DNA from: a virus
Taxonomy: Duplodnaviria; Caudoviricetes
Length of the DNA stretch: 64,000 bases
Direction: 5' to 3' (one strand)
Virus record (IMG/VR): IMGVR_UViG_3300030330_005626
Location: 1 to 64,000 of that record
How positions within the stretch are numbered: position 1 is the stretch's first letter; each line of letters opens with the position of its first letter. The notes under the pieces are model-generated. The model worked only from the letters and a program-made list of their open reading frames with translations, made no database searches and had not been told where the DNA came from. Both the position numbers and the translations under genes were made by a program. Positions 1-64,000 of the stretch are shown piece after piece.

Positions 1-3
1 CTT

Positions 4-36
4 TTGGCACGCGGCGGGCGGCACGTTGCGTGCCAA
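4..36. promoter_or_regulatory. Palindromic TTGGCACG-N17-CGTGCCAA element (face-to-face sigma54 -24/-12-like sites), copy 1
   Basis: TTGGCACG 4-11 and CGTGCCAA 29-36; both strands give TGGCAC-N7-GC spacing. Confidence 0.55.
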
Positions 37-129
37 AAAAGTTTGGGGAGTTTTTTTCGGCGTGCTACCTTTCTGTGTTCCCCACACAGTTTCCTTTCAT
101 TTGTTTATTCCCCGCGTTGTTGCGAGAAA

Positions 130-645
130 TTTTTTTACTGGTGCTTCCTCGTCCCTAACAAGGATCGCGTACCCTGTTCGCTACGTTAGGCTTGCCTAGA
201 CTGTGTTCTGTCTCCCAGTAAATTTATAGCTCGGTTTCATGTTAATTCTAACACTACTCGCGAGCGTCCTGCTTTGTGCCACATGACTGCACCCAGCTTT
301 ATGAAGGTTGCGACCCCTCTCTCTTGGGTTTCATCCCAAGGCTGAACAGGACAAGTTGTTTGACGGTCAAATGCCAAGCGAACTCACGTTTCTTTTCTAG
401 GTTAATTCCTACCTCAAAGGATCATCCGCTCTTCTGAGCTTACCAGTTAGGCGCGTCTCCCGCGTTGCTTGGCTACGGGTATGTTTTTCTGACCATCAAA
501 ATCTGGAACCCACGTTGATTGCTCGGTTCGCCTGACAGGTTACATCGACCAAGCTCGGAGTCTACTCCGCAGGGTTCCTTAAATTGTTGTGCCACTGTAA
601 AGGTCGTCTCTTTCACCGCCTTCAGAGGTGGCTTCCGTGAGAAGT
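130..645 (-). ncRNA. Candidate large (~520 nt) structured non-coding RNA
   Basis: No credible ORF; GC-richer than flanks; many stem-loops on minus strand, several with GNRA-like loops (CTTGGG/CCCAAG, CGGAG/CTCCG, CGCG-GGAGA-CGCG, TAGGC/GCCTA, TTTACTGG/CCAGTAAA); TTGACA at 677-672 upstream. Confidence 0.55.
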
Positions 646-685
646 ATTACTCTCACGAACTGCGTTAATTATGTCAAAAAATTGC

Positions 686-1096
686 TCACTCGTCAATCTT
701 AATTTTTGTAGGAGAGAAGGCCCACACCCCATCCCTTCTTATCTCTACGATCCACGCTTCAGGAACTCTAATCGACTCATCGCTTTGTAAAACGAAACTT
801 TTGTGTAGATAAGGATTGTAAGTAATCTTCTCCCATTTGCCAGAGCAACCAGAAGCAGGATCATCAATCACGGATTCTCTCATTCTTCTGCCCTGAATGT
901 AAGCGTGAACGTTTTTGCGTTTCTCATCGCGAACCTTCTGATTACCTTTAGGGCCAACCCTTAATATGGGTTTAGCTATTGCGATCTCTGTAACGTGATC
1001 CTCAACAATCCCCTTGTCATTCCTCACGCTGTAAACATACGTGCCGTCTTCGAGAGTCTTGTGAAGGTTGCGGTAGACTTGTACTTGTCCTTTCAT
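686..1096 (-). CDS. Conserved phage hypothetical protein (VYRNLHK...KRKNVHA...YNPY type)
   Basis: 136-aa ORF directly behind TTGACT-N16-TATAAT. Confidence 0.7.
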   Translation of the reverse strand: MKGQVQVYRNLHKTLEDGTYVYSVRNDKGIVEDHVTEIAIAKPILRVGPKGNQKVRDEKRKNVHAYIQGRRMRESVIDDPASGCSGKWEKITYNPYLHKSFVLQSDESIRVPEAWIVEIRRDGVWAFSPTKIKIDE

Positions 1097-1103
1097 GCGT
1101 CCG

Positions 1104-1131
1104 ATTATAAAGCAATGAGATTATTAGTCAA
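1104..1131 (-). promoter_or_regulatory. sigma70-type promoter, leaderless (TTGACT-N16-TATAAT-N7-ATG)
   Basis: Read directly upstream of ATG 1096. Confidence 0.75.
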
Positions 1132-1299
1132 CGAAAATCGCTCGAAAGATTCCTTTTATATGAAAGAAGATTCTTGAGTAGTGCTTGGCTTGAACCTGAT
1201 AAGTGATGGCCTTGCAGTGAAGTTGTATCTGTTCTTGCGCTCCCATACAAATAAGATACACCATTTCTTAAATAAGTCAACAGAATTTCTTAAAAAAAA

Positions 1300-1332
1300 T
1301 TGGCACGCGAGCGGCTGCAAGTTCCGTGCCAA
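1300..1332. promoter_or_regulatory. Palindromic TTGGCACG-N17-CGTGCCAA element, copy 2; minus strand is a consensus sigma54 promoter TGGCAC-GGAAC-TTGCA
   Basis: TTGGCACG 1300-1307, CGTGCCAA 1325-1332. Confidence 0.65.
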
Positions 1333-1404
1333 AAAAATATTAATAAATTTTAATTATAATTAATAAATATATATATGTTTGTTTCTTTGTATATGTAGAT
1401 TGCT

Positions 1405-1498
1405 TATTTAGAACTTATTTCAATATATTTGGCTCTTATTTATTTGTACTTATTTGGCTTTTATTTCGCTATTATTTACTCCTTATTTGGGCATATTT
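1405..1498. repeat. Helically phased TATTT array (~10-11 bp period)
   Basis: TATTT starts at 1405, 1416, 1426, 1437, 1451, 1462, 1473, 1484, 1494 (extra copy at 1441). Confidence 0.65.
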
Positions 1499-2598
1499 CT
1501 ACCAGCATTTTCAAGCATCTCAAAGAGGTCTTCTGGGATGAGAGAAGCCGTGTCCTCGACGGGCGCGGTATCGGGTAGAACAATCTTAACAGGCTTATTC
1601 TTGGGCTTGGGTGCTGGAGGCACAGGTTCCACTGGCTTGACAGGCTCGATTGATTTGGCTTCATCAAGTGCCATGAGATAATCCTGACCTTTGGAGGTGA
1701 GGGCGCGACCACCGCGATCAATCTCCATGAGGTTCTCCTTCTGAAGATACATCTCGAAGTCTCTCTGTAAGCAGGACTTGGTAAGACCAGTCTTGGCAGC
1801 GAGGTAAGTCAACGAGCTATTCTTTCTCTCAGCCATGATGCGAAGAAGCTGAAGTTCGATGCGACTCAAGCCGAGAGGCAAGATACCGAGGTGTTGCTTT
1901 AACTCAGACCACTGGGTCTCACCGAACTTGTTACCTTGGGTCGCCGCCATGTAATTGTTAATGTGGTTGGCCATCTTCTGGGCAGCGCGAGCGTTACCGC
2001 GAAGAACAGGGGCAAGCTCATTGAGCACACCGTCTTTGAACTTTGCGCTAGTCGTGCGAGAGATGATCTCGCCAAGATCGTCGTAGGAATACTCCTCTAG
2101 ATCAATTCTTTCGCAGCGATCCATGAGAGCGTGGAAAATGCTCTGCGCCTCGGTGGTGGCAAACATGAACGAAACCATGCGAAAATCAAAGTCTACCACA
2201 AAATCCTCGTAGGAAAACTGAGTGCGATTCTCAGGATTGGGATTGAGGATCGTGAGCAACGCCATCGTAACGTCCTTGGGTAGCTCGCTTGCCTCGTCGA
2301 GTAAGATCGTGCACTCGTTACCGTGAACGTGTGGAATGATGATCTGGTTGAAGAACTGCTTGAGGCTCTTGACCGTGGAACAGTTGATCTCAAGGAACTT
2401 CTTGGTGCCACCCTCGGAGTTCATAAGGTTCTTGGCTACGGCCTTTGCTAAAGTAGTTTTGCCGCAACCCTTGGGGGCTACGAACATGAGGTGGGGCAGA
2501 ATGCTGGTCGCTTCGTATGACTTCATAAGAAACGACAGTTTAGCCTTGGCTACATCCTGACCTACGATACCCTCGAAGTAATCTTTGTTGTGTTCCAT
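1483..2598 (-). CDS. ruvB: RuvB-like Holliday junction branch-migration AAA+ ATPase with Pro-rich C-terminal tail
   Basis: Walker A APKGCGKTT, Walker B LLDE, ATT sensor, RGNAR, C-terminal E-x-YL...GRALT. Confidence 0.85.
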   Translation of the reverse strand: MEHNKDYFEGIVGQDVAKAKLSFLMKSYEATSILPHLMFVAPKGCGKTTLAKAVAKNLMNSEGGTKKFLEINCSTVKSLKQFFNQIIIPHVHGNECTILLDEASELPKDVTMALLTILNPNPENRTQFSYEDFVVDFDFRMVSFMFATTEAQSIFHALMDRCERIDLEEYSYDDLGEIISRTTSAKFKDGVLNELAPVLRGNARAAQKMANHINNYMAATQGNKFGETQWSELKQHLGILPLGLSRIELQLLRIMAERKNSSLTYLAAKTGLTKSCLQRDFEMYLQKENLMEIDRGGRALTSKGQDYLMALDEAKSIEPVKPVEPVPPAPKPKNKPVKIVLPDTAPVEDTASLIPEDLFEMLENAGRNMPK

Positions 2599-2604
2599 AT
2601 GAGT

Positions 2605-2633
2605 AGTATGCTTTAGTTTTGGTGTAGAGTCAA
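2605..2633 (-). promoter_or_regulatory. sigma70-type promoter, leaderless (TTGACT-N17-CATACT-N6-ATG)
   Basis: Upstream of ruvB ATG 2598. Confidence 0.7.
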
Positions 2634-2675
2634 TAACTTAATTAAGTAAAAAATATTAATTATAATTAATAATAA

Positions 2676-2996
2676 TTACCAATTGTTTTTATCGTTATCA
2701 AAGTTAGATACCTTGAAATCAACCGTACCTTCTGATTCAACTTCAGAAGAATTAGTATCATTGGTTTTGCCATCTAAATCCTGTACATTGAATTGGATTG
2801 TGTTTGCTCTGGATTCGATCTCTTTCTTCATGTCGTTTGAAGACACGGAGATTTGCTCGGAAGATAAACCAAGAGTTTCTGCGTATCTGCGAGATACGAG
2901 CACGTTTGCCTCTGGACGAAGCACCGAGTTGAGTTCCGCAAGAGCTACAGATACGAAGCTTGTTGCGCCTTTTGTTTTGCCTCTTTTTCCTGCCAT
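2676..2996 (-). CDS. Hypothetical protein, basic N-terminus and acidic C-terminus
   Basis: ORF behind TTGACT-N17-GATACT-N6-ATG. Confidence 0.7.
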   Translation of the reverse strand: MAGKRGKTKGATSFVSVALAELNSVLRPEANVLVSRRYAETLGLSSEQISVSSNDMKKEIESRANTIQFNVQDLDGKTNDTNSSEVESEGTVDFKVSNFDNDKNNW

Positions 2997-3044
2997 GAGT
3001 CTAGTATCAGAAAATTTTTTAAATAAGTCAAATTATTTTTAATA

Positions 3045-3269
3045 TTAATTCAACTCATCTAAAGCATCATCACTTTCAGCTATCCTAGCAACCTTCTTAG
3101 CGAGCTCCGCAGCGGAAGGGCCAAGGGGGTCTTGAGTGATTCTTTTCTGTCTATACTCTGCAAGCTGGTTAAACTCATAATGCCATACGGACTCGTATCT
3201 GCGAGCCATCTCTAACTGTTTGGCTGTGAGCTTTCTTGGGCGACCTCTTTTTTTCTTGGCTTTAGTCAT
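3045..3269 (-). CDS. Small AT-hook-like (KKRGRPRK) protein
   Basis: KRGRPRK motif; TTGACC promoter upstream. Confidence 0.65.
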   Translation of the reverse strand: MTKAKKKRGRPRKLTAKQLEMARRYESVWHYEFNQLAEYRQKRITQDPLGPSAAELAKKVARIAESDDALDELN

Positions 3270-3518
3270 GCCAATATTATTTACACATTTTTAAGTCGGG
3301 TCAAGCATTATTATTTGGCGCGTAAACAATTACAAATTACAACAAAAATATAATTATTATTATAAAATATTTTAAAATCGAATAAAAATTAATAAATATT
3401 CGGCGGCTTATTTGGCTAATTATTATTAATAAATATTTAAAAATATTACAGTTTATATTTGGCTTTATTTGGTTTGTAAATACTATTATTATTTAGAAAT
3501 ATTTCGTTCACAAATACG

Positions 3519-3555
3519 AAAAAACCCCTTGAAGCGAAAGACAAACCTCAAGGGG
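3519..3555 (-). terminator. Intrinsic terminator
   Basis: CCCCTTGA...TCAAGGGG followed by T6 on minus strand. Confidence 0.7.
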
Positions 3556-3697
3556 CTCGCAGTGCCAGATATGGTGACACTTGCTATCAGTAGTGTTTCA
3601 TGAACCCCCAAGATACGATAGGGTTGTTACGAGTTCTCCTCGTACACCATGCTACTGATTGGTCAGGTAACACTGATATAACTTCTCAAGTTATATA
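3519..3697 (-). ncRNA. Candidate ~180-nt structured sRNA with own promoter and terminator
   Basis: TTGACT-N17-TATTAT (3732-3704); nested stems CAGTGTTA/TGGCACTG, ATCAGTAG/CTACTGAT, TACGAG/CTCGTA, AACCCT/GGGGTT; no ORF. Confidence 0.6.
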
Positions 3698-4469
3698 ATA
3701 TATATAATATATCTTTTTTGAAATTGAGTCAACATTATTTAGCAAAAAATCATTCACAAATATTGCATTAAATTATTATAGTTTTGGCCGCTGATTTATT
3801 AATATTTATTAGAAATAATTAAATTTATTAATATTTATTTCGCCGCATATCATTCGTAAATATCACTATTGTATTTTCTTGGCTTGAATTCGCTTTTACC
3901 AAATGTATTATTATAATGATATAATATTATTAGCTTTTGATGATCAGTTAAATTATTTATATTTATTTTTTTGCTTGACCCACGCGGGTAGCGATGATGC
4001 CTCCCTTCGAGCAGCAAAATTATTTTCTTTATATTTGGCTTTTTTTCGTTCATAAATAATAATATACTGAACCTGAACTGGTTCTGGTTTGGTTGTTTTT
4101 ATATTTATAGATTTTTATTAATAATTATTTGAAATAAATAAAAATCTCCCATACCCCAAACTTAATATTAATAATAATAAATAAATATTATTTCTATATT
4201 GTATCTATTGTATATGGTATATATATTTGGAAATAAACGGCTCGTAAATAAGCCGTGGATTCGCTGAAAAGCCCCCAATATTTACCCTTTTATGGTTTGA
4301 TATCCCAGTCGGGATCATTCATAGTCTTCCATATAGAATAGCCCACGGAAGCAACCACACCATAAATAATTAAAGCTACAATCAACATATTATAAGATTC
4401 CTTTTTGTATATTACAAGGTATATATTATATATCTCTAAGATGCCATCTTGTGATATAGGATAAAGCTC

Positions 4470-4841
4470 TTAAAATGGGTTGTTTTGCTCTGTTCCATCG
4501 TCGTATCCACATCCATCAGTATGTCCATCAGATACCCCGATTTCACCTTGCACTCCCACTCCAGCCTCCTGAAAGCGAGCAAGGTAGTCTGCTGTTTGCC
4601 ACTCTTCTTCAATGAACGACTTGAGAGCGCGACCCGTGCCATTGCCATCAGTGGCTTCTAGCATATTAGTAAGGCGACGATAAACTTCGTCTAGTATCTT
4701 TGTGTCAGTTGCGCCCTTAGCTTCTACGGCGGTTGCTATCTCTGATGCAAGCTGCTCTCTGGCGACTCTCGATGCCATGTTGATCTGTGAGTCTGTATGC
4801 GCTTCTAGCACTTTTAAAATGTGATCGTTTAGGGCTTTCAT
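4470..4841 (-). CDS. Hypothetical protein
   Basis: 123-aa ORF, phage-like composition. Confidence 0.6.
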   Translation of the reverse strand: MKALNDHILKVLEAHTDSQINMASRVAREQLASEIATAVEAKGATDTKILDEVYRRLTNMLEATDGNGTGRALKSFIEEEWQTADYLARFQEAGVGVQGEIGVSDGHTDGCGYDDGTEQNNPF

Positions 4842-4864
4842 AATTTAATTAATATTAATAATAA

Positions 4865-5257
4865 TTAAAACTTAACTTCTGTATATTTCTTCTTGAACTT
4901 ATTGTAATTGTTTATAAGCTTGTCGGCGGTAGAGGTTCTTGGGCTTGCGTAATTAGTTTTTATTCTGCTTTCAACCCATTTTTTAGTAACCGCCGTTTTA
5001 ACAAACTTGTTAAACATTTCCATTATGCCTTCCGCCGCCATGTACCTATGAAGACTCATAATCATCATAGGAATAAAGTGCTTCGTGACATTAAGTTTTA
5101 CAGGGGATGGGCCTGAAGTTATATCGTATTGAAACTTATGATTCTTTTTGTCGTCGCAGTAATAGAACTGAATCTCAAAACCTGAAACTTCAAAAGTATC
5201 TAATACTACTTTATTTTTTATCTCCTTTCTGTGTATTCTGGTGGGTTTCCAATTCAT
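4865..5257 (-). CDS. Hypothetical protein
   Basis: 130-aa ORF behind TTGACC...TATAAT. Confidence 0.65.
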   Translation of the reverse strand: MNWKPTRIHRKEIKNKVVLDTFEVSGFEIQFYYCDDKKNHKFQYDITSGPSPVKLNVTKHFIPMMIMSLHRYMAAEGIMEMFNKFVKTAVTKKWVESRIKTNYASPRTSTADKLINNYNKFKKKYTEVKF

Positions 5258-5293
5258 ACCAGATATTATAGATATTTTTAAGCGAGGTCAATG

Positions 5294-5422
5294 CTAAACC
5301 TTGCTTTTTCTTGGCCCTCCTTGGCCTCTGTACTTCTTGTTTCCCTTGGTGCGATTGCTGCATCCTTGGCGAGTTTTTTTGCCCTTGGGCTTTTGGTAAC
5401 CTAATGAATCTTTTCTAGCCAT
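5294..5422 (-). CDS. 42-aa highly basic peptide (KKTRQG...KKYRGQG), not in ORF track
   Basis: Hand translation MARKDSLGYQKPKGKKTRQGCSNRTKGNKKYRGQGGPRKSKV*. Confidence 0.6.
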   Translation of the reverse strand: MARKDSLGYQKPKGKKTRQGCSNRTKGNKKYRGQGGPRKSKV

Positions 5423-5571
5423 TTTATTATTTTTTCTTGTTTTTCTTTTTCTCTTCTTTTTTCCAATGATTTTCAGTCTCGTGCTTCATGCAGAGTTCGT
5501 CCCACCAATCGTCGGGCTCTCTCTCTAGGGCGTTGCCATGCTGCCAGTGAGGCGGCTTATTAGCACCATTA

Positions 5572-5763
5572 TCAAGCTTTGCTTTTACTCTTCTTGCTCT
5601 TGCCATTTTTGCCTCCTACGTCCCTACAGTTATGCTTCCAGTTCGCTTTCGAGGTAAATTGCCAACCATTTTTTAAAAGGTCTTCAATACCTTGAATTTC
5701 GTGCTTTGATTTGTCTGGTACGCGAACAAACTTTGTACCGTTTTTATTGACCAGTGTTTTCAT
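5572..5763 (-). CDS. Small basic hypothetical protein
   Basis: 63-aa ORF in minus-strand gene run. Confidence 0.55.
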   Translation of the reverse strand: MKTLVNKNGTKFVRVPDKSKHEIQGIEDLLKNGWQFTSKANWKHNCRDVGGKNGKSKKSKSKA

Positions 5764-5775
5764 TATTTATTAATA

Positions 5776-5988
5776 TTAATTGTTTTTTAATTGTTTAACT
5801 ATCTTCAAGTCACCATGACTTTTCTCGTACTCTTTAACATAGGACTTGGCATCCTTGTAATCGTGACCAGTATAAAGGTGCATGACTCCAGTTCCGTTCT
5901 TTAAATGCACTTCATAAGTATATTTGTCGTTATTTACGCAGCTTGTGCTCGTAATTAATATTAATAATAAGTATGCTAGTTTTTTCAC
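5776..5988 (-). CDS. Putative small lipoprotein
   Basis: MKK + hydrophobic stretch + TSC lipobox-like. Confidence 0.55.
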   Translation of the reverse strand: MKKLAYLLLILITSTSCVNNDKYTYEVHLKNGTGVMHLYTGHDYKDAKSYVKEYEKSHGDLKIVKQLKNN

Positions 5989-6362
5989 AATTAATTATCC
6001 TCTGTTAAACTAAAGCGTTCTCTTTCAATCATGTCTATAATATCTTGGCAGCGGTCAACATATTGATCTGTGGTCAAATGGGTACCATCGCGCATATCAG
6101 GGCATCTATCGTAGATTGCTTTGATTAATTGTTCATCAGTCATTACTAATCCTTCGATTGAAGTTCTACTTTTGACCAGCCGAAAAGTTCCAAATCAAAA
6201 TGTTCTATGGCTTCATTCGCTCTGTCTTGGCCAAACTCTTCACTAATTTCCCTAAGCACAAGACTTACGATATTGTGAGAAAAAGGTTTGACATCTATAT
6301 AATCAACCTCCTTTTCAATTTTATCGTATAATAATTTTAATTTTTGATCTCCTGTCATAATA

Positions 6363-6572
6363 TTAGTTATTACAGCTTTGAATGTGCTCAATGATATCTT
6401 GACTTACGTCACCCCAATCTACCTCATCCATACAAGACTGAGCGATGCTTTCCCAATCGTCGTCTTCCTCCAACAGTGGTTCAAATTGCTCCTTGTCCCA
6501 TGTAGCGACAACCAAGCTGTCTTCTGGGCTGTAGTTGTCTTGAAGCATTTTAATAATTTCTTTTACTTTCAT
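6363..6572 (-). CDS. Small acidic hypothetical protein (MKVKEII start)
   Basis: 69-aa ORF. Confidence 0.6.
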   Translation of the reverse strand: MKVKEIIKMLQDNYSPEDSLVVATWDKEQFEPLLEEDDDWESIAQSCMDEVDWGDVSQDIIEHIQSCNN

Positions 6573-7062
6573 AATTTTACCAATTTCCTTCGATTCCTTT
6601 TAGTTCCGAGTGAGAAATATAAATCTCTTCTGCGTCTTCGTTTGCGTACCAGTTGCCGTGAACTTCTTGCTCCAGCAATGTTAGTTTTTCTCCTGCCAAA
6701 TATAGTGTTTGCATGATGTAATACTAGGAAGTTTTTTAAGTATTGTCAACGTCTAATTGAGCATTCCTTGGCAAAGTTTCCATGCGATTGCTTTGAGCTC
6801 ATCATGATTCTCTTTGCTTGGATCGCCATCGGTCTCCTGTAAGTAGTTGATAAATTCTAGATAAACTTGATCTTTCTCTTCGCTGGTCATGTTGTTATAG
6901 TAATAAGTTTTTTAAGAAATGTAAAGAATTAATTTTAATTATTTAGTCGCCTCTTTTGATTAATCCCGTGATACATTTAAACACAAACAAAAACATGGCA
7001 GAGAAAAAATAAAAAATAGTAAGACCGACTATCCAGAAGAAACCTATTATTTTATTCATGAG

Positions 7063-7377
7063 TCATCCTAAATAATCATTGTCATCAAGAATGCATTGCT
7101 TATTAAAACGATATAAAAAAGCTGGAGTAAATTCGCCAACGTAAGCGTTAGCAACATTGGTCTGCATCCACTCTTCAGCTTCTTCAAAGCTCATTGGCTG
7201 GCCATCGTGACATTTTCCTGTCATTATAATATCAACGCACTGACGATAATCATAACAGGCTTTAGGGTTTCCAAACGATTCACATACCCCAAGAAAAGCT
7301 TCCTCAAGCCCTTCCGCAAGTAATATTTCATGATCTGGATAACTTTCTTCTAGATAAGTATTTATTAAATCTTTCAT
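7063..7377 (-). CDS. Conserved phage hypothetical protein (ADG/AEGxxxAFLG...EEAxEW...AYVGExTP type)
   Basis: Recognisable motif pattern. Confidence 0.7.
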   Translation of the reverse strand: MKDLINTYLEESYPDHEILLAEGLEEAFLGVCESFGNPKACYDYRQCVDIIMTGKCHDGQPMSFEEAEEWMQTNVANAYVGEFTPAFLYRFNKQCILDDNDYLG

Positions 7378-7512
7378 TTTTTAAATAATAATTAGCTACA
7401 ATATTTACTTAATATGAGTGCGAATACAATTCCACCAATCTGTAAAGAAGTACAAACTATAATTGCAATCTTTTTTGCACTACCTTTTTGGTGTGATCTC
7501 CAACTCATACCA

Positions 7513-8418
7513 TCAAGCGTAACAATATTCAATAGCTGTTATCGCCGCGTCTTTTGACTTGAGCTCTATGTCGTAGTCAACAGCGAAAGAAACTCCTCTG
7601 TCTTTTGGTAACCCAGTGGGCATATCAGCATGACTGCGAGGGTTATTTTTATCTGGATGAGATTCCGAGTAGTGGAATAGTGGTTTAAAATAACCAGTGC
7701 GATGCCACGTTTTATAGCACAAAGTAAAAGCTTCAGTCTCTGTAAGACCATCTGGTAAGCATTTGTGATGGAGGTTGTCGTAAGTAATAGGAATAATAAA
7801 ATGCTTTGCAAGCAATTTAGGAGTCCAAATACCCTTGTCTTCATTCTCTACAACAAGGCGAGAGCGAACAGATTGATCGCACTCGCGAAGATTGAGCATA
7901 AAGCGATCAGCGATTTCTTGTGGCTCCCCTTTAGTGTTGTTAACGTGGATATTAATAGGGCAACGATAGTCTCTATGCGCTCCGAGCATATCCATAAGCC
8001 AACCGTGATGATTTAGTTCTTTGATAGTTTTCTCTACTTGAGCTTTACCCAAGCTTGCAAGAACATTGAACTGATCAGGATGACAAGAAATGCGAATACC
8101 TTTATCTCTGATAAGCATATTACAATCAGTGAGTGCCGCTTGTATGTCAATCCAGTCTGGATAATCTTGAATTTTGAGTTCTGCTACATCGTATGTAAGC
8201 AATGGAAACAAAGCCGAGCTAACGCGATAGCCCCAACCGTTAGAAGCGCACTGCTCTAAAATCTTATAAGTAACGCGAATGTTGTTAAGAGTGCGAGCGG
8301 AAACAGTAGCAACGGCTTCTTCGCGAGGAAGCTGAGAAAAGCGATGCCAAGTCATAGTTTGAAACTTATGACCTTGGTTAGCTAAAGTATTTGAAATGCA
8401 ACAAAGGTTATATGCCAT
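7513..8418 (-). CDS. uvsE: UV DNA damage endonuclease UvsE/UVDE
   Basis: YRVSS, HPDQF, VENED, YDNLHH, HYSES, HAD, ELKSKD; start placed at ATG 8418 after TTGACC-N17-CAATAT. Confidence 0.9.
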   Translation of the reverse strand: MAYNLCCISNTLANQGHKFQTMTWHRFSQLPREEAVATVSARTLNNIRVTYKILEQCASNGWGYRVSSALFPLLTYDVAELKIQDYPDWIDIQAALTDCNMLIRDKGIRISCHPDQFNVLASLGKAQVEKTIKELNHHGWLMDMLGAHRDYRCPINIHVNNTKGEPQEIADRFMLNLRECDQSVRSRLVVENEDKGIWTPKLLAKHFIIPITYDNLHHKCLPDGLTETEAFTLCYKTWHRTGYFKPLFHYSESHPDKNNPRSHADMPTGLPKDRGVSFAVDYDIELKSKDAAITAIEYCYA

Positions 8419-8485
8419 GTGTTTATATTGCACAACTTTTTTAAATTGGTCAATACTTTTTTAAGTTAAATGTGTATTCTATAAT

Positions 8486-8695
8486 ATGTTTGAGTTATGG
8501 ATTAACAAGTACAGAATTAAAATATTCTTGTGCAATGACGGTAATTGGCGTCATGATAGTATTTTCATATACAATAACACTAAATGCATAGCTGAAAAAG
8601 AAATAGAAACAATAATAGAATATCTATTCAATGAAGCTTTTATAAAAGATAGAAGAACTCAATACCACATAGCAGAAAGAAACTCAGACAAATAA
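8486..8695 (+). CDS. Small hypothetical protein (IEYLFNEAFI), probable paralog of 32772-32948
   Basis: GTGTA-N9-ATG; shared motif. Confidence 0.6.
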   Translation: MFELWINKYRIKIFLCNDGNWRHDSIFIYNNTKCIAEKEIETIIEYLFNEAFIKDRRTQYHIAERNSDK

Positions 8696-8730
8696 TGTGT
8701 GGCTTACCTCCAGCTTTTAATTTTTTTAAA

Positions 8731-8961
8731 TTAATTACCTTTGGTTTTTTTATGATGAGTTTCTACTGTGCTTCTCAAGCCGTCATAAAACTCCAAAAGC
8801 TGTTCATGAGAGCCAAAGTCTAGTATCTCTTGTAGTTTGTGTCTATCAAATTTAATAATATACTTGTAAGGCGTTTTACGATTGAATGCTTCAACCTTTA
8901 CCTTCATTGTCATCGCGTCATGCGTTTCTGAAATATCAATTGTTTCCATGATTCTTTTCAA
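8731..8961 (-). CDS. Hypothetical protein
   Basis: 76-aa ORF, overlapping gene run. Confidence 0.5.
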   Translation of the reverse strand: MKRIMETIDISETHDAMTMKVKVEAFNRKTPYKYIIKFDRHKLQEILDFGSHEQLLEFYDGLRSTVETHHKKTKGN

Positions 8962-9165
8962 ATTTTTTCATTAATTTCTTGACCCCAATCAACTCAATTC
9001 CAACAATAGTTCCAACTTCGTCCGTATCTAAAGCTACCATTGTATTGTCTTTAGTATCTCTGTAAAGTAAAACGGAACCTAAAGTTCCTTGACATGGAGC
9101 TTTCCAAACGTACATCGTATCTTCTTTTTGGTTGTAAGAAATACGATTATTTTCATTGTATTCAA

Positions 9166-9468
9166 TCATTGTTTTTGCAAGTCTGGAAGATTTTCCACTT
9201 CGACTCCGTTCCAAAACCAATAATCATTTTCCCAACTCTGAGTTACCTTTCCTTTTTTGTCCATTCTCAGAAAATAAAAGTCTCCAGCCACACCCTTAAA
9301 GCAACCAAAATCTTGAATAGGAAGTGTTGCAACTTTGGGCCTACCTTTGCTGTCAAACTCGCTATGCAAAACAAGGCTTGCGTGTGTTGCGTTTTTTGGT
9401 GGGCGCGGGATAGTTACCTCCCAATCCTTTGTTCCCACTGTAACTATTGGACTACCTTTACGCGGCAT
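9166..9468 (-). CDS. Hypothetical protein
   Basis: 100-aa ORF, coupled to upstream ORF. Confidence 0.6.
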   Translation of the reverse strand: MPRKGSPIVTVGTKDWEVTIPRPPKNATHASLVLHSEFDSKGRPKVATLPIQDFGCFKGVAGDFYFLRMDKKGKVTQSWENDYWFWNGVEVENLPDLQKQ

Positions 9469-9734
9469 TAGAGTTTCTTTCCTCTTAGTTTTTCTAGTTC
9501 GCGTTTTTCAAACTCCGCTAAAGAAGCTTCTGTAAAAGCTTGAGTGATTTGAACGGGCTGCTCATAAGCTTTAAATTCAGGTTCTTTCTTTTTATTTTTT
9601 TTGTCTAACATTTTTTGTAAAACATCTTTAGCTTCTTTTAATGCGCTGTATCCATATTCTGATACTTCTTTTTCTTTGCCAAGGATTGCCACGGCAATCA
9701 TTAGTGCTTGTTTTTCGTTTACGGCGGTTTCCAT
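9468..9734 (-). CDS. Hypothetical protein
   Basis: 88-aa ORF. Confidence 0.55.
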   Translation of the reverse strand: METAVNEKQALMIAVAILGKEKEVSEYGYSALKEAKDVLQKMLDKKNKKKEPEFKAYEQPVQITQAFTEASLAEFEKRELEKLRGKKL

Positions 9735-9824
9735 TTTTATTAAAAATAATTATTCCCCACTGCTATAACGAATTTTCGTTCTAGTCATGTTTGAACAGTA
9801 ATAATATTTTGTTGAATAGTCAAG

Positions 9825-9854
9825 AAAAAACCACGAGGCTTTTACACCTCGCGG
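9825..9854 (-). terminator. Intrinsic terminator
   Basis: CCGCGAGG-TGTAAAAG-CCTCGTGG-T6. Confidence 0.6.
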
Positions 9855-10048
9855 AATTTTCTCCGTTCACACCTTTGGGCTTTAGTAATCTAATTCTTTT
9901 TCGTGAGCAGAATTTAAAGTGCTTCTTAAATCATGTAACACGTTTCTGAGCGTGTGCTTTACGCCAGCGTCGTAATCATCCATGACCACAAGAGTTTCTA
10001 ATTCTTTTTCGTATTTTTGTATCAGTTGTTGTTTTGTTATTACTTTCA

Positions 10049-10402
10049 TTATGATATATGCTGTCCTTTTATTGCTTGCTGTCGTTTCTCTTGGAATTGA
10101 TTTTGGGCTTCTACACTCCTATGCATCCAAGCATACGCGCTAAACTGAGGGATAGCCTCAATTACTGTATTTTGTGGATCGTTCGATTGTATTGCATCTA
10201 CCGCGCCTTCTAGTAAATCAATGTAGATTTGTGACATTGAAGGCGGCTCACAACCAGAAGGAGCACACTTCTCTTGAAAATCTTCCACCTTTTTGTATAC
10301 GGATAAAGGTAACCTCATGCCAACGGCGACTCTTAATTTTGTTTCGTCTTTCGATTTACCGAAAAGCCCTAGCGTCTTTCCACTTTTTGTTTTGTATCTC
10401 AT
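10049..10402 (-). CDS. Hypothetical protein, possible ribbon-helix-helix DNA-binding
   Basis: VGMRLP..VY...MSQI...LL pattern. Confidence 0.5.
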   Translation of the reverse strand: MRYKTKSGKTLGLFGKSKDETKLRVAVGMRLPLSVYKKVEDFQEKCAPSGCEPPSMSQIYIDLLEGAVDAIQSNDPQNTVIEAIPQFSAYAWMHRSVEAQNQFQEKRQQAIKGQHIS

Positions 10403-10649
10403 TTATTATTTCTTTTTTTAAATGTTCAGGTAAGCTATCAAATGTTATAATATTTTTTTTGTAACAATTCAAGTATGTTTTATCATTTAGCGTTTTCAAA
10501 GCTGATCTTCTTCTTTTTGATCTTCATCAACTATGTAAGCGGCGACCACAAAGGAAAAGATTGGTATCAGTCCGAATATTGCTAGTTCAATTATCATGCT
10601 CTAATAGTAGATACTTTTTTAATTAATGTCAAATACTAATTATTAATAA

Positions 10650-11240
10650 TTAATCAATCCTCTTGCCATCATAAGTATATTTATTACACTGATATATTTC
10701 GCCTTTAAGATCATTAAATTGCAATATATCATCCACTCTTACCCTAGCCATCACATCTTGATTGGGTTTATTATCCCATTCCCTGTCCCACTTGTCTCTT
10801 GTATAAGCTTGATATTGAGTATCCTCAAATCTAATATACTGTTTGGAACTACGAATTAATTTGGTGTTAACGTGTTCCATCCAAAAATTTACCAAATCCA
10901 ACCTTCTTGCACGAAAAATAAAATCTTTCATTTGAAAGATTATCCATTTAGATTCACCCAATAACCACCCCGATTGACCATTAACATTTCTCCATTCTAA
11001 AGTAATCCATTCATTACCATCTCTAGGAGTGCTTTTCCAATCTATTGGAATCCACTGGCCGTTATTTGATATAACAACAAAATCAACATGATATTTCCAA
11101 TCATCCTCGCCACCCACACGGTCAAGTATGGTTTTATATTTCCCCGCATACAATCCTTCTAAAAATGGTATCCCAACATGAAGCTCGCTGTCACGACCAT
11201 TATTTACGCACTTTGTTTTTGTTTCGGGGTTAGTTTTCAT
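10650..11240 (-). CDS. PD-(D/E)XK family nuclease-like protein
   Basis: HVDF...IDWK, LEWRNVNGQSGWLLG. Confidence 0.65.
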   Translation of the reverse strand: MKTNPETKTKCVNNGRDSELHVGIPFLEGLYAGKYKTILDRVGGEDDWKYHVDFVVISNNGQWIPIDWKSTPRDGNEWITLEWRNVNGQSGWLLGESKWIIFQMKDFIFRARRLDLVNFWMEHVNTKLIRSSKQYIRFEDTQYQAYTRDKWDREWDNKPNQDVMARVRVDDILQFNDLKGEIYQCNKYTYDGKRID

Positions 11241-11890
11241 GTGTTAATTAATTTAAAAACTTTCTTAATTTCTTGATCACTAAAGTTATTTTTTGCGTAA
11301 TTTACAAATGTGCATACCCACTGAATGTTACCATCAACATAACCCTTATCGGAATCTATTCTATCCAATGAGCCTGTAAGTGGGCTTCTGTTTTTGGTTT
11401 TTGAATCATGAGATTGGTGTTCTGGTTTTAACATTTTTAAGCCGCTTATAGCACAAATGCCATTTTGTTTATACCAAAGTTTTTTTAAATATTCAACGCT
11501 TAAATTAAATTCCCTTTTGTGAACGTTAGCCCTAGTTCTCGCTCCCGATAAGGACTTCCTAAATGGCGATAAATCATCACAAGTATTACCAGCGCACTCT
11601 TTACTGCAATAAAATTTATGATCTGGGTTTTTTTTAATTGTTATATTGTAAAGTTTTAATCTTTTCTTAAAATTGCAGCCACAATTTGCACATCTTAGAT
11701 CAACGTAAGCTTTACGATTTGCGCCCTTATTAAATGGCAAGTTTTTAGTTTTTAAATTATATTTTTTTAACCAGTGCCTTACGTTAGTGGGACTATGACC
11801 CCTGACGTTATTTCGCTTCAAAAAAGATGAAATTTGATTTAAAGACAGATTATTTTCCACGCATTTTTCTAATATTTCTTTTGGTATCAT
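11237..11890 (-). CDS. HNH/His-Me-type endonuclease with zinc ribbon (homing-endonuclease-like), next to tRNAs
   Basis: CANC, YCSKEC, CAISG, SLDRIDSDKGYVDGNIQWV..VNYAK. Confidence 0.7.
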   Translation of the reverse strand: MIPKEILEKCVENNLSLNQISSFLKRNNVRGHSPTNVRHWLKKYNLKTKNLPFNKGANRKAYVDLRCANCGCNFKKRLKLYNITIKKNPDHKFYCSKECAGNTCDDLSPFRKSLSGARTRANVHKREFNLSVEYLKKLWYKQNGICAISGLKMLKPEHQSHDSKTKNRSPLTGSLDRIDSDKGYVDGNIQWVCTFVNYAKNNFSDQEIKKVFKLINT

Positions 11891-11897
11891 TTTAAAT

Positions 11898-11974
11898 TGG
11901 TTGGCCCGCAGGGACTCGAACCCTGACTCAACGAATTATGAGTTCGCTGCTTTAACCAATTAAGCTACGGGCCA
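11898..11974 (-). tRNA. tRNA with CAT anticodon, probably Ile2 (lysidine-type), encoded CCA
   Basis: Acceptor TGGCCCG/CGGGCCA, anticodon arm GCGAA-CTCATAA-TTCGT, GGTTCGAGTCC. Confidence 0.85.
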
Positions 11975-12238
11975 TTAAATTCTTTTATTTTTAGCTTGTA
12001 TTTGTTTTTTTCTCGCTTTCTTTATATCTTCCGCCATATGTTTTGGGCCGTGAACAAGCATTTGCATTTGCAATCTTTGCGCGTTTTTAGATAATTTTTT
12101 AAGCCTTATATGTAATGAAGAACCAGAAACCATCTGCTTATTTGGATCAGCATAATAAACCAATTCATCCAATTCTGTTTGAATCTCATCCATCAGCTTT
12201 ACTATTTCTTCTGAGTACATATTAAAAATGGCAGACAA
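11975..12238 (-). CDS. Hypothetical protein between tRNAs (real start probably ATG near 12220)
   Basis: ORF track; annotated start overlaps tRNA-Arg 3' end. Confidence 0.5.
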   Translation of the reverse strand: MSAIFNMYSEEIVKLMDEIQTELDELVYYADPNKQMVSGSSLHIRLKKLSKNAQRLQMQMLVHGPKHMAEDIKKARKKQIQAKNKRI

Positions 12239-12305
12239 GCTGGGACTCGAACCCAGAACCTACGGTTTAGAAGACCGTTGCTCTATCCAATTGAGCTACT
12301 TGTCC
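12229..12305 (-). tRNA. tRNA-Arg(TCT)
   Basis: ACGGT-CTTCTAA-ACCGT arm, T-loop GTTCGAG, CCA. Confidence 0.9.
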
Positions 12306-12312
12306 ATAAGTT

Positions 12313-12390
12313 TGGTAGGGAAGGCGGGACTCGAACCCGCACTGTAACGATTTTAAGTCGTTTGCCTCCTGCCGATTGGGCTACTTCCCC
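12313..12390 (-). tRNA. tRNA-Leu(TAA) with short variable loop
   Basis: AACGA-CTTAAAA-TCGTT arm, 5-nt variable region, GGTTCGAGTCC, CCA. Confidence 0.85.
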
Positions 12391-12535
12391 ATTGTTGCCA
12401 TGTTAATCGAGATTGTAGTTGATAGGCCGCTGCTAGTATTTTCTTTCTTTTATCGCTTTGAAATGGGAGAATACTCGCTCTGTGTTTTGCTGCTTTTAAT
12501 ACTATTTCCATTGCTTCTTCGTTGCTCATAACCAT
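12353..12535 (-). CDS. Small hypothetical protein ending inside tRNA-Leu
   Basis: 60-aa ORF; stop codon is the tRNA anticodon TAA. Confidence 0.45.
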   Translation of the reverse strand: MVMSNEEAMEIVLKAAKHRASILPFQSDKRKKILAAAYQLQSRLTWQQWGSSPIGRRQTT

Positions 12536-12716
12536 TATTTCTCCTCCAAGTATTCTTCCATGTAGTTTTGCATCTCAGAGTGGGCTTTGCTCATCTTCAC
12601 CAACCAAGGCGGAAGGTTTCCAGTGTTGGAAGCTTTCCAATCGTACCTTTCATATAGTTCGCAAATGATGGTGTCCATTTTATCTTCGTAATACTTTAAC
12701 TCTTCGAGTGTCATTT

Positions 12717-12953
12717 TTATCCTCTTGTATAGTCAATGATTTTGTTGTTTATTACCATATCAAAAGTTAACTGAACATCAGTAGACCTTTCATCATAATC
12801 TTTTTGCCTTGTATCATGCAGGGCGTCCTCAACGGAAGTATATGGGCCTTGTTCAACCATGCGACCATTGTTGCTTGTGATGAACCAGCATTCATCAGCG
12901 GGGTGAGTACCTGCTTGGATGATTCTTTTTTGAATTTCAAATCCGCTCGTCAT
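12717..12953 (-). CDS. Hypothetical protein
   Basis: TTGACC-N17-TAGTAT-N7-ATG. Confidence 0.6.
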   Translation of the reverse strand: MTSGFEIQKRIIQAGTHPADECWFITSNNGRMVEQGPYTSVEDALHDTRQKDYDERSTDVQLTFDMVINNKIIDYTRG

Positions 12954-12991
12954 AAAAATGATACTACGGACTTTTTTAAGTTAGGTCAAGA

Positions 12992-13094
12992 GAAAAAATA
13001 CCCCTATGAAAAAGGGGCAAGATTTGTGACAGCCTAGTTGCTTATCTTCGGGATAACCTCCCTAAGTTTGCTCTTACAGAGCTTGCCTCGTTGT
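12992..13094 (-). ncRNA. Candidate ~100-nt sRNA or attenuator
   Basis: GTGTA motif at 13108-13104; GGCAAG/CTTGCC closing stem, GCTC/GAGC and TTATC/GATAA hairpins; terminator GCCCCT...AGGGGT-A-T6. Confidence 0.45.
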
Positions 13095-13120
13095 ACTATT
13101 ATTTACACTTAAAAAGCAAG

Positions 13121-13429
13121 TTAATCAACAATATTTTCACGCTTATATTTGAGCTTTAAGAAATCACAAATATCATAAATATTATTATCTTTTTTGAGAC
13201 TAATTGCGATAGTTTTTAACCCTTTTTTTAGGTATATTTCTAAGTCCTGAAGATCGACTTGTACTGCGCCCAATTTATATTCAATTAATATAAATAATTC
13301 GCCGTCGTTTAATGTACCCTGCCACTGGTACTTGGACATTTTATATAAACCATCAAGCCTTTTATTTTTTAATGCATTGCAGCCTTTTTGTGAAATTATT
13401 TTAAAAGACATTATTTCATCCTTTGACAA
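13121..13429 (-). CDS. Hypothetical protein
   Basis: 102-aa ORF overlapping sigma factor end. Confidence 0.5.
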   Translation of the reverse strand: MSKDEIMSFKIISQKGCNALKNKRLDGLYKMSKYQWQGTLNDGELFILIEYKLGAVQVDLQDLEIYLKKGLKTIAISLKKDNNIYDICDFLKLKYKRENIVD

Positions 13430-14280
13430 ACCAAATCTTTAAGTTTAGCCATTGCAATTGTTTCGATCTGCCTAATTCTTTCTCTAGTTACACCGAATTT
13501 ATCGCCAATGGATTCAAGAGTTTGACGTTTATCGCAGTCTAAAGCTTGCCTTTTTGATATAATATATCTTTCGCGGGAAGATAGCTTGCTCAAGCATTCG
13601 TATAATACTTTTGAATTGTTTTTATAAACATAAGCTTCATCGGGTGATTGATTACTTTTGTCCTCTATGATATCCATCAATTCTTTTTCATCCCCTTCTG
13701 CGTCTGATATTAAAGAATTTAAAGATGGTATTTGCAGCGAGCTTTCGTTTAATAATTTTACTCTATCAACTGATACGCCAACTTTTTTAGATATTTCTTT
13801 AACAGATGGATAACAATTATATTTTTCTTTATATTGCTCTTTAAATTTTATTATATTTAATTTCTGCTGGATAGAACCCGTTGGAATTCTAATTGTTCTC
13901 CCTTGGTTTGATAAAGCCCTTCTGATTTTTTGCTTTATCCAGAAAGCTGCGTAAGTAGAAAATTTAGCTCCAACGTTAGGTTTAAAGTTCTCAACGGCTT
14001 TCACCAAGCCAAGGTTGCCCTCAGAAATTAAGTCTTGTAATTCTAAACCAAGAGAATTAAAATCTTTAGCTATTTTTATTACTAATCTTAGGTTTGAATT
14101 AATTAAGATTTCTTTTGCTTCTTTACCTTTTTTTCTTGCAATGGTGCTACAACAACTCTTATTTTTAGACCATTTTAGCATCCGCTCAAACAATTCTATC
14201 TCCTCTTTTCGTGACAATAAAGGATATTTAGAGCTCTCTTCGTAATAAATATTTAAAAGGTAAGATTCTTCAGATGGCAT
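13411..14280 (-). CDS. RNA polymerase sigma-70 family factor (RpoD/RpoS-like)
   Basis: LINSNLRLVIKIAK, DLISEGNLGL, KFSTYAAFWIKQ, RTIRIP, TLESIG..GVTRERIRQIE. Confidence 0.92.
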   Translation of the reverse strand: MPSEESYLLNIYYEESSKYPLLSRKEEIELFERMLKWSKNKSCCSTIARKKGKEAKEILINSNLRLVIKIAKDFNSLGLELQDLISEGNLGLVKAVENFKPNVGAKFSTYAAFWIKQKIRRALSNQGRTIRIPTGSIQQKLNIIKFKEQYKEKYNCYPSVKEISKKVGVSVDRVKLLNESSLQIPSLNSLISDAEGDEKELMDIIEDKSNQSPDEAYVYKNNSKVLYECLSKLSSRERYIISKRQALDCDKRQTLESIGDKFGVTRERIRQIETIAMAKLKDLVCQRMK

Positions 14281-14321
14281 AATTTTGTATACTAAATATT
14301 TGACTTTTAGTCAATATAAAA

Positions 14322-14666
14322 TTATTTCTTAAATAAATTATCGGATAGCCCGAAAGTATCATCAGAATCATCAGAGTAATAGAGCTTACAAACGTACTCA
14401 TATTTAGAAGTAATAAGTTTTACGGGAAGCTCGTCTTCGAAAGGGAAGTTTTTGTATAAATGATCCACCATACAGTAGTGGCAAAAATTTTTATAAGACT
14501 TTGTTTTTGGTGCTTTAAATTTAAAATAAAGAAGTTTTTTACTATCAAATAATAGTTTATAATCTCTAGCCGAATAAGATAAATCACAAGCGGAGCATTT
14601 TATAGCTCTTTTTCGTGATTCTGAATCTATAAGTATTATTTCAAGCACTGCGTTTAAATATATCAT
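14322..14666 (-). CDS. Hypothetical Cys-containing protein (CxxC...CxxC)
   Basis: CSAC and CHYC. Confidence 0.55.
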   Translation of the reverse strand: MIYLNAVLEIILIDSESRKRAIKCSACDLSYSARDYKLLFDSKKLLYFKFKAPKTKSYKNFCHYCMVDHLYKNFPFEDELPVKLITSKYEYVCKLYYSDDSDDTFGLSDNLFKK

Positions 14667-14754
14667 TAATAATGACGTAAACGCAAATTATTGCTAATAA
14701 ATATTTAATGCTTTTTAATTGAGATAGTATTTCTGTTTCCATTTTAGAAATTAA

Positions 14755-14922
14755 TGGGTAGGAGAGACTCTCATATACCTCCATCGTTTCAGGGTTGTAG
14801 CTTGAGTTTTCAAGTCAAAACCTTACTTTGAGCCAACCCTCATCGACCCCCAGACTTGGTGAGTCCTGTCAATGAGCATTGCACGTTAACTGCCACAACA
14901 GCAGCTTAATTCCGTCATACCC
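14755..14922 (-). ncRNA. Candidate ~170-nt multi-branched structured RNA
   Basis: Closing GGGTA/TACCC; hairpins GCTGC/GCAGT, CTCATTGAC/GTCGATGAG, AGGGTTG/CAACCCT, CTTGA/TCAAG; preceded by TTTGCCCC/GGGGCAAA hairpin. Confidence 0.5.
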
Positions 14923-14972
14923 TTTGCCCCTGATCAGGGGGCAAAATTATTTTAAAGAACAAATTATTAAAA

Positions 14973-15308
14973 CTAAACCACTTCCCACAATGTAGCGGGT
15001 GTTCTATGCGCCTTTGGATTTTTTACGTTACTAAATCCAATTGGACTTATTAAATTATTTTTTCGCCCCCTTACAAAAATAGCCCCCCATGCCCTTTTAC
15101 TTGGCGGCTCAGGAATTACCCCTTCGGCGGCAACCCTTACATCTTCAGCAAGAAATGTATTATTTGTTTTTGCGTACTCCAATAAAAAAGAATACGCAAG
15201 TTCCCCCCAAGACTCGTTATTGCTTTCAGCGTTTTCAAGCGATTGCTTAATACCCAAATCTCTTAGCTTATTTCCTTGAAGCAAGTTTAATTCCTGTTTT
15301 TTATTCAT
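14973..15308 (-). CDS. Conserved phage hypothetical protein (RAWGA motif)
   Basis: FLAEDVR...PPSKRAWGA...AH...LW. Confidence 0.65.
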   Translation of the reverse strand: MNKKQELNLLQGNKLRDLGIKQSLENAESNNESWGELAYSFLLEYAKTNNTFLAEDVRVAAEGVIPEPPSKRAWGAIFVRGRKNNLISPIGFSNVKNPKAHRTPATLWEVV

Positions 15309-15652
15309 AGTACGAAAATCTTTGAACCTTCTAAAAAAAGCCTTTCGCCAAAACTCCTCTTAATAGGTTGCTTAGTTTTAAAGTCAACAAAATGCGCCCC
15401 TTTTTCTTTACAGGATACTAATTCTACTCGCTGCTTCCACTTTGGTCTTGGAGACTTCTTCTCTTCCAAGCTGTTAACCTCATTTAAATCTACTGCGCCT
15501 TTGAGCCAACCGCCCTTTTCAATGCGTTCGAGCGTCATGCTGAAAGCGTGACTCTTCTTTAGTCTTTGCTTTTTATTTCTAGCGTACCCCTCTTTAAAGC
15601 CCTTTATTTGAATGGACTTTTTCTTGGGAATGTATTTCGCTATTACGTTCAT
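15305..15652 (-). CDS. Basic hypothetical protein
   Basis: 115-aa ORF with ATGA overlap. Confidence 0.55.
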   Translation of the reverse strand: MNVIAKYIPKKKSIQIKGFKEGYARNKKQRLKKSHAFSMTLERIEKGGWLKGAVDLNEVNSLEEKKSPRPKWKQRVELVSCKEKGAHFVDFKTKQPIKRSFGERLFLEGSKIFVL

Positions 15653-15818
15653 TAATCTTTGCTAATTACTTTATGTACATTCCAGAATCCTAAAATACTT
15701 GGAACCCACAGACCAACATAAATACCCGCTTCTTTCGATCCGCCGAACCACAGTAATACACTGGCGGTTAAGCTTGCGATGCTCGCTACGAGATATACAA
15801 CATCTAATTTTTTCATAA

Positions 15819-16040
15819 TTAATCTAAATCGTTTTTATATTCTGCAAAATGATTTTTAAGATAGTCAAGCTTATCTTCCGCTTCGGTGGCAAGCGCAACC
15901 TGTTTATCCATTTCTTCGATAATTTGCGGGTGTTCACCAATACCCGCTGGTCGATTGAAATAAACCTCCAAAGTAGCTACCGCCTCTTGCTGTTGAGCAA
16001 GGTACTTTAGCTCTAGTGCCCTATATATTTCGCTCTTCAT
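15819..16040 (-). CDS. Conserved small phage protein (GIGEHPQ motif)
   Basis: Motif; start placed at 16040 after TTGACT-N16-TACAAT. Confidence 0.7.
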   Translation of the reverse strand: MKSEIYRALELKYLAQQQEAVATLEVYFNRPAGIGEHPQIIEEMDKQVALATEAEDKLDYLKNHFAEYKNDLD

Positions 16041-16078
16041 GATTTTTATTGTATGCATTTTTTAATTTAAGTCAACAC

Positions 16079-16732
16079 TTATTTCCAATTAAGTGCTTCA
16101 CTTATATTGGGAAACTTATCAACGAATATCTTTTTAATTTCTTCAGCTATTTCTCTATGCTCTTTTTGAGTGTCTTCGGCAGACCTAAGATCAATGTAGT
16201 GAACCCAACTTCTTAATGTTCCGTTCATATACATAGTTGTTTTAGTGTTTAAAGGTAAGACCCCTCTAGCAGTTTCTTTTGCGACTCCCATTTGTATAAG
16301 GGTTTCATATGCAGCTAAAGAACCTTCAAGAGAAGCTTCAGCGTATTCGTAAGCTTTGTGATCTTTATTCAGGGGGTCGCTGCTGCTTTGTCTATTTTTA
16401 TCCGCTGGGAACCTAAGTTCAATTGGCTCTAACCCAGTGGCTTTGCTGTATCTTTGGCTAAACTCTTGAAAGCTAAAACTTCTATGTCTTAAAATTTGCG
16501 CTGCGATAGCTCTGCTGGTAGTTATTTCAACGCACATACTAGCGAGTTCAAAGGGACTCCAGTGCTTATGTTTAATTAAATATTTAATTAATTTAGGCGC
16601 AGTTTTAGTGTTCATTTGATTGCTTGGGTTTGAAACCCTAGCGCAATACGAAACAATATCTTCAGGGTCGTTTAGTCCCTCAACCTCTGGTTTTGTTAGT
16701 GATATAAGTTTGACTCTCATTAAATATCCCAA
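16079..16732 (-). CDS. thyX: Flavin-dependent thymidylate synthase
   Basis: HWSPFE, QILRHRSFSFQEFSQRY, TQKEHR. Confidence 0.95.
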   Translation of the reverse strand: MGYLMRVKLISLTKPEVEGLNDPEDIVSYCARVSNPSNQMNTKTAPKLIKYLIKHKHWSPFELASMCVEITTSRAIAAQILRHRSFSFQEFSQRYSKATGLEPIELRFPADKNRQSSSDPLNKDHKAYEYAEASLEGSLAAYETLIQMGVAKETARGVLPLNTKTTMYMNGTLRSWVHYIDLRSAEDTQKEHREIAEEIKKIFVDKFPNISEALNWK

Positions 16733-16947
16733 TCGTCACACGCCATATCCATAATAACTTCAGCGGGTAAATCTGGATTTGTTTTTGCGTGATTTATGGC
16801 AGATAAAATTACTTCCGCTAAAAGGTTATACTTTTGAGCCTCTTCTAAATAATAGTTTATTTCGCTGGTCACAATCGAAATTATAAATTAACTTTTATTT
16901 GAAGTCAATTATTTTTAAAAATTAAAAAAGTGTAAAATATAATAGCT

Positions 16948-17769
16948 ATGGATATTTTTTTCACTCATTTTTATGGCAGAATGTCTGATGTCATGGGTAT
17001 AATAAACTGCGGTGCCTATGCAGAGAATGTCTCAGTAGACGAAGAGCAATACGCTTTAGAAAATGGCTGGACTAAACTTGAAAGCGCTAAGAATAAAGAT
17101 ATTTGGTACCAAAGTAGACAAACAAGAATAAAAGTATCGGAATTAAAATATAATAAAAAAATAAGAAAAATGACTAATCCTTGTAAGGGTATAAAGTCAG
17201 AAGTTAAGATGCTTAAAGATTGCGACATTGAAGAATTAAGAAAGGTTTATTGTGATTACATAAAATTGAAAAGCGATCAGTACAAGGAATCTGATGAAAT
17301 TTTTTCAGAATTTTATACTCACGACGAGTTTTTTAACGATTTACTGATAGACTCAGAATATAAAAGAGTTATAGAATACAGAGAAGATGGTGAGCTTCAC
17401 GCTTTCGTTTTTTGCAGGGTTTATGAAAAAGCTAACATAGCAACTTCAATACAATTTTGTTGGGATTACCACAATCCAAAAACATTTCTAGGGAAATATA
17501 GCTGCATAAAAGAAATAGAAATGTGCATAGACGAGGGTTTAGAGTATGTTTATTTAGGAGGCGGCTACGAAAATATGTGCATATATAAGTCAATGTACCA
17601 AGGGTTTGAGTGGTGGACTGGTAGCGAGTGGTCTAAAGATAAAGAAGCTTATAAAACTTTGTGCGCCAGCGACACAGATACAAAAACAATTTATGATTTA
17701 GGGCAACTAGAAGAAAGATACACAGGAGAATTTTTCTTTTCCCCAAATGAGATATCAAAAAGGGCATGA
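16948..17769 (+). CDS. Aminoacyl(Arg/Leu)-tRNA-protein transferase-like (ATE1/Bpt, GNAT fold)
   Basis: LENGW, R-I-x-V, WDY...LGKYS..KEI, YVYLG..YE...YKS.Y..FE. Confidence 0.65.
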   Translation: MDIFFTHFYGRMSDVMGIINCGAYAENVSVDEEQYALENGWTKLESAKNKDIWYQSRQTRIKVSELKYNKKIRKMTNPCKGIKSEVKMLKDCDIEELRKVYCDYIKLKSDQYKESDEIFSEFYTHDEFFNDLLIDSEYKRVIEYREDGELHAFVFCRVYEKANIATSIQFCWDYHNPKTFLGKYSCIKEIEMCIDEGLEYVYLGGGYENMCIYKSMYQGFEWWTGSEWSKDKEAYKTLCASDTDTKTIYDLGQLEERYTGEFFFSPNEISKRA

Positions 17770-18221
17770 TAGAAGATTATATAAAGTATATCAGTTTAAA
17801 GAGAAAGGAGCTTGGTGGCCACGCAATCTGCCCCTTTGCTAAAAGATTTTTAGATAAAACAGTAATAATAGAATCTAAAGACCTGCAAGCAGACGCTATA
17901 AAATGTTTAGAATCTCAAGATCGCCCAATGCTTTGGATGATATATGGTTGCCCGAATAAGTTTAATAAAGGGTGGCTTGAGTCGTTTTGTGAAAAACATA
18001 AAGAAAAAGCTAAGTCAAAAGATTTATGGCTGATATGGGATCACCCTGATCAAGTAAACAAAATAGGAGACGTAGAAACAAATAATAAAGAGTACGGAAT
18101 ACTGTTGATACAACCTCTAACAGAACTAAACGAATACTCTGATAAATTAAAAAACACTAATTATTATGATTTTTGGAAAAAAGACTATTATAAATCGATA
18201 GTAGAAGATAGAAAAAAATAA
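17766..18221 (+). CDS. DUF1415-like protein (CPFA...DHP)
   Basis: ICPFAK, DHPD, LLIQ..ELN. Confidence 0.55.
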   Translation: MIEDYIKYISLKRKELGGHAICPFAKRFLDKTVIIESKDLQADAIKCLESQDRPMLWMIYGCPNKFNKGWLESFCEKHKEKAKSKDLWLIWDHPDQVNKIGDVETNNKEYGILLIQPLTELNEYSDKLKNTNYYDFWKKDYYKSIVEDRKK

Positions 18222-18243
18222 GTGTAAATACTGGAAACAATCA

Positions 18244-18969
18244 ATGAAAGAATTTGAAATAGATTTTACAGAGGAAATAAATGCTCAAGCTTCAGAGGGG
18301 GCAGACTCTTTAGATAAGTTAACTTATAAAAAAACTCCAGAAGTATTTTTAAAAGTCGCTGAAAAAGACTTTAAATACATGGATATAAATATAAAGCCTC
18401 TTTTAGAGCTTTACCCTCCCGCTAATTCTAGCCAACAAACCAAAAATGAACTTCTGCAAGTTAAAAATTTTATGGAGCGATCCCACTCCAAAGAGTTTAC
18501 TTCCAATCTTAAAAGTATGAATGATGAGCCAGCTATGTTTATAATAGATTACTATAAAAAAGCAAGCGGCAAAGAAGTTCCAAAAACAATTTTAGGTTTC
18601 ATAACAGGAGGGGATGTTGAAGTTTTAGCGATGAAACTTAAAATGCATTTTAATAGACCGCGACCTTTTCAAATGGCAGAATATTATGACGTTAATTTAA
18701 ATTACAATAAAACAATTCAACACGGTGCAGCAGATGCGCCGTCTTATCCAAGTGGTCATACTTTATCGGCTTATTTTGCAGCTAGAGTTTTAAGTTATTT
18801 GTATCCAAAATATGAAGATGAGCTATTGAGAAGAGCCATGATGGTTGCTGATTCTAGAATTGCAGAAGGCGTTCACTTTAAAAGCGACAATATGTTTTCT
18901 TTTTATTTGGTTGACAGGGTTTTAATGCCAGCTTTCATAAAAGCATATGACAAAACAAGAAATAATTAA
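18244..18969 (+). CDS. PAP2-family phosphatase / vanadium haloperoxidase-like
   Basis: K-x6-RP (KMHFNRPRP), SYPSGH, SRIAEGVHFKSD. Confidence 0.85.
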   Translation: MKEFEIDFTEEINAQASEGADSLDKLTYKKTPEVFLKVAEKDFKYMDINIKPLLELYPPANSSQQTKNELLQVKNFMERSHSKEFTSNLKSMNDEPAMFIIDYYKKASGKEVPKTILGFITGGDVEVLAMKLKMHFNRPRPFQMAEYYDVNLNYNKTIQHGAADAPSYPSGHTLSAYFAARVLSYLYPKYEDELLRRAMMVADSRIAEGVHFKSDNMFSFYLVDRVLMPAFIKAYDKTRNN

Positions 18970-19369
18970 TTCTTTATCTTTTACTTATTGTAGGATTAAA
19001 CCATCAAAAATACATGGTGTTGGAGTTTTTGCCATAGTAGATATAGATAAAGGTGTGAACTTATTCCCAGACTGCTCTTGCGACTTAAAAAAAATAAAAA
19101 AAATAAACAAAAAAGAAATTTCTAATCTAGCTCCTGACATTTTAAAAATGATGAGCGATTTCCTAATTGAAAGTAAAACTCATTATTTCACAACTACGTC
19201 TTTAAACAATATAAACATATCTTACTTCTTGAATCATTCAGACCAACCAAATTGCGAGTGGGTAGAAAAAGATGACTCCTTTCGGCCTTTGAAAAACATA
19301 AAAAACCAAGAGGAGCTAACTATAAACTACGAAAAATATCTTGAAAGCGACCTTATAAAAAATGTATAA
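18947..19369 (+). CDS. SET-domain protein (lysine methyltransferase-like)
   Basis: SKIHGVGVFA, FLNHSDQPN, EELTINY. Confidence 0.85.
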   Translation: MTKQEIINSLSFTYCRIKPSKIHGVGVFAIVDIDKGVNLFPDCSCDLKKIKKINKKEISNLAPDILKMMSDFLIESKTHYFTTTSLNNINISYFLNHSDQPNCEWVEKDDSFRPLKNIKNQEELTINYEKYLESDLIKNV

Positions 19370-19712
19370 AAATTTAGCACCAGATATTCAAAGGCAAAGA
19401 CTTGTCATAGAAGGAACTTTACATAATCCATTTAAAGCAGAAGAAATGGATCGATTTTGTAGGGAAATGACAAAAGTATTAAACATGACAGAAGTTACTG
19501 CCCCGTTCTGCAACTACGACCCAGATTACGGTTGGTGCGCTTATGTCCACTGGAAAGAGAGCGGTATGCATATCTACGCTTGGGACGACAGAACTCCTTG
19601 CTTCTTCTCTGTGGATATCTATACTTGCAGAGAGTTTCAGGTAGAAAGCGCGTTAAATTATGTAAAAGATTTTTTTAAACAAAACTTAATTGAAGTTACT
19701 TGGAAAGACTAG
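19362..19712 (+). CDS. S-adenosylmethionine decarboxylase-like pyruvoyl proenzyme
   Basis: KES self-cleavage site, H-I-Y-A-W, DIYTC. Confidence 0.65.
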   Translation: MYKNLAPDIQRQRLVIEGTLHNPFKAEEMDRFCREMTKVLNMTEVTAPFCNYDPDYGWCAYVHWKESGMHIYAWDDRTPCFFSVDIYTCREFQVESALNYVKDFFKQNLIEVTWKD

Positions 19713-19714
19713 TT

Positions 19715-19927
19715 TTACCAATGTCTTATCACATTTGCGATAATAAAGAAACAGGTTATCAAGTTAACTATTACAATTAATGTTCTTATTAAAAGGCTGT
19801 ATCCTGCGTCTTTATTTGTTAGTATTGGAATATCTGGTTTGTCGTCGTCGGTCTTTCCGATTCGATGGTCTACGGTTCTAGCCCAAATTAACCAAAGTCT
19901 TTTAAACATTTTACCAAAATGGGCCAT
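19715..19927 (-). CDS. Small membrane protein
   Basis: C-terminal TM helix, ANVIRHW end. Confidence 0.55.
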   Translation of the reverse strand: MAHFGKMFKRLWLIWARTVDHRIGKTDDDKPDIPILTNKDAGYSLLIRTLIVIVNLITCFFIIANVIRHW

Positions 19928-20080
19928 ATTCGCCCCAAATAGATTCTCCTGTTATCAGGCTCCATATCAACACGAAAATCGAATAAATAATAACGGCTAT
20001 AATGGGCAAGGCTGGTATTAAGACAGTAATGCCAATAACAACGAGAATGATAATAAGAATTGCAGATAGAATATGTTTAA

Positions 20081-20575
20081 TCATATCGCTTTTCTTCTAA
20101 CCCCTAAGTGCTTTCTCATCCAAGCGATTTGATTATTAGTTTTATTTTTAAAAAACATTCTTCTAAGATCATCGCTAGAATAATCTGCGCCATGATCTAT
20201 TAGTAATCCCCGCTCTTCGTTAGTCCACACTGGTGGCTTGTGAAGCTTCATCATTTGCTTCTTGGCGTTAACTTGGATTGGGGTTTTATTTGGTATAAAT
20301 CTTTCGCTTATTTGACGTTGATCGTAATCCTTCCAAACCTTTAATAACGTCTCAACTTCGTCGGGAGTCCATCTTTGATTATGTGGCCCTCTCCTTATAC
20401 CCGCTTCAAGTCTGGCTGTTTGCACGGCTCTAGTGCTTCTGTGGGGTAATAAAAATTTACTGATTTGCGCGTCTGAATACTTCTTGTAATTATCTTTTAT
20501 TAATTTTAATTCAGACTGTTTCCACTTACGTTTAGCTTGATAACGGTCTCTGCCTTTGATTAAATTTGGGTGCAT
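20081..20575 (-). CDS. Three-repeat Myb/SANT-like HTH protein
   Basis: WKQSE..L, WTPDE..LL, WTNEE..LL repeats. Confidence 0.6.
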   Translation of the reverse strand: MHPNLIKGRDRYQAKRKWKQSELKLIKDNYKKYSDAQISKFLLPHRSTRAVQTARLEAGIRRGPHNQRWTPDEVETLLKVWKDYDQRQISERFIPNKTPIQVNAKKQMMKLHKPPVWTNEERGLLIDHGADYSSDDLRRMFFKNKTNNQIAWMRKHLGVRRKAI

Positions 20576-20576
20576 T

Positions 20577-20879
20577 TTAAGCGAGGTTTTTCAGTTTATG
20601 GTTTTCAAGTTTTAAATCTTGTAGCTCTTTTTCTTTACGAATAAGGAGCTCTTTGGCTTCTCTCAGCAGTTTAAGTGCTTTATTTAGACTTTGTTTGCTT
20701 GTGGTGTAGCCTTTGTGATAAGCGATGATGGCTTTATTTGATTTCTCTACTTTTTCTTTGCAATGGTCAATTACATCTAGAGTCCTTCTGCTCTCGTAAA
20801 AAGAACCCACAAGCGCACCAGATGCAAAGCAAATTAGAAACGCAATTATGTAACCATGTTTGAGGAGAAATTTATTCAT
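20577..20879 (-). CDS. Membrane-anchored coiled-coil protein
   Basis: N-terminal TM, heptad-rich tail. Confidence 0.55.
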   Translation of the reverse strand: MNKFLLKHGYIIAFLICFASGALVGSFYESRRTLDVIDHCKEKVEKSNKAIIAYHKGYTTSKQSLNKALKLLREAKELLIRKEKELQDLKLENHKLKNLA

Positions 20880-21211
20880 TGATTTTCATGATAAGCTTTT
20901 GCCTCATCGTAATCTGAATAATGACTTCTAGACTGTCCTGTTTCCTTGAATCTCGGCGGCATGAGCTTTGTGTACACATCTCTTTGTTTTTTACAGGTAA
21001 GGTGCTCGTAAGTTTCTGTACGAGGGCGAATATGTTTGTTTAAGTAATCTTGCCTATGTTGGCAGTCCAACTTTGCGTCCTCCAAATTTATAAATTCAAC
21101 ATACAGAGAGAAAAATCTTTGCACTCTTTTTGTTTTTGGCGCGACCCACCAAGTTAGTCTAAATAAAATTTTAAATAAAAATATTCTCATTTTGTTTTTT
21201 CCCACACCCAC
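20876..21211 (-). CDS. Hypothetical protein
   Basis: ORF in coupled run. Confidence 0.5.
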   Translation of the reverse strand: MGVGKNKMRIFLFKILFRLTWWVAPKTKRVQRFFSLYVEFINLEDAKLDCQHRQDYLNKHIRPRTETYEHLTCKKQRDVYTKLMPPRFKETGQSRSHYSDYDEAKAYHENQ

Positions 21212-22311
21212 ATTGGTTCAGCGAATTTACCAAGCTTGCCTTTTAAGGATTTAGAGTTTGGTCTTTTTCTCATTTGATATCCCATACAACCACAATACTT
21301 TGAATTTTTTAAAGAATCAAGAAAATCGTTCATTGGGTCGCAGATTTTATTTACTGTATGTTTAGCATAAACATCGCTGATATTTATCACCATTTTGCCT
21401 CCATCTTCTAGCGCGTCCCAACAATTAGATAAAGACTTGAATAAAAAATTTTCTAGCCAATCTTGTAATTGTTTATACTTTTTCCAAGACTGGTTATCCT
21501 CTTGAGTATATCTTTCTAGAGTGTAATAAGGAGGGGAAGTGAAAACTAAATCAAATTTTTGTCCTTTAAAGTCTACGTCTTCGGCGCACTCATTTACTAG
21601 TTGCACTTGTTTATTTTTTTGTAAATATTCTATCATCTCATAATATTTAGGAAAAAGCTTAGAATTTGGGTCAATACCAAAATAGCTTTGAGCGTCACTA
21701 GCTAGGAAACCACAAAGCCTGTCTCCCCATCCAGAACTAAAGTCTAAAACATTCTTAGCTTTAAAATGATTGTATACAGCTTTCGCTGTTGAGGGTCTAA
21801 ACTGACTAGCTATGTACTTCCTTAGAGCTATACAGTTCCTTAAATCCTTAGAGGTTACTTGTTTTAATTTTAAACTCCAAAGAGCTTTAAGCATTGTTAA
21901 CCTAAATTTTTCTTGAGTCCAAGATCGATACGGGCTTGGTGCGGTAATACTATCACACATCCATCTATTCTCTTGTTGAAAATAATCAGAGGTTTTATTG
22001 CCAGTGTTACAGCAAGAAAAAATCACGTCAGTAAAAAAATACTTTGATTTGTATTCGTATCTAGTGAACCATTCTGAATCGGTTTGTATGATATCTTTGT
22101 AGTCTAAATCTAGAAGCTTTTTAAACTCCGAAGCCGCATCGTCTTTACTTATTTGCCTCATGGGCATTGGTAAATTATTTTTACCGATAGCATCAGAGAT
22201 TGCTAATTTAATATCTTCAACATTATAAATGTTATTTAAATACTCCCAGTTTTGAGAGTCTATAAATATTTCGTCATCTTTAACGATACCAAAGGAATCT
22301 AAGCAGGTCAC
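21187..22311 (-). CDS. DNA methyltransferase (amino-MTase, N4C/N6A type)
   Basis: VLDFSSGWGDRL SAM motif, FTSPPY catalytic motif. Confidence 0.85.
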   Translation of the reverse strand: MTCLDSFGIVKDDEIFIDSQNWEYLNNIYNVEDIKLAISDAIGKNNLPMPMRQISKDDAASEFKKLLDLDYKDIIQTDSEWFTRYEYKSKYFFTDVIFSCCNTGNKTSDYFQQENRWMCDSITAPSPYRSWTQEKFRLTMLKALWSLKLKQVTSKDLRNCIALRKYIASQFRPSTAKAVYNHFKAKNVLDFSSGWGDRLCGFLASDAQSYFGIDPNSKLFPKYYEMIEYLQKNKQVQLVNECAEDVDFKGQKFDLVFTSPPYYTLERYTQEDNQSWKKYKQLQDWLENFLFKSLSNCWDALEDGGKMVINISDVYAKHTVNKICDPMNDFLDSLKNSKYCGCMGYQMRKRPNSKSLKGKLGKFAEPMWVWEKTK

Positions 22312-22354
22312 TCAAGTGAGTGTGTATTTTTTTTGAAGAAATATCAAGAAAAAT

Positions 22355-22588
22355 TTAATCCTCATCATTACCTATGGCTTCCACAGGGCAATCATCCATA
22401 GCTTGATCACAAGAAGTTTTTTCTTCTTCGTTTTCGGGTTGCTTATAAACGTAAGAATACCCTCCGTCTACATTAGCTTTAAAATTAGAAGGGGCGATCT
22501 CTCTACATAAATTGCAGTCAATGCACTCCTCATCAACGTAGTATTGACCTTCTACGTTATCTTCAAACTTATTGTCTCTGTCAGCCAT
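22355..22588 (-). CDS. Ferredoxin (single-cluster 4Fe-4S/3Fe-4S)
   Basis: YYVDEECIDCNLC...CPVEAIG. Confidence 0.9.
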   Translation of the reverse strand: MADRDNKFEDNVEGQYYVDEECIDCNLCREIAPSNFKANVDGGYSYVYKQPENEEEKTSCDQAMDDCPVEAIGNDED

Positions 22589-22952
22589 TTTTTTTAGTTA
22601 TTTTTTTTAACTTTTCTAAGAAAGCTTTGTATATTTTGTTAGCAGCTAATAATCTTTTTTTAGTTTCTGGGTCTTTGGCGTTTTTCGCTGCGAATCTAGA
22701 CCTCTGCTCCATAGCCATAGTGGCTTGGACTTTATGTTTATGAGGCTTGTTAGACTTTTGTATTATAGAAATACTCTGTCTAGCGGATTTAGCATCTTTA
22801 AAGCCTAAGCCTTTTATTGTACCTTTTGGATTTTCATCCGTATAAAGATCAGAGTGTTCGGATTTTGGCCGAATGGTGCCATCTTTTCTTTTTTCGGCAA
22901 TCCTTTTTTTTGCTCGTATTTGATCAGTAAAATCTATTTCAAATTCTTTCAT
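22581..22952 (-). CDS. Basic viral protein (DLYTDENPKGTIKGLGFKD domain) with MKEFEIDFT leader
   Basis: Motif; N-terminus identical to the 18244 ORF. Confidence 0.7.
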   Translation of the reverse strand: MKEFEIDFTDQIRAKKRIAEKRKDGTIRPKSEHSDLYTDENPKGTIKGLGFKDAKSARQSISIIQKSNKPHKHKVQATMAMEQRSRFAAKNAKDPETKKRLLAANKIYKAFLEKLKKITKKNG

Positions 22953-23136
22953 AAATTTTAAGTAATAAATAAATATTCATTGCGAAACTAATAAAAGATA
23001 AAGAACCTAGAAAAAAAATTTTTTTATTTATAGATTCTATTTCGGTATCAAACTCTTCAACATCCACGTCCCATTGCTTATTTTTTTTGCTTTTGTGGTA
23101 GAAGCGGTTTGGCATACTATATATTACACTATTTTT

Positions 23137-23541
23137 TTATCTCCAAACCCTGTAACTATCAGAATCTTCATGAAAGGTGCTCGTCTCGACGAGTTCTACA
23201 TCACCGTCGTAGGCAATAAGTTGGTGTGGTTGACCGCGTTGAATTTCCATAACATCTCCTTTTTTAAGGAGTTTATAACCTGTGTTACCAGATTTTGTGT
23301 AGATAAGATCGACTTTTAGCTCCCCGTCTAGTATATAAAAAGTCTCATGCTTTTTGAGGTGATAGTGCATGGAAGACTTGTAACCTTCGTAAATTTTTAA
23401 TATTTTACCGCAATAATTTTCTTCACGGTTATTAGCCATCCAGATTTCATATCCCCAATCTTTTTCTACGAATTTACTTTCAATCGACTTTTTAATTTTA
23501 GCTTGACCCTCTCTCCAGATTTCTCCACCACTTTTTTTCAT
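23137..23541 (-). CDS. Cupin (mannose-6-phosphate isomerase-like)
   Basis: KDWGYE, YCGKIL, SMHYH.KKHETFY, STFHEDSDSYR. Confidence 0.8.
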   Translation of the reverse strand: MKKSGGEIWREGQAKIKKSIESKFVEKDWGYEIWMANNREENYCGKILKIYEGYKSSMHYHLKKHETFYILDGELKVDLIYTKSGNTGYKLLKKGDVMEIQRGQPHQLIAYDGDVELVETSTFHEDSDSYRVWR

Positions 23542-23710
23542 CGACTACCTTTTAACGCTTCACTAACTATCGCTTCAACTTCCTCTTTTGTAAAATGGTC
23601 TGGATTGTCACAATGACCCCATTTAGAAAGCACTCCCACGCAAAGACCAAAAGAGATAGATAATAAAATAATAATAATTAATTTCTCTTCTTTATTTGGC
23701 TTTACGACTC

Positions 23711-24073
23711 TCACTTTTCTGGAGGAATGATAGCGTCAGTAGTGCGAGGACTGCTAGTATTTTTCAAATCAAATAACTCATCTTTTAACTTGGAATTCTC
23801 TTTACTCCAGTAATCGTTTATTACATCGACCTGCTTCTCAAGCATTATAGAAAAGTTTTTTTGACCGAGGTACATGGCTTTCCAGTGGTCTATTGCCATA
23901 CTTTTAGTCATAGAGTGAGCTATGTGCTTTTGTGCTATCTCTTCGCTCTTGTACATTGATTGCTGTATCTGCTTGTCCCATTTGTAATGGTAATAGTAAC
24001 CTGTAAACCAAGTTCCAAAGCAAATCAAGCCAAGGAAAATAAAGAATCTCTCTTGTATTGTATAGTTTTTCAT
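23711..24073 (-). CDS. Membrane-anchored hypothetical protein
   Basis: N-terminal TM. Confidence 0.55.
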   Translation of the reverse strand: MKNYTIQERFFIFLGLICFGTWFTGYYYHYKWDKQIQQSMYKSEEIAQKHIAHSMTKSMAIDHWKAMYLGQKNFSIMLEKQVDVINDYWSKENSKLKDELFDLKNTSSPRTTDAIIPPEK

Positions 24074-24074
24074 T

Positions 24075-24455
24075 TTATCCAGCCAAAGCTCCTAATATCA
24101 TAATGAAAATAAGCCCAAGTATTCCTAATCCAGAAATAACCAAAGTAGCTATTGCCGAGCTTATCTTTTTTACGCCTTTGTCTTTAATGATTGCAATAGC
24201 AGCAACTACAGCACTCACAAACGCCCCAAATCCGCCAAGAACCATAAAGATGCCGAACTTTGCAGCGGTTGCATCGTCAAGCTGGGGTTCGATTCCAGTT
24301 GCTTGTGCAGTTTGCGCTGCTTGGACGCCCAATGATACAGCTTTAATAAAGCCGTAAGAAGCTATTAGTCCTGAGATTAAAGTTCCAACCAAAGACACAA
24401 CGCCAATAGTGCTGTGTTCATTCGGTTCTTGCGGGGGGATTATGTTATTTTCCAT
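24075..24455 (-). CDS. Three-TM membrane protein
   Basis: Three hydrophobic segments. Confidence 0.6.
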   Translation of the reverse strand: MENNIIPPQEPNEHSTIGVVSLVGTLISGLIASYGFIKAVSLGVQAAQTAQATGIEPQLDDATAAKFGIFMVLGGFGAFVSAVVAAIAIIKDKGVKKISSAIATLVISGLGILGLIFIMILGALAG

Positions 24456-24888
24456 ATTCTATTAATGCTCCATCTGCGGTATGATCAATATAATCTGGAC
24501 GAATCCACTTGATAGTCTCTGGTGCATCGCCCTCTTTTAATTTTACCCAGTATGTAAATATTTGCTTCGGAGCAATCATTGGGTCTCTAGAAGTTTCATG
24601 AAAAACTTCGTACAAAGCTTCATCGTAAAATGGGGTAACAAGACTATGCTTATGTATAAAATCTACAGCCCCCTGAAAAGTACCGAAATATAATTTACCG
24701 TTTTTAAAATCACCGTCTTTATATTCTTCTAAAGGCCAATATTTTTGATTTTGGATATAGCAATTTACATAATAATCGTAATAAGTATGCCTAGAATTAT
24801 CAGGTATGATTTCTTCAGTTTTTGCAGGTAGCGTTGAAGTCAATGCTGCTGCTAGTGGGATTGTTTTTAAAAATTCTCTACGGTTCAT
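24445..24888 (-). CDS. Protein with twin-arginine (Tat)-like signal
   Basis: MNRREFLK + Ala-rich h-region. Confidence 0.6.
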   Translation of the reverse strand: MNRREFLKTIPLAAALTSTLPAKTEEIIPDNSRHTYYDYYVNCYIQNQKYWPLEEYKDGDFKNGKLYFGTFQGAVDFIHKHSLVTPFYDEALYEVFHETSRDPMIAPKQIFTYWVKLKEGDAPETIKWIRPDYIDHTADGALIEYGK

Positions 24889-24905
24889 TTTTAATTATTT
24901 TGTTA

Positions 24906-25247
24906 TTATATTTTTGTGGTGGCGCGAAGCTTATCTATATAGGCTTTGGCAAGCTCTTCGTTTTGGCAGACTAGCCACGCTAAAGTCCAACGTTTCTCGA
25001 ACTCTTTTACTTTTTCCTCGGTGGGAAAAACCTCTGGATTACGTTTGTCAAACTGAGGTCTATCGTCTACCACTGGTTTAAAGTCAGGATGTACGATGTG
25101 TTGCGCTCTTGAAGGTGAGCAGTTAATGCACCTTCTGTAGGACAATAGACCGAAGTAAGGCTCATCCCATGCGATACAGTGCATAGTAATAGCACAGTTT
25201 TCGGTGGTAACCTCGCAGTCACATTTATCGCAATATTCTTTACTCAC
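24906..25247 (-). CDS. Cys-rich hypothetical protein
   Basis: CxxC pairs. Confidence 0.55.
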   Translation of the reverse strand: MSKEYCDKCDCEVTTENCAITMHCIAWDEPYFGLLSYRRCINCSPSRAQHIVHPDFKPVVDDRPQFDKRNPEVFPTEEKVKEFEKRWTLAWLVCQNEELAKAYIDKLRATTKI

Positions 25248-25271
25248 TACTTTTTAATAGTAGTTATATTT

Positions 25272-25700
25272 TTAATTAATGTCGAGAATTATTTTTAATT
25301 CTTTCCAAGTATTTTTTACTGGCTCATCAGTAAGAATAATATGGTCTGGATCACCCAACTCAAATTCTTTTACATGGTATTCTTTTCTTAAATCTCTAGT
25401 GGATTGTAAAAATATCTCAATAACTTCATCTTGGTTATTATTTTTTAATTCCTCTCGTAAATCTTGGTAAGGATTAACCAAGCACATGATTACATTTTTA
25501 TGTTTTTTATTTAGATAAGTTGCAACAGCATTTGCATTTTTTATATTCTCCTTGCGTCCAGACTTACCATAATTATTATTTGTAAACATCTCCCTAAACT
25601 CATCCCCATCAATAACAAACTGAGTTTCAAGATGCTTTGCGAGTAGCTTTCCTAAAGTAGTTTTACCTGAAGCGGGTTGGCCATATAGTAAATAAACCAT
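25272..25700 (-). CDS. Adenylyl-sulfate kinase-like P-loop kinase
   Basis: GQPASGKTT, IDGDEFR, VNPY...R. Confidence 0.7.
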   Translation of the reverse strand: MVYLLYGQPASGKTTLGKLLAKHLETQFVIDGDEFREMFTNNNYGKSGRKENIKNANAVATYLNKKHKNVIMCLVNPYQDLREELKNNNQDEVIEIFLQSTRDLRKEYHVKEFELGDPDHIILTDEPVKNTWKELKIILDIN

Positions 25701-25731
25701 AATTATTTAAGAAATAAGTGTATAATATGAC

Positions 25732-25830
25732 ATGAATGAACTCGCGATTATGATGGCTGCTATAGATACGATTTGTAAAATTTTCACCGCGATTGGCGTG
25801 TGTTGGATTGCAATTAAAATAAAAAAATAA
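25732..25830 (+). CDS. 32-aa hydrophobic peptide, not in ORF track
   Basis: GTGTA-N9-ATG; MNELAIMMAAIDTICKIFTAIGVCWIAIKIKK*. Confidence 0.45.
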   Translation: MNELAIMMAAIDTICKIFTAIGVCWIAIKIKK

Positions 25831-25948
25831 TTAGGCACTGCACCTAATCACTAACCCCAAAGCGATTACAACAAAAAGCACAAACGCTCCAAAAGCTTTA
25901 CTGTCTTCAGGGGGAGGGTTTTTATCTGCGTCGTGAGGTAATATCATT

Positions 25949-26590
25949 TTATTGTTTTGTGTATTTATATTTTTTGACTATTTTAAGAGCTTCGATTCTA
26001 GCGTAATACAATCTAGACATAACAGTTCCTACTGGAATTTTTAATTTTTTTGAAATCTCTTTGTACTCCATTCCGTCTCTATGGTGCATCCTAAGCACAT
26101 CTCTGTGGTTGGGTTTAAGCTTTCTTAAAACCTTATCTATTAAAAGTTTATTTTCTTTAAGAGACTCTAAGCTTTCAATATTAGAATAAGGTAATTTTTC
26201 TGTTTGCTCGTTGTAATTTATATTTACTTCAACTTGGTGTCCGTCATTATACTTGTCGCTTCTATTAAACTCCCCTGATAAGTTTATACACTTTTCTATG
26301 TCAATAAATCCGTATTTTTTATTTTTTCTGTACTCGTCTAAAAAGTTTCTGTTTGCGATAGAACAAAACCAAGTCTTGAAGGCGCAATTACCTTTAAAGG
26401 TCTTAATTTTTTGCCAAGACTTGACAAGGGTTTGAGAGTATATTTCTTCCCCTAGAGAGTCATTACCTTTACAGTATTTAAGAATCCACGATTTAAAGTA
26501 ATGTTTATTTCTACAAATAAGCTCGTCAAAAGCAGCGCGGTTGCCCCTTTTGCACATAGAAACAAGCTGTTTGTCGGTTTTATTTTCCAA
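25949..26590 (-). CDS. ECF (RpoE-like) sigma factor
   Basis: AAFDEL, FKGNCAFKTW..IA.N, YKEIS..L.IPVGTVMSRLYYAR. Confidence 0.9.
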   Translation of the reverse strand: MENKTDKQLVSMCKRGNRAAFDELICRNKHYFKSWILKYCKGNDSLGEEIYSQTLVKSWQKIKTFKGNCAFKTWFCSIANRNFLDEYRKNKKYGFIDIEKCINLSGEFNRSDKYNDGHQVEVNINYNEQTEKLPYSNIESLESLKENKLLIDKVLRKLKPNHRDVLRMHHRDGMEYKEISKKLKIPVGTVMSRLYYARIEALKIVKKYKYTKQ

Positions 26591-26714
26591 ACTTTTTTGA
26601 CTTTTTCTTCCCCCAGTTTATTGAATCGTAATTTTTTTTATATTTCTTAGAAAAACAATTTCTTGGCTTATCACCTTTTCCGTTCTGATTTGACTTATTG
26701 CTTTTCATTTAAAT

Positions 26715-26789
26715 TGGTAGGCAATGAGGGATTCGAACCCCCGACTTTCTCGGTGTAAACGAGACACTCTACCACTGAGTTAATTGCCC
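26715..26789 (-). tRNA. tRNA-Val(TAC), 5' end overlapping dut stop codon
   Basis: TCTCG-TTTACAC-CGAGA arm, GGTTCGAATCC, CCA. Confidence 0.9.
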
Positions 26790-27205
26790 GTGCTACCGAA
26801 ACCTCCAGCGTCTCTTTCGGAAACGTCTAAAGATAAAACTGTTTCAAAATTCATGTCTTCACATTTTTCAAAAATTAATTGAGCGATTCGAGAAGACTTT
26901 GGTAAGCTTACAGATTCAAACTTATCAGTGTTTATTAGCACTACACCAATTTCACCATTATAGCCTGAATCTATTACGCCAGCTAAAACATCTACGCCAT
27001 TTTTTACAGCTAGTCCACTTCTAGGGGCGACCCTTCCATAAAATCCAGCAGGTATAGAAAGCTTGATGCCAGTTTTTACTACTTTTCTCTGAAGCGGCTG
27101 CAAGGAAACATCTTCGGTAGAAAACAAATCATATCCTGCGTCAGTCACATGAGACTTAGTAGGGTATCTAGAATCTGAATTTAATAATACTATTTTACAG
27201 TTCAT
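26780..27205 (-). CDS. dut: dUTPase (trimeric)
   Basis: AGYDL, PRSGLA, GVIDSGY.GE, RIAQL, GGFGSTG. Confidence 0.95.
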   Translation of the reverse strand: MNCKIVLLNSDSRYPTKSHVTDAGYDLFSTEDVSLQPLQRKVVKTGIKLSIPAGFYGRVAPRSGLAVKNGVDVLAGVIDSGYNGEIGVVLINTDKFESVSLPKSSRIAQLIFEKCEDMNFETVLSLDVSERDAGGFGSTGN

Positions 27206-27741
27206 CTTAATTCTTTCCTTAGCAGTCTCCAGCGATCACTATCTATACTTTTCTCTCCAGAGTCAATCTTTTTAATCATATCTAAAACTTCATCAATGCT
27301 ATTGTAAATATAATTATGCGGAAGCATTCCTAGAATCCATAAAGGTGTTTTAGATTTACCGCCTTCCATAGAGATAAAAATCGGCTTTTTCATTCTTACC
27401 GCAGTCACAAGTTCTTCCGCACTTCCCCAGCTTGCAACATCTGGAAGTAAATGAGCAATAATAAAATCTGATCTATCCACTAGATTAAGATCATAATTTC
27501 TAATAACGTGCATCCTTTTAGCTACGTCACCGTAATAGCCATTTTGCATATTCTCGGCCATTTTTTGACGAACGCCATCATCTTCTTCTACATCTTTAAC
27601 GAACGGTTTTCGATAAGGATTGAAGGTGATAATATTAAGTTGGTCTAATTCATCTTCTACTTGTTTTCTCCAATCTTTACCGTCAGCATATTGCATATGC
27701 CCAACAAGATAAGTTTTGGTTTTTTCAAGTAAATTACTCAT
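27202..27741 (-). CDS. Nucleoside 2-deoxyribosyltransferase-like protein
   Basis: TYLVGHM, NP, D...V..SD, SWGSAEE. Confidence 0.65.
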   Translation of the reverse strand: MSNLLEKTKTYLVGHMQYADGKDWRKQVEDELDQLNIITFNPYRKPFVKDVEEDDGVRQKMAENMQNGYYGDVAKRMHVIRNYDLNLVDRSDFIIAHLLPDVASWGSAEELVTAVRMKKPIFISMEGGKSKTPLWILGMLPHNYIYNSIDEVLDMIKKIDSGEKSIDSDRWRLLRKELR

Positions 27742-27933
27742 CTTCGTTATTTATATCCTCTAGAAGCTGAACAAGCTCGTGCATGAAATAAACCATGTAG
27801 CCCTCACCGCTGGCTTTTTGAGCTTGACCCTCTGAAATGCACTTTCTTTTAAATTGTAAATCTTCTTCTTTAGCTTTGTGAAGTATGTCTTTAGATAGCT
27901 GAAGAGCCAACTCTATTTTAGTTTTCTTTGAGG

Positions 27934-28650
27934 TCATTGGAGAGATTCTAGAATCTTTTTGGTCTGATTACAATCTTTTACGTCAAAAAAATTCCCATCA
28001 TTATTATTATTTATATTTATTTTAGCGTCGTAATCATTGCCACCCTCGAAGCCTTTATCACCAAAATAATAAATTTTATTATACATTCCAGAGTCTCTTA
28101 CCCAATCCACAGCCTGAGACTTGTTAAAACCTTTTGGTTGTATGTCTAAACTTATCATCCCTCCAATTCTTATATCTAGATTAGGGAATTCTTCAGATAA
28201 ATCATTAGCTATAGTTTCTCTTTCGGAATGGATTTTATCCCATTCGAAATATTTTTTTCTTTCGTTTTCGTTTGAGTCTCTCCCCGCGATAGAGAAATTT
28301 ATCATTCCCACTCTTTTATCAATATATTTTTTACCTTTTTGTTGGTAAGGGGATTTCATATGCCACTCTAAAAGTTTAGAAAGTAATTCTACGGAAGGCT
28401 TCCATTCTCTTTTGTATATTAATTTATTTTTAATTCTAAGTTCATTACCCATAGAGGAAAAAATACCGCGAGCTCTAGAAAAAATGCTTGAAGGTAACTG
28501 CTTTAATAAAGAATTACTAGAACTACCGCCAACCAAGAAAAAATCTTTATTTTTTGACCAGTCTAAAAATCTATAAACAAAATCCCCCTGCATTTTTTGC
28601 GTAGGAGGAGTTAGGGTTCCGTCTATGTCAAAGAGATATGCTATTTTCAT
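27934..28650 (-). CDS. HAD-IIB phosphomannomutase-like
   Basis: FDIDGTLT, GMINFS..GR, GGMISLDI.PKG, FGDK...GGNDY. Confidence 0.85.
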   Translation of the reverse strand: MKIAYLFDIDGTLTPPTQKMQGDFVYRFLDWSKNKDFFLVGGSSSNSLLKQLPSSIFSRARGIFSSMGNELRIKNKLIYKREWKPSVELLSKLLEWHMKSPYQQKGKKYIDKRVGMINFSIAGRDSNENERKKYFEWDKIHSERETIANDLSEEFPNLDIRIGGMISLDIQPKGFNKSQAVDWVRDSGMYNKIYYFGDKGFEGGNDYDAKININNNNDGNFFDVKDCNQTKKILESLQ

Positions 28651-29558
28651 TTTAATAGATTTCTAATAGCTGAAAAAATTCTTTCTCTATCGTTAATATT
28701 TCTTCTTAACCATCGTTTACTGTAAATGACTTTATTATTTACAATTTTTATTCCATCTTTTAATATAGGTGATGTTTTAAAATTACTTAATTGAGGGAAA
28801 AAAGATAAAATTTCTTCTAGTTCTAGTTTAGTTTTTATATCTTTTAATTTTTTAATTTTGGTTGTAGAGAGTCTAGATTTGTCTTGCTTGTGGACTTTTT
28901 CTTGTAAAATTTCACAAACTGCACCATAAACTGTGGGAGCTTCCAATCTTAGAAGCTTTTTTTTATATTTTTGAGTTATCACACCTTTTTTAAGACAGGC
29001 TGGGTTTTCCTTCATTGAACTACTGGTGAAAACTTTTCTTCCATCTCCGTCCCATCTTGGGCTTTTTTTAACGTTTGCTTTAGAGCCTTTTCTCCATACC
29101 GTCCCTGTAGTTTTTTGACTTTGGGCAGTTATCATATAATAATAAGTTCCATAAGACTCATAAAGATAAGGTACGCCTGAAACTTTTACTACGGGTTCTC
29201 TATTCCTTTTAGTTCTTATAAATTGAGTTATTTGACCTATTTTTTTAGAAGCCTTTTGTATTTCTTCTTGCGTAGGGTATCTTAAAATACCATTAGAATC
29301 TTCAATTATCTGGTCGGCATCCTTTTTGATAAAAAAATTATTCTGAGCTAAATGTGTATTAAAATTGCGAGTAAATTTTATTTCATTGTCGGGGTTATCA
29401 AGAGTTAAAACAACTCTAGCTTTTCCTGCGAGTTGACCCTTTTCAACTTTTTTATAAAACCAATATTTTGCCCTATTAACAGCTTCTTTTCTGCTTAAAG
29501 CATTAACCTCATGAAGTAATTTATCTTTATAGTAAACTCTATATTTTTTAAATGCCAT
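28647..29558 (-). CDS. Lys-rich hypothetical protein
   Basis: 303-aa ORF. Confidence 0.6.
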   Translation of the reverse strand: MAFKKYRVYYKDKLLHEVNALSRKEAVNRAKYWFYKKVEKGQLAGKARVVLTLDNPDNEIKFTRNFNTHLAQNNFFIKKDADQIIEDSNGILRYPTQEEIQKASKKIGQITQFIRTKRNREPVVKVSGVPYLYESYGTYYYMITAQSQKTTGTVWRKGSKANVKKSPRWDGDGRKVFTSSSMKENPACLKKGVITQKYKKKLLRLEAPTVYGAVCEILQEKVHKQDKSRLSTTKIKKLKDIKTKLELEEILSFFPQLSNFKTSPILKDGIKIVNNKVIYSKRWLRRNINDRERIFSAIRNLLK

Positions 29559-29893
29559 TACTTTTTCTTCTTTGGTTTTGTTCGAGGGGGAGCATGAAAA
29601 AGTCTTTTGGGTAATCTCCAGCCATTTTGATATAAAAAGTTACTGCATACGTCTGCAAATCTTGCTATGTCAGTCTCAGATTTATCCCAAAAAAAAGCAT
29701 GAGCTATCTCATGAATACTTGTGTTTAGCTCCGACTTTTTAGTAAGATAAGGGTTGATATAAATTTTTGGATCAGGCTCGCTTGGGTCTAAACATAAGCC
29801 GTCTACTATTTCACCGTAAGCTTTGTGAGGTTTTCGAAAAACGATTTCGTACTCTACGCCTTTAGTGTTTGTAAATCTAAAGTTTTCTTTCAT
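29558..29893 (-). CDS. HExxH zincin-like metallopeptidase domain protein
   Basis: DGLC...IYI...IHEIAHA. Confidence 0.65.
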   Translation of the reverse strand: MKENFRFTNTKGVEYEIVFRKPHKAYGEIVDGLCLDPSEPDPKIYINPYLTKKSELNTSIHEIAHAFFWDKSETDIARFADVCSNFLYQNGWRLPKRLFHAPPRTKPKKKK

Positions 29894-30231
29894 TAAGAAT
29901 CTTGGTCTTCAATATCTTTTATTTTATCTATTTTAAAACCAATATTTTTAATCCCTAATTTCAATCCAGATTTTTCTAGAACATCAACTTTATTTTGAAA
30001 AGACTGGAGTTCTCTGTTCTCCCATTCGCCTTTCAATAGAAGGTATTTAAGTTTATTTTGTAAATCTTCTTTTGCTATTTCGAACTCCTCTACAGAGTAT
30101 TCTCCTGAGGCGTTTTTATCTTCCATTTCAGAACACTCAGACATGACTTTTAACATTTCAGCCTTCCACCAACCGATGGTATCGTGAAGCATTTCTGCTT
30201 GTTTTTTAAGCTTGCTTTTTATTTCTTCCAT
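29893..30231 (-). CDS. Coiled-coil hypothetical protein
   Basis: 112-aa ORF. Confidence 0.55.
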   Translation of the reverse strand: MEEIKSKLKKQAEMLHDTIGWWKAEMLKVMSECSEMEDKNASGEYSVEEFEIAKEDLQNKLKYLLLKGEWENRELQSFQNKVDVLEKSGLKLGIKNIGFKIDKIKDIEDQDS

Positions 30232-30301
30232 AGCTTGAGTTTAATGTTCTAATTGTTAGCTTTCTTGTATTATGGGGCTTTTTTACCGTAAAGTCAAGCT
30301 T

Positions 30302-30538
30302 TTATCTCCAGTTGCAGAAGCTAGTAGATATTCCTTTGGGGTCTATTTTTTTTCTTAAAAGTAAGCTAGAGCATCTGTTTAACTCTACCATTAATTCTCT
30401 ATCAGAAATTTCTTTGTTTTTAGAAAGCTCGTCCATGTAGTCTTGAAAATTATAGAAGGCGGTTCTCCAAGGAACCCAATAAGCTGAAACGTTATCTTCG
30501 AAAACATCTTTTAAATCATCAACAAGGTTTTTTCTCAT
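30302..30538 (-). CDS. Hypothetical protein
   Basis: GTGTA-N10-ATG. Confidence 0.55.
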   Translation of the reverse strand: MRKNLVDDLKDVFEDNVSAYWVPWRTAFYNFQDYMDELSKNKEISDRELMVELNRCSSLLLRKKIDPKGISTSFCNWR

Positions 30539-30554
30539 TAATTATAATTACACT

Positions 30555-30872
30555 TTATTTTGACTCAAGCTCTCTAATTTTAGCTACTAAATCATCTATA
30601 ACTGCGGCTCTGGCTTCTAGTTCAGGCATAGCTTGATCTACTAACGAAGCTAATTGTTCGTTTATTATTTTTAAAGCTTCAACCTCTTGTTTGTAATGTT
30701 TTAAATTGTGTTTTAATTCAGATATGTTTTTATCCTTTTTAGAAGAAATAATCTTGAGCTCAGATATATTTTTATCAATAGAGCTCCTCTTACCGAGGTT
30801 TATTAAATAACCCAAGGTAAAAGATATTAAGATAGTGAATATGAAAGCGGTAATTCTTAAAGCATGATTCAT
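30555..30872 (-). CDS. Membrane-anchored coiled-coil protein
   Basis: TM + heptads; GTGTA-N9-ATG. Confidence 0.6.
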   Translation of the reverse strand: MNHALRITAFIFTILISFTLGYLINLGKRSSIDKNISELKIISSKKDKNISELKHNLKHYKQEVEALKIINEQLASLVDQAMPELEARAAVIDDLVAKIRELESK

Positions 30873-30895
30873 GCCTTGTATTACACTTTATTTTA

Positions 30896-32410
30896 TTAAA
30901 TATCTCCGTCAGCCGCTCTATAACTTTGCTTCACTTTGCCGCCGCGTTTCATCTTTAGAAACATATTAACGCGAGCCATAGCCCAAGAACCTCGACTTTG
31001 ACCTGGTCTGTGTGACCCAGAAAAAGCTCCAGCCCCTCTGCGGTAAACTTTTTTCAACTGAGAAAGTGTTACCTTCTTGGAATATTTAGAATTATGCTCT
31101 TTAACCTTGTTTCTTAAAGCGAGGGTAGTTTTTTCGGAAAAGGTTATAGCTGGCCCACTTTTACCAGCGCTTCCTTTTTTGTTTCTGGAAGAGCCTCTTC
31201 TTCTTTCGCTAGGTGCCGCTGGGGTTTGCGCGGCGGATTTTGGTCCTCTTCTCTTAGCTGCTGAAGATTCAAAATCGGACTCGTTTAAATGATCTTTACA
31301 TTTAACCTCATCTTCTAGGGTCATAACTTCAGAGTATTCTTCTTCGCTCATATCGTATGAAGAGTTGATCTCTTCGTATTCAGCGTCAGAGTTTTTATAA
31401 CTCATGTAATCATAAGCTGCTTCAACAAAGTGTTCGGCTTTTGAGATTTTATCTTGAACCCAAGCCATAATATTTGCATCTTCAGGCATTGCAGCCATCA
31501 TTACGGCTAGTTCACTTGATAATTTAGAGATTTTTCTAAGCTGGGCTTCAGCCATGCTAACTTCATGATCTTCACTATCGGCCTTGGCTTTTTTCATTTG
31601 TTCTGGAGTGGGAGCCCCTTCTTCCCCCTTCTTTCTCATTTTTTCTCCTGAGCCGCTTTTGATTCTTTTTCTTTTCTCGTGAATGTTTTTCCAAAGACTA
31701 GCATACTTTTCTTCCATACTTTCTTCCTCTGAGGCTTTTCCCTGCTTTTTTAGTATGGCTTTTTGTAGGGCGACAGGAAGCTTTTTCTGTTTTTCGGTTA
31801 AGCCTTTGGTTGGCTTGTCGTCTTTAGAGTCTTTTTTATTCTCCTCTTTTTTCTTGTCGCCCTCATTTTCCTCGTCTTCCTTCTTAGGGCTTTTGCCTTG
31901 CTTTTTAAGTATCGCTTTTTGCAGGGCGGGTGGAAGCTTCTTTTGTTTCTCGGTTAGCGCAGCTTCACTTTCTTCATCTGAGCGCCCACAACCATTGTCG
32001 CACTTACAATCATCGTCTTCTGTTATCTCTTCCTCAACAAAAGCCAAGGCTGGGTTAACGCTTAAAAGCTGGTCAAAGTCATAAATAGTTTCTCCATCCC
32101 AATCTTCAGAGCCTTTTGTGTAATCTGTTACAGATTTTTTAGCTTCCCACATCTTACAAGACCAGTATCGAGCTTTTGTTTTGGGACCAGGATTATCGCA
32201 GTTATGTCTTGCTCTGAAATTCTTTCTACGATCTGGATCATCGCGTTTAATTTCCATATTTGGGTCACCAAAGTTCACTTTTACAACGTTTCCTTTTTCG
32301 TTTTTAACGTAAACGGAGAACTTTTTAGGCCCATTAGGGGTTCTAAAAGGCTTGTTTAGAGTCTTCTTCTCTTTAGCCTCTACCAAGTATTTAGATAAAT
32401 CGATTTCCAT
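30896..32410 (-). CDS. Modular virion-associated-type protein: small basic domains joined by acidic linkers
   Basis: KVNFGD...FRARHNC...YWSC..W module, duplicated LTEKQKKLPxALQKAILKKQGK, WVQDKI module, VYRRG.GA...WAMARVN module. Confidence 0.75.
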   Translation of the reverse strand: MEIDLSKYLVEAKEKKTLNKPFRTPNGPKKFSVYVKNEKGNVVKVNFGDPNMEIKRDDPDRRKNFRARHNCDNPGPKTKARYWSCKMWEAKKSVTDYTKGSEDWDGETIYDFDQLLSVNPALAFVEEEITEDDDCKCDNGCGRSDEESEAALTEKQKKLPPALQKAILKKQGKSPKKEDEENEGDKKKEENKKDSKDDKPTKGLTEKQKKLPVALQKAILKKQGKASEEESMEEKYASLWKNIHEKRKRIKSGSGEKMRKKGEEGAPTPEQMKKAKADSEDHEVSMAEAQLRKISKLSSELAVMMAAMPEDANIMAWVQDKISKAEHFVEAAYDYMSYKNSDAEYEEINSSYDMSEEEYSEVMTLEDEVKCKDHLNESDFESSAAKRRGPKSAAQTPAAPSERRRGSSRNKKGSAGKSGPAITFSEKTTLALRNKVKEHNSKYSKKVTLSQLKKVYRRGAGAFSGSHRPGQSRGSWAMARVNMFLKMKRGGKVKQSYRAADGDI

Positions 32411-32423
32411 ATGTTAAATAATA

Positions 32424-32440
32424 TACACTTTTAAAGTGTA
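32424..32440. promoter_or_regulatory. Back-to-back GTGTA promoter motifs (TACACTTTTAAAGTGTA) driving divergent genes
   Basis: 13 nt to ATG 32410 (minus) and 9 nt to ATG 32450 (plus). Confidence 0.6.
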
Positions 32441-32449
32441 TTATACAGT

Positions 32450-32782
32450 ATGAATCTTATTATTAATGCAGAATTATCCTCTGATCCGCCGTCAGAAGGG
32501 CTTTTTTTTAGATTCTTAACTATGGTAGCAAAAAAAGACCTAGAGTATTACGTTTTACTTGAATCTGAGAAGGAAAAAATTGACTTACATTATAATTTTT
32601 TAACAAAAAAAGGCTGGTTTGATTATGTCGATGAAATTGTGCAGCCAGAATGGAAGGAGGAAGGGGTTAGGTTAGACACGGATTATAATTACCCTTTGAC
32701 TGTAAAAACTGAATATATACGCTGCGAAAACACTAATTTAATTATTGGTCAGTTAAAGTGTTTGAGAAATATTACTCGTTGA
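32450..32782 (+). CDS. Hypothetical protein (possible degenerate HAD fold)
   Basis: 110-aa ORF behind GTGTA motif. Confidence 0.55.
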   Translation: MNLIINAELSSDPPSEGLFFRFLTMVAKKDLEYYVLLESEKEKIDLHYNFLTKKGWFDYVDEIVQPEWKEEGVRLDTDYNYPLTVKTEYIRCENTNLIIGQLKCLRNITR

Positions 32783-32948
32783 TTATTTCACAGTGTATTT
32801 CAATATCAGCGTTTATAAAACCTTCCTCATGAAGATATTCAAGGAGTAAAATAGCGTAATCATCAGAAACTACGTTTTCAGGGTCGTATATCTTAACCTT
32901 TTTTTTGTAAACTACAATGTCTGTACCTAAAACTTTAAGCTTTTTCAT
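32772..32948 (-). CDS. 58-aa protein (LEYLHEEGFI), probable paralog of 8486-8695; not in ORF track
   Basis: Hand translation; GTGTA-N9-ATG. Confidence 0.55.
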   Translation of the reverse strand: MKKLKVLGTDIVVYKKKVKIYDPENVVSDDYAILLLEYLHEEGFINADIEIHCEIINE

Positions 32949-32969
32949 AACTATATATACACTAAAAAC

Positions 32970-33476
32970 TTGTTAAAAATGAAAGACGAAATGAAAATCA
33001 ATTTAAGTAAAGCATCAAAAAGAGATGTTTTAGTAAGAGATGCAAGAATACTAATATTAATATTAGCATTGGGTATTATTTTTCACTTATCTTTTCTTTG
33101 GCTGTCTATTGATGGAGAAAGTATGTTTGACACTTACTCAGACGGAGAAGAAGTATTGGTAAATAAAGTCAGCCACAAAATTATAAAATTAAGTAGGGGA
33201 GATGTGATAGCATTCTCAAATGATGACGGCAAAGAGATACTTGTGAAAAGGATCATTGGTATGCCAAATGAAAAAATAAAAACTTTTAACGGCCAAATAT
33301 TTATAGATGATGTACTCTACGAAGACGAGTTCTCAGAAAGAAACGACGAGTATTCTTTTGGTTATGTTAATTACACACTAAAACGAGACGAATATTGGGT
33401 CGTTGGCGATAATAGATCAAACACTTGGAGCGGCAAAATAAAAAAAGAGAATATTATAGGGGTTATTCTAAACTAA
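32970..33476 (+). CDS. Signal peptidase I (S26)
   Basis: TM, GESM..T, RGDVI, VKRIIGMP, GDNR.N. Confidence 0.85.
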   Translation: MLKMKDEMKINLSKASKRDVLVRDARILILILALGIIFHLSFLWLSIDGESMFDTYSDGEEVLVNKVSHKIIKLSRGDVIAFSNDDGKEILVKRIIGMPNEKIKTFNGQIFIDDVLYEDEFSERNDEYSFGYVNYTLKRDEYWVVGDNRSNTWSGKIKKENIIGVILN

Positions 33477-33691
33477 AAAACTATAATACTATTACTTTTA
33501 GAGAAGTTCTCTAAGGCGTAAGTAGTCCAGTCGATAGAAGCCTTAGACTTTTTAGCTCTATCGTATTGAGAATAACACACTGCCGCCCTTTGACTTTGAT
33601 TTGTAAACTCTTTCCGCATGGTTGAGTCAGCCATGCAGGAGTTAATAAATTCGTCTTTACTCTGTTCTTTTTTAGGGGATGGCAGTGGCAT
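33473..33691 (-). CDS. Small phage protein (MPLP.P...E...EFI..CM...EF...QR.AVC)
   Basis: Recognisable module, often head-associated (recollection). Confidence 0.65.
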   Translation of the reverse strand: MPLPSPKKEQSKDEFINSCMADSTMRKEFTNQSQRAAVCYSQYDRAKKSKASIDWTTYALENFSKSNSIIVF

Positions 33692-33695
33692 TTAT

Positions 33696-34880
33696 TTACC
33701 TTTCATGTGAGCTAATTATATGATTGTAGCTCTTTGTAAATACACTTTTATCTTTTAAGTGTGAGTTATTTTTTCTCACTAGCTCTTCAAGGTTTCCTTG
33801 GTCTTTAATATTATTCGAGAGCATTACATTTGGTTTTTTAGGGTCAAGCTTCAAGTTTGAAAAAAGCAAGAAGTTAGTTTTATGTGCTGTTTTTCCGCTT
33901 TCAGAAATGCATTCCACCATTCTATTGTAAGAAGAAGAGCTTTCATGTCGATTCTTAACCACAAACAATTTCATAGCATCCCAATCTTTATTGAATTTTT
34001 CTTTTTTTAGGATAGCCGCAAAAGAAGCATTATTAACAACTTCAATTTTTGAAGCTTCAGCTATTTCAGGCTCTTTAGCTAACGTAGAAGTCGTTATTAC
34101 AACACAGTTATAATCTCTAGCGATCTTCCCTAAGTCGTTAAGTAAAACTGGACATTGAACTCCATCAAAAAATAAAACTCTAACATTTGGGTTAGGCAAG
34201 GAATCAATAGCTTCACTTATCCACTTGTAATACCATCCAGATTGATGTTGCTCATCGAATTGTTTGTGGTAAAAACTATGGTAGTTCTCCGAGAAGTTTT
34301 GAGCTTCTTTTTTTATATTTTTTGAGCCTTTTAAAAATCTTTTATAGAAACTCTCAGATGTGTATTCTTTATCAAAATAAATAAAAGAATTTACATTTTT
34401 TTTCTGGTAAACCTGCCAGTGATTAAAGGCTCCGAGAATAAGGCTACTTTGGGCGGCTTGTGTTTTTGACCATTCCTTTAAACTATCCTTGCATTTAAAA
34501 TCAACAATACTTTTTAATGTTTCCTCTGGCCAGCCATAGGCGTATGCTGCTCCAGATTTGGGGTATTTTTCAACCCACTCTTCTTTAACCTCTTCAAGAT
34601 TTGTTTTACACATTTGCTTGACTAGGTTCATTAAGAATGAACTTTTAGAGGTGTTATCTTTACCTAGAAAAGAGTACACATACCCATAAGTAAACCCACT
34701 ACCAAGGCAATCGTCTAAATTTTTATAACCTGAAGGAATTGACTCCTCATTCTCTTGAATATCCCAGCCCTGAGAAAGAAGATCGTGTAGGCTTTTGGTT
34801 TGATTGTGATAATTTTTATTTACCGAGCGACTTCCTTTAGAAGCGGTGTTTTCGAAAGATTCTAAATATGTTTCTGACAT
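33696..34880 (-). CDS. Degenerate DnaB/RecA-fold protein, probably inactive
   Basis: IPSGYKNLD..LG.GF, altered Walker A GKDNTSKS, VKNRH. Confidence 0.55.
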   Translation of the reverse strand: MSETYLESFENTASKGSRSVNKNYHNQTKSLHDLLSQGWDIQENEESIPSGYKNLDDCLGSGFTYGYVYSFLGKDNTSKSSFLMNLVKQMCKTNLEEVKEEWVEKYPKSGAAYAYGWPEETLKSIVDFKCKDSLKEWSKTQAAQSSLILGAFNHWQVYQKKNVNSFIYFDKEYTSESFYKRFLKGSKNIKKEAQNFSENYHSFYHKQFDEQHQSGWYYKWISEAIDSLPNPNVRVLFFDGVQCPVLLNDLGKIARDYNCVVITTSTLAKEPEIAEASKIEVVNNASFAAILKKEKFNKDWDAMKLFVVKNRHESSSSYNRMVECISESGKTAHKTNFLLFSNLKLDPKKPNVMLSNNIKDQGNLEELVRKNNSHLKDKSVFTKSYNHIISSHER

Positions 34881-34976
34881 AATATGTAATGTTTGTGCCT
34901 TTTCGGCGTTAGTGGGCTTTTAGCCCGTTTCAATTAAAATAAATCAATTTTAAAAATAAGTCAACACAAAAACACT

Positions 34977-35831
34977 TTAATAACTTACCGCTCGACCTTT
35001 ACCATTTTCCCAATCTTTATCTGGTCTGTCATGTTTTTCGTTTCTTTCTTTGGTGGCTTTCAAAATATAGTTTTTGACTTTAGATTTCTTCATTTGGAAA
35101 ACTAGAGAATTTACGTCCTTTGGAAAGCAAGTCCCGCCGTAACCTCTTTTACCGTCTTTACCTGGTACTTGGCTGTGGCTCTCGCCTATTCTGGGGTCGC
35201 AAGCTATCAGCTTTCTAACCGTTGGAAAATTTAAATTATTTTTCAGGCAAAACTCTTCTATCTCATTAAAAAAAGAAACCTTCGTAGCTAAAAAAGTATT
35301 TCTACCGTATTTTACTAACTCGGCGTTGCTTGTTGAGGTGAACGTTACCATGCAATTGGATATCGCATCATTATTGGTGGCAAGCTTAATTAATTCGTAA
35401 ATTTGTTCAACTAAATTTTCATTTTGATCTATTTTACATATGCCAAAAATTCTGTGGTCATTTTCTTTGAAATCTTTTGCCCAGTTTTTTTCGGTTAAAA
35501 ACTCTGGCATAAAATTAACGCCAAGAGATTCGCATGTACCTACGGGAACTGTAGACCTAACGATTATTTTATTTTTTTGTATTCTATTTTTTTGGCAATC
35601 CTTGATGACGTTTTTTAAAATAGATAAGTCGCACGAGCCATTTTTTTTCATTGGTGTTGGCACGGCTACAAAAACAAAATCGCAATCTTTTAAATCTTTA
35701 AGCTTTGTGCCTTTTGGGTAACATCTATTTTCATCTTTGTCGTACCACAAACAGTCTATACCTTCTGATTTTAGCAATCCAGTTGCGCGACCCACATATC
35801 CATTGCCTACGATTCCTATTTTGAAACTCAT
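34977..35831 (-). CDS. UDP-glucose/GDP-mannose dehydrogenase family
   Basis: GNGYVG, VPTP, RSTVPVG, PEFL.E, GYGGTCFPKD; start placed at 35831 below terminator. Confidence 0.88.
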   Translation of the reverse strand: MSFKIGIVGNGYVGRATGLLKSEGIDCLWYDKDENRCYPKGTKLKDLKDCDFVFVAVPTPMKKNGSCDLSILKNVIKDCQKNRIQKNKIIVRSTVPVGTCESLGVNFMPEFLTEKNWAKDFKENDHRIFGICKIDQNENLVEQIYELIKLATNNDAISNCMVTFTSTSNAELVKYGRNTFLATKVSFFNEIEEFCLKNNLNFPTVRKLIACDPRIGESHSQVPGKDGKRGYGGTCFPKDVNSLVFQMKKSKVKNYILKATKERNEKHDRPDKDWENGKGRAVSY

Positions 35832-35868
35832 TAAAAAGATTATGTTTTGTTTTTTGAAATTTATCAAC

Positions 35869-35892
35869 AAAAAAACCCCGCCGAAGCGGGGC
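35869..35892 (-). terminator. Intrinsic terminator with cUUCGg loop
   Basis: CCCCGC-TTCG-GCGGGG-T7. Confidence 0.8.
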
Positions 35893-35907
35893 TTAGTGTT
35901 TGTTGGG

Positions 35908-36093
35908 TTAGGATACTGGAATCAGATTTGTAAGCTTTAAGATAACATACCCAGTAAACAAAACGTTTAACGCTAATAGAACCAACGCCACTCTAGCGTA
36001 GTTGGTATTTACGGTGAACGCCTTTGAGGCTCTAGATGCTGTCTTAGTTTTGGCTCTACTTGAGGTTCTTTTACTTTTTTTACTATTTGTCAT
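35908..36093 (-). CDS. Small membrane protein with basic N-terminus
   Basis: C-terminal TM. Confidence 0.55.
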   Translation of the reverse strand: MTNSKKSKRTSSRAKTKTASRASKAFTVNTNYARVALVLLALNVLFTGYVILKLTNLIPVS

Positions 36094-36123
36094 ACAGTTT
36101 TTATACTATTTATTTTTTTAATG

Positions 36124-36480
36124 CTAGTCAATATTTATTTTTATTGGTTTAGCAGATTCTTTTTTATTTATCTGAATATTTAAAATCCCATTTTCATATT
36201 TAGCGGAAATAGAGTCTTTATCGCAATCTTTTTTTATGAAATAAGTTCTTTTAGATTTACCGCTTTTGACAACTAAAAAATCTTCGTCTTTATTGTTTTG
36301 CTCGATTGAAACATCTATATCTTTTTTCTGTGTTCCAGCTAAATTAATTTTATAATTATAAGACTCCCTATCTTCAAAGCAGTCTTCTATACTGTGGTCA
36401 AGGTAGTGCACGTTTAATTGGTTGGTTATTTGATTTAACATGTCCACCATTGGGTCTCTAAGAAATATTGATTTGTACAT
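36124..36480 (-). CDS. Small heat-shock protein Hsp20
   Basis: I.LAG..K.DI.V, ISAKYENGIL.I. Confidence 0.85.
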   Translation of the reverse strand: MYKSIFLRDPMVDMLNQITNQLNVHYLDHSIEDCFEDRESYNYKINLAGTQKKDIDVSIEQNNKDEDFLVVKSGKSKRTYFIKKDCDKDSISAKYENGILNIQINKKESAKPIKINID

Positions 36481-36494
36481 AACACAATCAATAG

Positions 36495-36510
36495 AGCACC
36501 AAACATGCCA
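36495..36510 (-). promoter_or_regulatory. sigma54-like promoter TGGCAT-GTTTG-GTGCT upstream of hsp20
   Basis: GG(-24)/GC(-12) spacing, 14 nt before ATG 36480. Confidence 0.6.
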
Positions 36511-36757
36511 GATTTTTTATTGTTTTTTCTAAGTAAAATTAAATTCGAGTGAGCCAGCAGAGAATTTGTGTCTCACATTCAAACAGAACGTATGTCAAAA
36601 ATACTCGCCTTTACTAACTCTCCGTTCTTTATAGATTTAACCAAAACAGTTTCCTCGTCTATTACGGAGTTCACTATTCCAGTAAAAGGTCTTTCAGCGC
36701 TAAGAACCGTAACGGTTTTACCAATCATTTTTTTATTTGATTCTATCTTAGTATTCA

Positions 36758-37267
36758 TTAAACAATTTTTATTTGATTACCATTATTTAAAAAAATTAAA
36801 CCCTCAGTCGATAAAGCTTCTTTTATATTTTTAACAAAAATCCATTCGCTATCACACTGATTTACTAAGTCTTCATAACATAAATCGGCTTCTTTTAATA
36901 GCTGCTTTTTCGCAGAACAACAGACTCCGCCTAAAGACTCCTGAATTGTTGTGATTGTATTTATCCAAGTTTTTTCACCCTCTGATATTTGGATGTTATT
37001 TTCGTTTATAAAGTTGGCTAAACTAAAAGGACTGTCAAAAGAGTGGGGGCTGTTTTGAAGTTTAAAATCAGAACCAGTTAAAGAAACTATAAGATTGTAA
37101 AGCTCTTTATTGTTATCTAACTCTTCAATTAATTTTACATAAGCTAAACTTTCAATTTCTTTTGCCGAGTTGGCAAAATTTTCAGCAACTGGAAAATCAC
37201 TGAACATGCTTACATTAAGCGAGATTAAATTTTTAATTTGGTGTTTTTCTAACTCAAGCATTTTCAA
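36758..37267 (-). CDS. Hypothetical protein
   Basis: 169-aa ORF. Confidence 0.55.
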   Translation of the reverse strand: MKMLELEKHQIKNLISLNVSMFSDFPVAENFANSAKEIESLAYVKLIEELDNNKELYNLIVSLTGSDFKLQNSPHSFDSPFSLANFINENNIQISEGEKTWINTITTIQESLGGVCCSAKKQLLKEADLCYEDLVNQCDSEWIFVKNIKEALSTEGLIFLNNGNQIKIV

Positions 37268-37628
37268 GCTTATTCTTCATTATAGTTAATAAATAGTAAA
37301 CAGATAAGGATAACACAAACGTAAAAGGGAAATAGACAATTTCAAAAATAAATAAATTTAAAAATAAGTTCAGCCAAAACGAAAGACAAATTGAGCATGT
37401 TATTAACCTTACGGAAAAACAGTCATGACTTAAAGCAAGGTAAGCTGGGAGATTTATTTGTGAAAACTTATTTTGTTTTTTGTATTCTTCATACTTATAA
37501 GACCAAGTACCGCCTAAATTAAAATATCTAACGTATTCATAGAAAGCGTTCGTTTCTAACCAAATAAATAATACAGAAGCGCAACAAAAGCTTAAAAAAA
37601 GTACATCAACGAATTGTGAAAGGATCAT
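37254..37628 (-). CDS. Membrane protein with C-x-x-C...W (DUF1360-like)
   Basis: LITCSICLSFW, TM segments. Confidence 0.55.
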   Translation of the reverse strand: MILSQFVDVLFLSFCCASVLFIWLETNAFYEYVRYFNLGGTWSYKYEEYKKQNKFSQINLPAYLALSHDCFSVRLITCSICLSFWLNLFLNLFIFEIVYFPFTFVLSLSVYYLLTIMKNKLENA

Positions 37629-38103
37629 TGTCTGGAATTTCTACTTTCTTTTTTTCAGATAGCGAAGCCTGATCGTTGGGCTTTTCCTTTATTTGTATGA
37701 ATTCTATATTATTAAATTCAAATATGCCTTTAATTAAGTCTAGATCATTCTGCTCGTAATCGTCTTGATAAACCACTTTCTTAACACCATACGCCGATAT
37801 CATATTAGCGCAATAAGAGCAGGGGGCTAGGGTGACGGCTAGAATCTTGACTTGATTTTTTTTGCACAAAGACAGGCAATTCACCTCTGCATGAACCATC
37901 AGGGGTCTACGTTCATCCCTGCTAAAGTTCTCCCATTTAAGATCAACGCCAGAAGGTAACCCGTTGTAGCCTACGCCCACAACCATATTCTCATGATTGA
38001 GAGCGCAAGCTCCAACTTTAACAAAAGGGTCTTCGCTTCTCAAACTAGCGGCCTTAGCTAACTCAAGAGCGTACTCCTCCCAAGATGGCCTTTCCTCAAC
38101 CAC
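37606..38103 (-). CDS. dCMP deaminase
   Basis: RS.DP..KVGA, GYNG, HAE.N, PCSYC. Confidence 0.9.
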   Translation of the reverse strand: MVEERPSWEEYALELAKAASLRSEDPFVKVGACALNHENMVVGVGYNGLPSGVDLKWENFSRDERRPLMVHAEVNCLSLCKKNQVKILAVTLAPCSYCANMISAYGVKKVVYQDDYEQNDLDLIKGIFEFNNIEFIQIKEKPNDQASLSEKKKVEIPDNDPFTIR

Positions 38104-38329
38104 CTAGCGAGCTTTTCTTGTAAACATTTTGAGGTCTACCCATTCCGCCCTTTTGCCTAACGATGGTGATTTCCCCAGATTCAACGGCTTTGTTTATTCT
38201 AGCGTGCACTGACACTCTGGAGAGCTTACCTTGCATCACTGATGCAACTTCTTTAGCTGTGAATTCCGTATCGGGCCAATCCAAGGAAACTGGCTTTCTA
38301 CCTCTTTTAGTATTAGTATTTGTAGTCAT
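38096..38329 (-). CDS. Small winged-HTH/AT-hook DNA-binding protein
   Basis: KRGRKP, FTAKEV, GRP..VY. Confidence 0.6.
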   Translation of the reverse strand: MTTNTNTKRGRKPVSLDWPDTEFTAKEVASVMQGKLSRVSVHARINKAVESGEITIVRQKGGMGRPQNVYKKSSLGG

Positions 38330-38407
38330 CTGTCCCGAAGATATATACTTTTTTAAATGTAGTCAATATTTTTTGAAAAAAAATTTTTTAATGATAGTGT
38401 TTAATAT

Positions 38408-38815
38408 ATGACGATTTTAGAAGCATGTGTTAAAGCTTATAAGTGGTTTGAAAAAAATGATTATTTTGAGTTAGAAAGAGACTTCAAAAAAGTAGTTTTA
38501 ATTACCGAGTCCGAAGAAGAAGACAAAGCTTGCTTGCTGTGCGCGTTGAATAAACTCGTTGAACAGAAAGCTATTTCTAAAGGGTACATGCACGGCAAAG
38601 ATATATACATATTAAATAAACCTTTAGATTCATTGGAGCAAGACGTAACAATAGATGCAGAGACTGCCTTAAAGGTTTCTGAGGTTATAAACAAATTCTG
38701 CGATGAAATTAAAGATCACAAGGACGTGTCTGATCCAGACAAGATCACTAACAAAGATATTTTTAATTTATCATTAATTTTAGAGAGTTACCAAAACCAA
38801 AACTCTCTTGACTAA
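38408..38815 (+). CDS. Hypothetical protein (first plus-strand gene after strand switch)
   Basis: 135-aa ORF. Confidence 0.6.
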   Translation: MTILEACVKAYKWFEKNDYFELERDFKKVVLITESEEEDKACLLCALNKLVEQKAISKGYMHGKDIYILNKPLDSLEQDVTIDAETALKVSEVINKFCDEIKDHKDVSDPDKITNKDIFNLSLILESYQNQNSLD

Positions 38816-38839
38816 ATGTCAAAAAATAATACTATAGAG

Positions 38840-39240
38840 CAAAAGGTTTAAACCCTTTTAACCTCGCTGAGAGAAATCAGTAGAGTTTCCTGAGACAACC
38901 GAAGTAAAGTAGGGTGGTAGCTGGCTTGCTACCAAGTCAAAAGGTAGCCTCTCATTATATACATGAGACTTAAAGGACGCACGGTTAATTACCGTGGGAA
39001 TGCCCGCCGTATTGTGGTATATCAGACGTAATCGAAGTTTTTGAGTACAGTCCCTTCAGCCTTATTAAAGGTAGTCTGGTAGCGAAAATTATTTCGCCAG
39101 TATATTGTCGCAGAATGTCCCATCTGCATAAACAACACAGGGGCTATGGAAAAGCTTCATGGCGTTAAAGACTATATGCACAGTGCCCCCCTTACTGGGG
39201 GTACTTGTGTCTATAGTGCTTGGAAAAGCATTCAGCGTTA
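38840..39240 (+). ncRNA. Candidate ~400-nt hairpin-dense RNA (or origin region)
   Basis: TTGACT-N16-TACTAT upstream; stems TGGTAGC/GCTACCA, TCTCAT/ATGAGA, CACGGT/ACCGTG, GCGAAA/TTTCGC, GCAGA/TCTGC, AGTGCCCCC/GGGGGTACT. Confidence 0.45.
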
Positions 39241-39256
39241 GAATATATAAAAAATT

Positions 39257-39982
39257 ATGAATGAACAAAAAAATAAACCTACTTCACTTTTCGTGGCAAC
39301 TCCATGCTACGGCGGCATGGTCACGCAAGAGTATGCTTTGAGTATGATGGAGTTAACTCACGCCTGTTTATTTAATAATATTCAATTAAGCGTTAGATTA
39401 GTAGGTAACGAAAGCTTAATTACAAGAGGTAGGAATCATCTTGTTTCCGCGTTTATGGCTTCCGATTTTGAAAACTTTATGTTTATTGACGCGGACATAG
39501 AGTTTAATGCTGTGGATGTTATAAAAATGCTAAAATATGATGAGTTAGTTTTATCTGGGGCTTACCCATTAAAGACTGAGCCTATCAAGTATGTTGTAAA
39601 TGGAGTAGATGATAAAAAGCATGATAAATATGAAAACTTACTATCCGTAAGGGACACTGGTACTGGTTTTTTACTTTTCAGAAGAGAAGTCATAGAAAGA
39701 ATGAAAAAAGCCTACCCAGAACTCCATTATGAGACTGATCTAGATTGTGAGTCATACATGGGGATTCAGGATGAAAATTACAAAAATAAATTAAAGGAAA
39801 ATCTTTACAGTTTGTTTGACACAATGCACGACACAGAAGATAACAATAGGTACCTATCTGAAGATTTTACCTTTTGCAAAAGATGGAAAGACATAGGTGG
39901 TGAGATTTGGTTGGACACAGACATAAACTTGAGTCATGTTGGTAGAAAGAAATACGTAGGAGATTCAGATAAAATAAAATGA
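39257..39982 (+). CDS. Glycosyltransferase (GT-A fold)
   Basis: ATPCYGG, ESLITRGRN, FIDADI, GTGF, YLSEDFTFC. Confidence 0.75.
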   Translation: MNEQKNKPTSLFVATPCYGGMVTQEYALSMMELTHACLFNNIQLSVRLVGNESLITRGRNHLVSAFMASDFENFMFIDADIEFNAVDVIKMLKYDELVLSGAYPLKTEPIKYVVNGVDDKKHDKYENLLSVRDTGTGFLLFRREVIERMKKAYPELHYETDLDCESYMGIQDENYKNKLKENLYSLFDTMHDTEDNNRYLSEDFTFCKRWKDIGGEIWLDTDINLSHVGRKKYVGDSDKIK

Positions 39983-40599
39983 AGATAATCGGATTAGCTG
40001 GGGTAGCTGGAGCAGGTAAAGATTTGTTTTGTAAACTACTGTCAGAAGAGCTCGACTGCCAAAGGTTTTCATTAGGTGATGAACTTAAAGAGGAGATAAA
40101 GCCTCACTGCTTAAAGCACTTCAACATCGACCCCACTGTATGCTCTAGAGAGGATAAAAATTTTTTAAGGTCAATCCTTGTTTCCCACGCAGGAGCTAAA
40201 AGAAAAATATCAAAAGGAAGATACTGGATAGACAAAGTTGACCCAAAATTAAAGAATTATTTCTTTGAACGTAATGTAGGAAATCAAAACACAGAAAATC
40301 AAGTTTGCTGCGTTACTGATATAAGATACTGCGAATACGATCACGATGAAGTATCTTGGTTAAAAAATGAATTAAATGGTATTTTAGTTCATATATCTCA
40401 ATTTAAAATTATTAATTCACAGAGAGTTTTTAAAACTGGCGCAAATGAACATGAAATCAAGTACGACCCAATACTTAAAAGTTTATCTGACATTTCTTAC
40501 GAGTGCGAGTTCATTGAAGGAGATTTAGAGTCTGTAGAATTAAAGCTTAAAAATAGTGTGATAAAAGATTTTTTAAAACAATTAAAAAAACTACCTTGA
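39979..40599 (+). CDS. Deoxynucleoside monophosphate kinase-like
   Basis: GLAGVAGAGKD, YWI, TDIRY. Confidence 0.75.
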   Translation: MKIIGLAGVAGAGKDLFCKLLSEELDCQRFSLGDELKEEIKPHCLKHFNIDPTVCSREDKNFLRSILVSHAGAKRKISKGRYWIDKVDPKLKNYFFERNVGNQNTENQVCCVTDIRYCEYDHDEVSWLKNELNGILVHISQFKIINSQRVFKTGANEHEIKYDPILKSLSDISYECEFIEGDLESVELKLKNSVIKDFLKQLKKLP

Positions 40600-40633
40600 C
40601 ATATTTTAAAAAAATACATAACTTAGTCGAAGC

Positions 40634-40945
40634 ATGAGTGATTCAAATCAAACTAATAACGGTGGAGATTGGAAAAACAGAGAGATCGGAGCTCTTTGGT
40701 TAAAGAAGAGCGCCTCTGGCACAAAATATCTTTCTGGTCATATCGAGACTGGGGAAAACGACGACATCGATTCTGAGAAAACTAGAGTTATTGTTTTCGC
40801 TAATAAAGATAAGAAAAACGATAGAGCTCCAGACTACAGAATGTACCTATCGGAAACTCCCCAGAACTCTGGCAAGAGCAAAGAGTCTTCAGCTACTGAA
40901 ACTCAAGATGTCGTAGAAGAAGACGAAGAGCTTGATGTCCTATAA
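40634..40945 (+). CDS. DUF736-like putative ssDNA-binding protein with acidic tail
   Basis: IGALW...YLSG.I...N..K....PDYR; EEDEELDVL end. Confidence 0.6.
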   Translation: MSDSNQTNNGGDWKNREIGALWLKKSASGTKYLSGHIETGENDDIDSEKTRVIVFANKDKKNDRAPDYRMYLSETPQNSGKSKESSATETQDVVEEDEELDVL

Positions 40946-40954
40946 AAGATATTC

Positions 40955-42037
40955 ATGAGCTTCTCTTTTAATGCTCCATTAGGGGAAGTCTCTTTTGGGC
41001 AGGTGTCAACCCTGCTCCTAAGAGGCTTTTTTTCTCGTGATTTACACCCAAACGTATTTGTAATTGGGCAAAATCCTACTTTTTCATCACAAAAACAGGA
41101 TCAAGCTTTTTTTAGCTATGTAAATCAATGCATCGGGAAAGCTCACGAGTCTCACTCCAGAGATACTCCATGTTTAAAGCTTTGGCACCTTAATCAAGGG
41201 ATGGATTCCTTTTCTAAAACTCATTATCTTTTTACGTTTTATGAGTTAGATCAACCAACAAGCTACGAGATAAATGTTGCTAAAAATTGTGATAAATTAA
41301 TTTTTACAAATAATTATACTAAAGATGTATTTGATCAGTTTGGAGTAGAAAGCGAAGTTGTCCCTCTTGCTTTTGATAATTTTAATTTTAAAAAATTAAA
41401 TAAAAATTACTTCGATGACGATAGGATCGTTTTTAACCTCTGTGGTAAATTCGAGAAAAGGAAACACCACGAAAAAATTATCAGAGCTTGGAGTAAAAAA
41501 TTTGGCAATAACAAAAAATATTATCTACAGTGCTCGCTTTACAACCCGTTCTTAAACGAGCAATTAAATAAGCAGAACTTCGTAAGATCATTAGACGGTA
41601 AAAGTTATTTTAATATACAATTCCTTGGCCACATGCCAACTAATGAACTCTATAACGATTACTTAAATTCTGGAGACATCATTATAGGTATGTCTGGTGC
41701 GGAGGGTTGGGGCTTACCTGAGTTTCAGTCCACGGCTATCGGGAAGCACTCTGTAATCCTTGACGCGCATGGATATAAAGAATGGGCAAACGAGGAAAAC
41801 AGTACGCTCGTGCAGCCAAATGGAAAAATTGAGGCTTACGATGGTTTATTCTTTAAACCGAATCAACCTTATAATCAGGGTAATATATATGACTTTTCTG
41901 AGGACGATTTCATATCCGCTTGTGAAGAAGCGATAAAGAAAACTGAATCCAATAAGGTTAATGAAAGTGGTCTAAAAATACAAAAAGACTTCTCACTTGA
42001 TAATACTTTAGATAAACTTCTGTCCATTATAGGGTAA
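40955..42037 (+). CDS. Glycosyltransferase family 4 (GT-B)
   Basis: GKFEKRK, EGWGLPEF. Confidence 0.8.
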   Translation: MSFSFNAPLGEVSFGQVSTLLLRGFFSRDLHPNVFVIGQNPTFSSQKQDQAFFSYVNQCIGKAHESHSRDTPCLKLWHLNQGMDSFSKTHYLFTFYELDQPTSYEINVAKNCDKLIFTNNYTKDVFDQFGVESEVVPLAFDNFNFKKLNKNYFDDDRIVFNLCGKFEKRKHHEKIIRAWSKKFGNNKKYYLQCSLYNPFLNEQLNKQNFVRSLDGKSYFNIQFLGHMPTNELYNDYLNSGDIIIGMSGAEGWGLPEFQSTAIGKHSVILDAHGYKEWANEENSTLVQPNGKIEAYDGLFFKPNQPYNQGNIYDFSEDDFISACEEAIKKTESNKVNESGLKIQKDFSLDNTLDKLLSIIG

Positions 42038-42038
42038 A

Positions 42039-42422
42039 ATGCCGATATACATTTTCCAGAATCCGACTACTCAAGAGGTAATTGAAATCCAGCAGAGGGC
42101 GAAAGACGAGCATAAGTATACCGATGAAAACGGATTAGAATGGAACAGGGTTTTTACCGTCCCAAACGCAAGTGTCCCGAATATGACCAGAATAGACGCT
42201 GGGTCTGAGAAAGACTTTATAGCTAAGACTCAAGGCTCAGGGGGCACATATGGTGACCTTTTCGATTTGTCTAAAGAGTTAAGCGAAAAAAGAAAATCCC
42301 AAAGCACAGACGGAAAAGACCCAGTTGAGCAAAAATTCTTCAAAAATTACTCCAACAAAAGAAAAGGGTTAAAACATCAAAATGATAAACCCTCTAGCTC
42401 TGGCGGAACATTAGAAGTATGA
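42039..42422 (+). CDS. FmdB-like N-terminus hypothetical protein
   Basis: MPIY.F pattern without Cys. Confidence 0.55.
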   Translation: MPIYIFQNPTTQEVIEIQQRAKDEHKYTDENGLEWNRVFTVPNASVPNMTRIDAGSEKDFIAKTQGSGGTYGDLFDLSKELSEKRKSQSTDGKDPVEQKFFKNYSNKRKGLKHQNDKPSSSGGTLEV

Positions 42423-43684
42423 AATTTTCTATTTTCACGCCTTCTCATAATTTAAAAAGAATTGATCGCACTATAGAAAGCGTAGCGAATCAGTCGTTTA
42501 AAGATTTTGAATGGATAATCTGCCTTAATAACGACGCGCTAGATTCCGATTCAGAGTTAAAAACCAAATTAACGGATAAAGGTATTACCTATAAAATACT
42601 TAAATGGCATGGTGATACAGACAAAATAGGAGCCCTAAAAAAATTCTGCTGCGCTAAATCTCAGGGCGAATTATTATTAGAATTAGATCACGATGATGAA
42701 CTTTCTCCAGATTGTCTAGAGGAGGTTAACAAAGCTCACGAGCAGCATAAAGCTGATTTTTATTACTCAGATGATATAGATATCGTTGAGTCAAGCGGTG
42801 AATCTATAGCGCCTTACTCAGAAAAGTTTGGGTGGAAATACTATAAATGCGAACGTACTGGCATGACCGCAACCAGAGCTTTCAGCCCATCCCCTCTTAC
42901 GTTTAGTTACATATGGTACGCTCCAAATCACGTAAGAGTATGGTCTAAGTCTTTTTACGAATCTATAGGTGGTCACAATGAAGAAATGGATATTCTGGAT
43001 GACCACGAGCTTCTTTGCAGAACGTACATCGAAGGTAAAGTATTTCACATAGAAAAACCGTTATATATTTACTGGAGACACGAAGAGAATACTTGCTACG
43101 GTGAGAAAAATGCAAAAATACAAAACTTAACTGTTGAGCTTCATGATAAATTCATTCAAGACCTTTGCAAGAAATGGAGCGACATTAACAATCTTAAAAA
43201 ATTAGACCTCTGTTGCCATCAGTACAAAGCCGAAGGCTTTTCTGGGGTAGATGCTTACCCCTACCCAAATGTTGACGTAGTATGCGACCTAGATAAACCC
43301 GATTGGCCATTTGAAGATAATAGCGTTGGCGTTTTCAGAATGCAGGACGCGCTAGAGCATTTAAAAAACCCAATCCAAACAATGAAAGAGCTATATAGAT
43401 GTCTAGCTCCTAATGGGTGGGTTTTAATCAACGTGCCAAACACAGACGGTAGAGGAGCGTTTCAAGACCCCACTCACGTTTCATTTTGGAATAGTAACAG
43501 TTTCTGGTATTACACTAAGGCTCAACAAGCTCAGTTTATTAATACCCCAGTAAAATTCAAATTAGCAAGAATAGCAAATTACTATCCATCTGAATTTCAC
43601 GAAACTCACCTAATAGGGTACACTAAAGCTCACTTAATGAAGCTTGAGGACGGTGTTGTTCCCGCTGGTGGTAGGGAAATCTAA
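42419..43684 (+). CDS. GT2 glycosyltransferase fused to SAM methyltransferase
   Basis: ELDHDD; C-terminal DL...WPFEDNSV, LEH, L.PNG, DPTH. Confidence 0.8.
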   Translation: MKFSIFTPSHNLKRIDRTIESVANQSFKDFEWIICLNNDALDSDSELKTKLTDKGITYKILKWHGDTDKIGALKKFCCAKSQGELLLELDHDDELSPDCLEEVNKAHEQHKADFYYSDDIDIVESSGESIAPYSEKFGWKYYKCERTGMTATRAFSPSPLTFSYIWYAPNHVRVWSKSFYESIGGHNEEMDILDDHELLCRTYIEGKVFHIEKPLYIYWRHEENTCYGEKNAKIQNLTVELHDKFIQDLCKKWSDINNLKKLDLCCHQYKAEGFSGVDAYPYPNVDVVCDLDKPDWPFEDNSVGVFRMQDALEHLKNPIQTMKELYRCLAPNGWVLINVPNTDGRGAFQDPTHVSFWNSNSFWYYTKAQQAQFINTPVKFKLARIANYYPSEFHETHLIGYTKAHLMKLEDGVVPAGGREI

Positions 43685-43790
43685 CCATCTCTACACAATT
43701 TTTATTCGCAGAAAAAGTATTTTTCTTATTCTGTAAATTTTGCTTTCTTTAAGAGAAAAAAAATGTAAATATACTCGAACTATTTAATAA

Positions 43791-46232
43791 ATGAACTCCT
43801 CAGATTTACAAGTTAAGAAAAGAAACGGCAGACTCGAAAAGCTCGATATTTCCAAAATTAATAAATGCGCTGAAAGAGCTTGCGATAATTTAGACAGTGT
43901 TTCAGCTAGTGAAGTTGTTTTAGATGCTCATGTTCAACTTTACGATAAAATTACAACAAAAGAGATAGATAAAGCGCTAGTTATGTCCGCTAGGCAAAAA
44001 ATGGACAAAGAACCAAACTATTCGTATGTAGCAGCCAAACTACTACTTGGAAATATTCACAAAGAAGTTTTCGGTTCTAGCGTAGATAAGGATGTATTTG
44101 ATAACCAATACAGATTATCTTTTATTAAAAATATTAAATCTTTAATCAAAGAAAATATCCTTAATGAAAAGCTTTTAGATTTTGACCTAAAAAAGCTATC
44201 AGAATCATTACAGCTTGAAAGAGACTTCAAGTTTAAATACCTTGGGTTACAAATATTAAATGATAGATACTTCCATAAAGTTAACGGCAGAGTTATGGAG
44301 TCGCCTCAATCTTTCTGGATGAGAGTAGCGATGGGTCTCGCCATAAATGAAGAAGACAAAAACGAAAAAGCTATCGAGTTCTACAATGTCCTTTCAGAGT
44401 TTAGATTGTGCTGCTCGACACCGACATTATTTAACAGTGGTAGTAATCGCAGCCAGCTTTCTAGCTGTTATCTGAACACTTTCGACGATTCCATTGATGG
44501 AATTTTTGATGGAGCTTGGCAGGAAGCTAGAAAATCTAAATACGCTGGAGGCTTAGGGTTTGATGTTTCTAATTTTAGGTCTTCTGGTTCCCATATTAAG
44601 GGCACCAATGGAACATCTAGCGGATTAGTGCCTTGGCTTAAAATCTTCAACGACCTTTTGGTTGCCGTCAACCAAGGTGGGAAAAGACCAGGTGCTGGGT
44701 GCGCGTACTTGGAACCTTGGCATCTAGACATAGAAGAGTTCCTCGACCTTAAAAAGAACACTGGAGACGAACGCAGACGCTGCCATGATTTAAATACAGC
44801 TAACTGGTTGAATAACCTTTTTCTGGAGTATGTTAAAAGTGACAAAGATTGGTATCTTTTCTCCCCATCTGATGTTCGCGATCTACATGAATTGTATGGT
44901 GATAACTTCGATAAGAAGTATAAAAAATACTGTAAGCTCGCTGATAACGGTGAGTTAAAAAATTTTAAAATCGTAAAAGCAAAAGATTTGTGGAAAAGAA
45001 TGCTCAGAGTGCTTTTTGAAACTGGTCATCCTTGGATGACCTTCAAAGATAACTCAAACATGAGATACTCTAATTCACACGAAGGTGTGATTCACAGCTC
45101 AAACCTATGTACCGAAATTTTCTTACACACTAAACCCTCGTTATTTAAAGAAGGGGATAAGGTAGAGGTCGGAGAAACTGCGGTGTGCAACCTTAGCTCT
45201 GTGAATCTAAACCAGCATATCAAAGAAGATAACACTCTTGATTTTGAATTGCTTGCGGAAACTATAGCCATTCAAATGAGAATGCTCGATAATGTTATTG
45301 ACTTAAATTTTTACCCAACTCAAGAGGCCGAAAAATCAAACTTAAAGCACAGACCTATCGGGGCTGGCTCAATGGGTTGGCATGATGTTTTTCACGCTTA
45401 CAATATTAGCTACTCGTCAAAAGATGCTGTTAAGTTCTCAGATGAGCTTTATGAGTTTATTTCTTATCATTGCATCTTAAACTCAAGTAAAATCGCGAAA
45501 GAAAAAGGTGCTTACTCTACCTACGAGGGTTCGCTTTGGAGCAAAGGCGTTTTACCCATTGATACTTACAAGTCATTAATGGAATACCTTGATGAGAAAC
45601 CCATCTTACACAGAGGTAAAAAGTATTGTCCAGAAGTGAATTGGAACGCTGTGAGAGACCATATCTCTGAAAACGGAATGAGAAACAGCAATACTATGGC
45701 TATCGCTCCTACTGCAACCATCTCTTATATCCAAGGGTGTTCGCCGTCGATTGATCCAGATTTTTCGACTTTCTTTGTTTACGAAAATAAAAGCGGCAAC
45801 CTATTTATTACTAATGAATGGTTTGTTAACGAATGCAAAAAACTCGGTATATGGAACAAGCCTTTTATTGAGGCTCTTAAATCAGCAGATGGAGACGTTT
45901 CGCTATTAGATTCGTCAACTATCCCAGAGGAGCTAAAAGAAAACTACAAAACCGCATTTGATCAAGATCAATTCAATTTAGTTGATTGCGCTGCCGCTAG
46001 ACAAAAATGGATTGACATGGGTCAGTCACTTAATTTGTTTAATAATTCAACATCGTTAAAGCATTTGAACGATCTTTACTTTCATGCTAAAGATAGAGGT
46101 CTTAAAAGCACCTACTACCTTAGAAATAAAAGCGCAAGCAAAATAGAAAAAACAACCAAATCGAGCGCTCCTGAAGCGCAAGAGCAAAAAGCTTGCTCGA
46201 TCATTGACCCAACATGTGAAAGTTGTCAATAA
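43791..46232 (+). CDS. nrdA: Ribonucleotide reductase class I alpha with ATP cone
   Basis: VKKRNG cone, TPTLFN, LSSC, SNLCTEI, CNL, APT, YYLR, C-terminal CESCQ. Confidence 0.95.
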   Translation: MNSSDLQVKKRNGRLEKLDISKINKCAERACDNLDSVSASEVVLDAHVQLYDKITTKEIDKALVMSARQKMDKEPNYSYVAAKLLLGNIHKEVFGSSVDKDVFDNQYRLSFIKNIKSLIKENILNEKLLDFDLKKLSESLQLERDFKFKYLGLQILNDRYFHKVNGRVMESPQSFWMRVAMGLAINEEDKNEKAIEFYNVLSEFRLCCSTPTLFNSGSNRSQLSSCYLNTFDDSIDGIFDGAWQEARKSKYAGGLGFDVSNFRSSGSHIKGTNGTSSGLVPWLKIFNDLLVAVNQGGKRPGAGCAYLEPWHLDIEEFLDLKKNTGDERRRCHDLNTANWLNNLFLEYVKSDKDWYLFSPSDVRDLHELYGDNFDKKYKKYCKLADNGELKNFKIVKAKDLWKRMLRVLFETGHPWMTFKDNSNMRYSNSHEGVIHSSNLCTEIFLHTKPSLFKEGDKVEVGETAVCNLSSVNLNQHIKEDNTLDFELLAETIAIQMRMLDNVIDLNFYPTQEAEKSNLKHRPIGAGSMGWHDVFHAYNISYSSKDAVKFSDELYEFISYHCILNSSKIAKEKGAYSTYEGSLWSKGVLPIDTYKSLMEYLDEKPILHRGKKYCPEVNWNAVRDHISENGMRNSNTMAIAPTATISYIQGCSPSIDPDFSTFFVYENKSGNLFITNEWFVNECKKLGIWNKPFIEALKSADGDVSLLDSSTIPEELKENYKTAFDQDQFNLVDCAAARQKWIDMGQSLNLFNNSTSLKHLNDLYFHAKDRGLKSTYYLRNKSASKIEKTTKSSAPEAQEQKACSIIDPTCESCQ

Positions 46233-46270
46233 ATTGTATAAGTATTGTATAAATTAGTGTATAAAATATT

Positions 46271-47281
46271 ATGAGTAAAAGTGGATTATTATTGGGCGAA
46301 GAAATAGCGGGCGTAAATCAAATTTTACCCCATAAACATCAGTTCGCATGGGATTTATTCCTTAAAGGTGTAGCAAATAACTGGTCTCCGTCCGAGGTAA
46401 ATATGACCGATGACGTTGACCAATGGAAAAGTGAAGAACTTACTGAAGATGAAAAATTACTCGTTAAAAGATGTCTTGGCTTTTTTGCTGGAAGTGAGTC
46501 CTTGGTTGGCAATAATCTACTTCTTACTGTCGCAAAATGGGTGACAGACGCTGAGTGCCGCCAATACATACTTAGACAAGCTTACGAAGAATCTCTGCAC
46601 AACTGGACTGTGGTTACATGTTGCGACAGCTTTAATTTAAAAGTTTCAGAGGTTTACGAGGCTTACAACAACATTCCATCCATCAAAGCCAAAGACGACT
46701 TCTTAATGGAGATTACTAGCGATATAAATAGAAATGATTTTACCACCAAAACAGCAGAAGGAAAAAAAGAGTTTTTAAGAAACTTAGTAACTTATTACAT
46801 AGTCTGCGAAGGTACATTCTTTTTTAGCGGTTTCGCGATGCTCCTAGCTCTAGGAAGACAAAAGAAGTTAATAGGGCTAAACGATCAAATTAAATACACG
46901 CTTAGAGACGAAAGTCTGCATATCCAGTTTGGCACTTACTTAATCAACACGATTAAAGAGCAATACCCGACTATTTGGACTAAGAAATTCGAAGAAGAAA
47001 CAGTTGAGCACATCAAGAAAGCTGTAGAGCTTGAAATTAATTACGCTCATGACGTACTTCCTCGCGGTATTTTAGGTTTAAACGCTGATATGTTCGTCGA
47101 TTACATGCAGTACATTGGCAACAGAAGACTCGAAGGGATTGGTATCGACTACCGCTTTGACAGCGATAACAACCCATTCCCTTGGCTTTCCGAAGTGGTA
47201 GACACTGGGGCAATGACAAACTTTTTTGAAAGAAAAGTTAAGGACTATCAAAATTCTGGAGTTCTTGAGGATGATTTTTAA
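46271..47281 (+). CDS. nrdB: Ribonucleotide reductase beta, class Ic-like (no radical Tyr)
   Basis: FAGSE, EESLH..TV, EG.FF.SGF, RDESLH, NFFE....Y. Confidence 0.9.
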   Translation: MSKSGLLLGEEIAGVNQILPHKHQFAWDLFLKGVANNWSPSEVNMTDDVDQWKSEELTEDEKLLVKRCLGFFAGSESLVGNNLLLTVAKWVTDAECRQYILRQAYEESLHNWTVVTCCDSFNLKVSEVYEAYNNIPSIKAKDDFLMEITSDINRNDFTTKTAEGKKEFLRNLVTYYIVCEGTFFFSGFAMLLALGRQKKLIGLNDQIKYTLRDESLHIQFGTYLINTIKEQYPTIWTKKFEEETVEHIKKAVELEINYAHDVLPRGILGLNADMFVDYMQYIGNRRLEGIGIDYRFDSDNNPFPWLSEVVDTGAMTNFFERKVKDYQNSGVLEDDF

Positions 47282-47303
47282 AAAATAAGTGTATTAATAT
47301 TAC

Positions 47304-47606
47304 ATGGAAGGCTCAGTCGATCTACAGACGTTTGTAAACATAGCTATAGGTTTAATATCCTTTTTCGGTGGGTGGATTCTCAAGGTTATTTGGGAAAAAA
47401 CCAACATTAACGCTGATCACATAGAAGAACTGCGTGAACACCATGAGGAAGACTTAAAAGAAGCTAGGCAAAAAATAAACGACTTAGCCCTCAGTATGCC
47501 TGAGAAGTATGTTTCAAAAAGCGATTTTGACAATTTAGTTAAAGTCGTTCATCATAGGTTTGATAGGCTTGAAGAGAAAATAGACCACCTATCAAGTAGA
47601 AATTAA
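47304..47606 (+). CDS. TM + coiled-coil protein (holin-like)
   Basis: N-terminal TM, YVSK.DF...RLEEKID. Confidence 0.5.
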   Translation: MEGSVDLQTFVNIAIGLISFFGGWILKVIWEKTNINADHIEELREHHEEDLKEARQKINDLALSMPEKYVSKSDFDNLVKVVHHRFDRLEEKIDHLSSRN

Positions 47607-47641
47607 TTGATTTTCAGTCAAATGCCCGTTAAAATATACGG

Positions 47642-48493
47642 GTGAGGTATGTTTTAGTAGCGGACTTTTTTGCTGAAGACACCGTTGGTGGTGGAGGTAC
47701 TCACAGTGGAGGCGCTGAATTAAGCGACGAGATACTATACAGTATACTCAAATCTAAGGGTGAAGATGTATTCAGGATAAGAAGTAGATATATTAACGAA
47801 AACTTCCTGAATGACGAAAAAGATTCACTTTTCATACTTTCAAATTTTTTTCATATTCACCCTAGTATACTAGAGAGATTTTACGATTTAAATTATTGCT
47901 TAATCGCTCATGACTACAAGTTTGTTGCTCATACACAGCCTAATTTATACGAAGATTTTTTAGTTCCTAAGCATGAGCTAATAAATACCTATCTATTCCA
48001 CAAGGCTAAAGCGACAATATGCCAAAGTAGCTTTCAGGCCGCTATACATAAAAAGAATCTTGAAGTAAATAATATAATTAATTTTTCTGGAAATTTATGG
48101 AGTAATGAGACGCTAGAGTTAATGAGTCAGTTTTCTAAAAATGAAAAGAAAAAGGTTTATTCTGTAGTTAAATCTCCATACAAAGAAAAAGGAGTTCCCG
48201 AAGCGATAAAATTCTGCATAGAAAATAAGCTGGACTACGAGCTAGTCCATGATAAAAATCACAACGATTTCTTAAAAAAGATTTCATTAAACGAAGGTGT
48301 TGTATTTTGGTCTAAAGTACCAGAAACGTGCGGCAGAATTTGTGTAGAAGCCAAAATGATGAATTGTATTGTCCATACAAATGAAATGCTTGGGGCTAGT
48401 TACGAGCCTTGGTTTAATCTTCAAGGGGAAGAGTTGATAAACATAATGAAACAAAAGCATCAAGAGATGCACAAAATTATAACCTCTTTATGA
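47642..48493 (+). CDS. Glycosyltransferase-like (GT-B)
   Basis: GGAE, ETCGR..VEAK. Confidence 0.65.
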   Translation: MRYVLVADFFAEDTVGGGGTHSGGAELSDEILYSILKSKGEDVFRIRSRYINENFLNDEKDSLFILSNFFHIHPSILERFYDLNYCLIAHDYKFVAHTQPNLYEDFLVPKHELINTYLFHKAKATICQSSFQAAIHKKNLEVNNIINFSGNLWSNETLELMSQFSKNEKKKVYSVVKSPYKEKGVPEAIKFCIENKLDYELVHDKNHNDFLKKISLNEGVVFWSKVPETCGRICVEAKMMNCIVHTNEMLGASYEPWFNLQGEELINIMKQKHQEMHKIITSL

Positions 48494-49422
48494 AAAAATC
48501 ATTAGTAACAGGTGGCTGCGGTTTCATTGGAAGCCATTTAGTAGATAACCTCGTGGGTAAAGGCCACCAAGTCTATGTTATAGACGACCTGTCCTCAGAG
48601 TGTAATGAAGAATTTTATTTTAATAAAAGTGCAATTTATTTACATGAAGATATTAAAAACTATAACAAAATAGAGCATTTTTTTAAAGATATAAATTACG
48701 TGTTTCATTTAGCCGCTGAATCAAGAATTCAACCCACGTTAAATAGACCCCAAGATGCTTGCATGACTAACTTTGTTGGCACATGTAACGTACTTGAAGC
48801 CGCAAAAAATCATAATATCTCTAGATTTGTTTATTCTAGTACATCATCTGCTTATGGTAGAAAAAATTATAGCATGGCTTACAAACTCTTGAATAAACCT
48901 TGCGAGTTAAGAGAAGACATGCCAAGAGACTGCCTTAACCCATATTCCGTCTCAAAGGTCGCGGCAGAGGATTTATGTAAAATATATTACTCTTTATGGG
49001 GGCTGAACACTATTACGTTTAGATATTTCAACGTTTACGGGGAAAGGCAACCAACTAAAGGTAAATATGCTCCAGTTTTAGGTTTATTTATTAAACAAAA
49101 AAACGAAAATAAACCGATGACAATCGTGGGAGACGGAAAGCAGCGCAGAGATTTTACTCATGTGAGTGATATCGTAAATGCCAATATATTAGCTATGCAA
49201 TCCGAAGACCTCTCAAAAATATCAGGTGAAGTTTTCAACGTTGGGACAGGGCGCAATCATTCGATTCTTGAAATAGCTAAAATGATTGGCGAGCAAGTAG
49301 AGCATCTGCCGCCAAGACTAGGTGAGGCTCAAGAAACCTTAGCTGACATTCATAAGATTTCTAGTCGTTTAGGCTATAAGCCCTCCGTTAGACTGGAAGA
49401 TTGGGTTTCTAAAAACAAATGA
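48490..49422 (+). CDS. NAD-dependent epimerase/dehydratase
   Basis: TGGCGFIG, YSVSK, RYFNVYG, RDFTHV. Confidence 0.9.
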   Translation: MKKSLVTGGCGFIGSHLVDNLVGKGHQVYVIDDLSSECNEEFYFNKSAIYLHEDIKNYNKIEHFFKDINYVFHLAAESRIQPTLNRPQDACMTNFVGTCNVLEAAKNHNISRFVYSSTSSAYGRKNYSMAYKLLNKPCELREDMPRDCLNPYSVSKVAAEDLCKIYYSLWGLNTITFRYFNVYGERQPTKGKYAPVLGLFIKQKNENKPMTIVGDGKQRRDFTHVSDIVNANILAMQSEDLSKISGEVFNVGTGRNHSILEIAKMIGEQVEHLPPRLGEAQETLADIHKISSRLGYKPSVRLEDWVSKNK

Positions 49423-50399
49423 AGGCCATTGTAGTTGGTTGCGGTATAAGTGGTATAGTATCCGCTATCCTTTTAAAAGAAAAAGGTTATGAGGTAGAGA
49501 TATTTGACACTAGAAGCCACATTGGCGGAAACTGCTACGATCATGAAGTAGAAGGCGTGAGAGTACATAAATATGGACCGCACGGATTTCACACAAACAA
49601 TGAAAATGTTTGGAGCTTTCTAAACAAATACTCTAAATTCAATGACGTTTGCTTAAAAGCGAAAGCCAACACTAAAGAAGGGTTAATTCCTATACCCTAC
49701 TCTCCTGAAACTGAAAAAATAATAGGACATAAAACCCCAGAAGAAATACAAGATTTAATATTTAAAGATTATAGTGAAAAAATGTGGGGAATACCTTGGG
49801 AAGAGCTCCCAAAGTCTATAAGCAGCAGACTCCCCAATAAAAGAGAAGACCCAAGTGAATGTTTCCACTTAGATACCTACCAAGGTATACCTGAGAACGG
49901 GTATACTAGTATGTTTAAAAACATGCTCAACTCAATTAAGGTTAATTTAAATTGTAAACCTAAAGACTATCAAAACAAAAAATATGATATTTTAATTTAC
50001 ACTGGTAAAATAGATGAGTTTTTTGATTATTGTTATGGGTGGCTAGAGTACAGGTCTTTAAAAATACAATTTGAAACAGCTAAACCAAGACCAGATTTGT
50101 TTCAACTAAATGAATGCAATAATTGGAACTCTTGGACAAGAAGCGTTGACCATTCTCATTGGCACAAGCAGAAACTTAATCAAACTGTAATCTCTAGAGA
50201 GTACCCATGCGAGCACGATAAAAATAATTTACCATTCTACCCTAAACCCTTCGGAAATAACCCAGAAAAATATAAAAAATATAAAAAAATTGCAGACAGA
50301 CTAAACGACGTTATCTTTGTTGGTAGGCTGGCAACTTATAAATATTTAGACATGGATGATGCAGTCGCTCAAGTTTTTAATAAATTAAATAAAATATGA
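49419..50399 (+). CDS. glf: UDP-galactopyranose mutase
   Basis: HIGGNCYD, HKYGPH.FHT, LEYRSL, GRLATYKYLDMD. Confidence 0.92.
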   Translation: MKAIVVGCGISGIVSAILLKEKGYEVEIFDTRSHIGGNCYDHEVEGVRVHKYGPHGFHTNNENVWSFLNKYSKFNDVCLKAKANTKEGLIPIPYSPETEKIIGHKTPEEIQDLIFKDYSEKMWGIPWEELPKSISSRLPNKREDPSECFHLDTYQGIPENGYTSMFKNMLNSIKVNLNCKPKDYQNKKYDILIYTGKIDEFFDYCYGWLEYRSLKIQFETAKPRPDLFQLNECNNWNSWTRSVDHSHWHKQKLNQTVISREYPCEHDKNNLPFYPKPFGNNPEKYKKYKKIADRLNDVIFVGRLATYKYLDMDDAVAQVFNKLNKI

Positions 50400-51457
50400 A
50401 AAAAGTCATAATCACAGGTATACTTGGCCAAGACGGCTCAAACATGGCGGAACGCCTTCTGCTTAAAAGTGATATAAATTGCAAGGTCTACGGGATGATG
50501 CGTAGAAGCGCTAACCCTAATTTCATTAACACTAAAAAATTTGAAAATCATCCTAATTTTGAATTTGTATACGGCGATTTAACCGATGAAATCAGCATTG
50601 ATAATCTAGTTAAAAAAATACAACCAGATTATTTTATTAATTTTGCAGCCAATTCTTTTGTGGGCTGTAGCTGGGACATGCCGTTACAAGTAATGGATAC
50701 TAACGCTGTTGGTGTTTTAAGATGTCTTGAGTCAATTAAAAAATTTAAAAAAGATTGCAGGTTTTACAGCGCTGGGAGCAGCGAGGAATGGGGGGACGTT
50801 GATTATTCGCCGCAAGACATTACGCACCCAATTAAACCTAGAAGTCCTTACGGGGCATCTAAAGCTGCTGCAAGACACCTAGTAAAAGTTTACAGAGAAT
50901 CGTATGGAATGTACGCGGTTCACGGAATACTTTTTAACCATGAAGGCACTAAACGCGGCGAAGAATTTGTAACCAGAAAGATAACAAAAAACGTAGCTAG
51001 AATTAAAAAAGAAATACAGTTTTATTTTGAATCTGGTAGGCAAAGTAGAATCACTCCACTTGAATTAGGCAACCTAGACGCTAAAAGAGATTGGAGCGAC
51101 AGCGAAGATTTTATGGAAGGGGTGTGGCTTATGCTGAATCAAGACCCAAACAACATAAAAGACTATATACTTTCGAGTGGCGAAACGCACTCTATAAGAG
51201 AGTTTGTTGAGAAAGCCTTTGGTTACGCGGAAATACACGGGGTCTGGAGCGGAGACGGTCTAGGAGAAAAATTTGTCTTAAATGAAAAAGGCGAGCAAGT
51301 GACTTTATTAAAAATAAATAAAGACTTTTTTAGACCAGCGGAGATCGATCTTCTCCTTGGTGATTCAAAACCAATAATGAAAGAACTTGGATGGAAACCT
51401 AAAAATTCTTTTTGCGATTTAGTCAAAAAAATGATACAACATGACTTGAATGAGTGA
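50396..51457 (+). CDS. gmd: GDP-mannose 4,6-dehydratase
   Basis: ITGILGQDGS, PRSPYGASK, GILFNHE, FVTRKIT, GNLDAKRDW. Confidence 0.92.
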   Translation: MKKVIITGILGQDGSNMAERLLLKSDINCKVYGMMRRSANPNFINTKKFENHPNFEFVYGDLTDEISIDNLVKKIQPDYFINFAANSFVGCSWDMPLQVMDTNAVGVLRCLESIKKFKKDCRFYSAGSSEEWGDVDYSPQDITHPIKPRSPYGASKAAARHLVKVYRESYGMYAVHGILFNHEGTKRGEEFVTRKITKNVARIKKEIQFYFESGRQSRITPLELGNLDAKRDWSDSEDFMEGVWLMLNQDPNNIKDYILSSGETHSIREFVEKAFGYAEIHGVWSGDGLGEKFVLNEKGEQVTLLKINKDFFRPAEIDLLLGDSKPIMKELGWKPKNSFCDLVKKMIQHDLNE

Positions 51458-51887
51458 TGAAAAACAATTTAGCGTTGGCAGAAAAATCGTATCATCTAAA
51501 ACAGGCAAACCTCCGTTCATACGCAATAAATATCAAGTTTTAATTTGGCAGTTAATTAAAAACCCAAACGATTTCTGCCATATAGAGTGGTCGAGAGAAA
51601 CTAAAGCCGCAAAGCTATTATACTTTCAATATCCTGATATTAATTTCTGGAGACAGCTAGATTTAGGCTTTTACTTAAACTCTTTAAACTTTTTCAACAA
51701 ATCAGATGGTTTAAGAAAATTAAGAGAAGCTATAGATGAGTATGAACTATCCAAAAAGGTTAAGTTCTCCACAAAAGAAAAGGAAAAAACAGTAGAAGAC
51801 CTTAATACGTTTCATAAAGAAATCAAAACCAAAAAACAGGATTTAAGATACGGAGACTTTTTTAAGCATGGCAAAAAAACAAAATAA
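51450..51887 (+). CDS. Hypothetical protein
   Basis: 145-aa ORF. Confidence 0.55.
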   Translation: MSDEKQFSVGRKIVSSKTGKPPFIRNKYQVLIWQLIKNPNDFCHIEWSRETKAAKLLYFQYPDINFWRQLDLGFYLNSLNFFNKSDGLRKLREAIDEYELSKKVKFSTKEKEKTVEDLNTFHKEIKTKKQDLRYGDFFKHGKKTK

Positions 51888-53136
51888 AGTAAAAATATGT
51901 CTTTGGACTCACGTTCAAAACGAAGCTTCCGTTATCGAAAAGATGCTCGAAACGGCGGTTGACTACATAGACTATTGGGTTCTTGTAGATAATGGGTCAA
52001 CCGATGGAACCCAAGATATAATTAAAAACTTTTTCGAAAAGCACGGTGTTGAAGGCAAACTTTACCAAAGTAAAATCGGCTGGAAAGGTCATGGTATCAA
52101 TAGACAGCATTCGTGGGAATTCTTAGAAAACACAGACCACGGGTGTGATTATATTCTAAGGGTAGACGCAGACGAAGGTATCGCAGTGGATGAGAATTTC
52201 GACTGGTCAATTATTCCATCCCAAGAAGCGTGGTCTATAATTTATCAATCTGGTAATCATTGCGTTCCTAGAATGTGGATGTGGAAATGGGGTTTGCCTT
52301 GGTACTGGGCTGATGACGTAGCTCATGAAACTATCCACTTAAAAGACGGGAGGCAACCCGATCAACCTAAAAACATGCCCATAGGTTTTAAGCATGTAAA
52401 TATAGGCAAAGGTAATAGCTACGAAAATCCTATAAAATATATACAAGATGTTTTAAAACTTGAAAGTCAATTACATGAAAGATTTAGAGACGGTAGCTCT
52501 TTAGAAAAAGAAAGGTATCATTTATTTTATTTATGCAAATCTTTCAATTATACAGGATTCTCGTTAAATAATGAAGATTGCTATAAATACTTTCCATACG
52601 GAAAAAAACAGTTGAAAAGCTTCTTAGAAAAGGGTATATTCTACTACGACAGATTCTTAGAGTCTTTCCAAGACAGCGGTGAACGCTGGTATACTCTACA
52701 CTTAAAAGCTCAATTATTCGAAAGATTAAATTTAGCTCAAGAGGCTCTAGATTGCTATAAAGAGTCTTACAATTTAAGGCAAGACAGAGCAGAGTCTTTA
52801 TTTAGAATTTTTAATTATTATTATTACAAACAAGAATGGGAATCAGCTTTCAAATACGGACTTAAACTAAAAAATTTAAAATGCCCTATTGAAACAGACG
52901 CATGGCAAGTGGAGCTAGATAATTACTATGAAAATAATTGGCAAATAAGAGATTGCTTTGCGGTAACATTAGAGAGAATTGGCTCTCAGCTAAAAAATAC
53001 AACTTTACTAGAGGAATCAAAATCTATATTTGAATCTCTAAAAAAAGAGCTTAAATTCGACAAAGATGAAGTAGACAGATTAGACGGGAATATAAAATAT
53101 ATACAAGGAAAAATTAATGAGAAAAAAGAAAACTGA
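51868..53136 (+). CDS. GT2 glycosyltransferase with TPR repeats
   Basis: DNGSTDGT, DADE, HE, helical C-terminus. Confidence 0.8.
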   Translation: MAKKQNKVKICLWTHVQNEASVIEKMLETAVDYIDYWVLVDNGSTDGTQDIIKNFFEKHGVEGKLYQSKIGWKGHGINRQHSWEFLENTDHGCDYILRVDADEGIAVDENFDWSIIPSQEAWSIIYQSGNHCVPRMWMWKWGLPWYWADDVAHETIHLKDGRQPDQPKNMPIGFKHVNIGKGNSYENPIKYIQDVLKLESQLHERFRDGSSLEKERYHLFYLCKSFNYTGFSLNNEDCYKYFPYGKKQLKSFLEKGIFYYDRFLESFQDSGERWYTLHLKAQLFERLNLAQEALDCYKESYNLRQDRAESLFRIFNYYYYKQEWESAFKYGLKLKNLKCPIETDAWQVELDNYYENNWQIRDCFAVTLERIGSQLKNTTLLEESKSIFESLKKELKFDKDEVDRLDGNIKYIQGKINEKKEN

Positions 53137-54214
53137 AGCTGCTGGCAATTTTACAGCCCTAGATCAAATTGAAGCTTATTTAAAAGCTAACCAATCTGAT
53201 CACTATAATTTTGAAGAGCAAAGAGATTACACCGTTTCAAGTGGAAGCTTAAAACTTGATATCGAAATGGGTGGAGGAATTAAACCAGGTGTCATTAGAG
53301 CATCTGGAGTCACAGAAGGCGGTAAAACTTCTTGCGCGTTATCTTTCGCTAGAAATTTCCAGAAGATGGATAATTCTATGATTGTCTACATAAAATCAGA
53401 AGGCAGACTTTCAGAAGAAATGCTTGAGCGCTCTGGGGTAAACACTGATCCAGATAGATTTTTTATTTATAAGTGTAATATTTTTGAGTCTGTAATTGAT
53501 TTAATTAGGCAGTTAGTACACAACAACCCTAACGATACTCGATACATGTTTATCGTTGACTCTATGGACGCTCTTGTACCAAGAGGTGACCTAGAAAAAG
53601 GCTCTGATGAGGCCGTAAAAGTTGCGGGCGGTTCGTTGCTCACTTCCGATTTCCTTAAAAGAATGGCTTTGTCTTTTGCGAGTAAAGGGCACATTTGCTA
53701 CATGATTTCTCAGGTAAGAAGCAATATAAAAATAAACCCATACGAAAAAGGTGACCCACAAATCACAAACGCTTCTGGCGGTAACGCTGCACTTCATTAC
53801 AGTGATTGGATTCTAGAGTTTCAGCCAAGATTTAACAAAGATTTGATATCAACACAACCAAACGGCAAAGGGGAAGTTCTTGGTCATTGGTGTAAAATTA
53901 TATTTAGAAAAACCGCCAACGAAAAAACTGGCATAGAAGTCAAATACCCCATTCGATACGGAAGAACGGGCGGTAAAAGTATTTGGGCCGAATATGAAGT
54001 GGTAGAGATGCTGCAAATGTTTGACCTTGCTCAAGCTAAAGGCGCTTGGGTAACTATAAACGATGAGATTATTGAAGAGGTTAAAGAAAAGCTTAATTTA
54101 GAGTTTAAAAAGCAACATCAAGGCGTAGACAATCTAAGAAAATACTTTGAAGAAAATAAAGAAATAGGTAAATACTTATTTAGCAAATTTATTGAAGTAT
54201 TAAAAAAGTCTTGA
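53117..54214 (+). CDS. recA: RecA/UvsX recombinase
   Basis: SSGSL.LD, GVTEGGKT, VDS, ISQVR, SGG.A..HY. Confidence 0.88.
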   Translation: MRKKKTEAAGNFTALDQIEAYLKANQSDHYNFEEQRDYTVSSGSLKLDIEMGGGIKPGVIRASGVTEGGKTSCALSFARNFQKMDNSMIVYIKSEGRLSEEMLERSGVNTDPDRFFIYKCNIFESVIDLIRQLVHNNPNDTRYMFIVDSMDALVPRGDLEKGSDEAVKVAGGSLLTSDFLKRMALSFASKGHICYMISQVRSNIKINPYEKGDPQITNASGGNAALHYSDWILEFQPRFNKDLISTQPNGKGEVLGHWCKIIFRKTANEKTGIEVKYPIRYGRTGGKSIWAEYEVVEMLQMFDLAQAKGAWVTINDEIIEEVKEKLNLEFKKQHQGVDNLRKYFEENKEIGKYLFSKFIEVLKKS

Positions 54215-54248
54215 TTTAGATTCAAAAAAACAGTGTAATATACTTTAA

Positions 54249-54651
54249 GGGGGCGTACTGGTATCGATTTAATATCAGACGCTAAAATAGCAAGTCAAGG
54301 ATGATAGTTGGCCTTGTAAAAATCTATCTAGGTATTCAACTGCCAAAACTGAAGTTGATATGGCTCCTTCCTTAGCTGAAGCTGACGCGATTCTCGCTAA
54401 GTTCGGTTGGGCTGAAGAGGCTGCTGTAGCTGCGTAAGCTACCCGTCCTACTCTGGATGCTCGTTAAGGAGCTAGGGCGTCGATAACGAGCGAAAAAAGC
54501 TAGGAATGAGATGGTCTAGTCTAAATAAAGAGTCTCAAACCTCGTGTGTAGGTGTTAGTGACAAAGCGCGAGTGTACAACACTGACTAAACTTGTAGAAA
54601 TTTAAGTTAACGGTATTAAAGACAGGGGTTCAACTCCCCTCGCCTCCACCA
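54249..54651 (+). ncRNA. ssrA: tmRNA, tag AKTEVDMAPSLAEADAILAKFGWAEEAAVAA (54342-54437)
   Basis: GGGGGCG/CGCCTCC-ACCA acceptor with G3.U, T-arm GGGG-TTCAACT-CCCC, tag ORF ending in AA-stop. Confidence 0.93.
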
Positions 54652-54656
54652 ATTTT

Positions 54657-55073
54657 ATGAGACTGTACAATATTTATGGAAACCTTCAAAATAAAAATGT
54701 TTCTAGATTCCTTATAAAATGGGATTCTAAATCAAGATCAAAATTACAATTTAGAGCTAAACAATTTTTCAAAACCGTTTGGGACGGCCAAATAGTTTAT
54801 GAAGAATTTCCTGTCTTTGGCTCAAGAATGAAGGTGGATTTTATGAATTTCACTAAAAGGATAGCTATTGAAGTAAACGGGGCTCAACATACAAATTTTA
54901 ATAAATTTTTTCATAATAATTCCAGAATGAATTATTTAGAATCAATTAAAAGGGATCATGAAAAATCCTTGTGGTTAGAAAAAAATAGTTTTACACTGAT
55001 TGAACTTTATCAAGAAGATGTTGACGAGCTAAGTGAAAAGTTTTTTAATGAAAAATTTGGAGTAAAAATTTAA
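54657..55073 (+). CDS. Vsr/DUF559-like PD-(D/E)XK endonuclease
   Basis: EEFP, VDF, IEVNGAQH, RD..K. Confidence 0.75.
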   Translation: MRLYNIYGNLQNKNVSRFLIKWDSKSRSKLQFRAKQFFKTVWDGQIVYEEFPVFGSRMKVDFMNFTKRIAIEVNGAQHTNFNKFFHNNSRMNYLESIKRDHEKSLWLEKNSFTLIELYQEDVDELSEKFFNEKFGVKI

Positions 55074-56629
55074 TGAAAAAAGATTCATGTGCGGATACAG
55101 AAATGAACGTGCTGGCTGGCATTATTTGCCATACTGATGAGCTCGTAAAATGCAGAAGCGTTCTTCATAGAGATTTATTTGATTTTTTAGAGAACAAAAG
55201 AATATTTGATCTTACAATTGAGACCTTTGAAAACGACAGAAAGGTCTCTCTTGCAACCTTATGCACTAAACTTCAAACGCTTGGTTGGACCGACAAAAAA
55301 AATAGACCCTTAGATAAATACTTAGAGGCTATATGCCAGTGCCCACCAAACGAAGAGGACGTTCAAGAGTTTATATATCAGCTTGTCGATTTACACTACA
55401 ATAGGAAAGGTAAGAAAACCCTTAAAAATATTGAAGATGTATTTAATCAAGATTTAACTTTAGCTGAAAAGTATGATGAAATAAATAAAATTTACACGGA
55501 CGGTATGAGAGTTCCAGTGTCTGGGACTTCTAAGCCTGTAAAAGTCTGGAAAAATTATTCTACTGATTTAGAATACTACGCTGCTAACCCAGACGAAAAA
55601 GACGAAGAGGGTTTTGACTGGCCTTATGAAACCATGAACAAGCAATATGGGCAAATGCTTATTGGTGAAGTTAGCTTAGTTGTTGCCAGAGGTGGCGTAG
55701 GTAAATCTACTGTACTTAGTCACGTATCTGATTTTGTTCAAAATAAATATAAAGTTCCAGTTTTGATAGTTGACACTGAGATGCAGACTCACATGGTGCA
55801 GCATAGAGCTTTCGCAAGAAAATCTGGAGTGAACTCAAATAGACTCAGAAAAAACACTTGGTGGAAAAACGAGTCAGACAAGAAAAAAGTTTACAAAGCT
55901 TTTGATGATATAAACGAAGAAGAAAACCTTTACCATATTTATGTCGGTGGTAAGGATTTCTCTGAGATAGAAGCAATCATCGAAAACTTTTATTACACTG
56001 AAGTTGGTCACGGCAACCCATTCCTGCTTGTTTATGATTATATAAAATGCGATGGAAATTCCGTATCCGAACACAGAAAAGAATACCAAGTTCTTGGGGA
56101 TATAGTTGATAAACTTGATAAAATGGCTAAAAGACTAAATTGCGCGATACTTTCAGCCGCTCAAGCCAATAGAACTGGAGACTCGTTTTCTAATAGAACT
56201 GGCGTAGCTGACGATACTACTGCAATAGGTGACTCAGACAGAATCCAAAGATACGGTGGGCAGATAGTCATACTTAGAAGAAAAATGCCAGACGAATTAA
56301 TCCTGCACGAATCCGTTGATGAGGAGGAAACCGACGAGCAAGAAATGGAGCAAAGAGTTCTAACTAACGCTAGTCAGTTGAGATTTGGCACACATATTTG
56401 GACCTGCGTAAAGGCTAGACACGGCGGTGAAGAAGGTCACGGTCATCTTGACTTAGTTGAAATAACACAAAGAAACGGGAAAACCGTAAGCTCTAATAAT
56501 TTCATAAATATTACAATTGATAATTTTGATGTCATAGATAAAGGTGACGCTAGACACATGGAAAGAATGAGAAGCGAAGATCATGAAATACTTGACGATC
56601 AAGATATAGATATTGAAGACATCTTATAA
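55073..56629 (+). CDS. dnaB: Replicative DNA helicase
   Basis: ARGGVGKS, DTEM, YDYIK, AQANR, KARHG. Confidence 0.88.
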   Translation: MKKDSCADTEMNVLAGIICHTDELVKCRSVLHRDLFDFLENKRIFDLTIETFENDRKVSLATLCTKLQTLGWTDKKNRPLDKYLEAICQCPPNEEDVQEFIYQLVDLHYNRKGKKTLKNIEDVFNQDLTLAEKYDEINKIYTDGMRVPVSGTSKPVKVWKNYSTDLEYYAANPDEKDEEGFDWPYETMNKQYGQMLIGEVSLVVARGGVGKSTVLSHVSDFVQNKYKVPVLIVDTEMQTHMVQHRAFARKSGVNSNRLRKNTWWKNESDKKKVYKAFDDINEEENLYHIYVGGKDFSEIEAIIENFYYTEVGHGNPFLLVYDYIKCDGNSVSEHRKEYQVLGDIVDKLDKMAKRLNCAILSAAQANRTGDSFSNRTGVADDTTAIGDSDRIQRYGGQIVILRRKMPDELILHESVDEEETDEQEMEQRVLTNASQLRFGTHIWTCVKARHGGEEGHGHLDLVEITQRNGKTVSSNNFINITIDNFDVIDKGDARHMERMRSEDHEILDDQDIDIEDIL

Positions 56630-57544
56630 GTGGATAGCTTAGTTGAAATTTTAAACAAGCTAGGTTATACGAACTTAAAAAGTTCTGGCCCAGTATTTAG
56701 AACGAGACCATTGTATAGAGACTCTGGTAACGATCAAATTCTATGCATATTTAAAGATACTGGTTATTTCAAAGATCATGGAAGAGATGAATTTAAAGGG
56801 CCACTTGAGGAGCTAGTTAGGTTGACTCTTAACCTAAAATCCCATAAAGAAGCATGTGAATGGCTAGGCGTAGGCTACAAAAAAATAAACTATTCTCCTG
56901 TTGAAAAAGTAAAATACGTAGAGCAGGATAAAATTTTTTCAAATGAAAATTTAAATTTAATTACCAGCAACCACCAATACTGGAATAAAAGAGGCATATC
57001 AAATGAAACCATGAATCTCTTTAAAAGCGGATTAGATAATGGAACTGAGGGCGGTAAAATGCAGAACAGATATGTATTCCCTATATTTGACAGCAAACAC
57101 AACATAATTGGCATCTCTGGTAGAAAAATAGAAAAAGAATCAAAAAGACCCAAGTGGATTCATTATGGTAAAAAAAATAAATGGATTTACCCCGCGTTTA
57201 TAAATACCGATAGTATAAAATCTAAAAGCGAAATAATCCTTGTGGAAAGCATAGGCGACATGCTATCTTTATGGGAAGCTGGAATCACAAACTGCATAGT
57301 TCTTTTTGGTGTCAATTTAAGTGACTCAATATTGTTTTATATTCTAGGGTTAAGAGTTGAAAAAATTATTATCGCTTTAAATAACGATGGCGAGAATAAA
57401 GCTGGGAATACTGCTGCTAAAAAAATATTAGAAGATTTAAAATATTATTTTGATGAGTCACGCATAAGCATCGCGCTACCTGAAAAAAACGATTTTAACG
57501 AAATGACTAAAACAGAAATTTTAAGGTGGAGGGAAAATGTCTAA
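56630..57544 (+). CDS. dnaG: DNA primase (Toprim)
   Basis: R.VFPI, GISGR, LVESIGD, NND, DFNEM. Confidence 0.85.
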   Translation: MDSLVEILNKLGYTNLKSSGPVFRTRPLYRDSGNDQILCIFKDTGYFKDHGRDEFKGPLEELVRLTLNLKSHKEACEWLGVGYKKINYSPVEKVKYVEQDKIFSNENLNLITSNHQYWNKRGISNETMNLFKSGLDNGTEGGKMQNRYVFPIFDSKHNIIGISGRKIEKESKRPKWIHYGKKNKWIYPAFINTDSIKSKSEIILVESIGDMLSLWEAGITNCIVLFGVNLSDSILFYILGLRVEKIIIALNNDGENKAGNTAAKKILEDLKYYFDESRISIALPEKNDFNEMTKTEILRWRENV

Positions 57545-58619
57545 AGAACACATATTATCTGCGTCTAGAATAAAAACCTACGAAAGCTGCACTTGGAAAT
57601 ATTGGTGTGGCTACGTATTAAAGCTACCGAAAACAAAAAACGACGGTAACGTCAGAGGTTCAGCTTGCCACTTGATTCTAGAGCTTCTACTGAATAAAAG
57701 GCACAAGAAATATATTAAAAAAATAATTAAAGCAAGCACTATAAAAGTTATTCCCTCTATAGAAAGACTAGTAGCAAAATCTTTAAGAAATGAAGGCGAA
57801 GAGTTTCACACTGAAGAAAATTTAGAAATGTGTGATGACATGATAGTTGTTGGACTAACTATCGACGACTTCCTTGGGGGTAAAGGCGCAACAATAGACA
57901 AGCCAGAGGAAGAGTTTTTTCTAGACACTGTTGAAGACCCTGATAAGCCTAGCTACAAAATGATGGGGTATATAGATAAACCAGTTCAATTTAAAAGAGG
58001 TAAAAGACTCAAAATTATCGACTACAAAACCAACGCTAAACCTTTTGCGCCAGATGAAATAGACTACAACCCTCAAGCGTTCGCTTATTTACTAGCCGCG
58101 AAAAAAGTTTGGCCTAAGTTAACTGATACTTCTATCGAGTTTCATTTTTTAAGGTACCCAGAGAACCCCATAATTGAAATAAAATATACAGATGATCAAC
58201 TTGAAGGCTTTGAGTATTATTTAGAGCATTTGTACAATCTATTCAACAATTACACGGAGAAAGATGCTACAAGTAATTTCGCGAGAAATCGAGGATTTCC
58301 AGAGGATTCAGATAAAGAAGGGTTCGTTAAACGCCTGAATTGCGGATTTGCTGACTACGTGGGGCACAAAAAGAAAGATGGCAGCACTCGCTGGTTCTGT
58401 GAGTACAAGTTTGCTTACGACTACTATGCGGTAGTAGACAAAGAAGGAAACACGCTGTATAGCTCTAAAAATAAAAAAGACCTACAACCCAAAAGCGGTG
58501 AAAAAATAGTCAAAAAACACTATGCAGGTTGCCCAGCTTGGCCCGAACTAAACAAAGCCACAGATCAAAACCCAGAGGAAGATAAAGAAGATAATAACCC
58601 CGAAGACTTCCCTTTTTAA
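57537..58619 (+). CDS. PD-(D/E)XK RecB/Cas4-like exonuclease
   Basis: LSASRI..Y..C, G...H, GYID, IIDYKT, Q..Y. Confidence 0.8.
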   Translation: MSKEHILSASRIKTYESCTWKYWCGYVLKLPKTKNDGNVRGSACHLILELLLNKRHKKYIKKIIKASTIKVIPSIERLVAKSLRNEGEEFHTEENLEMCDDMIVVGLTIDDFLGGKGATIDKPEEEFFLDTVEDPDKPSYKMMGYIDKPVQFKRGKRLKIIDYKTNAKPFAPDEIDYNPQAFAYLLAAKKVWPKLTDTSIEFHFLRYPENPIIEIKYTDDQLEGFEYYLEHLYNLFNNYTEKDATSNFARNRGFPEDSDKEGFVKRLNCGFADYVGHKKKDGSTRWFCEYKFAYDYYAVVDKEGNTLYSSKNKKDLQPKSGEKIVKKHYAGCPAWPELNKATDQNPEEDKEDNNPEDFPF

Positions 58620-58654
58620 TTGACGTTTTTTAAAAAAAATAGTATCAATCTTCC

Positions 58655-59440
58655 ATGAGCGTTATACCTCTGTTTAAATCTCAGTACAGCATTGGTAAAT
58701 CAATTTTAACTTTACAAAAAGCTGGAGAGTCAATTAAAGATGGTCCAGACTCCATCATAGATATTTGCTTAGATAATAAACTAGATTCATTTTTTCTAAT
58801 CGACGATGGCATGTCTGGCTTTCTTGAGGGATATGTAAACTCAAAAGAATCCAAAGTAAAAATGATCTTTGGGCTTAGACTCACTATTTGCGAGGATATG
58901 GAGACGAAGAACGAGGAAAGTCTGAACTCGTGCTGTAAATATATAATTATAGCAAAGAATACTCAGGGGTATAAAAGACTCATCAAAATTTACTCCAAAG
59001 CAGCTACAGATGGTTTCTATTATGTACCCAGAATAGATTTTAAAAATCTTTCAGAATTTTGGGATGATAAAGATTTGCAATTAGTTGTACCGTTTTACGA
59101 TTCCTTTATACACAGAAATTATTTAGAGGATAGCTTGTGCCCACCCCCACCAACAAAATTTAAAATTGATTTTATAAAAGAGGATAATAACCTTCCATTC
59201 GATGATATTTTGTCTGAAAAAATAGACTCCTACATCAAAAAAACAAAATCCTCAAAAGGCTTCAATATAATTAAAGGGCAAAGTATTTTCTATAAAAATA
59301 AAAGGGACTTTAAAGCTTACTTAACGTTCAAGGCGATAAATGAAAGAACCACGCTTGGAAAACCAAATTTAGAACACATGGCTAGTGATGAATTTTGCTT
59401 TGAAAGCTGGATGGAGAAAAACAATGAAAAAACTTCTTAG
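58655..59440 (+). CDS. Stand-alone PHP domain of DNA polymerase III alpha
   Basis: F.SQYS, D..M.GF, IFGL, AKNTQGYKRLIKI.S.A...GFYY.PRID. Confidence 0.8.
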   Translation: MSVIPLFKSQYSIGKSILTLQKAGESIKDGPDSIIDICLDNKLDSFFLIDDGMSGFLEGYVNSKESKVKMIFGLRLTICEDMETKNEESLNSCCKYIIIAKNTQGYKRLIKIYSKAATDGFYYVPRIDFKNLSEFWDDKDLQLVVPFYDSFIHRNYLEDSLCPPPPTKFKIDFIKEDNNLPFDDILSEKIDSYIKKTKSSKGFNIIKGQSIFYKNKRDFKAYLTFKAINERTTLGKPNLEHMASDEFCFESWMEKNNEKTS

Positions 59441-60059
59441 GTACAACAAAGATAAAGAGTTTGTCTTTATAGACTGCGAAACGTTCAATTTGTGTTTGAA
59501 CTTTACGCACAATCTACCTTGGCAAATCTCAATGATAAAAGTTAAAGGTGATGAAATGATCGCCTTTAAGGATTTTTATATAAAGTGGGATACACACCTA
59601 AAGATTGGTGAAGAGGCCGCTAGAATAACCAGATACAGCCAAAAAAAGATGGATCAGAAAGGGGTGCCTCCCGAAAAAGTTTATCCGACTATTAAAGATT
59701 GGCTAGACAATGCAGATTACGTAGTAGGGCACAACATATTAGGTTTTGATATCTATTTAATTAAAGGCTTATATGAGTACATGGGCGACGATTATAAACC
59801 TTTAGTAAAAAAATTAATTGATACAAATTGCATCGCTAGAGGTTTAAAAACTGATAAAACATACGATAATAAATCAGATTTTCTTGAGTATCAATATAAA
59901 ATCATGAGCAAAAGAGTTAAAGGAGTAAGAACTAATCTTACCGCACTTGGTAAAGAATATAATATTTCTCATGATTACGAAAAACTTCATGATGCTCTAG
60001 TCGATTTAGAGTTAAACCTAAAAGTGTGGAACAAACTGAAGTGGGAAATTGATCTTTGA
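59424..60059 (+). CDS. DEDDh 3'-5' exonuclease (DnaQ-like)
   Basis: IDCET, GHNILGFD, LHDALVD. Confidence 0.85.
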   Translation: MKKLLRYNKDKEFVFIDCETFNLCLNFTHNLPWQISMIKVKGDEMIAFKDFYIKWDTHLKIGEEAARITRYSQKKMDQKGVPPEKVYPTIKDWLDNADYVVGHNILGFDIYLIKGLYEYMGDDYKPLVKKLIDTNCIARGLKTDKTYDNKSDFLEYQYKIMSKRVKGVRTNLTALGKEYNISHDYEKLHDALVDLELNLKVWNKLKWEIDL

Positions 60060-60919
60060 GTAAATTAGAGGACAATTTACTTCACATTCATTCACCGTGT
60101 GGTTTTTGGGGTGATCAAATGCTGTTTCTGTTTTCAGCTTATTACCACATGGAGAGTCAAAGAAAAGATGGCGTTATAATTCATACGGGTAAAGACCTAT
60201 GGAATACTCACGCTGGCGTATATAGCCCCGCTCAAAAAAACATTTTTCATTTTTGGAGTTGTTTTGATTTTGTAAAAGGCATAATCTTTGATATGAATCA
60301 AAGGGACTTAAATCAAGACGCTGAAAAAAGTTTATATAATGTTTTCCCATTATTGAATCATTATTATGAAGATGATAAATATAAATTAGATATAAGTAAA
60401 AAAATTAATTTTAATTTATTTCCAAGTAGATTTGAAAACACTTACACAAAAAAAATAGCAGTTTTTCAGCCTGTTTCCTTGGCGAATAAGCCAGAGCAGT
60501 TTAAGCAAGACTTTATATGCAAGTTGAGCGAAACAATTAAAATCGTTGCTGAAAAGGGTTATACGATAATTGCTATAGGGTCAGCTTCTGATAGAGAGCA
60601 TTACGAAGCTCTTTATCATGACACGCCTTATCAACGCAAAATAGTAGAATTGTTTGATAAAATCAATATGTTTCAAGCTATAGATTTAGTTATGAATCAC
60701 GCTGAACTTGTTGTGTCCTGCTGTAGCTGGTCTGGATGGTACGGCATAGCCTCAAGAACAAAAACTGTGATGGCTTTAGGCCCACTGATGGAAAAAGGAA
60801 AACGAGATGAAAAATACGTTAACTTAATGAAAAATAAAGACATATTTTTTATGGATTATTCCTCAAAAAAAGAGCAAACTGACCTTAGCATTTCTAATTG
60901 GATAGCAAATAACGTATGA
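60056..60919 (+). CDS. GT9 (heptosyltransferase)-like glycosyltransferase
   Basis: GFWGD, FQP, IG...D, A.LVV..S...IA....T. Confidence 0.5.
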   Translation: MSKLEDNLLHIHSPCGFWGDQMLFLFSAYYHMESQRKDGVIIHTGKDLWNTHAGVYSPAQKNIFHFWSCFDFVKGIIFDMNQRDLNQDAEKSLYNVFPLLNHYYEDDKYKLDISKKINFNLFPSRFENTYTKKIAVFQPVSLANKPEQFKQDFICKLSETIKIVAEKGYTIIAIGSASDREHYEALYHDTPYQRKIVELFDKINMFQAIDLVMNHAELVVSCCSWSGWYGIASRTKTVMALGPLMEKGKRDEKYVNLMKNKDIFFMDYSSKKEQTDLSISNWIANNV

Positions 60920-63546
60920 GCACTTATACTGACAACTTTGAAGAGCTTGATTTAAAACTTCACGGAGTTAGGTTGCCTAATTTTGAAATCACTAACACCC
61001 AAAAACAAGATGTAAAAATCAGTGAAGACTCAAATAATTTTTCCTTCCTTAGAGCTCTCTGCGAGAAAGGTATGCAAGATAAAAACCTAAAAGGTAAGGC
61101 ATATCAAGAGAGAATGGAATACGAGCTACAAACTCTGGAGGAGCTCGGATTTACTGATTATATTTTATTAGTTTGGGACGTTACCAACTTTTGCAAAAGA
61201 AATAAAATCGCCATTGGTCTAGGAAGAGGCAGCGCTGCGGGTTGTTTAGTTTTATATTTAATTGGTTCGACAAATATTGATCCAATCAAATATGAACTAT
61301 TTTTTGAAAGGTTTGTATCCAAGGTAAGAGCCAAAAAGAAAGTAGTAAACGGTGTAACTTACCTTGACGGCTCCTTAATGGTTGATGTTGACATTGATGT
61401 ATGCTATCACGGCAGACAAGAAGTGTTGAAATATTTAAATGAAAAATTCTCTGGTAAAACCAGCAAGGTATTAACCCTAACGACCCTAAGTTCTAAGCTC
61501 TTAATTAAAGAATGCGGTAAAATTATTGCGGAGGAAAACGAACAGGAGATGAACAAGGTGTCCGCGATGATCCCAAAAGTGTTTGGTTCTGTAAAAGACA
61601 TCTCGGAAACCTACGATGAAGTAGAAGAATTTAAAGAATGGGTTGACTCTTCAGAAATAAGAAAAGAAACATATAAGACCGCGTTAAAGATTAGAAATCT
61701 TGTAAAAAACAAAGGTATTCACGCTTCCGCTATTGCTATTTGTTATGACAATTTAGAAGACTCGTGCCCAAGCGAGCTAACCTCAGAGGATAAAGACAAA
61801 TCAAAGTCTAAGTCGTTTGCTAAAAAAGCTGTGGTATCTTCATACGAAATGGATTTTGTTTCCATTTCTAATGTCAAGTTGGATATCCTTGGCCTTAGGT
61901 GTGTGTCTGTGGTTGATGACGTTTGTAATTTAATTGGCATAGATAAAGAGGATATCAACCTGAACGACCCATTTATTTACCAAAATCTTCAAGACCTCAA
62001 AAATCCACATGGCTTATTTCAAATAGAAGCTGACACCAATTACAAAGTATGCCAAAAAGTAAAACCTAAAAATCTAGAAGAATTAAGTGGTGTGCTCGCT
62101 CTAGCTAGACCAGGTGCGCTTTCATACGTTGATCAATATGCGAACTACACCAACAATGGCGTTGAAGAGGCTATTCACCCATTCTTTGATGATATATTGT
62201 CTTACAGCGGTGGTGTAGCCCTATATCAAGAGCAGCTAATGAAAATGGCTCATAAAATTGGCTTTACCCTCGATGAAGCGGAAATACTTAGAAGAATCGT
62301 AGGTAAGAAAAAGGTATCAGAAGTAAAAAAGTGGAAAAAGAAGATTTCTGAAAAGATTAAACAAAATAATCTTGATGAAAAAATTGGTGAAGTCTTATGG
62401 AAAGTTTTAGAAGACTCAGCGAACTATTCTTTTAATAAGTCCCACTCAATTGCTTACGCTGCCTTGGCTGCTATTACTATCTACTTGAAGTTTAAATACC
62501 CAAAAGAGTTTTTCTTGGCTTTGCTTAAAATGAGTCGCTATGAATCGGAGCCTATAAAAGAGATATCTAAAATCAATAGAGAGATGAATGATGCTGGGGT
62601 CAAACTTTTACCACCCCACTTAATTAAGTCTGAAATGGATTTTTCTATTGAAGAAGAAGGAATTAGGTTTGGCTTGCTTTCAATTAAAGGCGTTTCAGAC
62701 AAGTCAATTGAGAAGCTAAATAAATTTAAAAATAGATACTCCACTAAGTTTCAAGTATTTGAAGCTGCAAGTAAGTCTGGTATTGGTATAGGAATCTTAT
62801 CCGCACTTATCCAAGCTGGTACGTTTGAAGGATTTTCTCAAAGTAGGACAACAGTTGTTTACGAAGCGCAAATATGGAGCATTTTAACTAAAACTGAAAA
62901 AACTTTAGTTCATAAGTTTGCAGAGAAGTTTGATTATGATTTAGTGAAGACTGTTAAATACTTGTATTCGAACTACGAAATTAAAAACGGAAAAGAAAAG
63001 CCGTATATAAAAGATTCAAGAAAGCAAACTATAAAAAAGAAAACAGAAAAGTATAGTTTAATTTATAAACAAAATAAAAAATCTGAAAGGTTTGCAAACT
63101 GGTTCTACGAAAACCAATTACTTGGCTATACTTACGGGGTTAGACTTATTGACATATGGAAAAATGTCACAAATAATCTTGTTACAATTAATACGGTAAA
63201 AAATTCCCCAATGGATAGCAGAGTTAAGTTCATTGGCTTTGTGGATGGCAAACCATACAGAGGCACATCTAGAAACGGTAACCCATATTTAAGACTTGAA
63301 GTTTCTGACGAAAATAAGCAAACTAAAGTTATGATCTTTAATGATAAAATGTGGAACGCGATTGGTAAAGACGCTAGAAACATGCCAAAGTCTGGAGAAA
63401 TAGTGATAGTAAAAGGCGTCGTAAAGGACGAGTGCGTATTCGCTGACGAAATGTACACTCAAAGAAAAAATAGCATATACACAAAGTTATCAGACTTGAA
63501 AGATAAAAACTTAAACAACTTGACAAATGAAAAAGATATCGTATAA
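60916..63546 (+). CDS. dnaE: DNA polymerase III alpha catalytic subunit lacking PHP domain
   Basis: GRGSAAG, LFFERF, DVDID, KLDILGL, YQEQ, YSFNKSH, IRFGL..IKG, OB fold. Confidence 0.93.
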   Translation: MSTYTDNFEELDLKLHGVRLPNFEITNTQKQDVKISEDSNNFSFLRALCEKGMQDKNLKGKAYQERMEYELQTLEELGFTDYILLVWDVTNFCKRNKIAIGLGRGSAAGCLVLYLIGSTNIDPIKYELFFERFVSKVRAKKKVVNGVTYLDGSLMVDVDIDVCYHGRQEVLKYLNEKFSGKTSKVLTLTTLSSKLLIKECGKIIAEENEQEMNKVSAMIPKVFGSVKDISETYDEVEEFKEWVDSSEIRKETYKTALKIRNLVKNKGIHASAIAICYDNLEDSCPSELTSEDKDKSKSKSFAKKAVVSSYEMDFVSISNVKLDILGLRCVSVVDDVCNLIGIDKEDINLNDPFIYQNLQDLKNPHGLFQIEADTNYKVCQKVKPKNLEELSGVLALARPGALSYVDQYANYTNNGVEEAIHPFFDDILSYSGGVALYQEQLMKMAHKIGFTLDEAEILRRIVGKKKVSEVKKWKKKISEKIKQNNLDEKIGEVLWKVLEDSANYSFNKSHSIAYAALAAITIYLKFKYPKEFFLALLKMSRYESEPIKEISKINREMNDAGVKLLPPHLIKSEMDFSIEEEGIRFGLLSIKGVSDKSIEKLNKFKNRYSTKFQVFEAASKSGIGIGILSALIQAGTFEGFSQSRTTVVYEAQIWSILTKTEKTLVHKFAEKFDYDLVKTVKYLYSNYEIKNGKEKPYIKDSRKQTIKKKTEKYSLIYKQNKKSERFANWFYENQLLGYTYGVRLIDIWKNVTNNLVTINTVKNSPMDSRVKFIGFVDGKPYRGTSRNGNPYLRLEVSDENKQTKVMIFNDKMWNAIGKDARNMPKSGEIVIVKGVVKDECVFADEMYTQRKNSIYTKLSDLKDKNLNNLTNEKDIV

Positions 63547-63555
63547 TTAAAAAAT

Positions 63556-64000
63556 ATGAGCTTACAATTTTATAAACCCAATCAAAAGTCTACTGGCACA
63601 GCTTGTTCATTCTGGAGAAATGCAGACGATAATACGTTCTGGGTAAGCCTTATTAAGCAAGACTCTTGGAACTCGAAAACTAAAACGGGCTCATTTTCTA
63701 AGAATAAAGACAACCCAAAAAAGAGAGCAATTATCAAATTTAGTGATTTAGAAATTGCTGGCGTTATTGACGCTATCGAAAGAAATGCTGAGTACAGCGG
63801 TTATCATGGTAGCCAAAAGCAAGTTGTAAAGTTCAACTTTAAACCTTACGTAAAAGACGGTAAACAGCTTGGTTACTCTTTCTCTGTTAATAGGGAAGAT
63901 AAAGAAGATTCCACAGAAAAGCAGAATTATCTTATCGGTTTTTACTACCCAGAAGCAATGAGACTCAAAATCTACCTTCAAACCATTCTTTCTGAGAGCT
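63556..64000 (+). CDS. Partial ORF (MSLQFYKPNQKSTGTACSF...), possible Whirly/PC4-like ssDNA-binding protein; runs off window
   Basis: TTGACA-N16-TATAAT-N8-ATG; open to window end; fold call is tentative. Confidence 0.6.
   Translation, partial: MSLQFYKPNQKSTGTACSFWRNADDNTFWVSLIKQDSWNSKTKTGSFSKNKDNPKKRAIIKFSDLEIAGVIDAIERNAEYSGYHGSQKQVVKFNFKPYVKDGKQLGYSFSVNREDKEDSTEKQNYLIGFYYPEAMRLKIYLQTILSES

Follow-up and report, generated by a model that had tools for sequence, protein, structure and literature searches.

A family of intergenic palindromes in uncultured large marine phages: candidate duplex-DNA sites at the borders of small gene cassettes

Element family and proposed role

Uncultured large marine phages of one clade carry a family of 33-bp intergenic palindromes, TTGGCACG-N6-GCWGC-N6-CGTGCCAA, spread through the accessory-gene region lying downstream of the RuvB-like gene. 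Two of its copies lie near the start of the window, the 64,000-nt stretch of phage DNA analysed here. The tentative reading, given a probability of roughly 45%, is that of a PeSL-like cassette border in which the palindrome would be a recognition site in duplex DNA and also the crossover point. Each element closes a single small expression unit; on one side it is followed by an A/T tract and, in helical register, by a predicted sigma70-type promoter, mostly that of a leaderless gene. The palindrome would act as a putative duplex-DNA site for a DNA-binding factor of symmetric build, either dimeric or two-headed, which could control or insulate the set of cassette promoters, and cassettes would be exchanged, lost and reordered by recombination at the element, a plausible exchange point because it is the only sequence common to all cassettes. 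If this reading holds, T4-type phages are not alone in having modular regulatory linkers by which accessory genes are both controlled and shuffled; such linkers would also have arisen independently in a group of marine phages that is abundant and uncultured. The invariant palindrome also offers a handle for finding its binder, for spotting the accessory-gene region in metagenomes and for testing sigma54 in infection. No description of the element was found among the top-ranked literature matches.

The two window copies and their cassette

The start of the window carries the features below, where promoters, as throughout, are consensus matches and not mapped start sites.

4-36, unstranded: element copy 1, centre GCGGC, closing the cassette with the gp82-like gene and the RNA modules
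37-664, minus strand: non-coding array of six self-folding modules (M1 585-664, M2 498-584, M3 362-497, M4 220-361, M5 133-219, M6 37-132)
668-696, minus strand: promoter-like site TTGACG-17-CATAAT with a TG extension, positioned for a transcription start at the first RNA module
686-1096, minus strand: 136-aa protein of the Phage_L5_gp82 family (function unknown), E 1e-22
1104-1131, minus strand: second promoter-like site TTGACT-16-TATAAT (11/12), ending 7 nt before the ATG of the gp82-like gene
1124-1246, minus strand: 40-codon frame with its ATG 6 nt past the -10 box (leaderless layout), kept in five close relatives
1253-1280, minus strand: predicted sigma70-type promoter, -35 TTGACT (1280-1275), 16 nt, -10 TATCTT (1258-1253)
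1300-1332, unstranded: element copy 2 with GCTGC at its centre, the first one met after the RuvB-like gene
1333-1482, unstranded: A/T-rich spacer (26-30% G+C) with five CTTATTT copies, between element 2 and the RuvB-like gene
1483-2598, minus strand: RuvB-like AAA+ protein with the RuvB C-terminal winged helix, a full-length RuvB homologue (checked in the relative G001)

The exact TTGGCACG-N17-CGTGCCAA pair recognised by the initial annotation is present at 4-36 and 1300-1332 with a spacing of 17 in both copies. No further match at up to two mismatches occurs elsewhere in the 64-kb window, and none of 100 dinucleotide shuffles yielded any match. The spacers, first described as different, are indeed not identical but are related, agreeing at 11 of 17 positions in the same orientation. 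A GC at the sigma54 -12 position is found on all four strand readings, as had been noted, with GG-N10-GC present throughout because the centre has the form GC-N-GC (GCGGC in copy 1, GCTGC in copy 2), and the minus strand of copy 2 does read as the full sigma54 consensus, TGGCAC-GGAAC-TTGCA. The description of T-runs preceding and A-runs following applies to copy 1, on the plus strand only, and fails for copy 2, where A-runs flank both sides of the plus strand, so that the hairpin on the gene strand (minus) is followed by T8 in a terminator-like arrangement. Judged by the U-run of an intrinsic terminator, copy 2 thus qualifies on the minus strand, and copy 1, with AAAAG next, does not.

The two boxes bracket two open reading frames, as first proposed; what had been taken for one large RNA is a string of separate modules. 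All six frames are closed in 37-685, even when any one type of stop codon is taken as sense (alternative codes were tried over 1-1340), and the region folds better on the minus strand (z -5.8 vs -1.95). Each of the modules M1 to M6 is present or absent as a unit among close relatives. At gathering thresholds, Rfam models detect a tmRNA and four tRNAs in the window and nothing else, and at E values up to 10 the region 1-1500 gives four chance-level rows, with no tRNA or known RNA in 37-685. Exact scans of IMG/VR returned no match to a 22-mer of M2 and one contig for a 26-mer of M5. In addition to genes, the cassettes carry small, conserved, structured RNAs without an Rfam match.

Distribution and turnover of cassettes

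The exact pattern occurs in 118 copies in IMG/VR, of which 103 have the GCWGC centre; these lie in 19 contigs, where they form arrays about 1.1 kb apart (median spacing 1103 bp). The initial annotation had made its proposal depend on further copies and on conserved spacing in relatives, and the scan of IMG/VR clearly finds both, with more than 100 copies at the same 17-nt spacing in related phage contigs. In a 162-kb relative that is 96% complete (G001), exactly seven copies lie at 6.3-15.1 kb, just after the RuvB-like gene, and outside this interval no copies were found at up to three mismatches except one chance match. The order of RuvB-like gene first and element array next is common to the window, G001 and G006. 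Each copy comes after a gene end, a terminator or a tRNA; arms and centre are fixed, and the loops can flip. A relaxed scan with GGCAC-N7-GCWGC-N7-GTGCC yielded at least 171 loci; the matches listed comprise 49 canonical and 76 other distinct sequences, seven of the latter family-like. The remaining sequences look like chance matches in G+C-rich coding DNA and were rejected as family members.

The alternative suggestion that the boxes are boundary or recombination sites of a cassette gains support from these comparisons, as the differences between relatives, in whole cassettes and in their order, fall exactly at the elements. Between the window and G001, the cassette with the gp82-like gene and RNAs and the DUF932 cassette stand in swapped order between elements, and in close relatives the next cassette, with the DUF932-like gene, continues past the window start, beyond copy 1. 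In three other cases (L115, L117 and L118) sharing with the window is limited to 4-40 and both flanks differ. The genes found between elements encode DUF932, L5 gp82 and GP88 proteins, a cell-wall hydrolase and unknowns.

The same patterns bear on the highly unlikely proposal that the cassettes are moved by site-specific recombination of the lox or attC kind, with the element as its core site. Inverted arms around a fixed centre, the gain, loss and reordering of cassettes exactly at elements, the occurrence of loop inversions and the presence of an identical 33-mer, loop included, in unrelated flanks are all consistent with such a system. However, profiles for tyrosine recombinases (PF00589), serine recombinases (PF00239) and Y1 HUH enzymes (PF01797; Y1/RAYT) all fail to match in G001, and homologous recombination on short repeats together with hairpin-driven template switching explains the patterns without a dedicated enzyme. 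Site-specific recombination would also leave the link between element and promoter position unexplained. Among families that might supply a binder, ParB (PF02195) is absent from both G001 and G006. That the searches of G001 turned up no canonical candidate family counts against the preferred reading.

Helical register with a downstream promoter

On one side only, the element is followed by an A/T tract and then by a promoter of the TTGACT-N16/17-CATACT type. The motif TTGACN-16/17-NANNNT is found on exactly one side of 57 of the 85 unique copies under a strict rule, and of 62 under a relaxed rule; in 33 of these 62 an ATG lies 6-7 nt past the -10. Distances from the element end to the -35 cluster at 11, 20, 30, 40, 50, 60, 70 and 91, and, modulo 10, 24 of the 30 spacer classes give 9, 0 or 1 (Rayleigh R 0.69, p 6e-7, period 10), a count that, like the other phasing and orientation counts given here, does not represent independent events because the copies are related by descent. 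The same test at a period of 12-13 gives nothing. When only distinct distance groups are considered, 8 of 11 are in register (p 0.004), and the most conservative phasing test, with any phase allowed, gives p of about 0.04. Relative to the predicted start site, steps of about 10 bp put the centre of the element close to -62, -71, -81, -91 and further positions in this series. Promoters of this type also occur where no element is present, as in the TTGACT-17-CATACT site ending at 2605, before the RuvB-like gene, so that promoter function does not depend on the element. In the window, the predicted promoter at 1253-1280 lies 19 nt beyond element 2 in the gene direction.

This geometry resembles that of known activator sites. 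Class I CRP sites are centred near -61.5, -71.5, -82.5 and -92.5, and the phi29 p4 site lies near -82; in these systems, too, a palindrome stands upstream of a sigma70 promoter at distances that change by helical turns, with A/T-rich DNA between. The element differs from them in that its half-sites are 8 bp long and 17 bp apart, its distances extend to about -140 and its protein is putative.

Duplex DNA or RNA hairpin

Conservation within the family concerns sequence rather than pairing. Across 54 distinct loops, pairing at inner positions is no more frequent than expected under independence (e.g., 23/54 observed vs 28.4 expected). Within 280,642 bases there are 143 exact copies, 13 with one change in one arm, and no variant arm that is compensated in the other. 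The 13 single-arm variants affect position 1 (seven), position 7 (C>T, five) and position 2 (one), and never alter GGCA. That sequence but not pairing is conserved favours recognition of the element as duplex DNA.

The alternative is that the element acts as RNA, with a hairpin that terminates, attenuates or is excised from transcripts of the upstream cassette and a sequence kept by an RNA-binding protein or nuclease; this is considered unlikely, although several observations fit it. Both window copies fold as gene-strand hairpins, of -18.7 and -13.8 kcal/mol, and copy 2 has T8 behind it. Two distinct short-loop hairpins retain the same arms around loops of 6-7 nt and are followed by T-rich tails; these hairpins and the T8 of copy 2 also count against the preferred reading. 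At least five T are found in the next eight bases in 19 of 57 copies, and elements often begin 0-10 nt past a stop codon or directly behind a tRNA 3' end. For PeSL, stem-loops are reported to terminate transcription (PMC2839356). However, 38 of the 57 copies have no T-run, and 15 of the 57 have a strong, separate hairpin with its own T-run directly upstream, which indicates that the element is not needed as a terminator. The inner stem lacks covariation, as noted above, and the prevailing orientation yields the less stable RNA on the gene strand (mean -17.4 vs -19.2 kcal/mol). The 10-bp register with the downstream -35, furthermore, is a property of DNA and not of RNA.

Host sigma54 polymerase as a possible binder

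The likeness to a double sigma54 box is real and family-wide, with GG-N10-GC invariant on both strands. It raises the possibility, judged improbable, that the element is a site for host sigma54 RNA polymerase in both orientations, where a stable closed complex would serve between cassettes as an insulator or roadblock, beside the early promoters as a store of polymerase, or as a second promoter used with a host activator. The three conserved blocks correspond to the sigma54 determinants with nothing left over: the arm agrees in all eight letters with the extended -24 box YTGGCACG, of the consensus reportedly due to Barrios et al. 1999, TGGCAC is followed on each strand by the invariant GC at a distance of exactly 7 nt, and the variable stretches fall where sigma54 promoters vary. 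The overall match is to TGGCAC-N5-(T/G)TGC(A/T), with the exact GG-N10-GC spacing. The single-arm variants, in sparing GGCA, are in agreement with this assignment, as is the prevailing orientation: the better -12 reading (TGCA) points toward the promoter in 42 of the 51 copies that could be scored and, when classes are counted, in 24 of 28. Searches of G001 found no phage-encoded binder of a known kind, and the contig of one relative is binned in a MAG with rpoN, binning being weak evidence of a host. A sigma54-like promoter is reported for Pseudomonas phage YuA (PMC10914365).

Several features argue against this assignment. In contrast to sigma54 promoters, the element is always doubled face to face around one shared centre, has a sigma70-type promoter downstream, and tolerates inversion of its loop, which is flipped in 9 of the 51 scorable copies, including exact flips at orthologous sites. 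The 96% complete G001 genome lacks rpoN, and the activator ATPase profile (PF00158) gives there a single match, confined to the P-loop region in the RuvB-like protein (positions 21-62 of the 168 in the profile), with no conserved upstream activator site found before the elements. Single sigma54-like sites show no excess outside the elements (8 vs 5 control matches in G001, 8 vs 2 in G006). The short-loop variants retain the arms but lose the -12 spacing. From the motifs, the sigma70-type promoter on the same side would already account for expression, and a transcript from within the element would give an untranslated leader without a ribosome-binding site before genes built to be leaderless. 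The leaderless layout together with actinophage-type families (L5 gp82, GP88) would fit hosts that are not known to carry sigma54, although a search for WhiB in five related records found it in none. An ECF or FliA-type promoter was also tried as a reading of the element and rejected, as the spacing from GGAAC to CGT is 13 and not 16-17 and GCCGAT occurs in three loops only.

Sigma54 RNA polymerase forms stable closed complexes at -24/-12 sites until it is activated by a bEBP. In a quite improbable version of the sigma54 proposal, the phages would use host sigma54 polymerase as a sequence-specific clamp on DNA: a face-to-face pair of sites at each cassette border would keep it as a silent closed complex, on a single face of the helix and ahead of a leaderless sigma70 promoter, where it would insulate neighbouring cassettes or feed them polymerase without an enhancer protein. 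If true, this would be a use of sigma54 not described before.

Comparison with known systems

The preferred reading, a duplex-DNA site at a cassette border, takes its model from the PeSL (promoter-early stem-loop) of T4-type phages, described as a stem-loop with an AT-rich region and a sigma70 promoter that mediates modular shuffling (Arbiol et al. 2010, PMC2839356; Comeau et al. 2014, PMC4122927). In both cases a repeated intergenic palindrome is followed by an A/T-rich stretch, a sigma70-type promoter and a gene, among small non-essential genes; insertions, deletions and swaps between relatives are bounded by the motifs, and the stem sequence itself is conserved. The element is distinguished by its length of 33 bp, in which the 8-bp arms and the GCWGC centre are fixed and the inner parts vary and are unpaired, by the lack of a T-run in most copies, by leaderless genes without a Shine-Dalgarno sequence and by the 10-bp register of the -35. 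Its motif is unlike the GGGG...CCCC stems of PeSL (PMC2839356), and terminator activity, promoter activity and mini-circles were measured for PeSL, whereas the element is described here from sequence. Pfam and PHROGs searches found no T4-like genes among the ORFs of the window and of the G001 array. By these comparisons, the element is an analogue of the T4-type PeSL and not a member of that class.

Two further systems share individual properties with the element. The stoperators of cluster A mycobacteriophages (e.g., L5) are 13-bp asymmetric sites with strict orientation and a known repressor. Like them, the element is a short site present in many copies in small intergenic gaps along an early-gene block, where protein binding is established for stoperators and putative here; unlike them, it is a palindrome without a known repressor. 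Integron attC sites and REP sequences are likewise imperfect palindromes at the 3' end of a cassette or gene, in which the outer arms are conserved and the inner parts vary. They differ in that each cassette here has its own promoter, the core sequences are unlike, and integrase and RAYT genes are absent from G001.

Phage lineage and occurrence

Among the proteins encoded in the window are a polymerase of the DnaE type, RecA-like, DnaB and primase proteins, and two sigma factors. A blastn search of window positions 1-3000 against phage records returned no match, and tblastn searches of phage records with the DnaE and RuvB-like proteins gave distant matches only, at about 30% identity or less and from mixed hosts. 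With the GDP-mannose dehydratase as query, the ESM Atlas returned mostly viral clusters. The phage group is found in runs of 12 studies.

Six RNA runs contain part of the stretch; the four examined consist of assembled contigs, for which DNA carry-over is possible. One assembled RNA contig of 157 nt (X19), given no weight here, spans 1097-1253 and ends at the -10 box of the promoter behind element 2, its ends being those of an assembly and not of a transcript.

Distribution of the Element and Cassette Exchange

The paired boxes described in the initial annotation, TTGGCACG-N17-CGTGCCAA with identical spacing, are present exactly at 4-36 (copy 1) and 1300-1332 (copy 2), with no other copies in the 64-kb window when up to two mismatches are allowed and pattern matches in 0 of 100 shuffled sequences. 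The 17-nt spacers are identical at 11 positions, which identifies the sites as two copies of one element. The two ORFs proposed between them are a 40-codon frame and a gene of the Phage_L5_gp82 family, both on the minus strand.

Features of the window cassette, in minus-strand order
2598-1483, minus: RuvB-like gene, first in gene-strand order
after the RuvB-like gene: A/T-rich spacer, 150 nt, with five CTTATTT repeats
1332-1300, minus-strand reading: element copy 2, followed by T8
19 nt past element copy 2, minus: predicted promoter TTGACT-16-TATCTT
1246-1124, minus: 40-codon leaderless frame
1131-1104, minus: predicted promoter TTGACT-16-TATAAT
1096-686, minus: gp82-family gene
696-668, minus: predicted promoter TTGACG-17-CATAAT
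664-37, minus: RNA modules M1-M6
36-4, minus-strand reading: element copy 1, last in the cassette

The five CTTATTT repeats lie within 1385-1500 (G+C 26-30%), between the RuvB-like gene and copy 2; with its iteron-like layout, the stretch might serve in replication or protein loading.

The exact pattern occurs in 110 IMG/VR stretches, representing 118 copies on 32 contigs. The expectation that TTGGCAC-type boxes would recur in related phages with conserved spacing is borne out by 103 of these, which share the centre GCWGC and N17 and are arranged as arrays on 19 contigs (median spacing 1103 bp, range 357-3021). When read in context, the remaining 15 comprise 12 unrelated single matches within long ORFs and three family members with one centre change. 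The centre-restricted pattern has two matches among 185,579 species genomes, one a chance match within a gene and the other on a phage-like contig binned in a MAG.

The relative G001 (162 kb, estimated 96% complete) carries exactly seven copies with perfect arms, all within 6.3-15.1 kb, and no degenerate copies elsewhere. The first 2.6 kb of the window are syntenic with G001 in inverted orientation, and in the window, G001 and a further relative, G006, the first element comes next after the RuvB-like gene. Past copy 1, close relatives carry a promoter and the DUF932-like gene of the next cassette, while G001 has the gp82/RNA and DUF932-like cassettes in the opposite order. In three related contigs (L115, L117, L118), window 4-40 is the sole shared part and both flanks differ. 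The order swap and the flank differences indicate that the elements are joints of cassette exchange, in agreement with the earlier proposal of cassette boundaries or recombination sites. That the element is a dedicated recombination site is very improbable; G001 encodes no tyrosine recombinase, serine recombinase or Y1 enzyme.

Anatomy of the Element

De-duplication left 85 unique copies, including those of 10 close window relatives from metagenomes, with the consensus TTGGCACG GGACGTGCAGCCCGCCC CGTGCCAA. The arms are constant, as is the central GC-W-GC; positions 9-14 are variable and partly A/T, and positions 20-25 are G/C. Array sequence totalling 280,642 bases holds 143 exact copies, another 13 that carry a single change in one arm (seven at position 1, five C>T at position 7 and one at position 2) and none with compensated arms. 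Pairing covariation is also absent at inner positions, where Watson-Crick pairs match the expectation for independence (54 distinct loops), and the arm sequence itself is thus conserved beyond the needs of a mere stem. A role as an RNA hairpin is unlikely; a T-run follows the element itself in only 19 of 57 copies. Two distinct hairpins combine the element's arms with 6-7-nt loops; these short-loop variants (L004 near 1973; L010 near 2997, a site also in L065) have 8-bp arms and T-rich tails, and one lies directly after a tRNA, just ahead of a full element.

Because the centre is GC-N-GC, TGGCAC is followed on either strand by a GC at a distance of exactly 7 nt, which accounts for the annotated GC at the sigma54 -12 position on all readings, and the minus strand of copy 2 does read as the consensus TGGCAC-GGAAC-TTGCA. 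Binding by sigma54 polymerase is hard to dismiss, as the requirements of two face-to-face sites are matched exactly by the three conserved blocks and arm variants leave GGCA untouched. In addition, rpoN is present in the MAG bin of one relative, and a sigma54-like promoter is reported for phage YuA (PMC10914365). Such binding is nevertheless unlikely, since single sigma54-like sites outside elements are few (8 versus 5 control matches in G001, 8 versus 2 in G006), flipped loops are tolerated, short-loop variants retain the arms alone, and a start within the element would be unproductive given the leaderless gene design. The flips are exact reverse complements at orthologous sites of related contigs, including the orthologue of copy 2, inverted in L119. 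G001 encodes neither rpoN nor an enhancer-binding ATPase.

Association with Promoters

Of the 85 copies, 57 have a predicted promoter of the form TTGACN-16/17-NANNNT, often with a TG extension, on exactly one side of the element, and one has promoters on both; A- and T-tracts usually stand ahead of the promoter. The non-promoter side borders directly on a stop codon, the 3' end of a tRNA or, in 15 of 57 copies, a strong hairpin plus T-run. The loop orientation reading TGCA faces the promoter in 42 copies and is turned the other way in 9; another 6 are ambiguous (24 versus 4 by spacer class). Of the 62 copies with a promoter call, 33 have an ATG 6-7 nt past the -10 that opens a frame of 30 codons or more; by this layout, leaderless genes appear to be numerous in the phage group, a point with bearing on the identity of the host. 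Window starts with this 6-7-nt distance are at 1253-1246, 1104-1096 and 2605-2598.

Most copies lie 11, 19-20, 29-31, 38-42, 50-51, 58-60, 69-71 or 91 nt from the -35, stepped distances that place the element centre near -62, -71, -81, -91 and so on. The distance modulo 10 is 9, 0 or 1 in 24 of 30 spacer classes, with kin copies counted and promoters predicted. A Rayleigh test at period 10 gives R 0.69 (p 6e-7, kin classes counted separately), with no periodicity at 12 or 13; by distinct distance groups the phasing is 8 of 11 (p 0.004, or 0.04 with any phase allowed). The register is retained across linkers of unrelated sequence of 0, about 10 and about 40 nt. A second palindrome, TATGCA-N3-TGCATA, possibly another operator, is inserted between element and A/T tract as a module some 40 nt long (L006, L054-L056 and other contigs) and preserves the 10-bp register.

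Four observations point to double-stranded DNA recognition by a symmetric factor linked to this promoter set: the constancy of arms and centre, the lack of pairing covariation, the frequent occurrence of separate terminators upstream, and the helical register between element and -35. Such a factor would recognize the element as duplex DNA and be tied to the cassette promoters; no ParB is encoded in G001. The layout matches that of the promoter-early stem-loop (PeSL) cassettes of T4-type phages, which join a conserved stem-loop to an A/T-rich stretch and a sigma70 promoter, occur in hyperplastic regions and mediate modular shuffling (PMC2839356, PMC4122927). Element, A/T tract, promoter and gene follow in the same order, but the phage here falls outside the T4-like group and its motif has another sequence, making the element an analogue.

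The RNA Region

The "large RNA" noted between the copies proves non-coding and well folded but divides into separate modules of 80-142 nt. Window 37-685 contains no open frame, folds stably on the minus strand only and, with its modules, matches no Rfam family. Relatives at 88-97% identity either have or lack sharply bounded blocks of 80-142 nt, defining six modules in 37-664 (minus), each present or absent as a unit and self-folding (z from -2.9 to -3.5). Module M5 (133-219) is 77-85% identical in G001, against just 37-49% for the neighbouring protein there, and M5 is also conserved in L294. Compensatory changes affect 5 of its 27 predicted pairs in a set of 5 sequences. The region resembles an array of small structured RNAs that has a predicted promoter of its own. 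Several phages carry repeats of a short hairpin, TYKCGCAAYAACGCGRG, around the modules (window about 110-127, minus; L294 310 and 472; L017 1911; L116 742; L119 1913), and this motif may serve as a signal for punctuation or processing.

The Phage

The window (G+C 35.6%) derives from a large phage, as indicated by its genes for a DnaE-type polymerase, ribonucleotide reductase, ThyX, a RecA-like protein, DnaB, primase, sugar-nucleotide enzymes and two sigma70-family proteins. Comparisons with phage records found no close isolated phage, and the stretch is present in runs of 12 studies, mostly marine-labelled. Of the two sigma70-family genes (13411-14280 and 25949-26590, both minus), one has regions 2-4 and the other is ECF-like. 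Also encoded are four tRNAs and a tmRNA. The tmRNA is phage-borne and one-piece (54249-54651, plus; 135 bits); its predicted tag, which ends in AAVAA, is unusually long at 31 residues. At 18947-19712 (plus), a phage-encoded SET-domain protein adjoins an S-adenosylmethionine decarboxylase-like protein, likewise phage-encoded.

Follow-up and report, generated by a model that had tools for sequence, protein, structure and literature searches.

Transferases that draw on aminoacyl-tRNA serve in cell-wall synthesis, in lipid aminoacylation, in N-degron pathways and in the making of a few antibiotics. We found no report in the literature of such a transferase in phages, an absence that searches of this kind cannot prove. 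In the argolaphos system of Streptomyces monomycini, AMPn-Arg is made with tRNA, ArgRS and AglC, an Arg-tRNA-dependent transferase of GNAT fold that yields an arginyl amide. AglA, a small thiolate-heme enzyme of sandwich fold whose heme is ligated by Cys44, N-hydroxylates the arginyl guanidine of this product. A ferredoxin and its reductase are needed by AglA and likewise by P422 (DUF6875), which binds heme through the motif RxGxVCP and loses it upon mutation of the Cys to Ser (P422 preprint). Furthermore, in the system covered by the available part of PMC5376641, one substrate is handled first by an oxygenase and then by an arginyl transferase; that oxygenase, a non-heme iron enzyme, attacks an N-terminal Cys, and the two genes are unlinked, unlike the pair described below.

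Here we describe a block of five genes, g1 to g5, from an uncultured large phage (the window being the whole stretch analysed, positions 1 to 64,000 of IMG/VR record IMGVR_UViG_3300030330_005626). The block holds an ATE-type transferase gene and a gene for a probable heme oxygenase, which are neighbours in many phages and may together modify the end of a protein or some small amine. The logic of AglC is proposed for g1 and that of AglA for g2. The likeness lies in the logic and, probably, in the fold, and does not extend to shared family membership: the GNAT proteins of the argolaphos cluster are of the pfam13480 and COG3146 types and not ATE-type, unlike g1, which reaches pfam13480 only below the cut-off, and no phosphonate genes were seen in the phage loci examined.

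Layout of the locus

The five genes lie closely packed on the plus strand within a minus-strand arm (Table 1). The open reading frame coordinates confirm this arrangement, and also the three overlapping junctions that had been reported for it. The reading frames overlap by 4 nt (g1/g2), 23 nt (g3/g4) and 8 nt (g4/g5), with a gap of 22 nt between g2 and g3, and the overlap at three of the four junctions suggests co-translation. Curated Pfam cut-offs are passed by four of the island proteins (g1, g3, g4 and g5), and all five genes are real and look catalytically intact. Searching 50,697 phage records with the block by blastn gave no match. The small membrane-anchored protein encoded convergently with g5 has a homologue, 94% identical, directly 3' of g5 in locus L005, and its family occurs within three genes either side of g1 in 6 of 49 groups (best 80 of 519 loci).

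Table 1. Features of the five-gene island and its surroundings, in positions of the window.
Feature	Position	Strand	Length	Description
g1	16948..17769	+	273 aa	Minimal ATE1/Bpt-type aminoacyl-tRNA transferase, phage-restricted subfamily
g2	17766..18221	+	151 aa	Small soluble protein; probable thiolate-heme oxygenase from a phage family with a remote relation to DUF1415 and DUF6875/P422
g3	18244..18969	+	241 aa	Soluble PAP2-superfamily phosphatase
g4	18947..19369	+	140 aa	Minimal SET-domain methyltransferase
g5	19362..19712	+	116 aa	Class-1b AdoMetDC-like pyruvoyl decarboxylase proenzyme
Left flanking gene	16720..16872	-		ORF
Right flanking gene	19715..19927	-	70 aa	Small membrane-anchored protein, convergent with g5; TM-like segment, KD mean 2.59
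AT-rich divergent intergenic region 5' of g1	16873..16947	.		Sigma-70-like matches on both strands and the first GTGTA
4Fe-4S ferredoxin	22355..22588	-	77 aa	Pfam Fer4_13, 76.1 bits
tRNA-Arg(TCT) and tRNA-Leu(TAA)	12229..12390	-		ARAGORN; context only

The transferase g1

The product of g1 had been described as aminoacyl-tRNA-protein transferase-like, and both domain and fold agree with this. It matches Pfam ATE_C at 39.2 bits (cut-off 25) and has the ATE/GNAT fold, with the whole ATE1 core, N-terminal part included, in a protein about half the size of ATE1. A profile alignment to yeast ATE1 places Y213-K214 on Tyr303-Lys304, E189 on Glu/Asp277 and W172 on Trp260 (klAte1 numbering), and these residues are kept among 84 relatives (Y213 in 82, K214 in 84, E189 in 83 and W172 in 84). 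According to the available part of PMC9351520, Lys304 and Tyr303 are catalytic, Trp260 contacts the tRNA and Glu277 belongs to the pocket for the arginine donor, where the Leu-transferring Bpt has Gln. With this acidic residue of the ATE1 donor pocket retained, arginine is the most likely donor for g1, judging mainly from that one position. The two Ser positions of the pocket are less constant among the 84 relatives: at position 167, 36 have S, 21 have A and 20 have T, and at position 185, 45 have A and 33 have S, so that many of them look more Bpt-like there.

While g1 has the core fold and catalytic residues of ATE1/Bpt, it differs in being phage-restricted and in having neither a detected ATE_N domain (no Pfam match at E ≤ 1) nor the four metal-binding (Zn/Fe-S) cysteines of ATE1, an alignment of 19 g1 members showing no conserved Cys up to residue 100. 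Arg80, which in klAte1 belongs to the acceptor pocket for N-terminal Asp/Glu, could not be placed, the N-terminal part of g1 having no sequence-level alignment to ATE1 or to a cellular ATE_C protein; in g1, R57 and R60 are conserved in 77 and 84 of the 84 relatives, respectively. On the NCBIfam bpt equivalog models g1 scores 29.5-42.9 bits against cut-offs of 170-267. No PHROG was found for it, and tblastn searches of the 50,697 phage records with g1 and with one distant g1 gave no match.

The ATE-type g1 family is present in at least 519 viral contigs, and a scan of one genome per prokaryote species recovered the subfamily from only 5 contigs, all from MAGs; the g1 and g2 families are both essentially phage-only. 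Elsewhere, g1 neighbours PhoH, Hsp20, Cpn10 and QueF-like auxiliary genes. Two further neighbours in other loci, neither of them in the window, are a 211-aa gene upstream of g1 (no Pfam match, no atlas lead and no likeness to g2) and a 68-aa family downstream (no Pfam match and no likeness to g2).

The putative heme enzyme g2

Pfam returned nothing better than E 0.07 for g2, whose family comprises 883 representative clusters, and the earlier description of its product as DUF1415-like is borne out by profile-profile comparison only. Using hhalign, the g2 family aligned with five bona fide DUF1415 proteins (94.2%, E 1.1e-7, 134 columns), with CPFA on CPFA and DHP on FHP. A comparison of g2 with a bona fide DUF6875 protein (71.7%, E 3.5e-5, 45 columns over the heme-binding region) placed Cys22 on the ligand Cys (V-C-P). 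Cys22-Pro23 is invariant in all 74 family members, and the Arg and Gly of RxGxVCP are not strictly kept. The Pfam models for DUF1415 (PF07209) and DUF6875 (PF21780) do not match g2 itself, and match 5 (best E 1.3e-4) and 16 (best E 3.4e-5) of the 74 members, respectively, in each case below the cut-off.

The g2 protein has the N-terminal G-x-x-x-C-P-F/Y motif in common with P422 and DUF1415 but differs from both in length (151 aa against 180-300 aa), in lying below both Pfam cut-offs and in belonging to a phage-only family. Its structure model, with four main strands and seven helices, matches the architecture described for P422. To our knowledge, DUF1415 has no known function. The nearest characterised relatives of the g2 family are newly described thiolate-heme oxygenases, and g2 itself is probably a thiolate-ligated heme oxygenase, with heme binding predicted from the alignments.

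The best structural match of g2 was AglA. A Foldseek search of the PDB with g2 gave nothing below E 0.05, and a search of PDB sequences with the family profile did not return AglA; weak mitofusin matches in the latter (E 0.009) are regarded as spurious. Neither AglA nor YqcI/YcgG gave a sequence-level match to g2. Likewise, PF08892 (YqcI/YcgG) is not among the Pfam families matched by the 74 members and was found in none of five phage records, two of them with g2 relatives, in a search in which the positive controls matched. In the BFVD library of viral structures, g2 gave four matches at E ≤ 0.001, none with an assigned function.

A search of cellular genomes for g2 relatives matched 205 pattern stretches, of which none was confirmed, and a DUF6875 search in control genomes gave no match. 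The flanks of cellular DUF1415 genes (six of seven loci, leaving out L173) contained no ATE-type gene and no conserved partner. In cultured T4-like cyanophages a g2-type gene is conserved (26 records, including S-PM2), adjoining baseplate genes without g1, and a complete 196-kb record holds a g2 relative and no ATE_C match. The ferredoxin encoded in the window could possibly donate electrons to g2; it is also present in a relative without g2 and is therefore not g2-specific.

The accessory enzymes g3, g4 and g5

The assignments of g3, g4 and g5 as PAP2, SET and AdoMetDC-like proteins stand, since each passes its Pfam cut-off and keeps its catalytic motifs. The product of g3 (PAP2, 52.9 bits, cut-off 27.2) has no TM-like segment, and K-x6-RP, PSGH and SR-x5-H-x3-D, which we take to be the PAP2 catalytic motifs, are kept in all seven distinct members aligned. 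For g4 (SET, 47.2 bits, cut-off 22.4), the presumed SET motifs are NHS-x-x-PN, present in five of the six members aligned (NYS in the sixth), and that of the catalytic Tyr, E-L-T-x-x-Y, present in all six. For g5 (AdoMet_dc, 43.8 bits, cut-off 25), alignment with the solved AdoMetDC 2iii places E66-S67 at the processing site and D-x-Y-T-C at the catalytic Cys.

AdoMetDC/SpeD-type genes are common in marine phages, and the characterised phage homologues are AdoMet, arginine or ornithine decarboxylases, each acting on the corresponding substrate (available part of PMC9992855). Like these, g5 encodes a proenzyme of class-1b size with a Ser processing site and a catalytic Cys; it is diverged, however, with 22% identity to its nearest cultured matches, Pelagibacter phage genes, and a score of 30.9 bits against the cut-off of 75.65 for TIGR03330, the AdoMet-substrate equivalog. 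The AdoMetDC-like gene that lies directly upstream of g1 in other loci is of a second, divergent subfamily, with T-S replacing E-S at the site.

Gene linkage across phages

Linkage was counted in groups drawn from the best 80 of 519 g1 loci and the best 80 of 350 g2 loci, which form a biased sample, and synteny inherited within lineages inflates the counts. Within three genes either side of g1, a g2 gene is found in 17 of 49 g1 groups and none in the other 32 (best 80 of 519 loci). Conversely, g1 lies as near to g2 in 27 of 48 g2 groups, and no g1 is nearby in 21 (best 80 of 350 loci). The 27 linked groups show the pair in tandem as g1>g2 (12) or g2>g1 (6), convergent (4) or spaced (5). In a quick tree, the g2-linked g1 genes fall into four separate clades with unlinked lineages between them.

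An AdoMetDC-like gene occurs up to three genes upstream of g1, nearly always directly upstream, in 10 of 49 groups, as compared with only 6 for PAP2 and only 5 for SET near g1 (all from the best 80 of 519 loci). PAP2 stands beside g1 also in two other lineages (L008 and L021) and SET in one (L030). The recurrent unit is the g1-g2 pair, often with an AdoMetDC-like gene as a frequent third member, PAP2 and SET being occasional, and the full set of five is no obligate unit.

The five families do co-occur elsewhere, as one might ask of a single system. They are found in the order of the window in loci L001-L005 and in a different order in a complete 180-kb record (G002/L013), in which g1 is only 37% identical. 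Among relatives the region is highly mosaic, and the five-gene block stays in order amid reshuffled flanks and in flipped orientation. Genomes that have the full set belong to two related g2/g3/g4 lineages (59-77% identity), and shared ancestry therefore accounts for much of the co-occurrence. In a complete, closely related genome (G008), g1 and g5 are present, separated and on opposite strands, and g2, PAP2 and SET are absent by a search in which the positive control worked. The suggestion of one five-gene system is thus not supported in the sense of an obligate unit.

Proposed pathway and alternatives

Folds, conserved residues and gene linkage, as shown above, are the ground on which we propose a function, with the g1-g2 pair as the functional core. 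On our best reading, put forward tentatively and at somewhat less than even confidence, g1 moves arginine from tRNA to an amine and g2 oxygenates the product. By analogy with AglC-AglA, g1 would transfer an amino acid, most likely arginine, from aminoacyl-tRNA onto a primary amine, and g2, with a ferredoxin, would then add oxygen, most likely as an N-hydroxyl group, to the arginyl adduct or to the acceptor. The arginine donor, the binding of heme, the order of the steps and the acceptor are inferred; either a protein N-terminus or some small amine may accept the arginine, and g5 may provide an amine in the form of agmatine, putrescine or decarboxylated SAM. The g3 phosphatase and g4 methyltransferase would be facultative additions in a few lineages. 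The earlier idea of small-molecule or post-translational tailoring survives in this narrower form, as a proposal of arginyl transfer followed by heme-dependent oxygenation. A fuller version appears doubtful to us, namely that many aquatic phages carry a two-enzyme, tRNA-dependent route in which ATE-type arginylation of an N-terminus or of a decarboxylase-made polyamine is followed by a miniature P450-like N-hydroxylation, giving an N-hydroxy-arginyl adduct during infection.

If true, viruses would for the first time be credited with an aminoacyl-tRNA-dependent tailoring pathway, and the DUF1415-like phage family, linked to an ATE-type family in many lineages, would gain its first function. Phages would then divert charged tRNA into non-translation chemistry, and a gene conserved in cultured T4-like cyanophages would gain a role.

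The strongest rival, a serious one that we hold only somewhat less likely than our best reading, was raised at the outset: the genes are independent cargo in an auxiliary-gene hot spot, g5 adjusting polyamines, g1 modifying N-termini and g2, g3 and g4 being unrelated, with adjacency due to insertion-site preference and shared descent. The mosaic region, the PhoH, Hsp20, Cpn10 and QueF-like neighbours of g1, the genome G008 (g1 and g5 apart on opposite strands, without g2, g3 and g4) and the cyanophage g2 relatives beside baseplate genes without g1 all fit this reading, and phage AdoMetDC homologues are known as stand-alone polyamine enzymes (available part of PMC9992855). It is harder to reconcile with a g1-g2 adjacency that recurs in tandem, reversed tandem and convergent form in four g1 clades, with the meeting of the five families in another order beside a g1 of only 37% identity in G002/L013, or with the three overlapping junctions of four and the co-translation they suggest. 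Should the genes prove independent, there would still be a phage arginyl transferase that could rewrite the N-termini of proteins in the infected cell. In bacteria, an N-terminal Arg acts as a secondary destabilising residue, and g1 alone might act in a classical N-degron route, arginylating N-terminal Asp/Glu of host or phage proteins for destruction by host Aat, ClpS and ClpAP, with g2 uninvolved. Every characterised ATE/Bpt member acts on protein N-termini (available part of PMC9351520), g1 retains the full ATE1 core fold together with its catalytic residues, and it often occurs without g2 (32 of 49 groups; best 80 of 519 loci). We nevertheless judge this route improbable, given the undetected ATE_N domain, the missing four Zn/Fe-S cysteines, the acceptor determinant Arg80 that could not be placed and the low scores on the bpt models; moreover, small molecules are also substrates of GNAT-fold aminoacyl-tRNA transferases (available part of PMC12945691).

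Two further readings carry much less weight. A single five-gene pathway would perform aminoacylation, oxygenation, dephosphorylation, methylation and decarboxylation on one substrate. The low frequencies of PAP2 and SET near g1 (6 and 5 of 49 groups; best 80 of 519 loci), the lack of three of the five families in G008 and the common descent behind the all-five genomes make it very improbable, even though the families occur together in the window, L001-L005 and G002/L013, the block has moved and flipped as a unit, PAP2 (L008, L021) and SET (L030) accompany g1 in other lineages, and all catalytic motifs are intact. Least probable of all is a regulatory role for g2, as a subunit of g1 that senses heme or redox state and replaces in trans the lost Cys-rich cofactor part, thereby making transfer dependent on heme, oxygen or redox state. 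The missing N-terminal cysteines conserved in ATE1, the inhibition of ATE1 by hemin (available part of PMC9351520) and the tight adjacency of g1 and g2, with frames overlapping by 4 nt, would accord with such a role; g2 relatives, however, stand alone in complete cyanophage genomes, and those of known function are catalysts.

Intergenic motifs, promoters and tRNAs

The GTGTA motifs noted before genes 1 and 3 are present, at 16930 and 18222. The AAGTGTAAA shared between these sites occurs in 3 copies against 1.15 expected, a number attained in 14 of 100 shuffles, with all three outside called ORFs, and GTGTAAA occurs in 13 copies against 10.8 expected. GTGTA is missing 5' of g1 in three of three close relatives and found 5' of g3 in one of four. 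With counts not above chance and poor conservation, GTGTA was rejected as a regulatory motif.

Promoter-like matches in the intergenic region 5' of g1 score 10-11 of 12; the regional count does not exceed that of shuffles (18 against 14.5, sd 3.3), and the region is not conserved, g1 directly following a coding gene in relatives. The earlier note had also linked the phage's tRNA-Arg and tRNA-Leu to the island. Both are present, at a distance of 4.5 kb, and the argument for the link is weak; they presumably read A/T-rich codons of the kind for which AT-rich phages often supply tRNAs.

Layout of the island and the phage that carries it

The analysis supports the view that an ATE-type aminoacyl-tRNA transferase (g1) and a probable thiolate-heme oxygenase (g2) recur as a phage-specific pair, often together with a pyruvoyl decarboxylase. 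In the window these genes lie in an island of five (g1–g5, the block), whose junctions are three overlaps (4, 23 and 8 nt) and one 22-nt gap, and whose neighbours on either side are on the minus strand, as are most genes between roughly 3 and 38 kb. This is the packing described in the earlier note, which had also named the families correctly, the hardest included, in a gene set that is real and unusual. The tRNA-Arg and tRNA-Leu genes that it listed are present, as tRNA-Arg(TCT) and tRNA-Leu(TAA), 4.5 kb from the island. The GTGTA motifs that it reported are likewise present at the island, but GTGTAAA has 13 copies where 10.8 are expected, and AAGTGTAAA three where 1.15 are expected, a count reached in 14 of 100 shuffles. 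Furthermore, the motif upstream of g1 was missing in all three closest relatives, in which a coding gene abuts g1, and the one upstream of g3 was found in one of four relatives. Being near chance and poorly kept, the motif was dropped as a finding.

Coordinates of the island genes and other features (window unless a locus is named)
Feature	Position	Strand	Description
g1	16948-17769	+	ORF, 273 aa; ATE-type transferase
g2	17766-18221	+	ORF, 151 aa; DUF1415-like
g3	18244-18969	+	ORF, 241 aa; PAP2
g4	18947-19369	+	ORF, 140 aa; SET
g5	19362-19712	+	ORF, 116 aa; AdoMetDC-like
Island neighbour	19715-19927		small membrane protein
Unassigned gene	24906-25247	-	113 aa, function unassigned
tmRNA	54249-54651	+	30-residue tag peptide
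Sugar-nucleotide/glycosyltransferase genes	39257-53136; 27934-35870	+; -
Sigma-70-family factors	13411-14280; 25949-26590	-; -
Auxiliary genes	25272-25700; 27202-27741; 7513-8433	-; -; -
T4-like loci	L132:3000-4528; L160:5950-7221; L077:9634-9966		with baseplate gene
DUF6875/P422 gene	L179:583-2032	-	from a cellular genome

The window is part of a large phage encoding a Pol III alpha subunit, class I ribonucleotide reductase, ThyX, dUTPase, dCMP deaminase, two sigma-70-type factors, a RecA-like protein, DnaB, primase, ferredoxin, a tmRNA and a block of sugar-nucleotide and glycosyltransferase genes. No close cultured relative was found: blastn of the block against 50,697 phage records gave no match, and the polymerase shares at most 32% identity with anything in those records.

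The tmRNA gene sits within the replication module, with the RecA-like gene on one side and, on the other, a small ORF preceding DnaB. Regions 2, 3 and 4 are present in one sigma factor; the second, of ECF-like type, has regions 2 and 4. The auxiliary genes encode an APS-kinase-like P-loop kinase, a nucleoside 2-deoxyribosyltransferase-like protein and the UV endonuclease UvdE. The sugar genes comprise GDP-mannose dehydratase, an epimerase, UDP-galactopyranose mutase, several GT2/GT1 enzymes, a GT2-methyltransferase fusion, phosphomannomutase and a UDP-glucose dehydrogenase-like gene, a large set whose members together suggest glycan synthesis or modification by the phage. The 113-aa protein is encoded 5 kb from the block and has a homologue directly upstream of g1 in the related loci L003, L004 and L005 (76–80% identity).

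g1 is a predicted minimal ATE1-type transferase

g1 matches Pfam ATE_C at 39.2 bits (cut-off 25) and has no family in PHROGs. Its confident AlphaFold model (pLDDT 84.6, pTM 0.83, 19 family members in the alignment) retrieved human and yeast ATE1 at the top of a Foldseek search, followed by MprF-type aminoacyl-phosphatidylglycerol synthases and FemX, the MprF and FemX matches spanning only 156–188 residues. The g1 family profile aligned with yeast ATE1 over residues 234–307 (E 4.9e-5). The gene, which the earlier note had called aa-tRNA-protein transferase-like, is predicted to encode a minimal ATE1-type transferase. ATE_N was not detected in g1 by Pfam, and the four metal-binding cysteines of ATE1 have no conserved counterpart in the g1 family. 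The N-terminal part could be aligned by sequence neither with ATE1 nor with an ATE_C protein of cellular origin, taken from a metagenome-assembled genome (MAG), and the equivalent of the acceptor-pocket residue Arg80 was not placed. NCBIfam bpt models scored 29.5–42.9 bits against cut-offs of 170–267.

Counterparts in g1 of klAte1 residues, with roles as assigned in the accessible text of the structure paper PMC9351520
klAte1 residue	Role	g1	In 84 relatives
Tyr303	catalytic pair	Y213	kept in 82
Lys304	catalytic pair	K214	kept in 84
Trp260	tRNA contact	W172	kept in 84
Glu277	binds arginine side chain; Gln in Leu-transferring Bpt	E189	kept in 83
Ser255	donor pocket	167	S 36, A 21, T 20
Ser273	donor pocket	185	A 45, S 33

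Positions 167 and 185 of the donor pocket vary. The donor is probably arginine, a reading that leans chiefly on E189. Relatives of g1 numbered 38 in a word-indexed protein database and were encoded by at least 519 viral contigs, of which the best 80 were analysed; among prokaryotes, a scan of one genome per species gave only five MAG contigs. We found no literature report of a phage ATE/Bpt homologue, which does not in itself establish that there is none.

g2 resembles DUF1415 and cytochrome P422

g2 has no Pfam match, either to DUF6875 or to DUF1415, and falls in PHROGs phrog_10325 (unknown function). An exhaustive profile search placed 883 representative clusters in its family at E <= 0.001, and a motif scan of cellular genomes matched no relatives. 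Every one of 74 diverse members has Cys22, Pro23 and Trp137, and Ala25 and Asp92-His93-Pro94 are nearly as constant; 16 of the 74 match DUF6875 (best E 3.4e-5) and five match DUF1415 (best E 1.3e-4). A language-model atlas likewise pointed to DUF1415/DUF6875 clusters (score 0.93). Bona fide comparison proteins were taken from cellular genomes, of which 7 of 61 had DUF1415 and 1 of 151 had DUF6875. In profile-profile comparison with five DUF1415 proteins, the g2 family aligned over 134 columns (94.2% probability, E 1.1e-7), with CPFA on CPFA and DHP on FHP. Comparison with the single DUF6875 protein gave 71.7% (E 3.5e-5) over 45 columns, exactly the N-terminal region bearing the V-C-P-F motif. 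By these profiles g2 is remotely related to both DUF1415 and cytochrome P422.

The latter is the new name given to DUF6875 in a December 2025 preprint (10.64898/2025.12.11.692455), the accessible text of which describes b-heme enzymes whose ligand is the Cys of an RxGxVCP motif, heme binding being abolished by its change to Ser. As described there, the enzymes hydroxylate tryptophan (N1, C6 or C7), depend on ferredoxin together with its reductase, and fold as a four-stranded sheet ringed by seven helices. The predicted g2 model (pLDDT 89.4) also has seven helices and four main strands; Foldseek gave it no PDB match.

One g2-like protein, P0252 (572 aa), has the g2-like domain at residues 403–559. 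Among the 74 members, one carries Radical_SAM and one SPASM; the carrier is presumably P0252, the only long member. The only bona fide DUF6875/P422 gene obtained from cellular genomes, in L179, adjoins an aminoacyl-tRNA editing-domain gene (tRNA_edit, 75.4 bits), a single case and only a hint that some P422-type enzymes act near aminoacyl-tRNA chemistry.

The remaining island genes

g3 matches Pfam PAP2 at 52.9 bits and keeps the motifs K-x6-RP, PSGH and SR-x5-H-x3-D in all seven members aligned. It has no membrane segment, and for this reason may be likened to soluble acid phosphatases and not to lipid phosphatases; its best NCBIfam model, PhoC, scored 37 bits, far under that model's cut-off. 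g4 matches Pfam SET at 47.2 bits and keeps NHS-x-x-PN and E-L-T-x-x-Y, which we take to be its SET motifs. g5 matches Pfam AdoMet_dc at 43.8 bits, and alignment with the solved AdoMetDC 2iii places a Glu-Ser processing site and a Thr-Cys catalytic motif. Its nearest cultured-phage genes share 22% identity. In other lineages a second AdoMetDC-like subfamily (20–24% identity to g5) lies directly upstream of g1, with Thr-Ser at the processing site. Characterised phage homologues of g5 have proved to be AdoMetDC, arginine decarboxylase or ornithine decarboxylase, according to the accessible texts of PMC9992855 and PMC10407285.

Precedents for a transferase with an oxygenase

In argolaphos biosynthesis, as far as the accessible text of PMC12866846 describes it, AglA, prototype of the YqcI/YcgG heme enzymes, has a sandwich fold with Cys44 as heme ligand and works with ferredoxin and its reductase. 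It N-hydroxylates the guanidine of the arginyl amide AMPn-Arg and not free arginine. Since AMPn-Arg is made there from aminomethylphosphonate, arginine and ATP with total tRNA, ArgRS and AglC, AglC is an Arg-tRNA-dependent transferase. From this parallel g1-g2 would repeat a known two-step logic, although the enzyme families differ. At sequence level g2 could be tied neither to AglA nor to the Pfam family of AglA; it may be likened to that family in its way of working but is not counted as a member. A cluster table in PMC8976061 lists a YqcI/YcgG protein and two GNAT-type proteins named peptide aminoacyl-tRNA ligases by the authors, and VlmA, DhpH, DhpK, PacB and Orf11 are listed as GNAT-fold aminoacyl-tRNA transferases on small molecules in the accessible text of a review (PMC12945691). 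A second precedent comes from the plant cysteine oxidase route, where the action of an oxygenase opens the way to arginylation by ATE1 (PMC5376641, accessible text).

Linkage of g1 and g2 and competing readings

Neighbouring ORFs were called on the fetched loci and classified by iterated profiles. The g1 sample, from the best 80 of at least 519 contigs, comprised 83 loci and the window (49 groups at 90% g1 identity); that of g2, the best 80 of 350 confirmed viral stretches, gave 78 loci in 48 groups. Within three genes of g2, g1 was found in 27 of these 48 groups, a fraction which, like the others from these best-scoring loci, is inflated by synteny inherited within clades.

Gene neighbours among the best-scoring loci (fractions inflated by synteny inherited within clades)
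Arrangement	Groups
g2 within three genes of g1	17/49
68-aa family within three genes of g1	13/49
211-aa family within three genes of g1	11/49
AdoMetDC-like gene upstream of g1 within three genes, nearly always directly adjacent	10/49
PAP2 within three genes of g1	6/49
Relative of the small membrane protein within three genes of g1	6/49
SET within three genes of g1	5/49
g1 directly upstream of g2, same strand	12
g1 directly downstream of g2, same strand	6
g1 directly downstream of g2, convergent	4
g1 and g2 with one or two genes between	5

A quick tree of g1, with one representative for each of the 49 groups, puts the g2-linked genes in four separate clades. The label "no g2" changes six times (at least four by well-supported branches), with L014 and L017 labelled "none" although g2 sits slightly further away.

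The earlier note proposed a single five-gene system for protein modification, N-degron control or small-molecule tailoring. The five families do occur together in the closest relatives, L001–L005, with order kept (65–78% protein identity), and in the complete 180-kb record G002 (locus L013), in the order g5'-g1-g2-g3-g4. In L001–L005 the block shares the strand of its flanks and occupies a different slot: L005 has the block, then a homologue of the small membrane protein gene, then ThyX, and in the window the block is flipped between these two genes. Slot and orientation thus differ while order is kept, and the block has moved as a unit. Identity between L013 and the window is only 37% for g1 against 59%, 62% and 64% for g2, g3 and g4, so that g1 either diverges much faster than its neighbours or was swapped. 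Against one five-part system, G008, a complete 158-kb genome with terminal repeats sharing many genes with the window at 51–82% identity, carries g1 (45%) and g5 (69%) on opposite strands and has no g2, PAP2 or SET anywhere in the genome (the g2 profile matched its targets in two control records); PAP2 and SET are also seldom found near g1. A complete 196-kb record, too, has a g2 relative but no ATE_C.

We consider it possible, if short of probable, that g1-g2 perform a coupled reaction, in which g1 would transfer an aminoacyl group from tRNA and g2 would then oxygenate. That the genes are independent cargo fits G008 and sits poorly with the adjacency of g1 and g2 in separate clades; we regard it as a somewhat less likely but still strong rival. 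A lone N-degron enzyme, a five-gene pathway, at odds with G008, and a regulatory heme subunit together share what likelihood is left.

Also against an obligate unit, g2 relatives occur, with no annotation beyond hypothetical, in 26 records of cultured T4-like cyanophages, and in loci of this type they adjoin the baseplate genes gp25 and gp6. In the T4-like loci L132, L160 and L077 a DUF6614 protein (about 110 aa, 71–80 bits), of which the window has no relative, accompanies the pair to form the set g2, g1, DUF6614, and g1 measures only 147–160 aa in a part of these loci.
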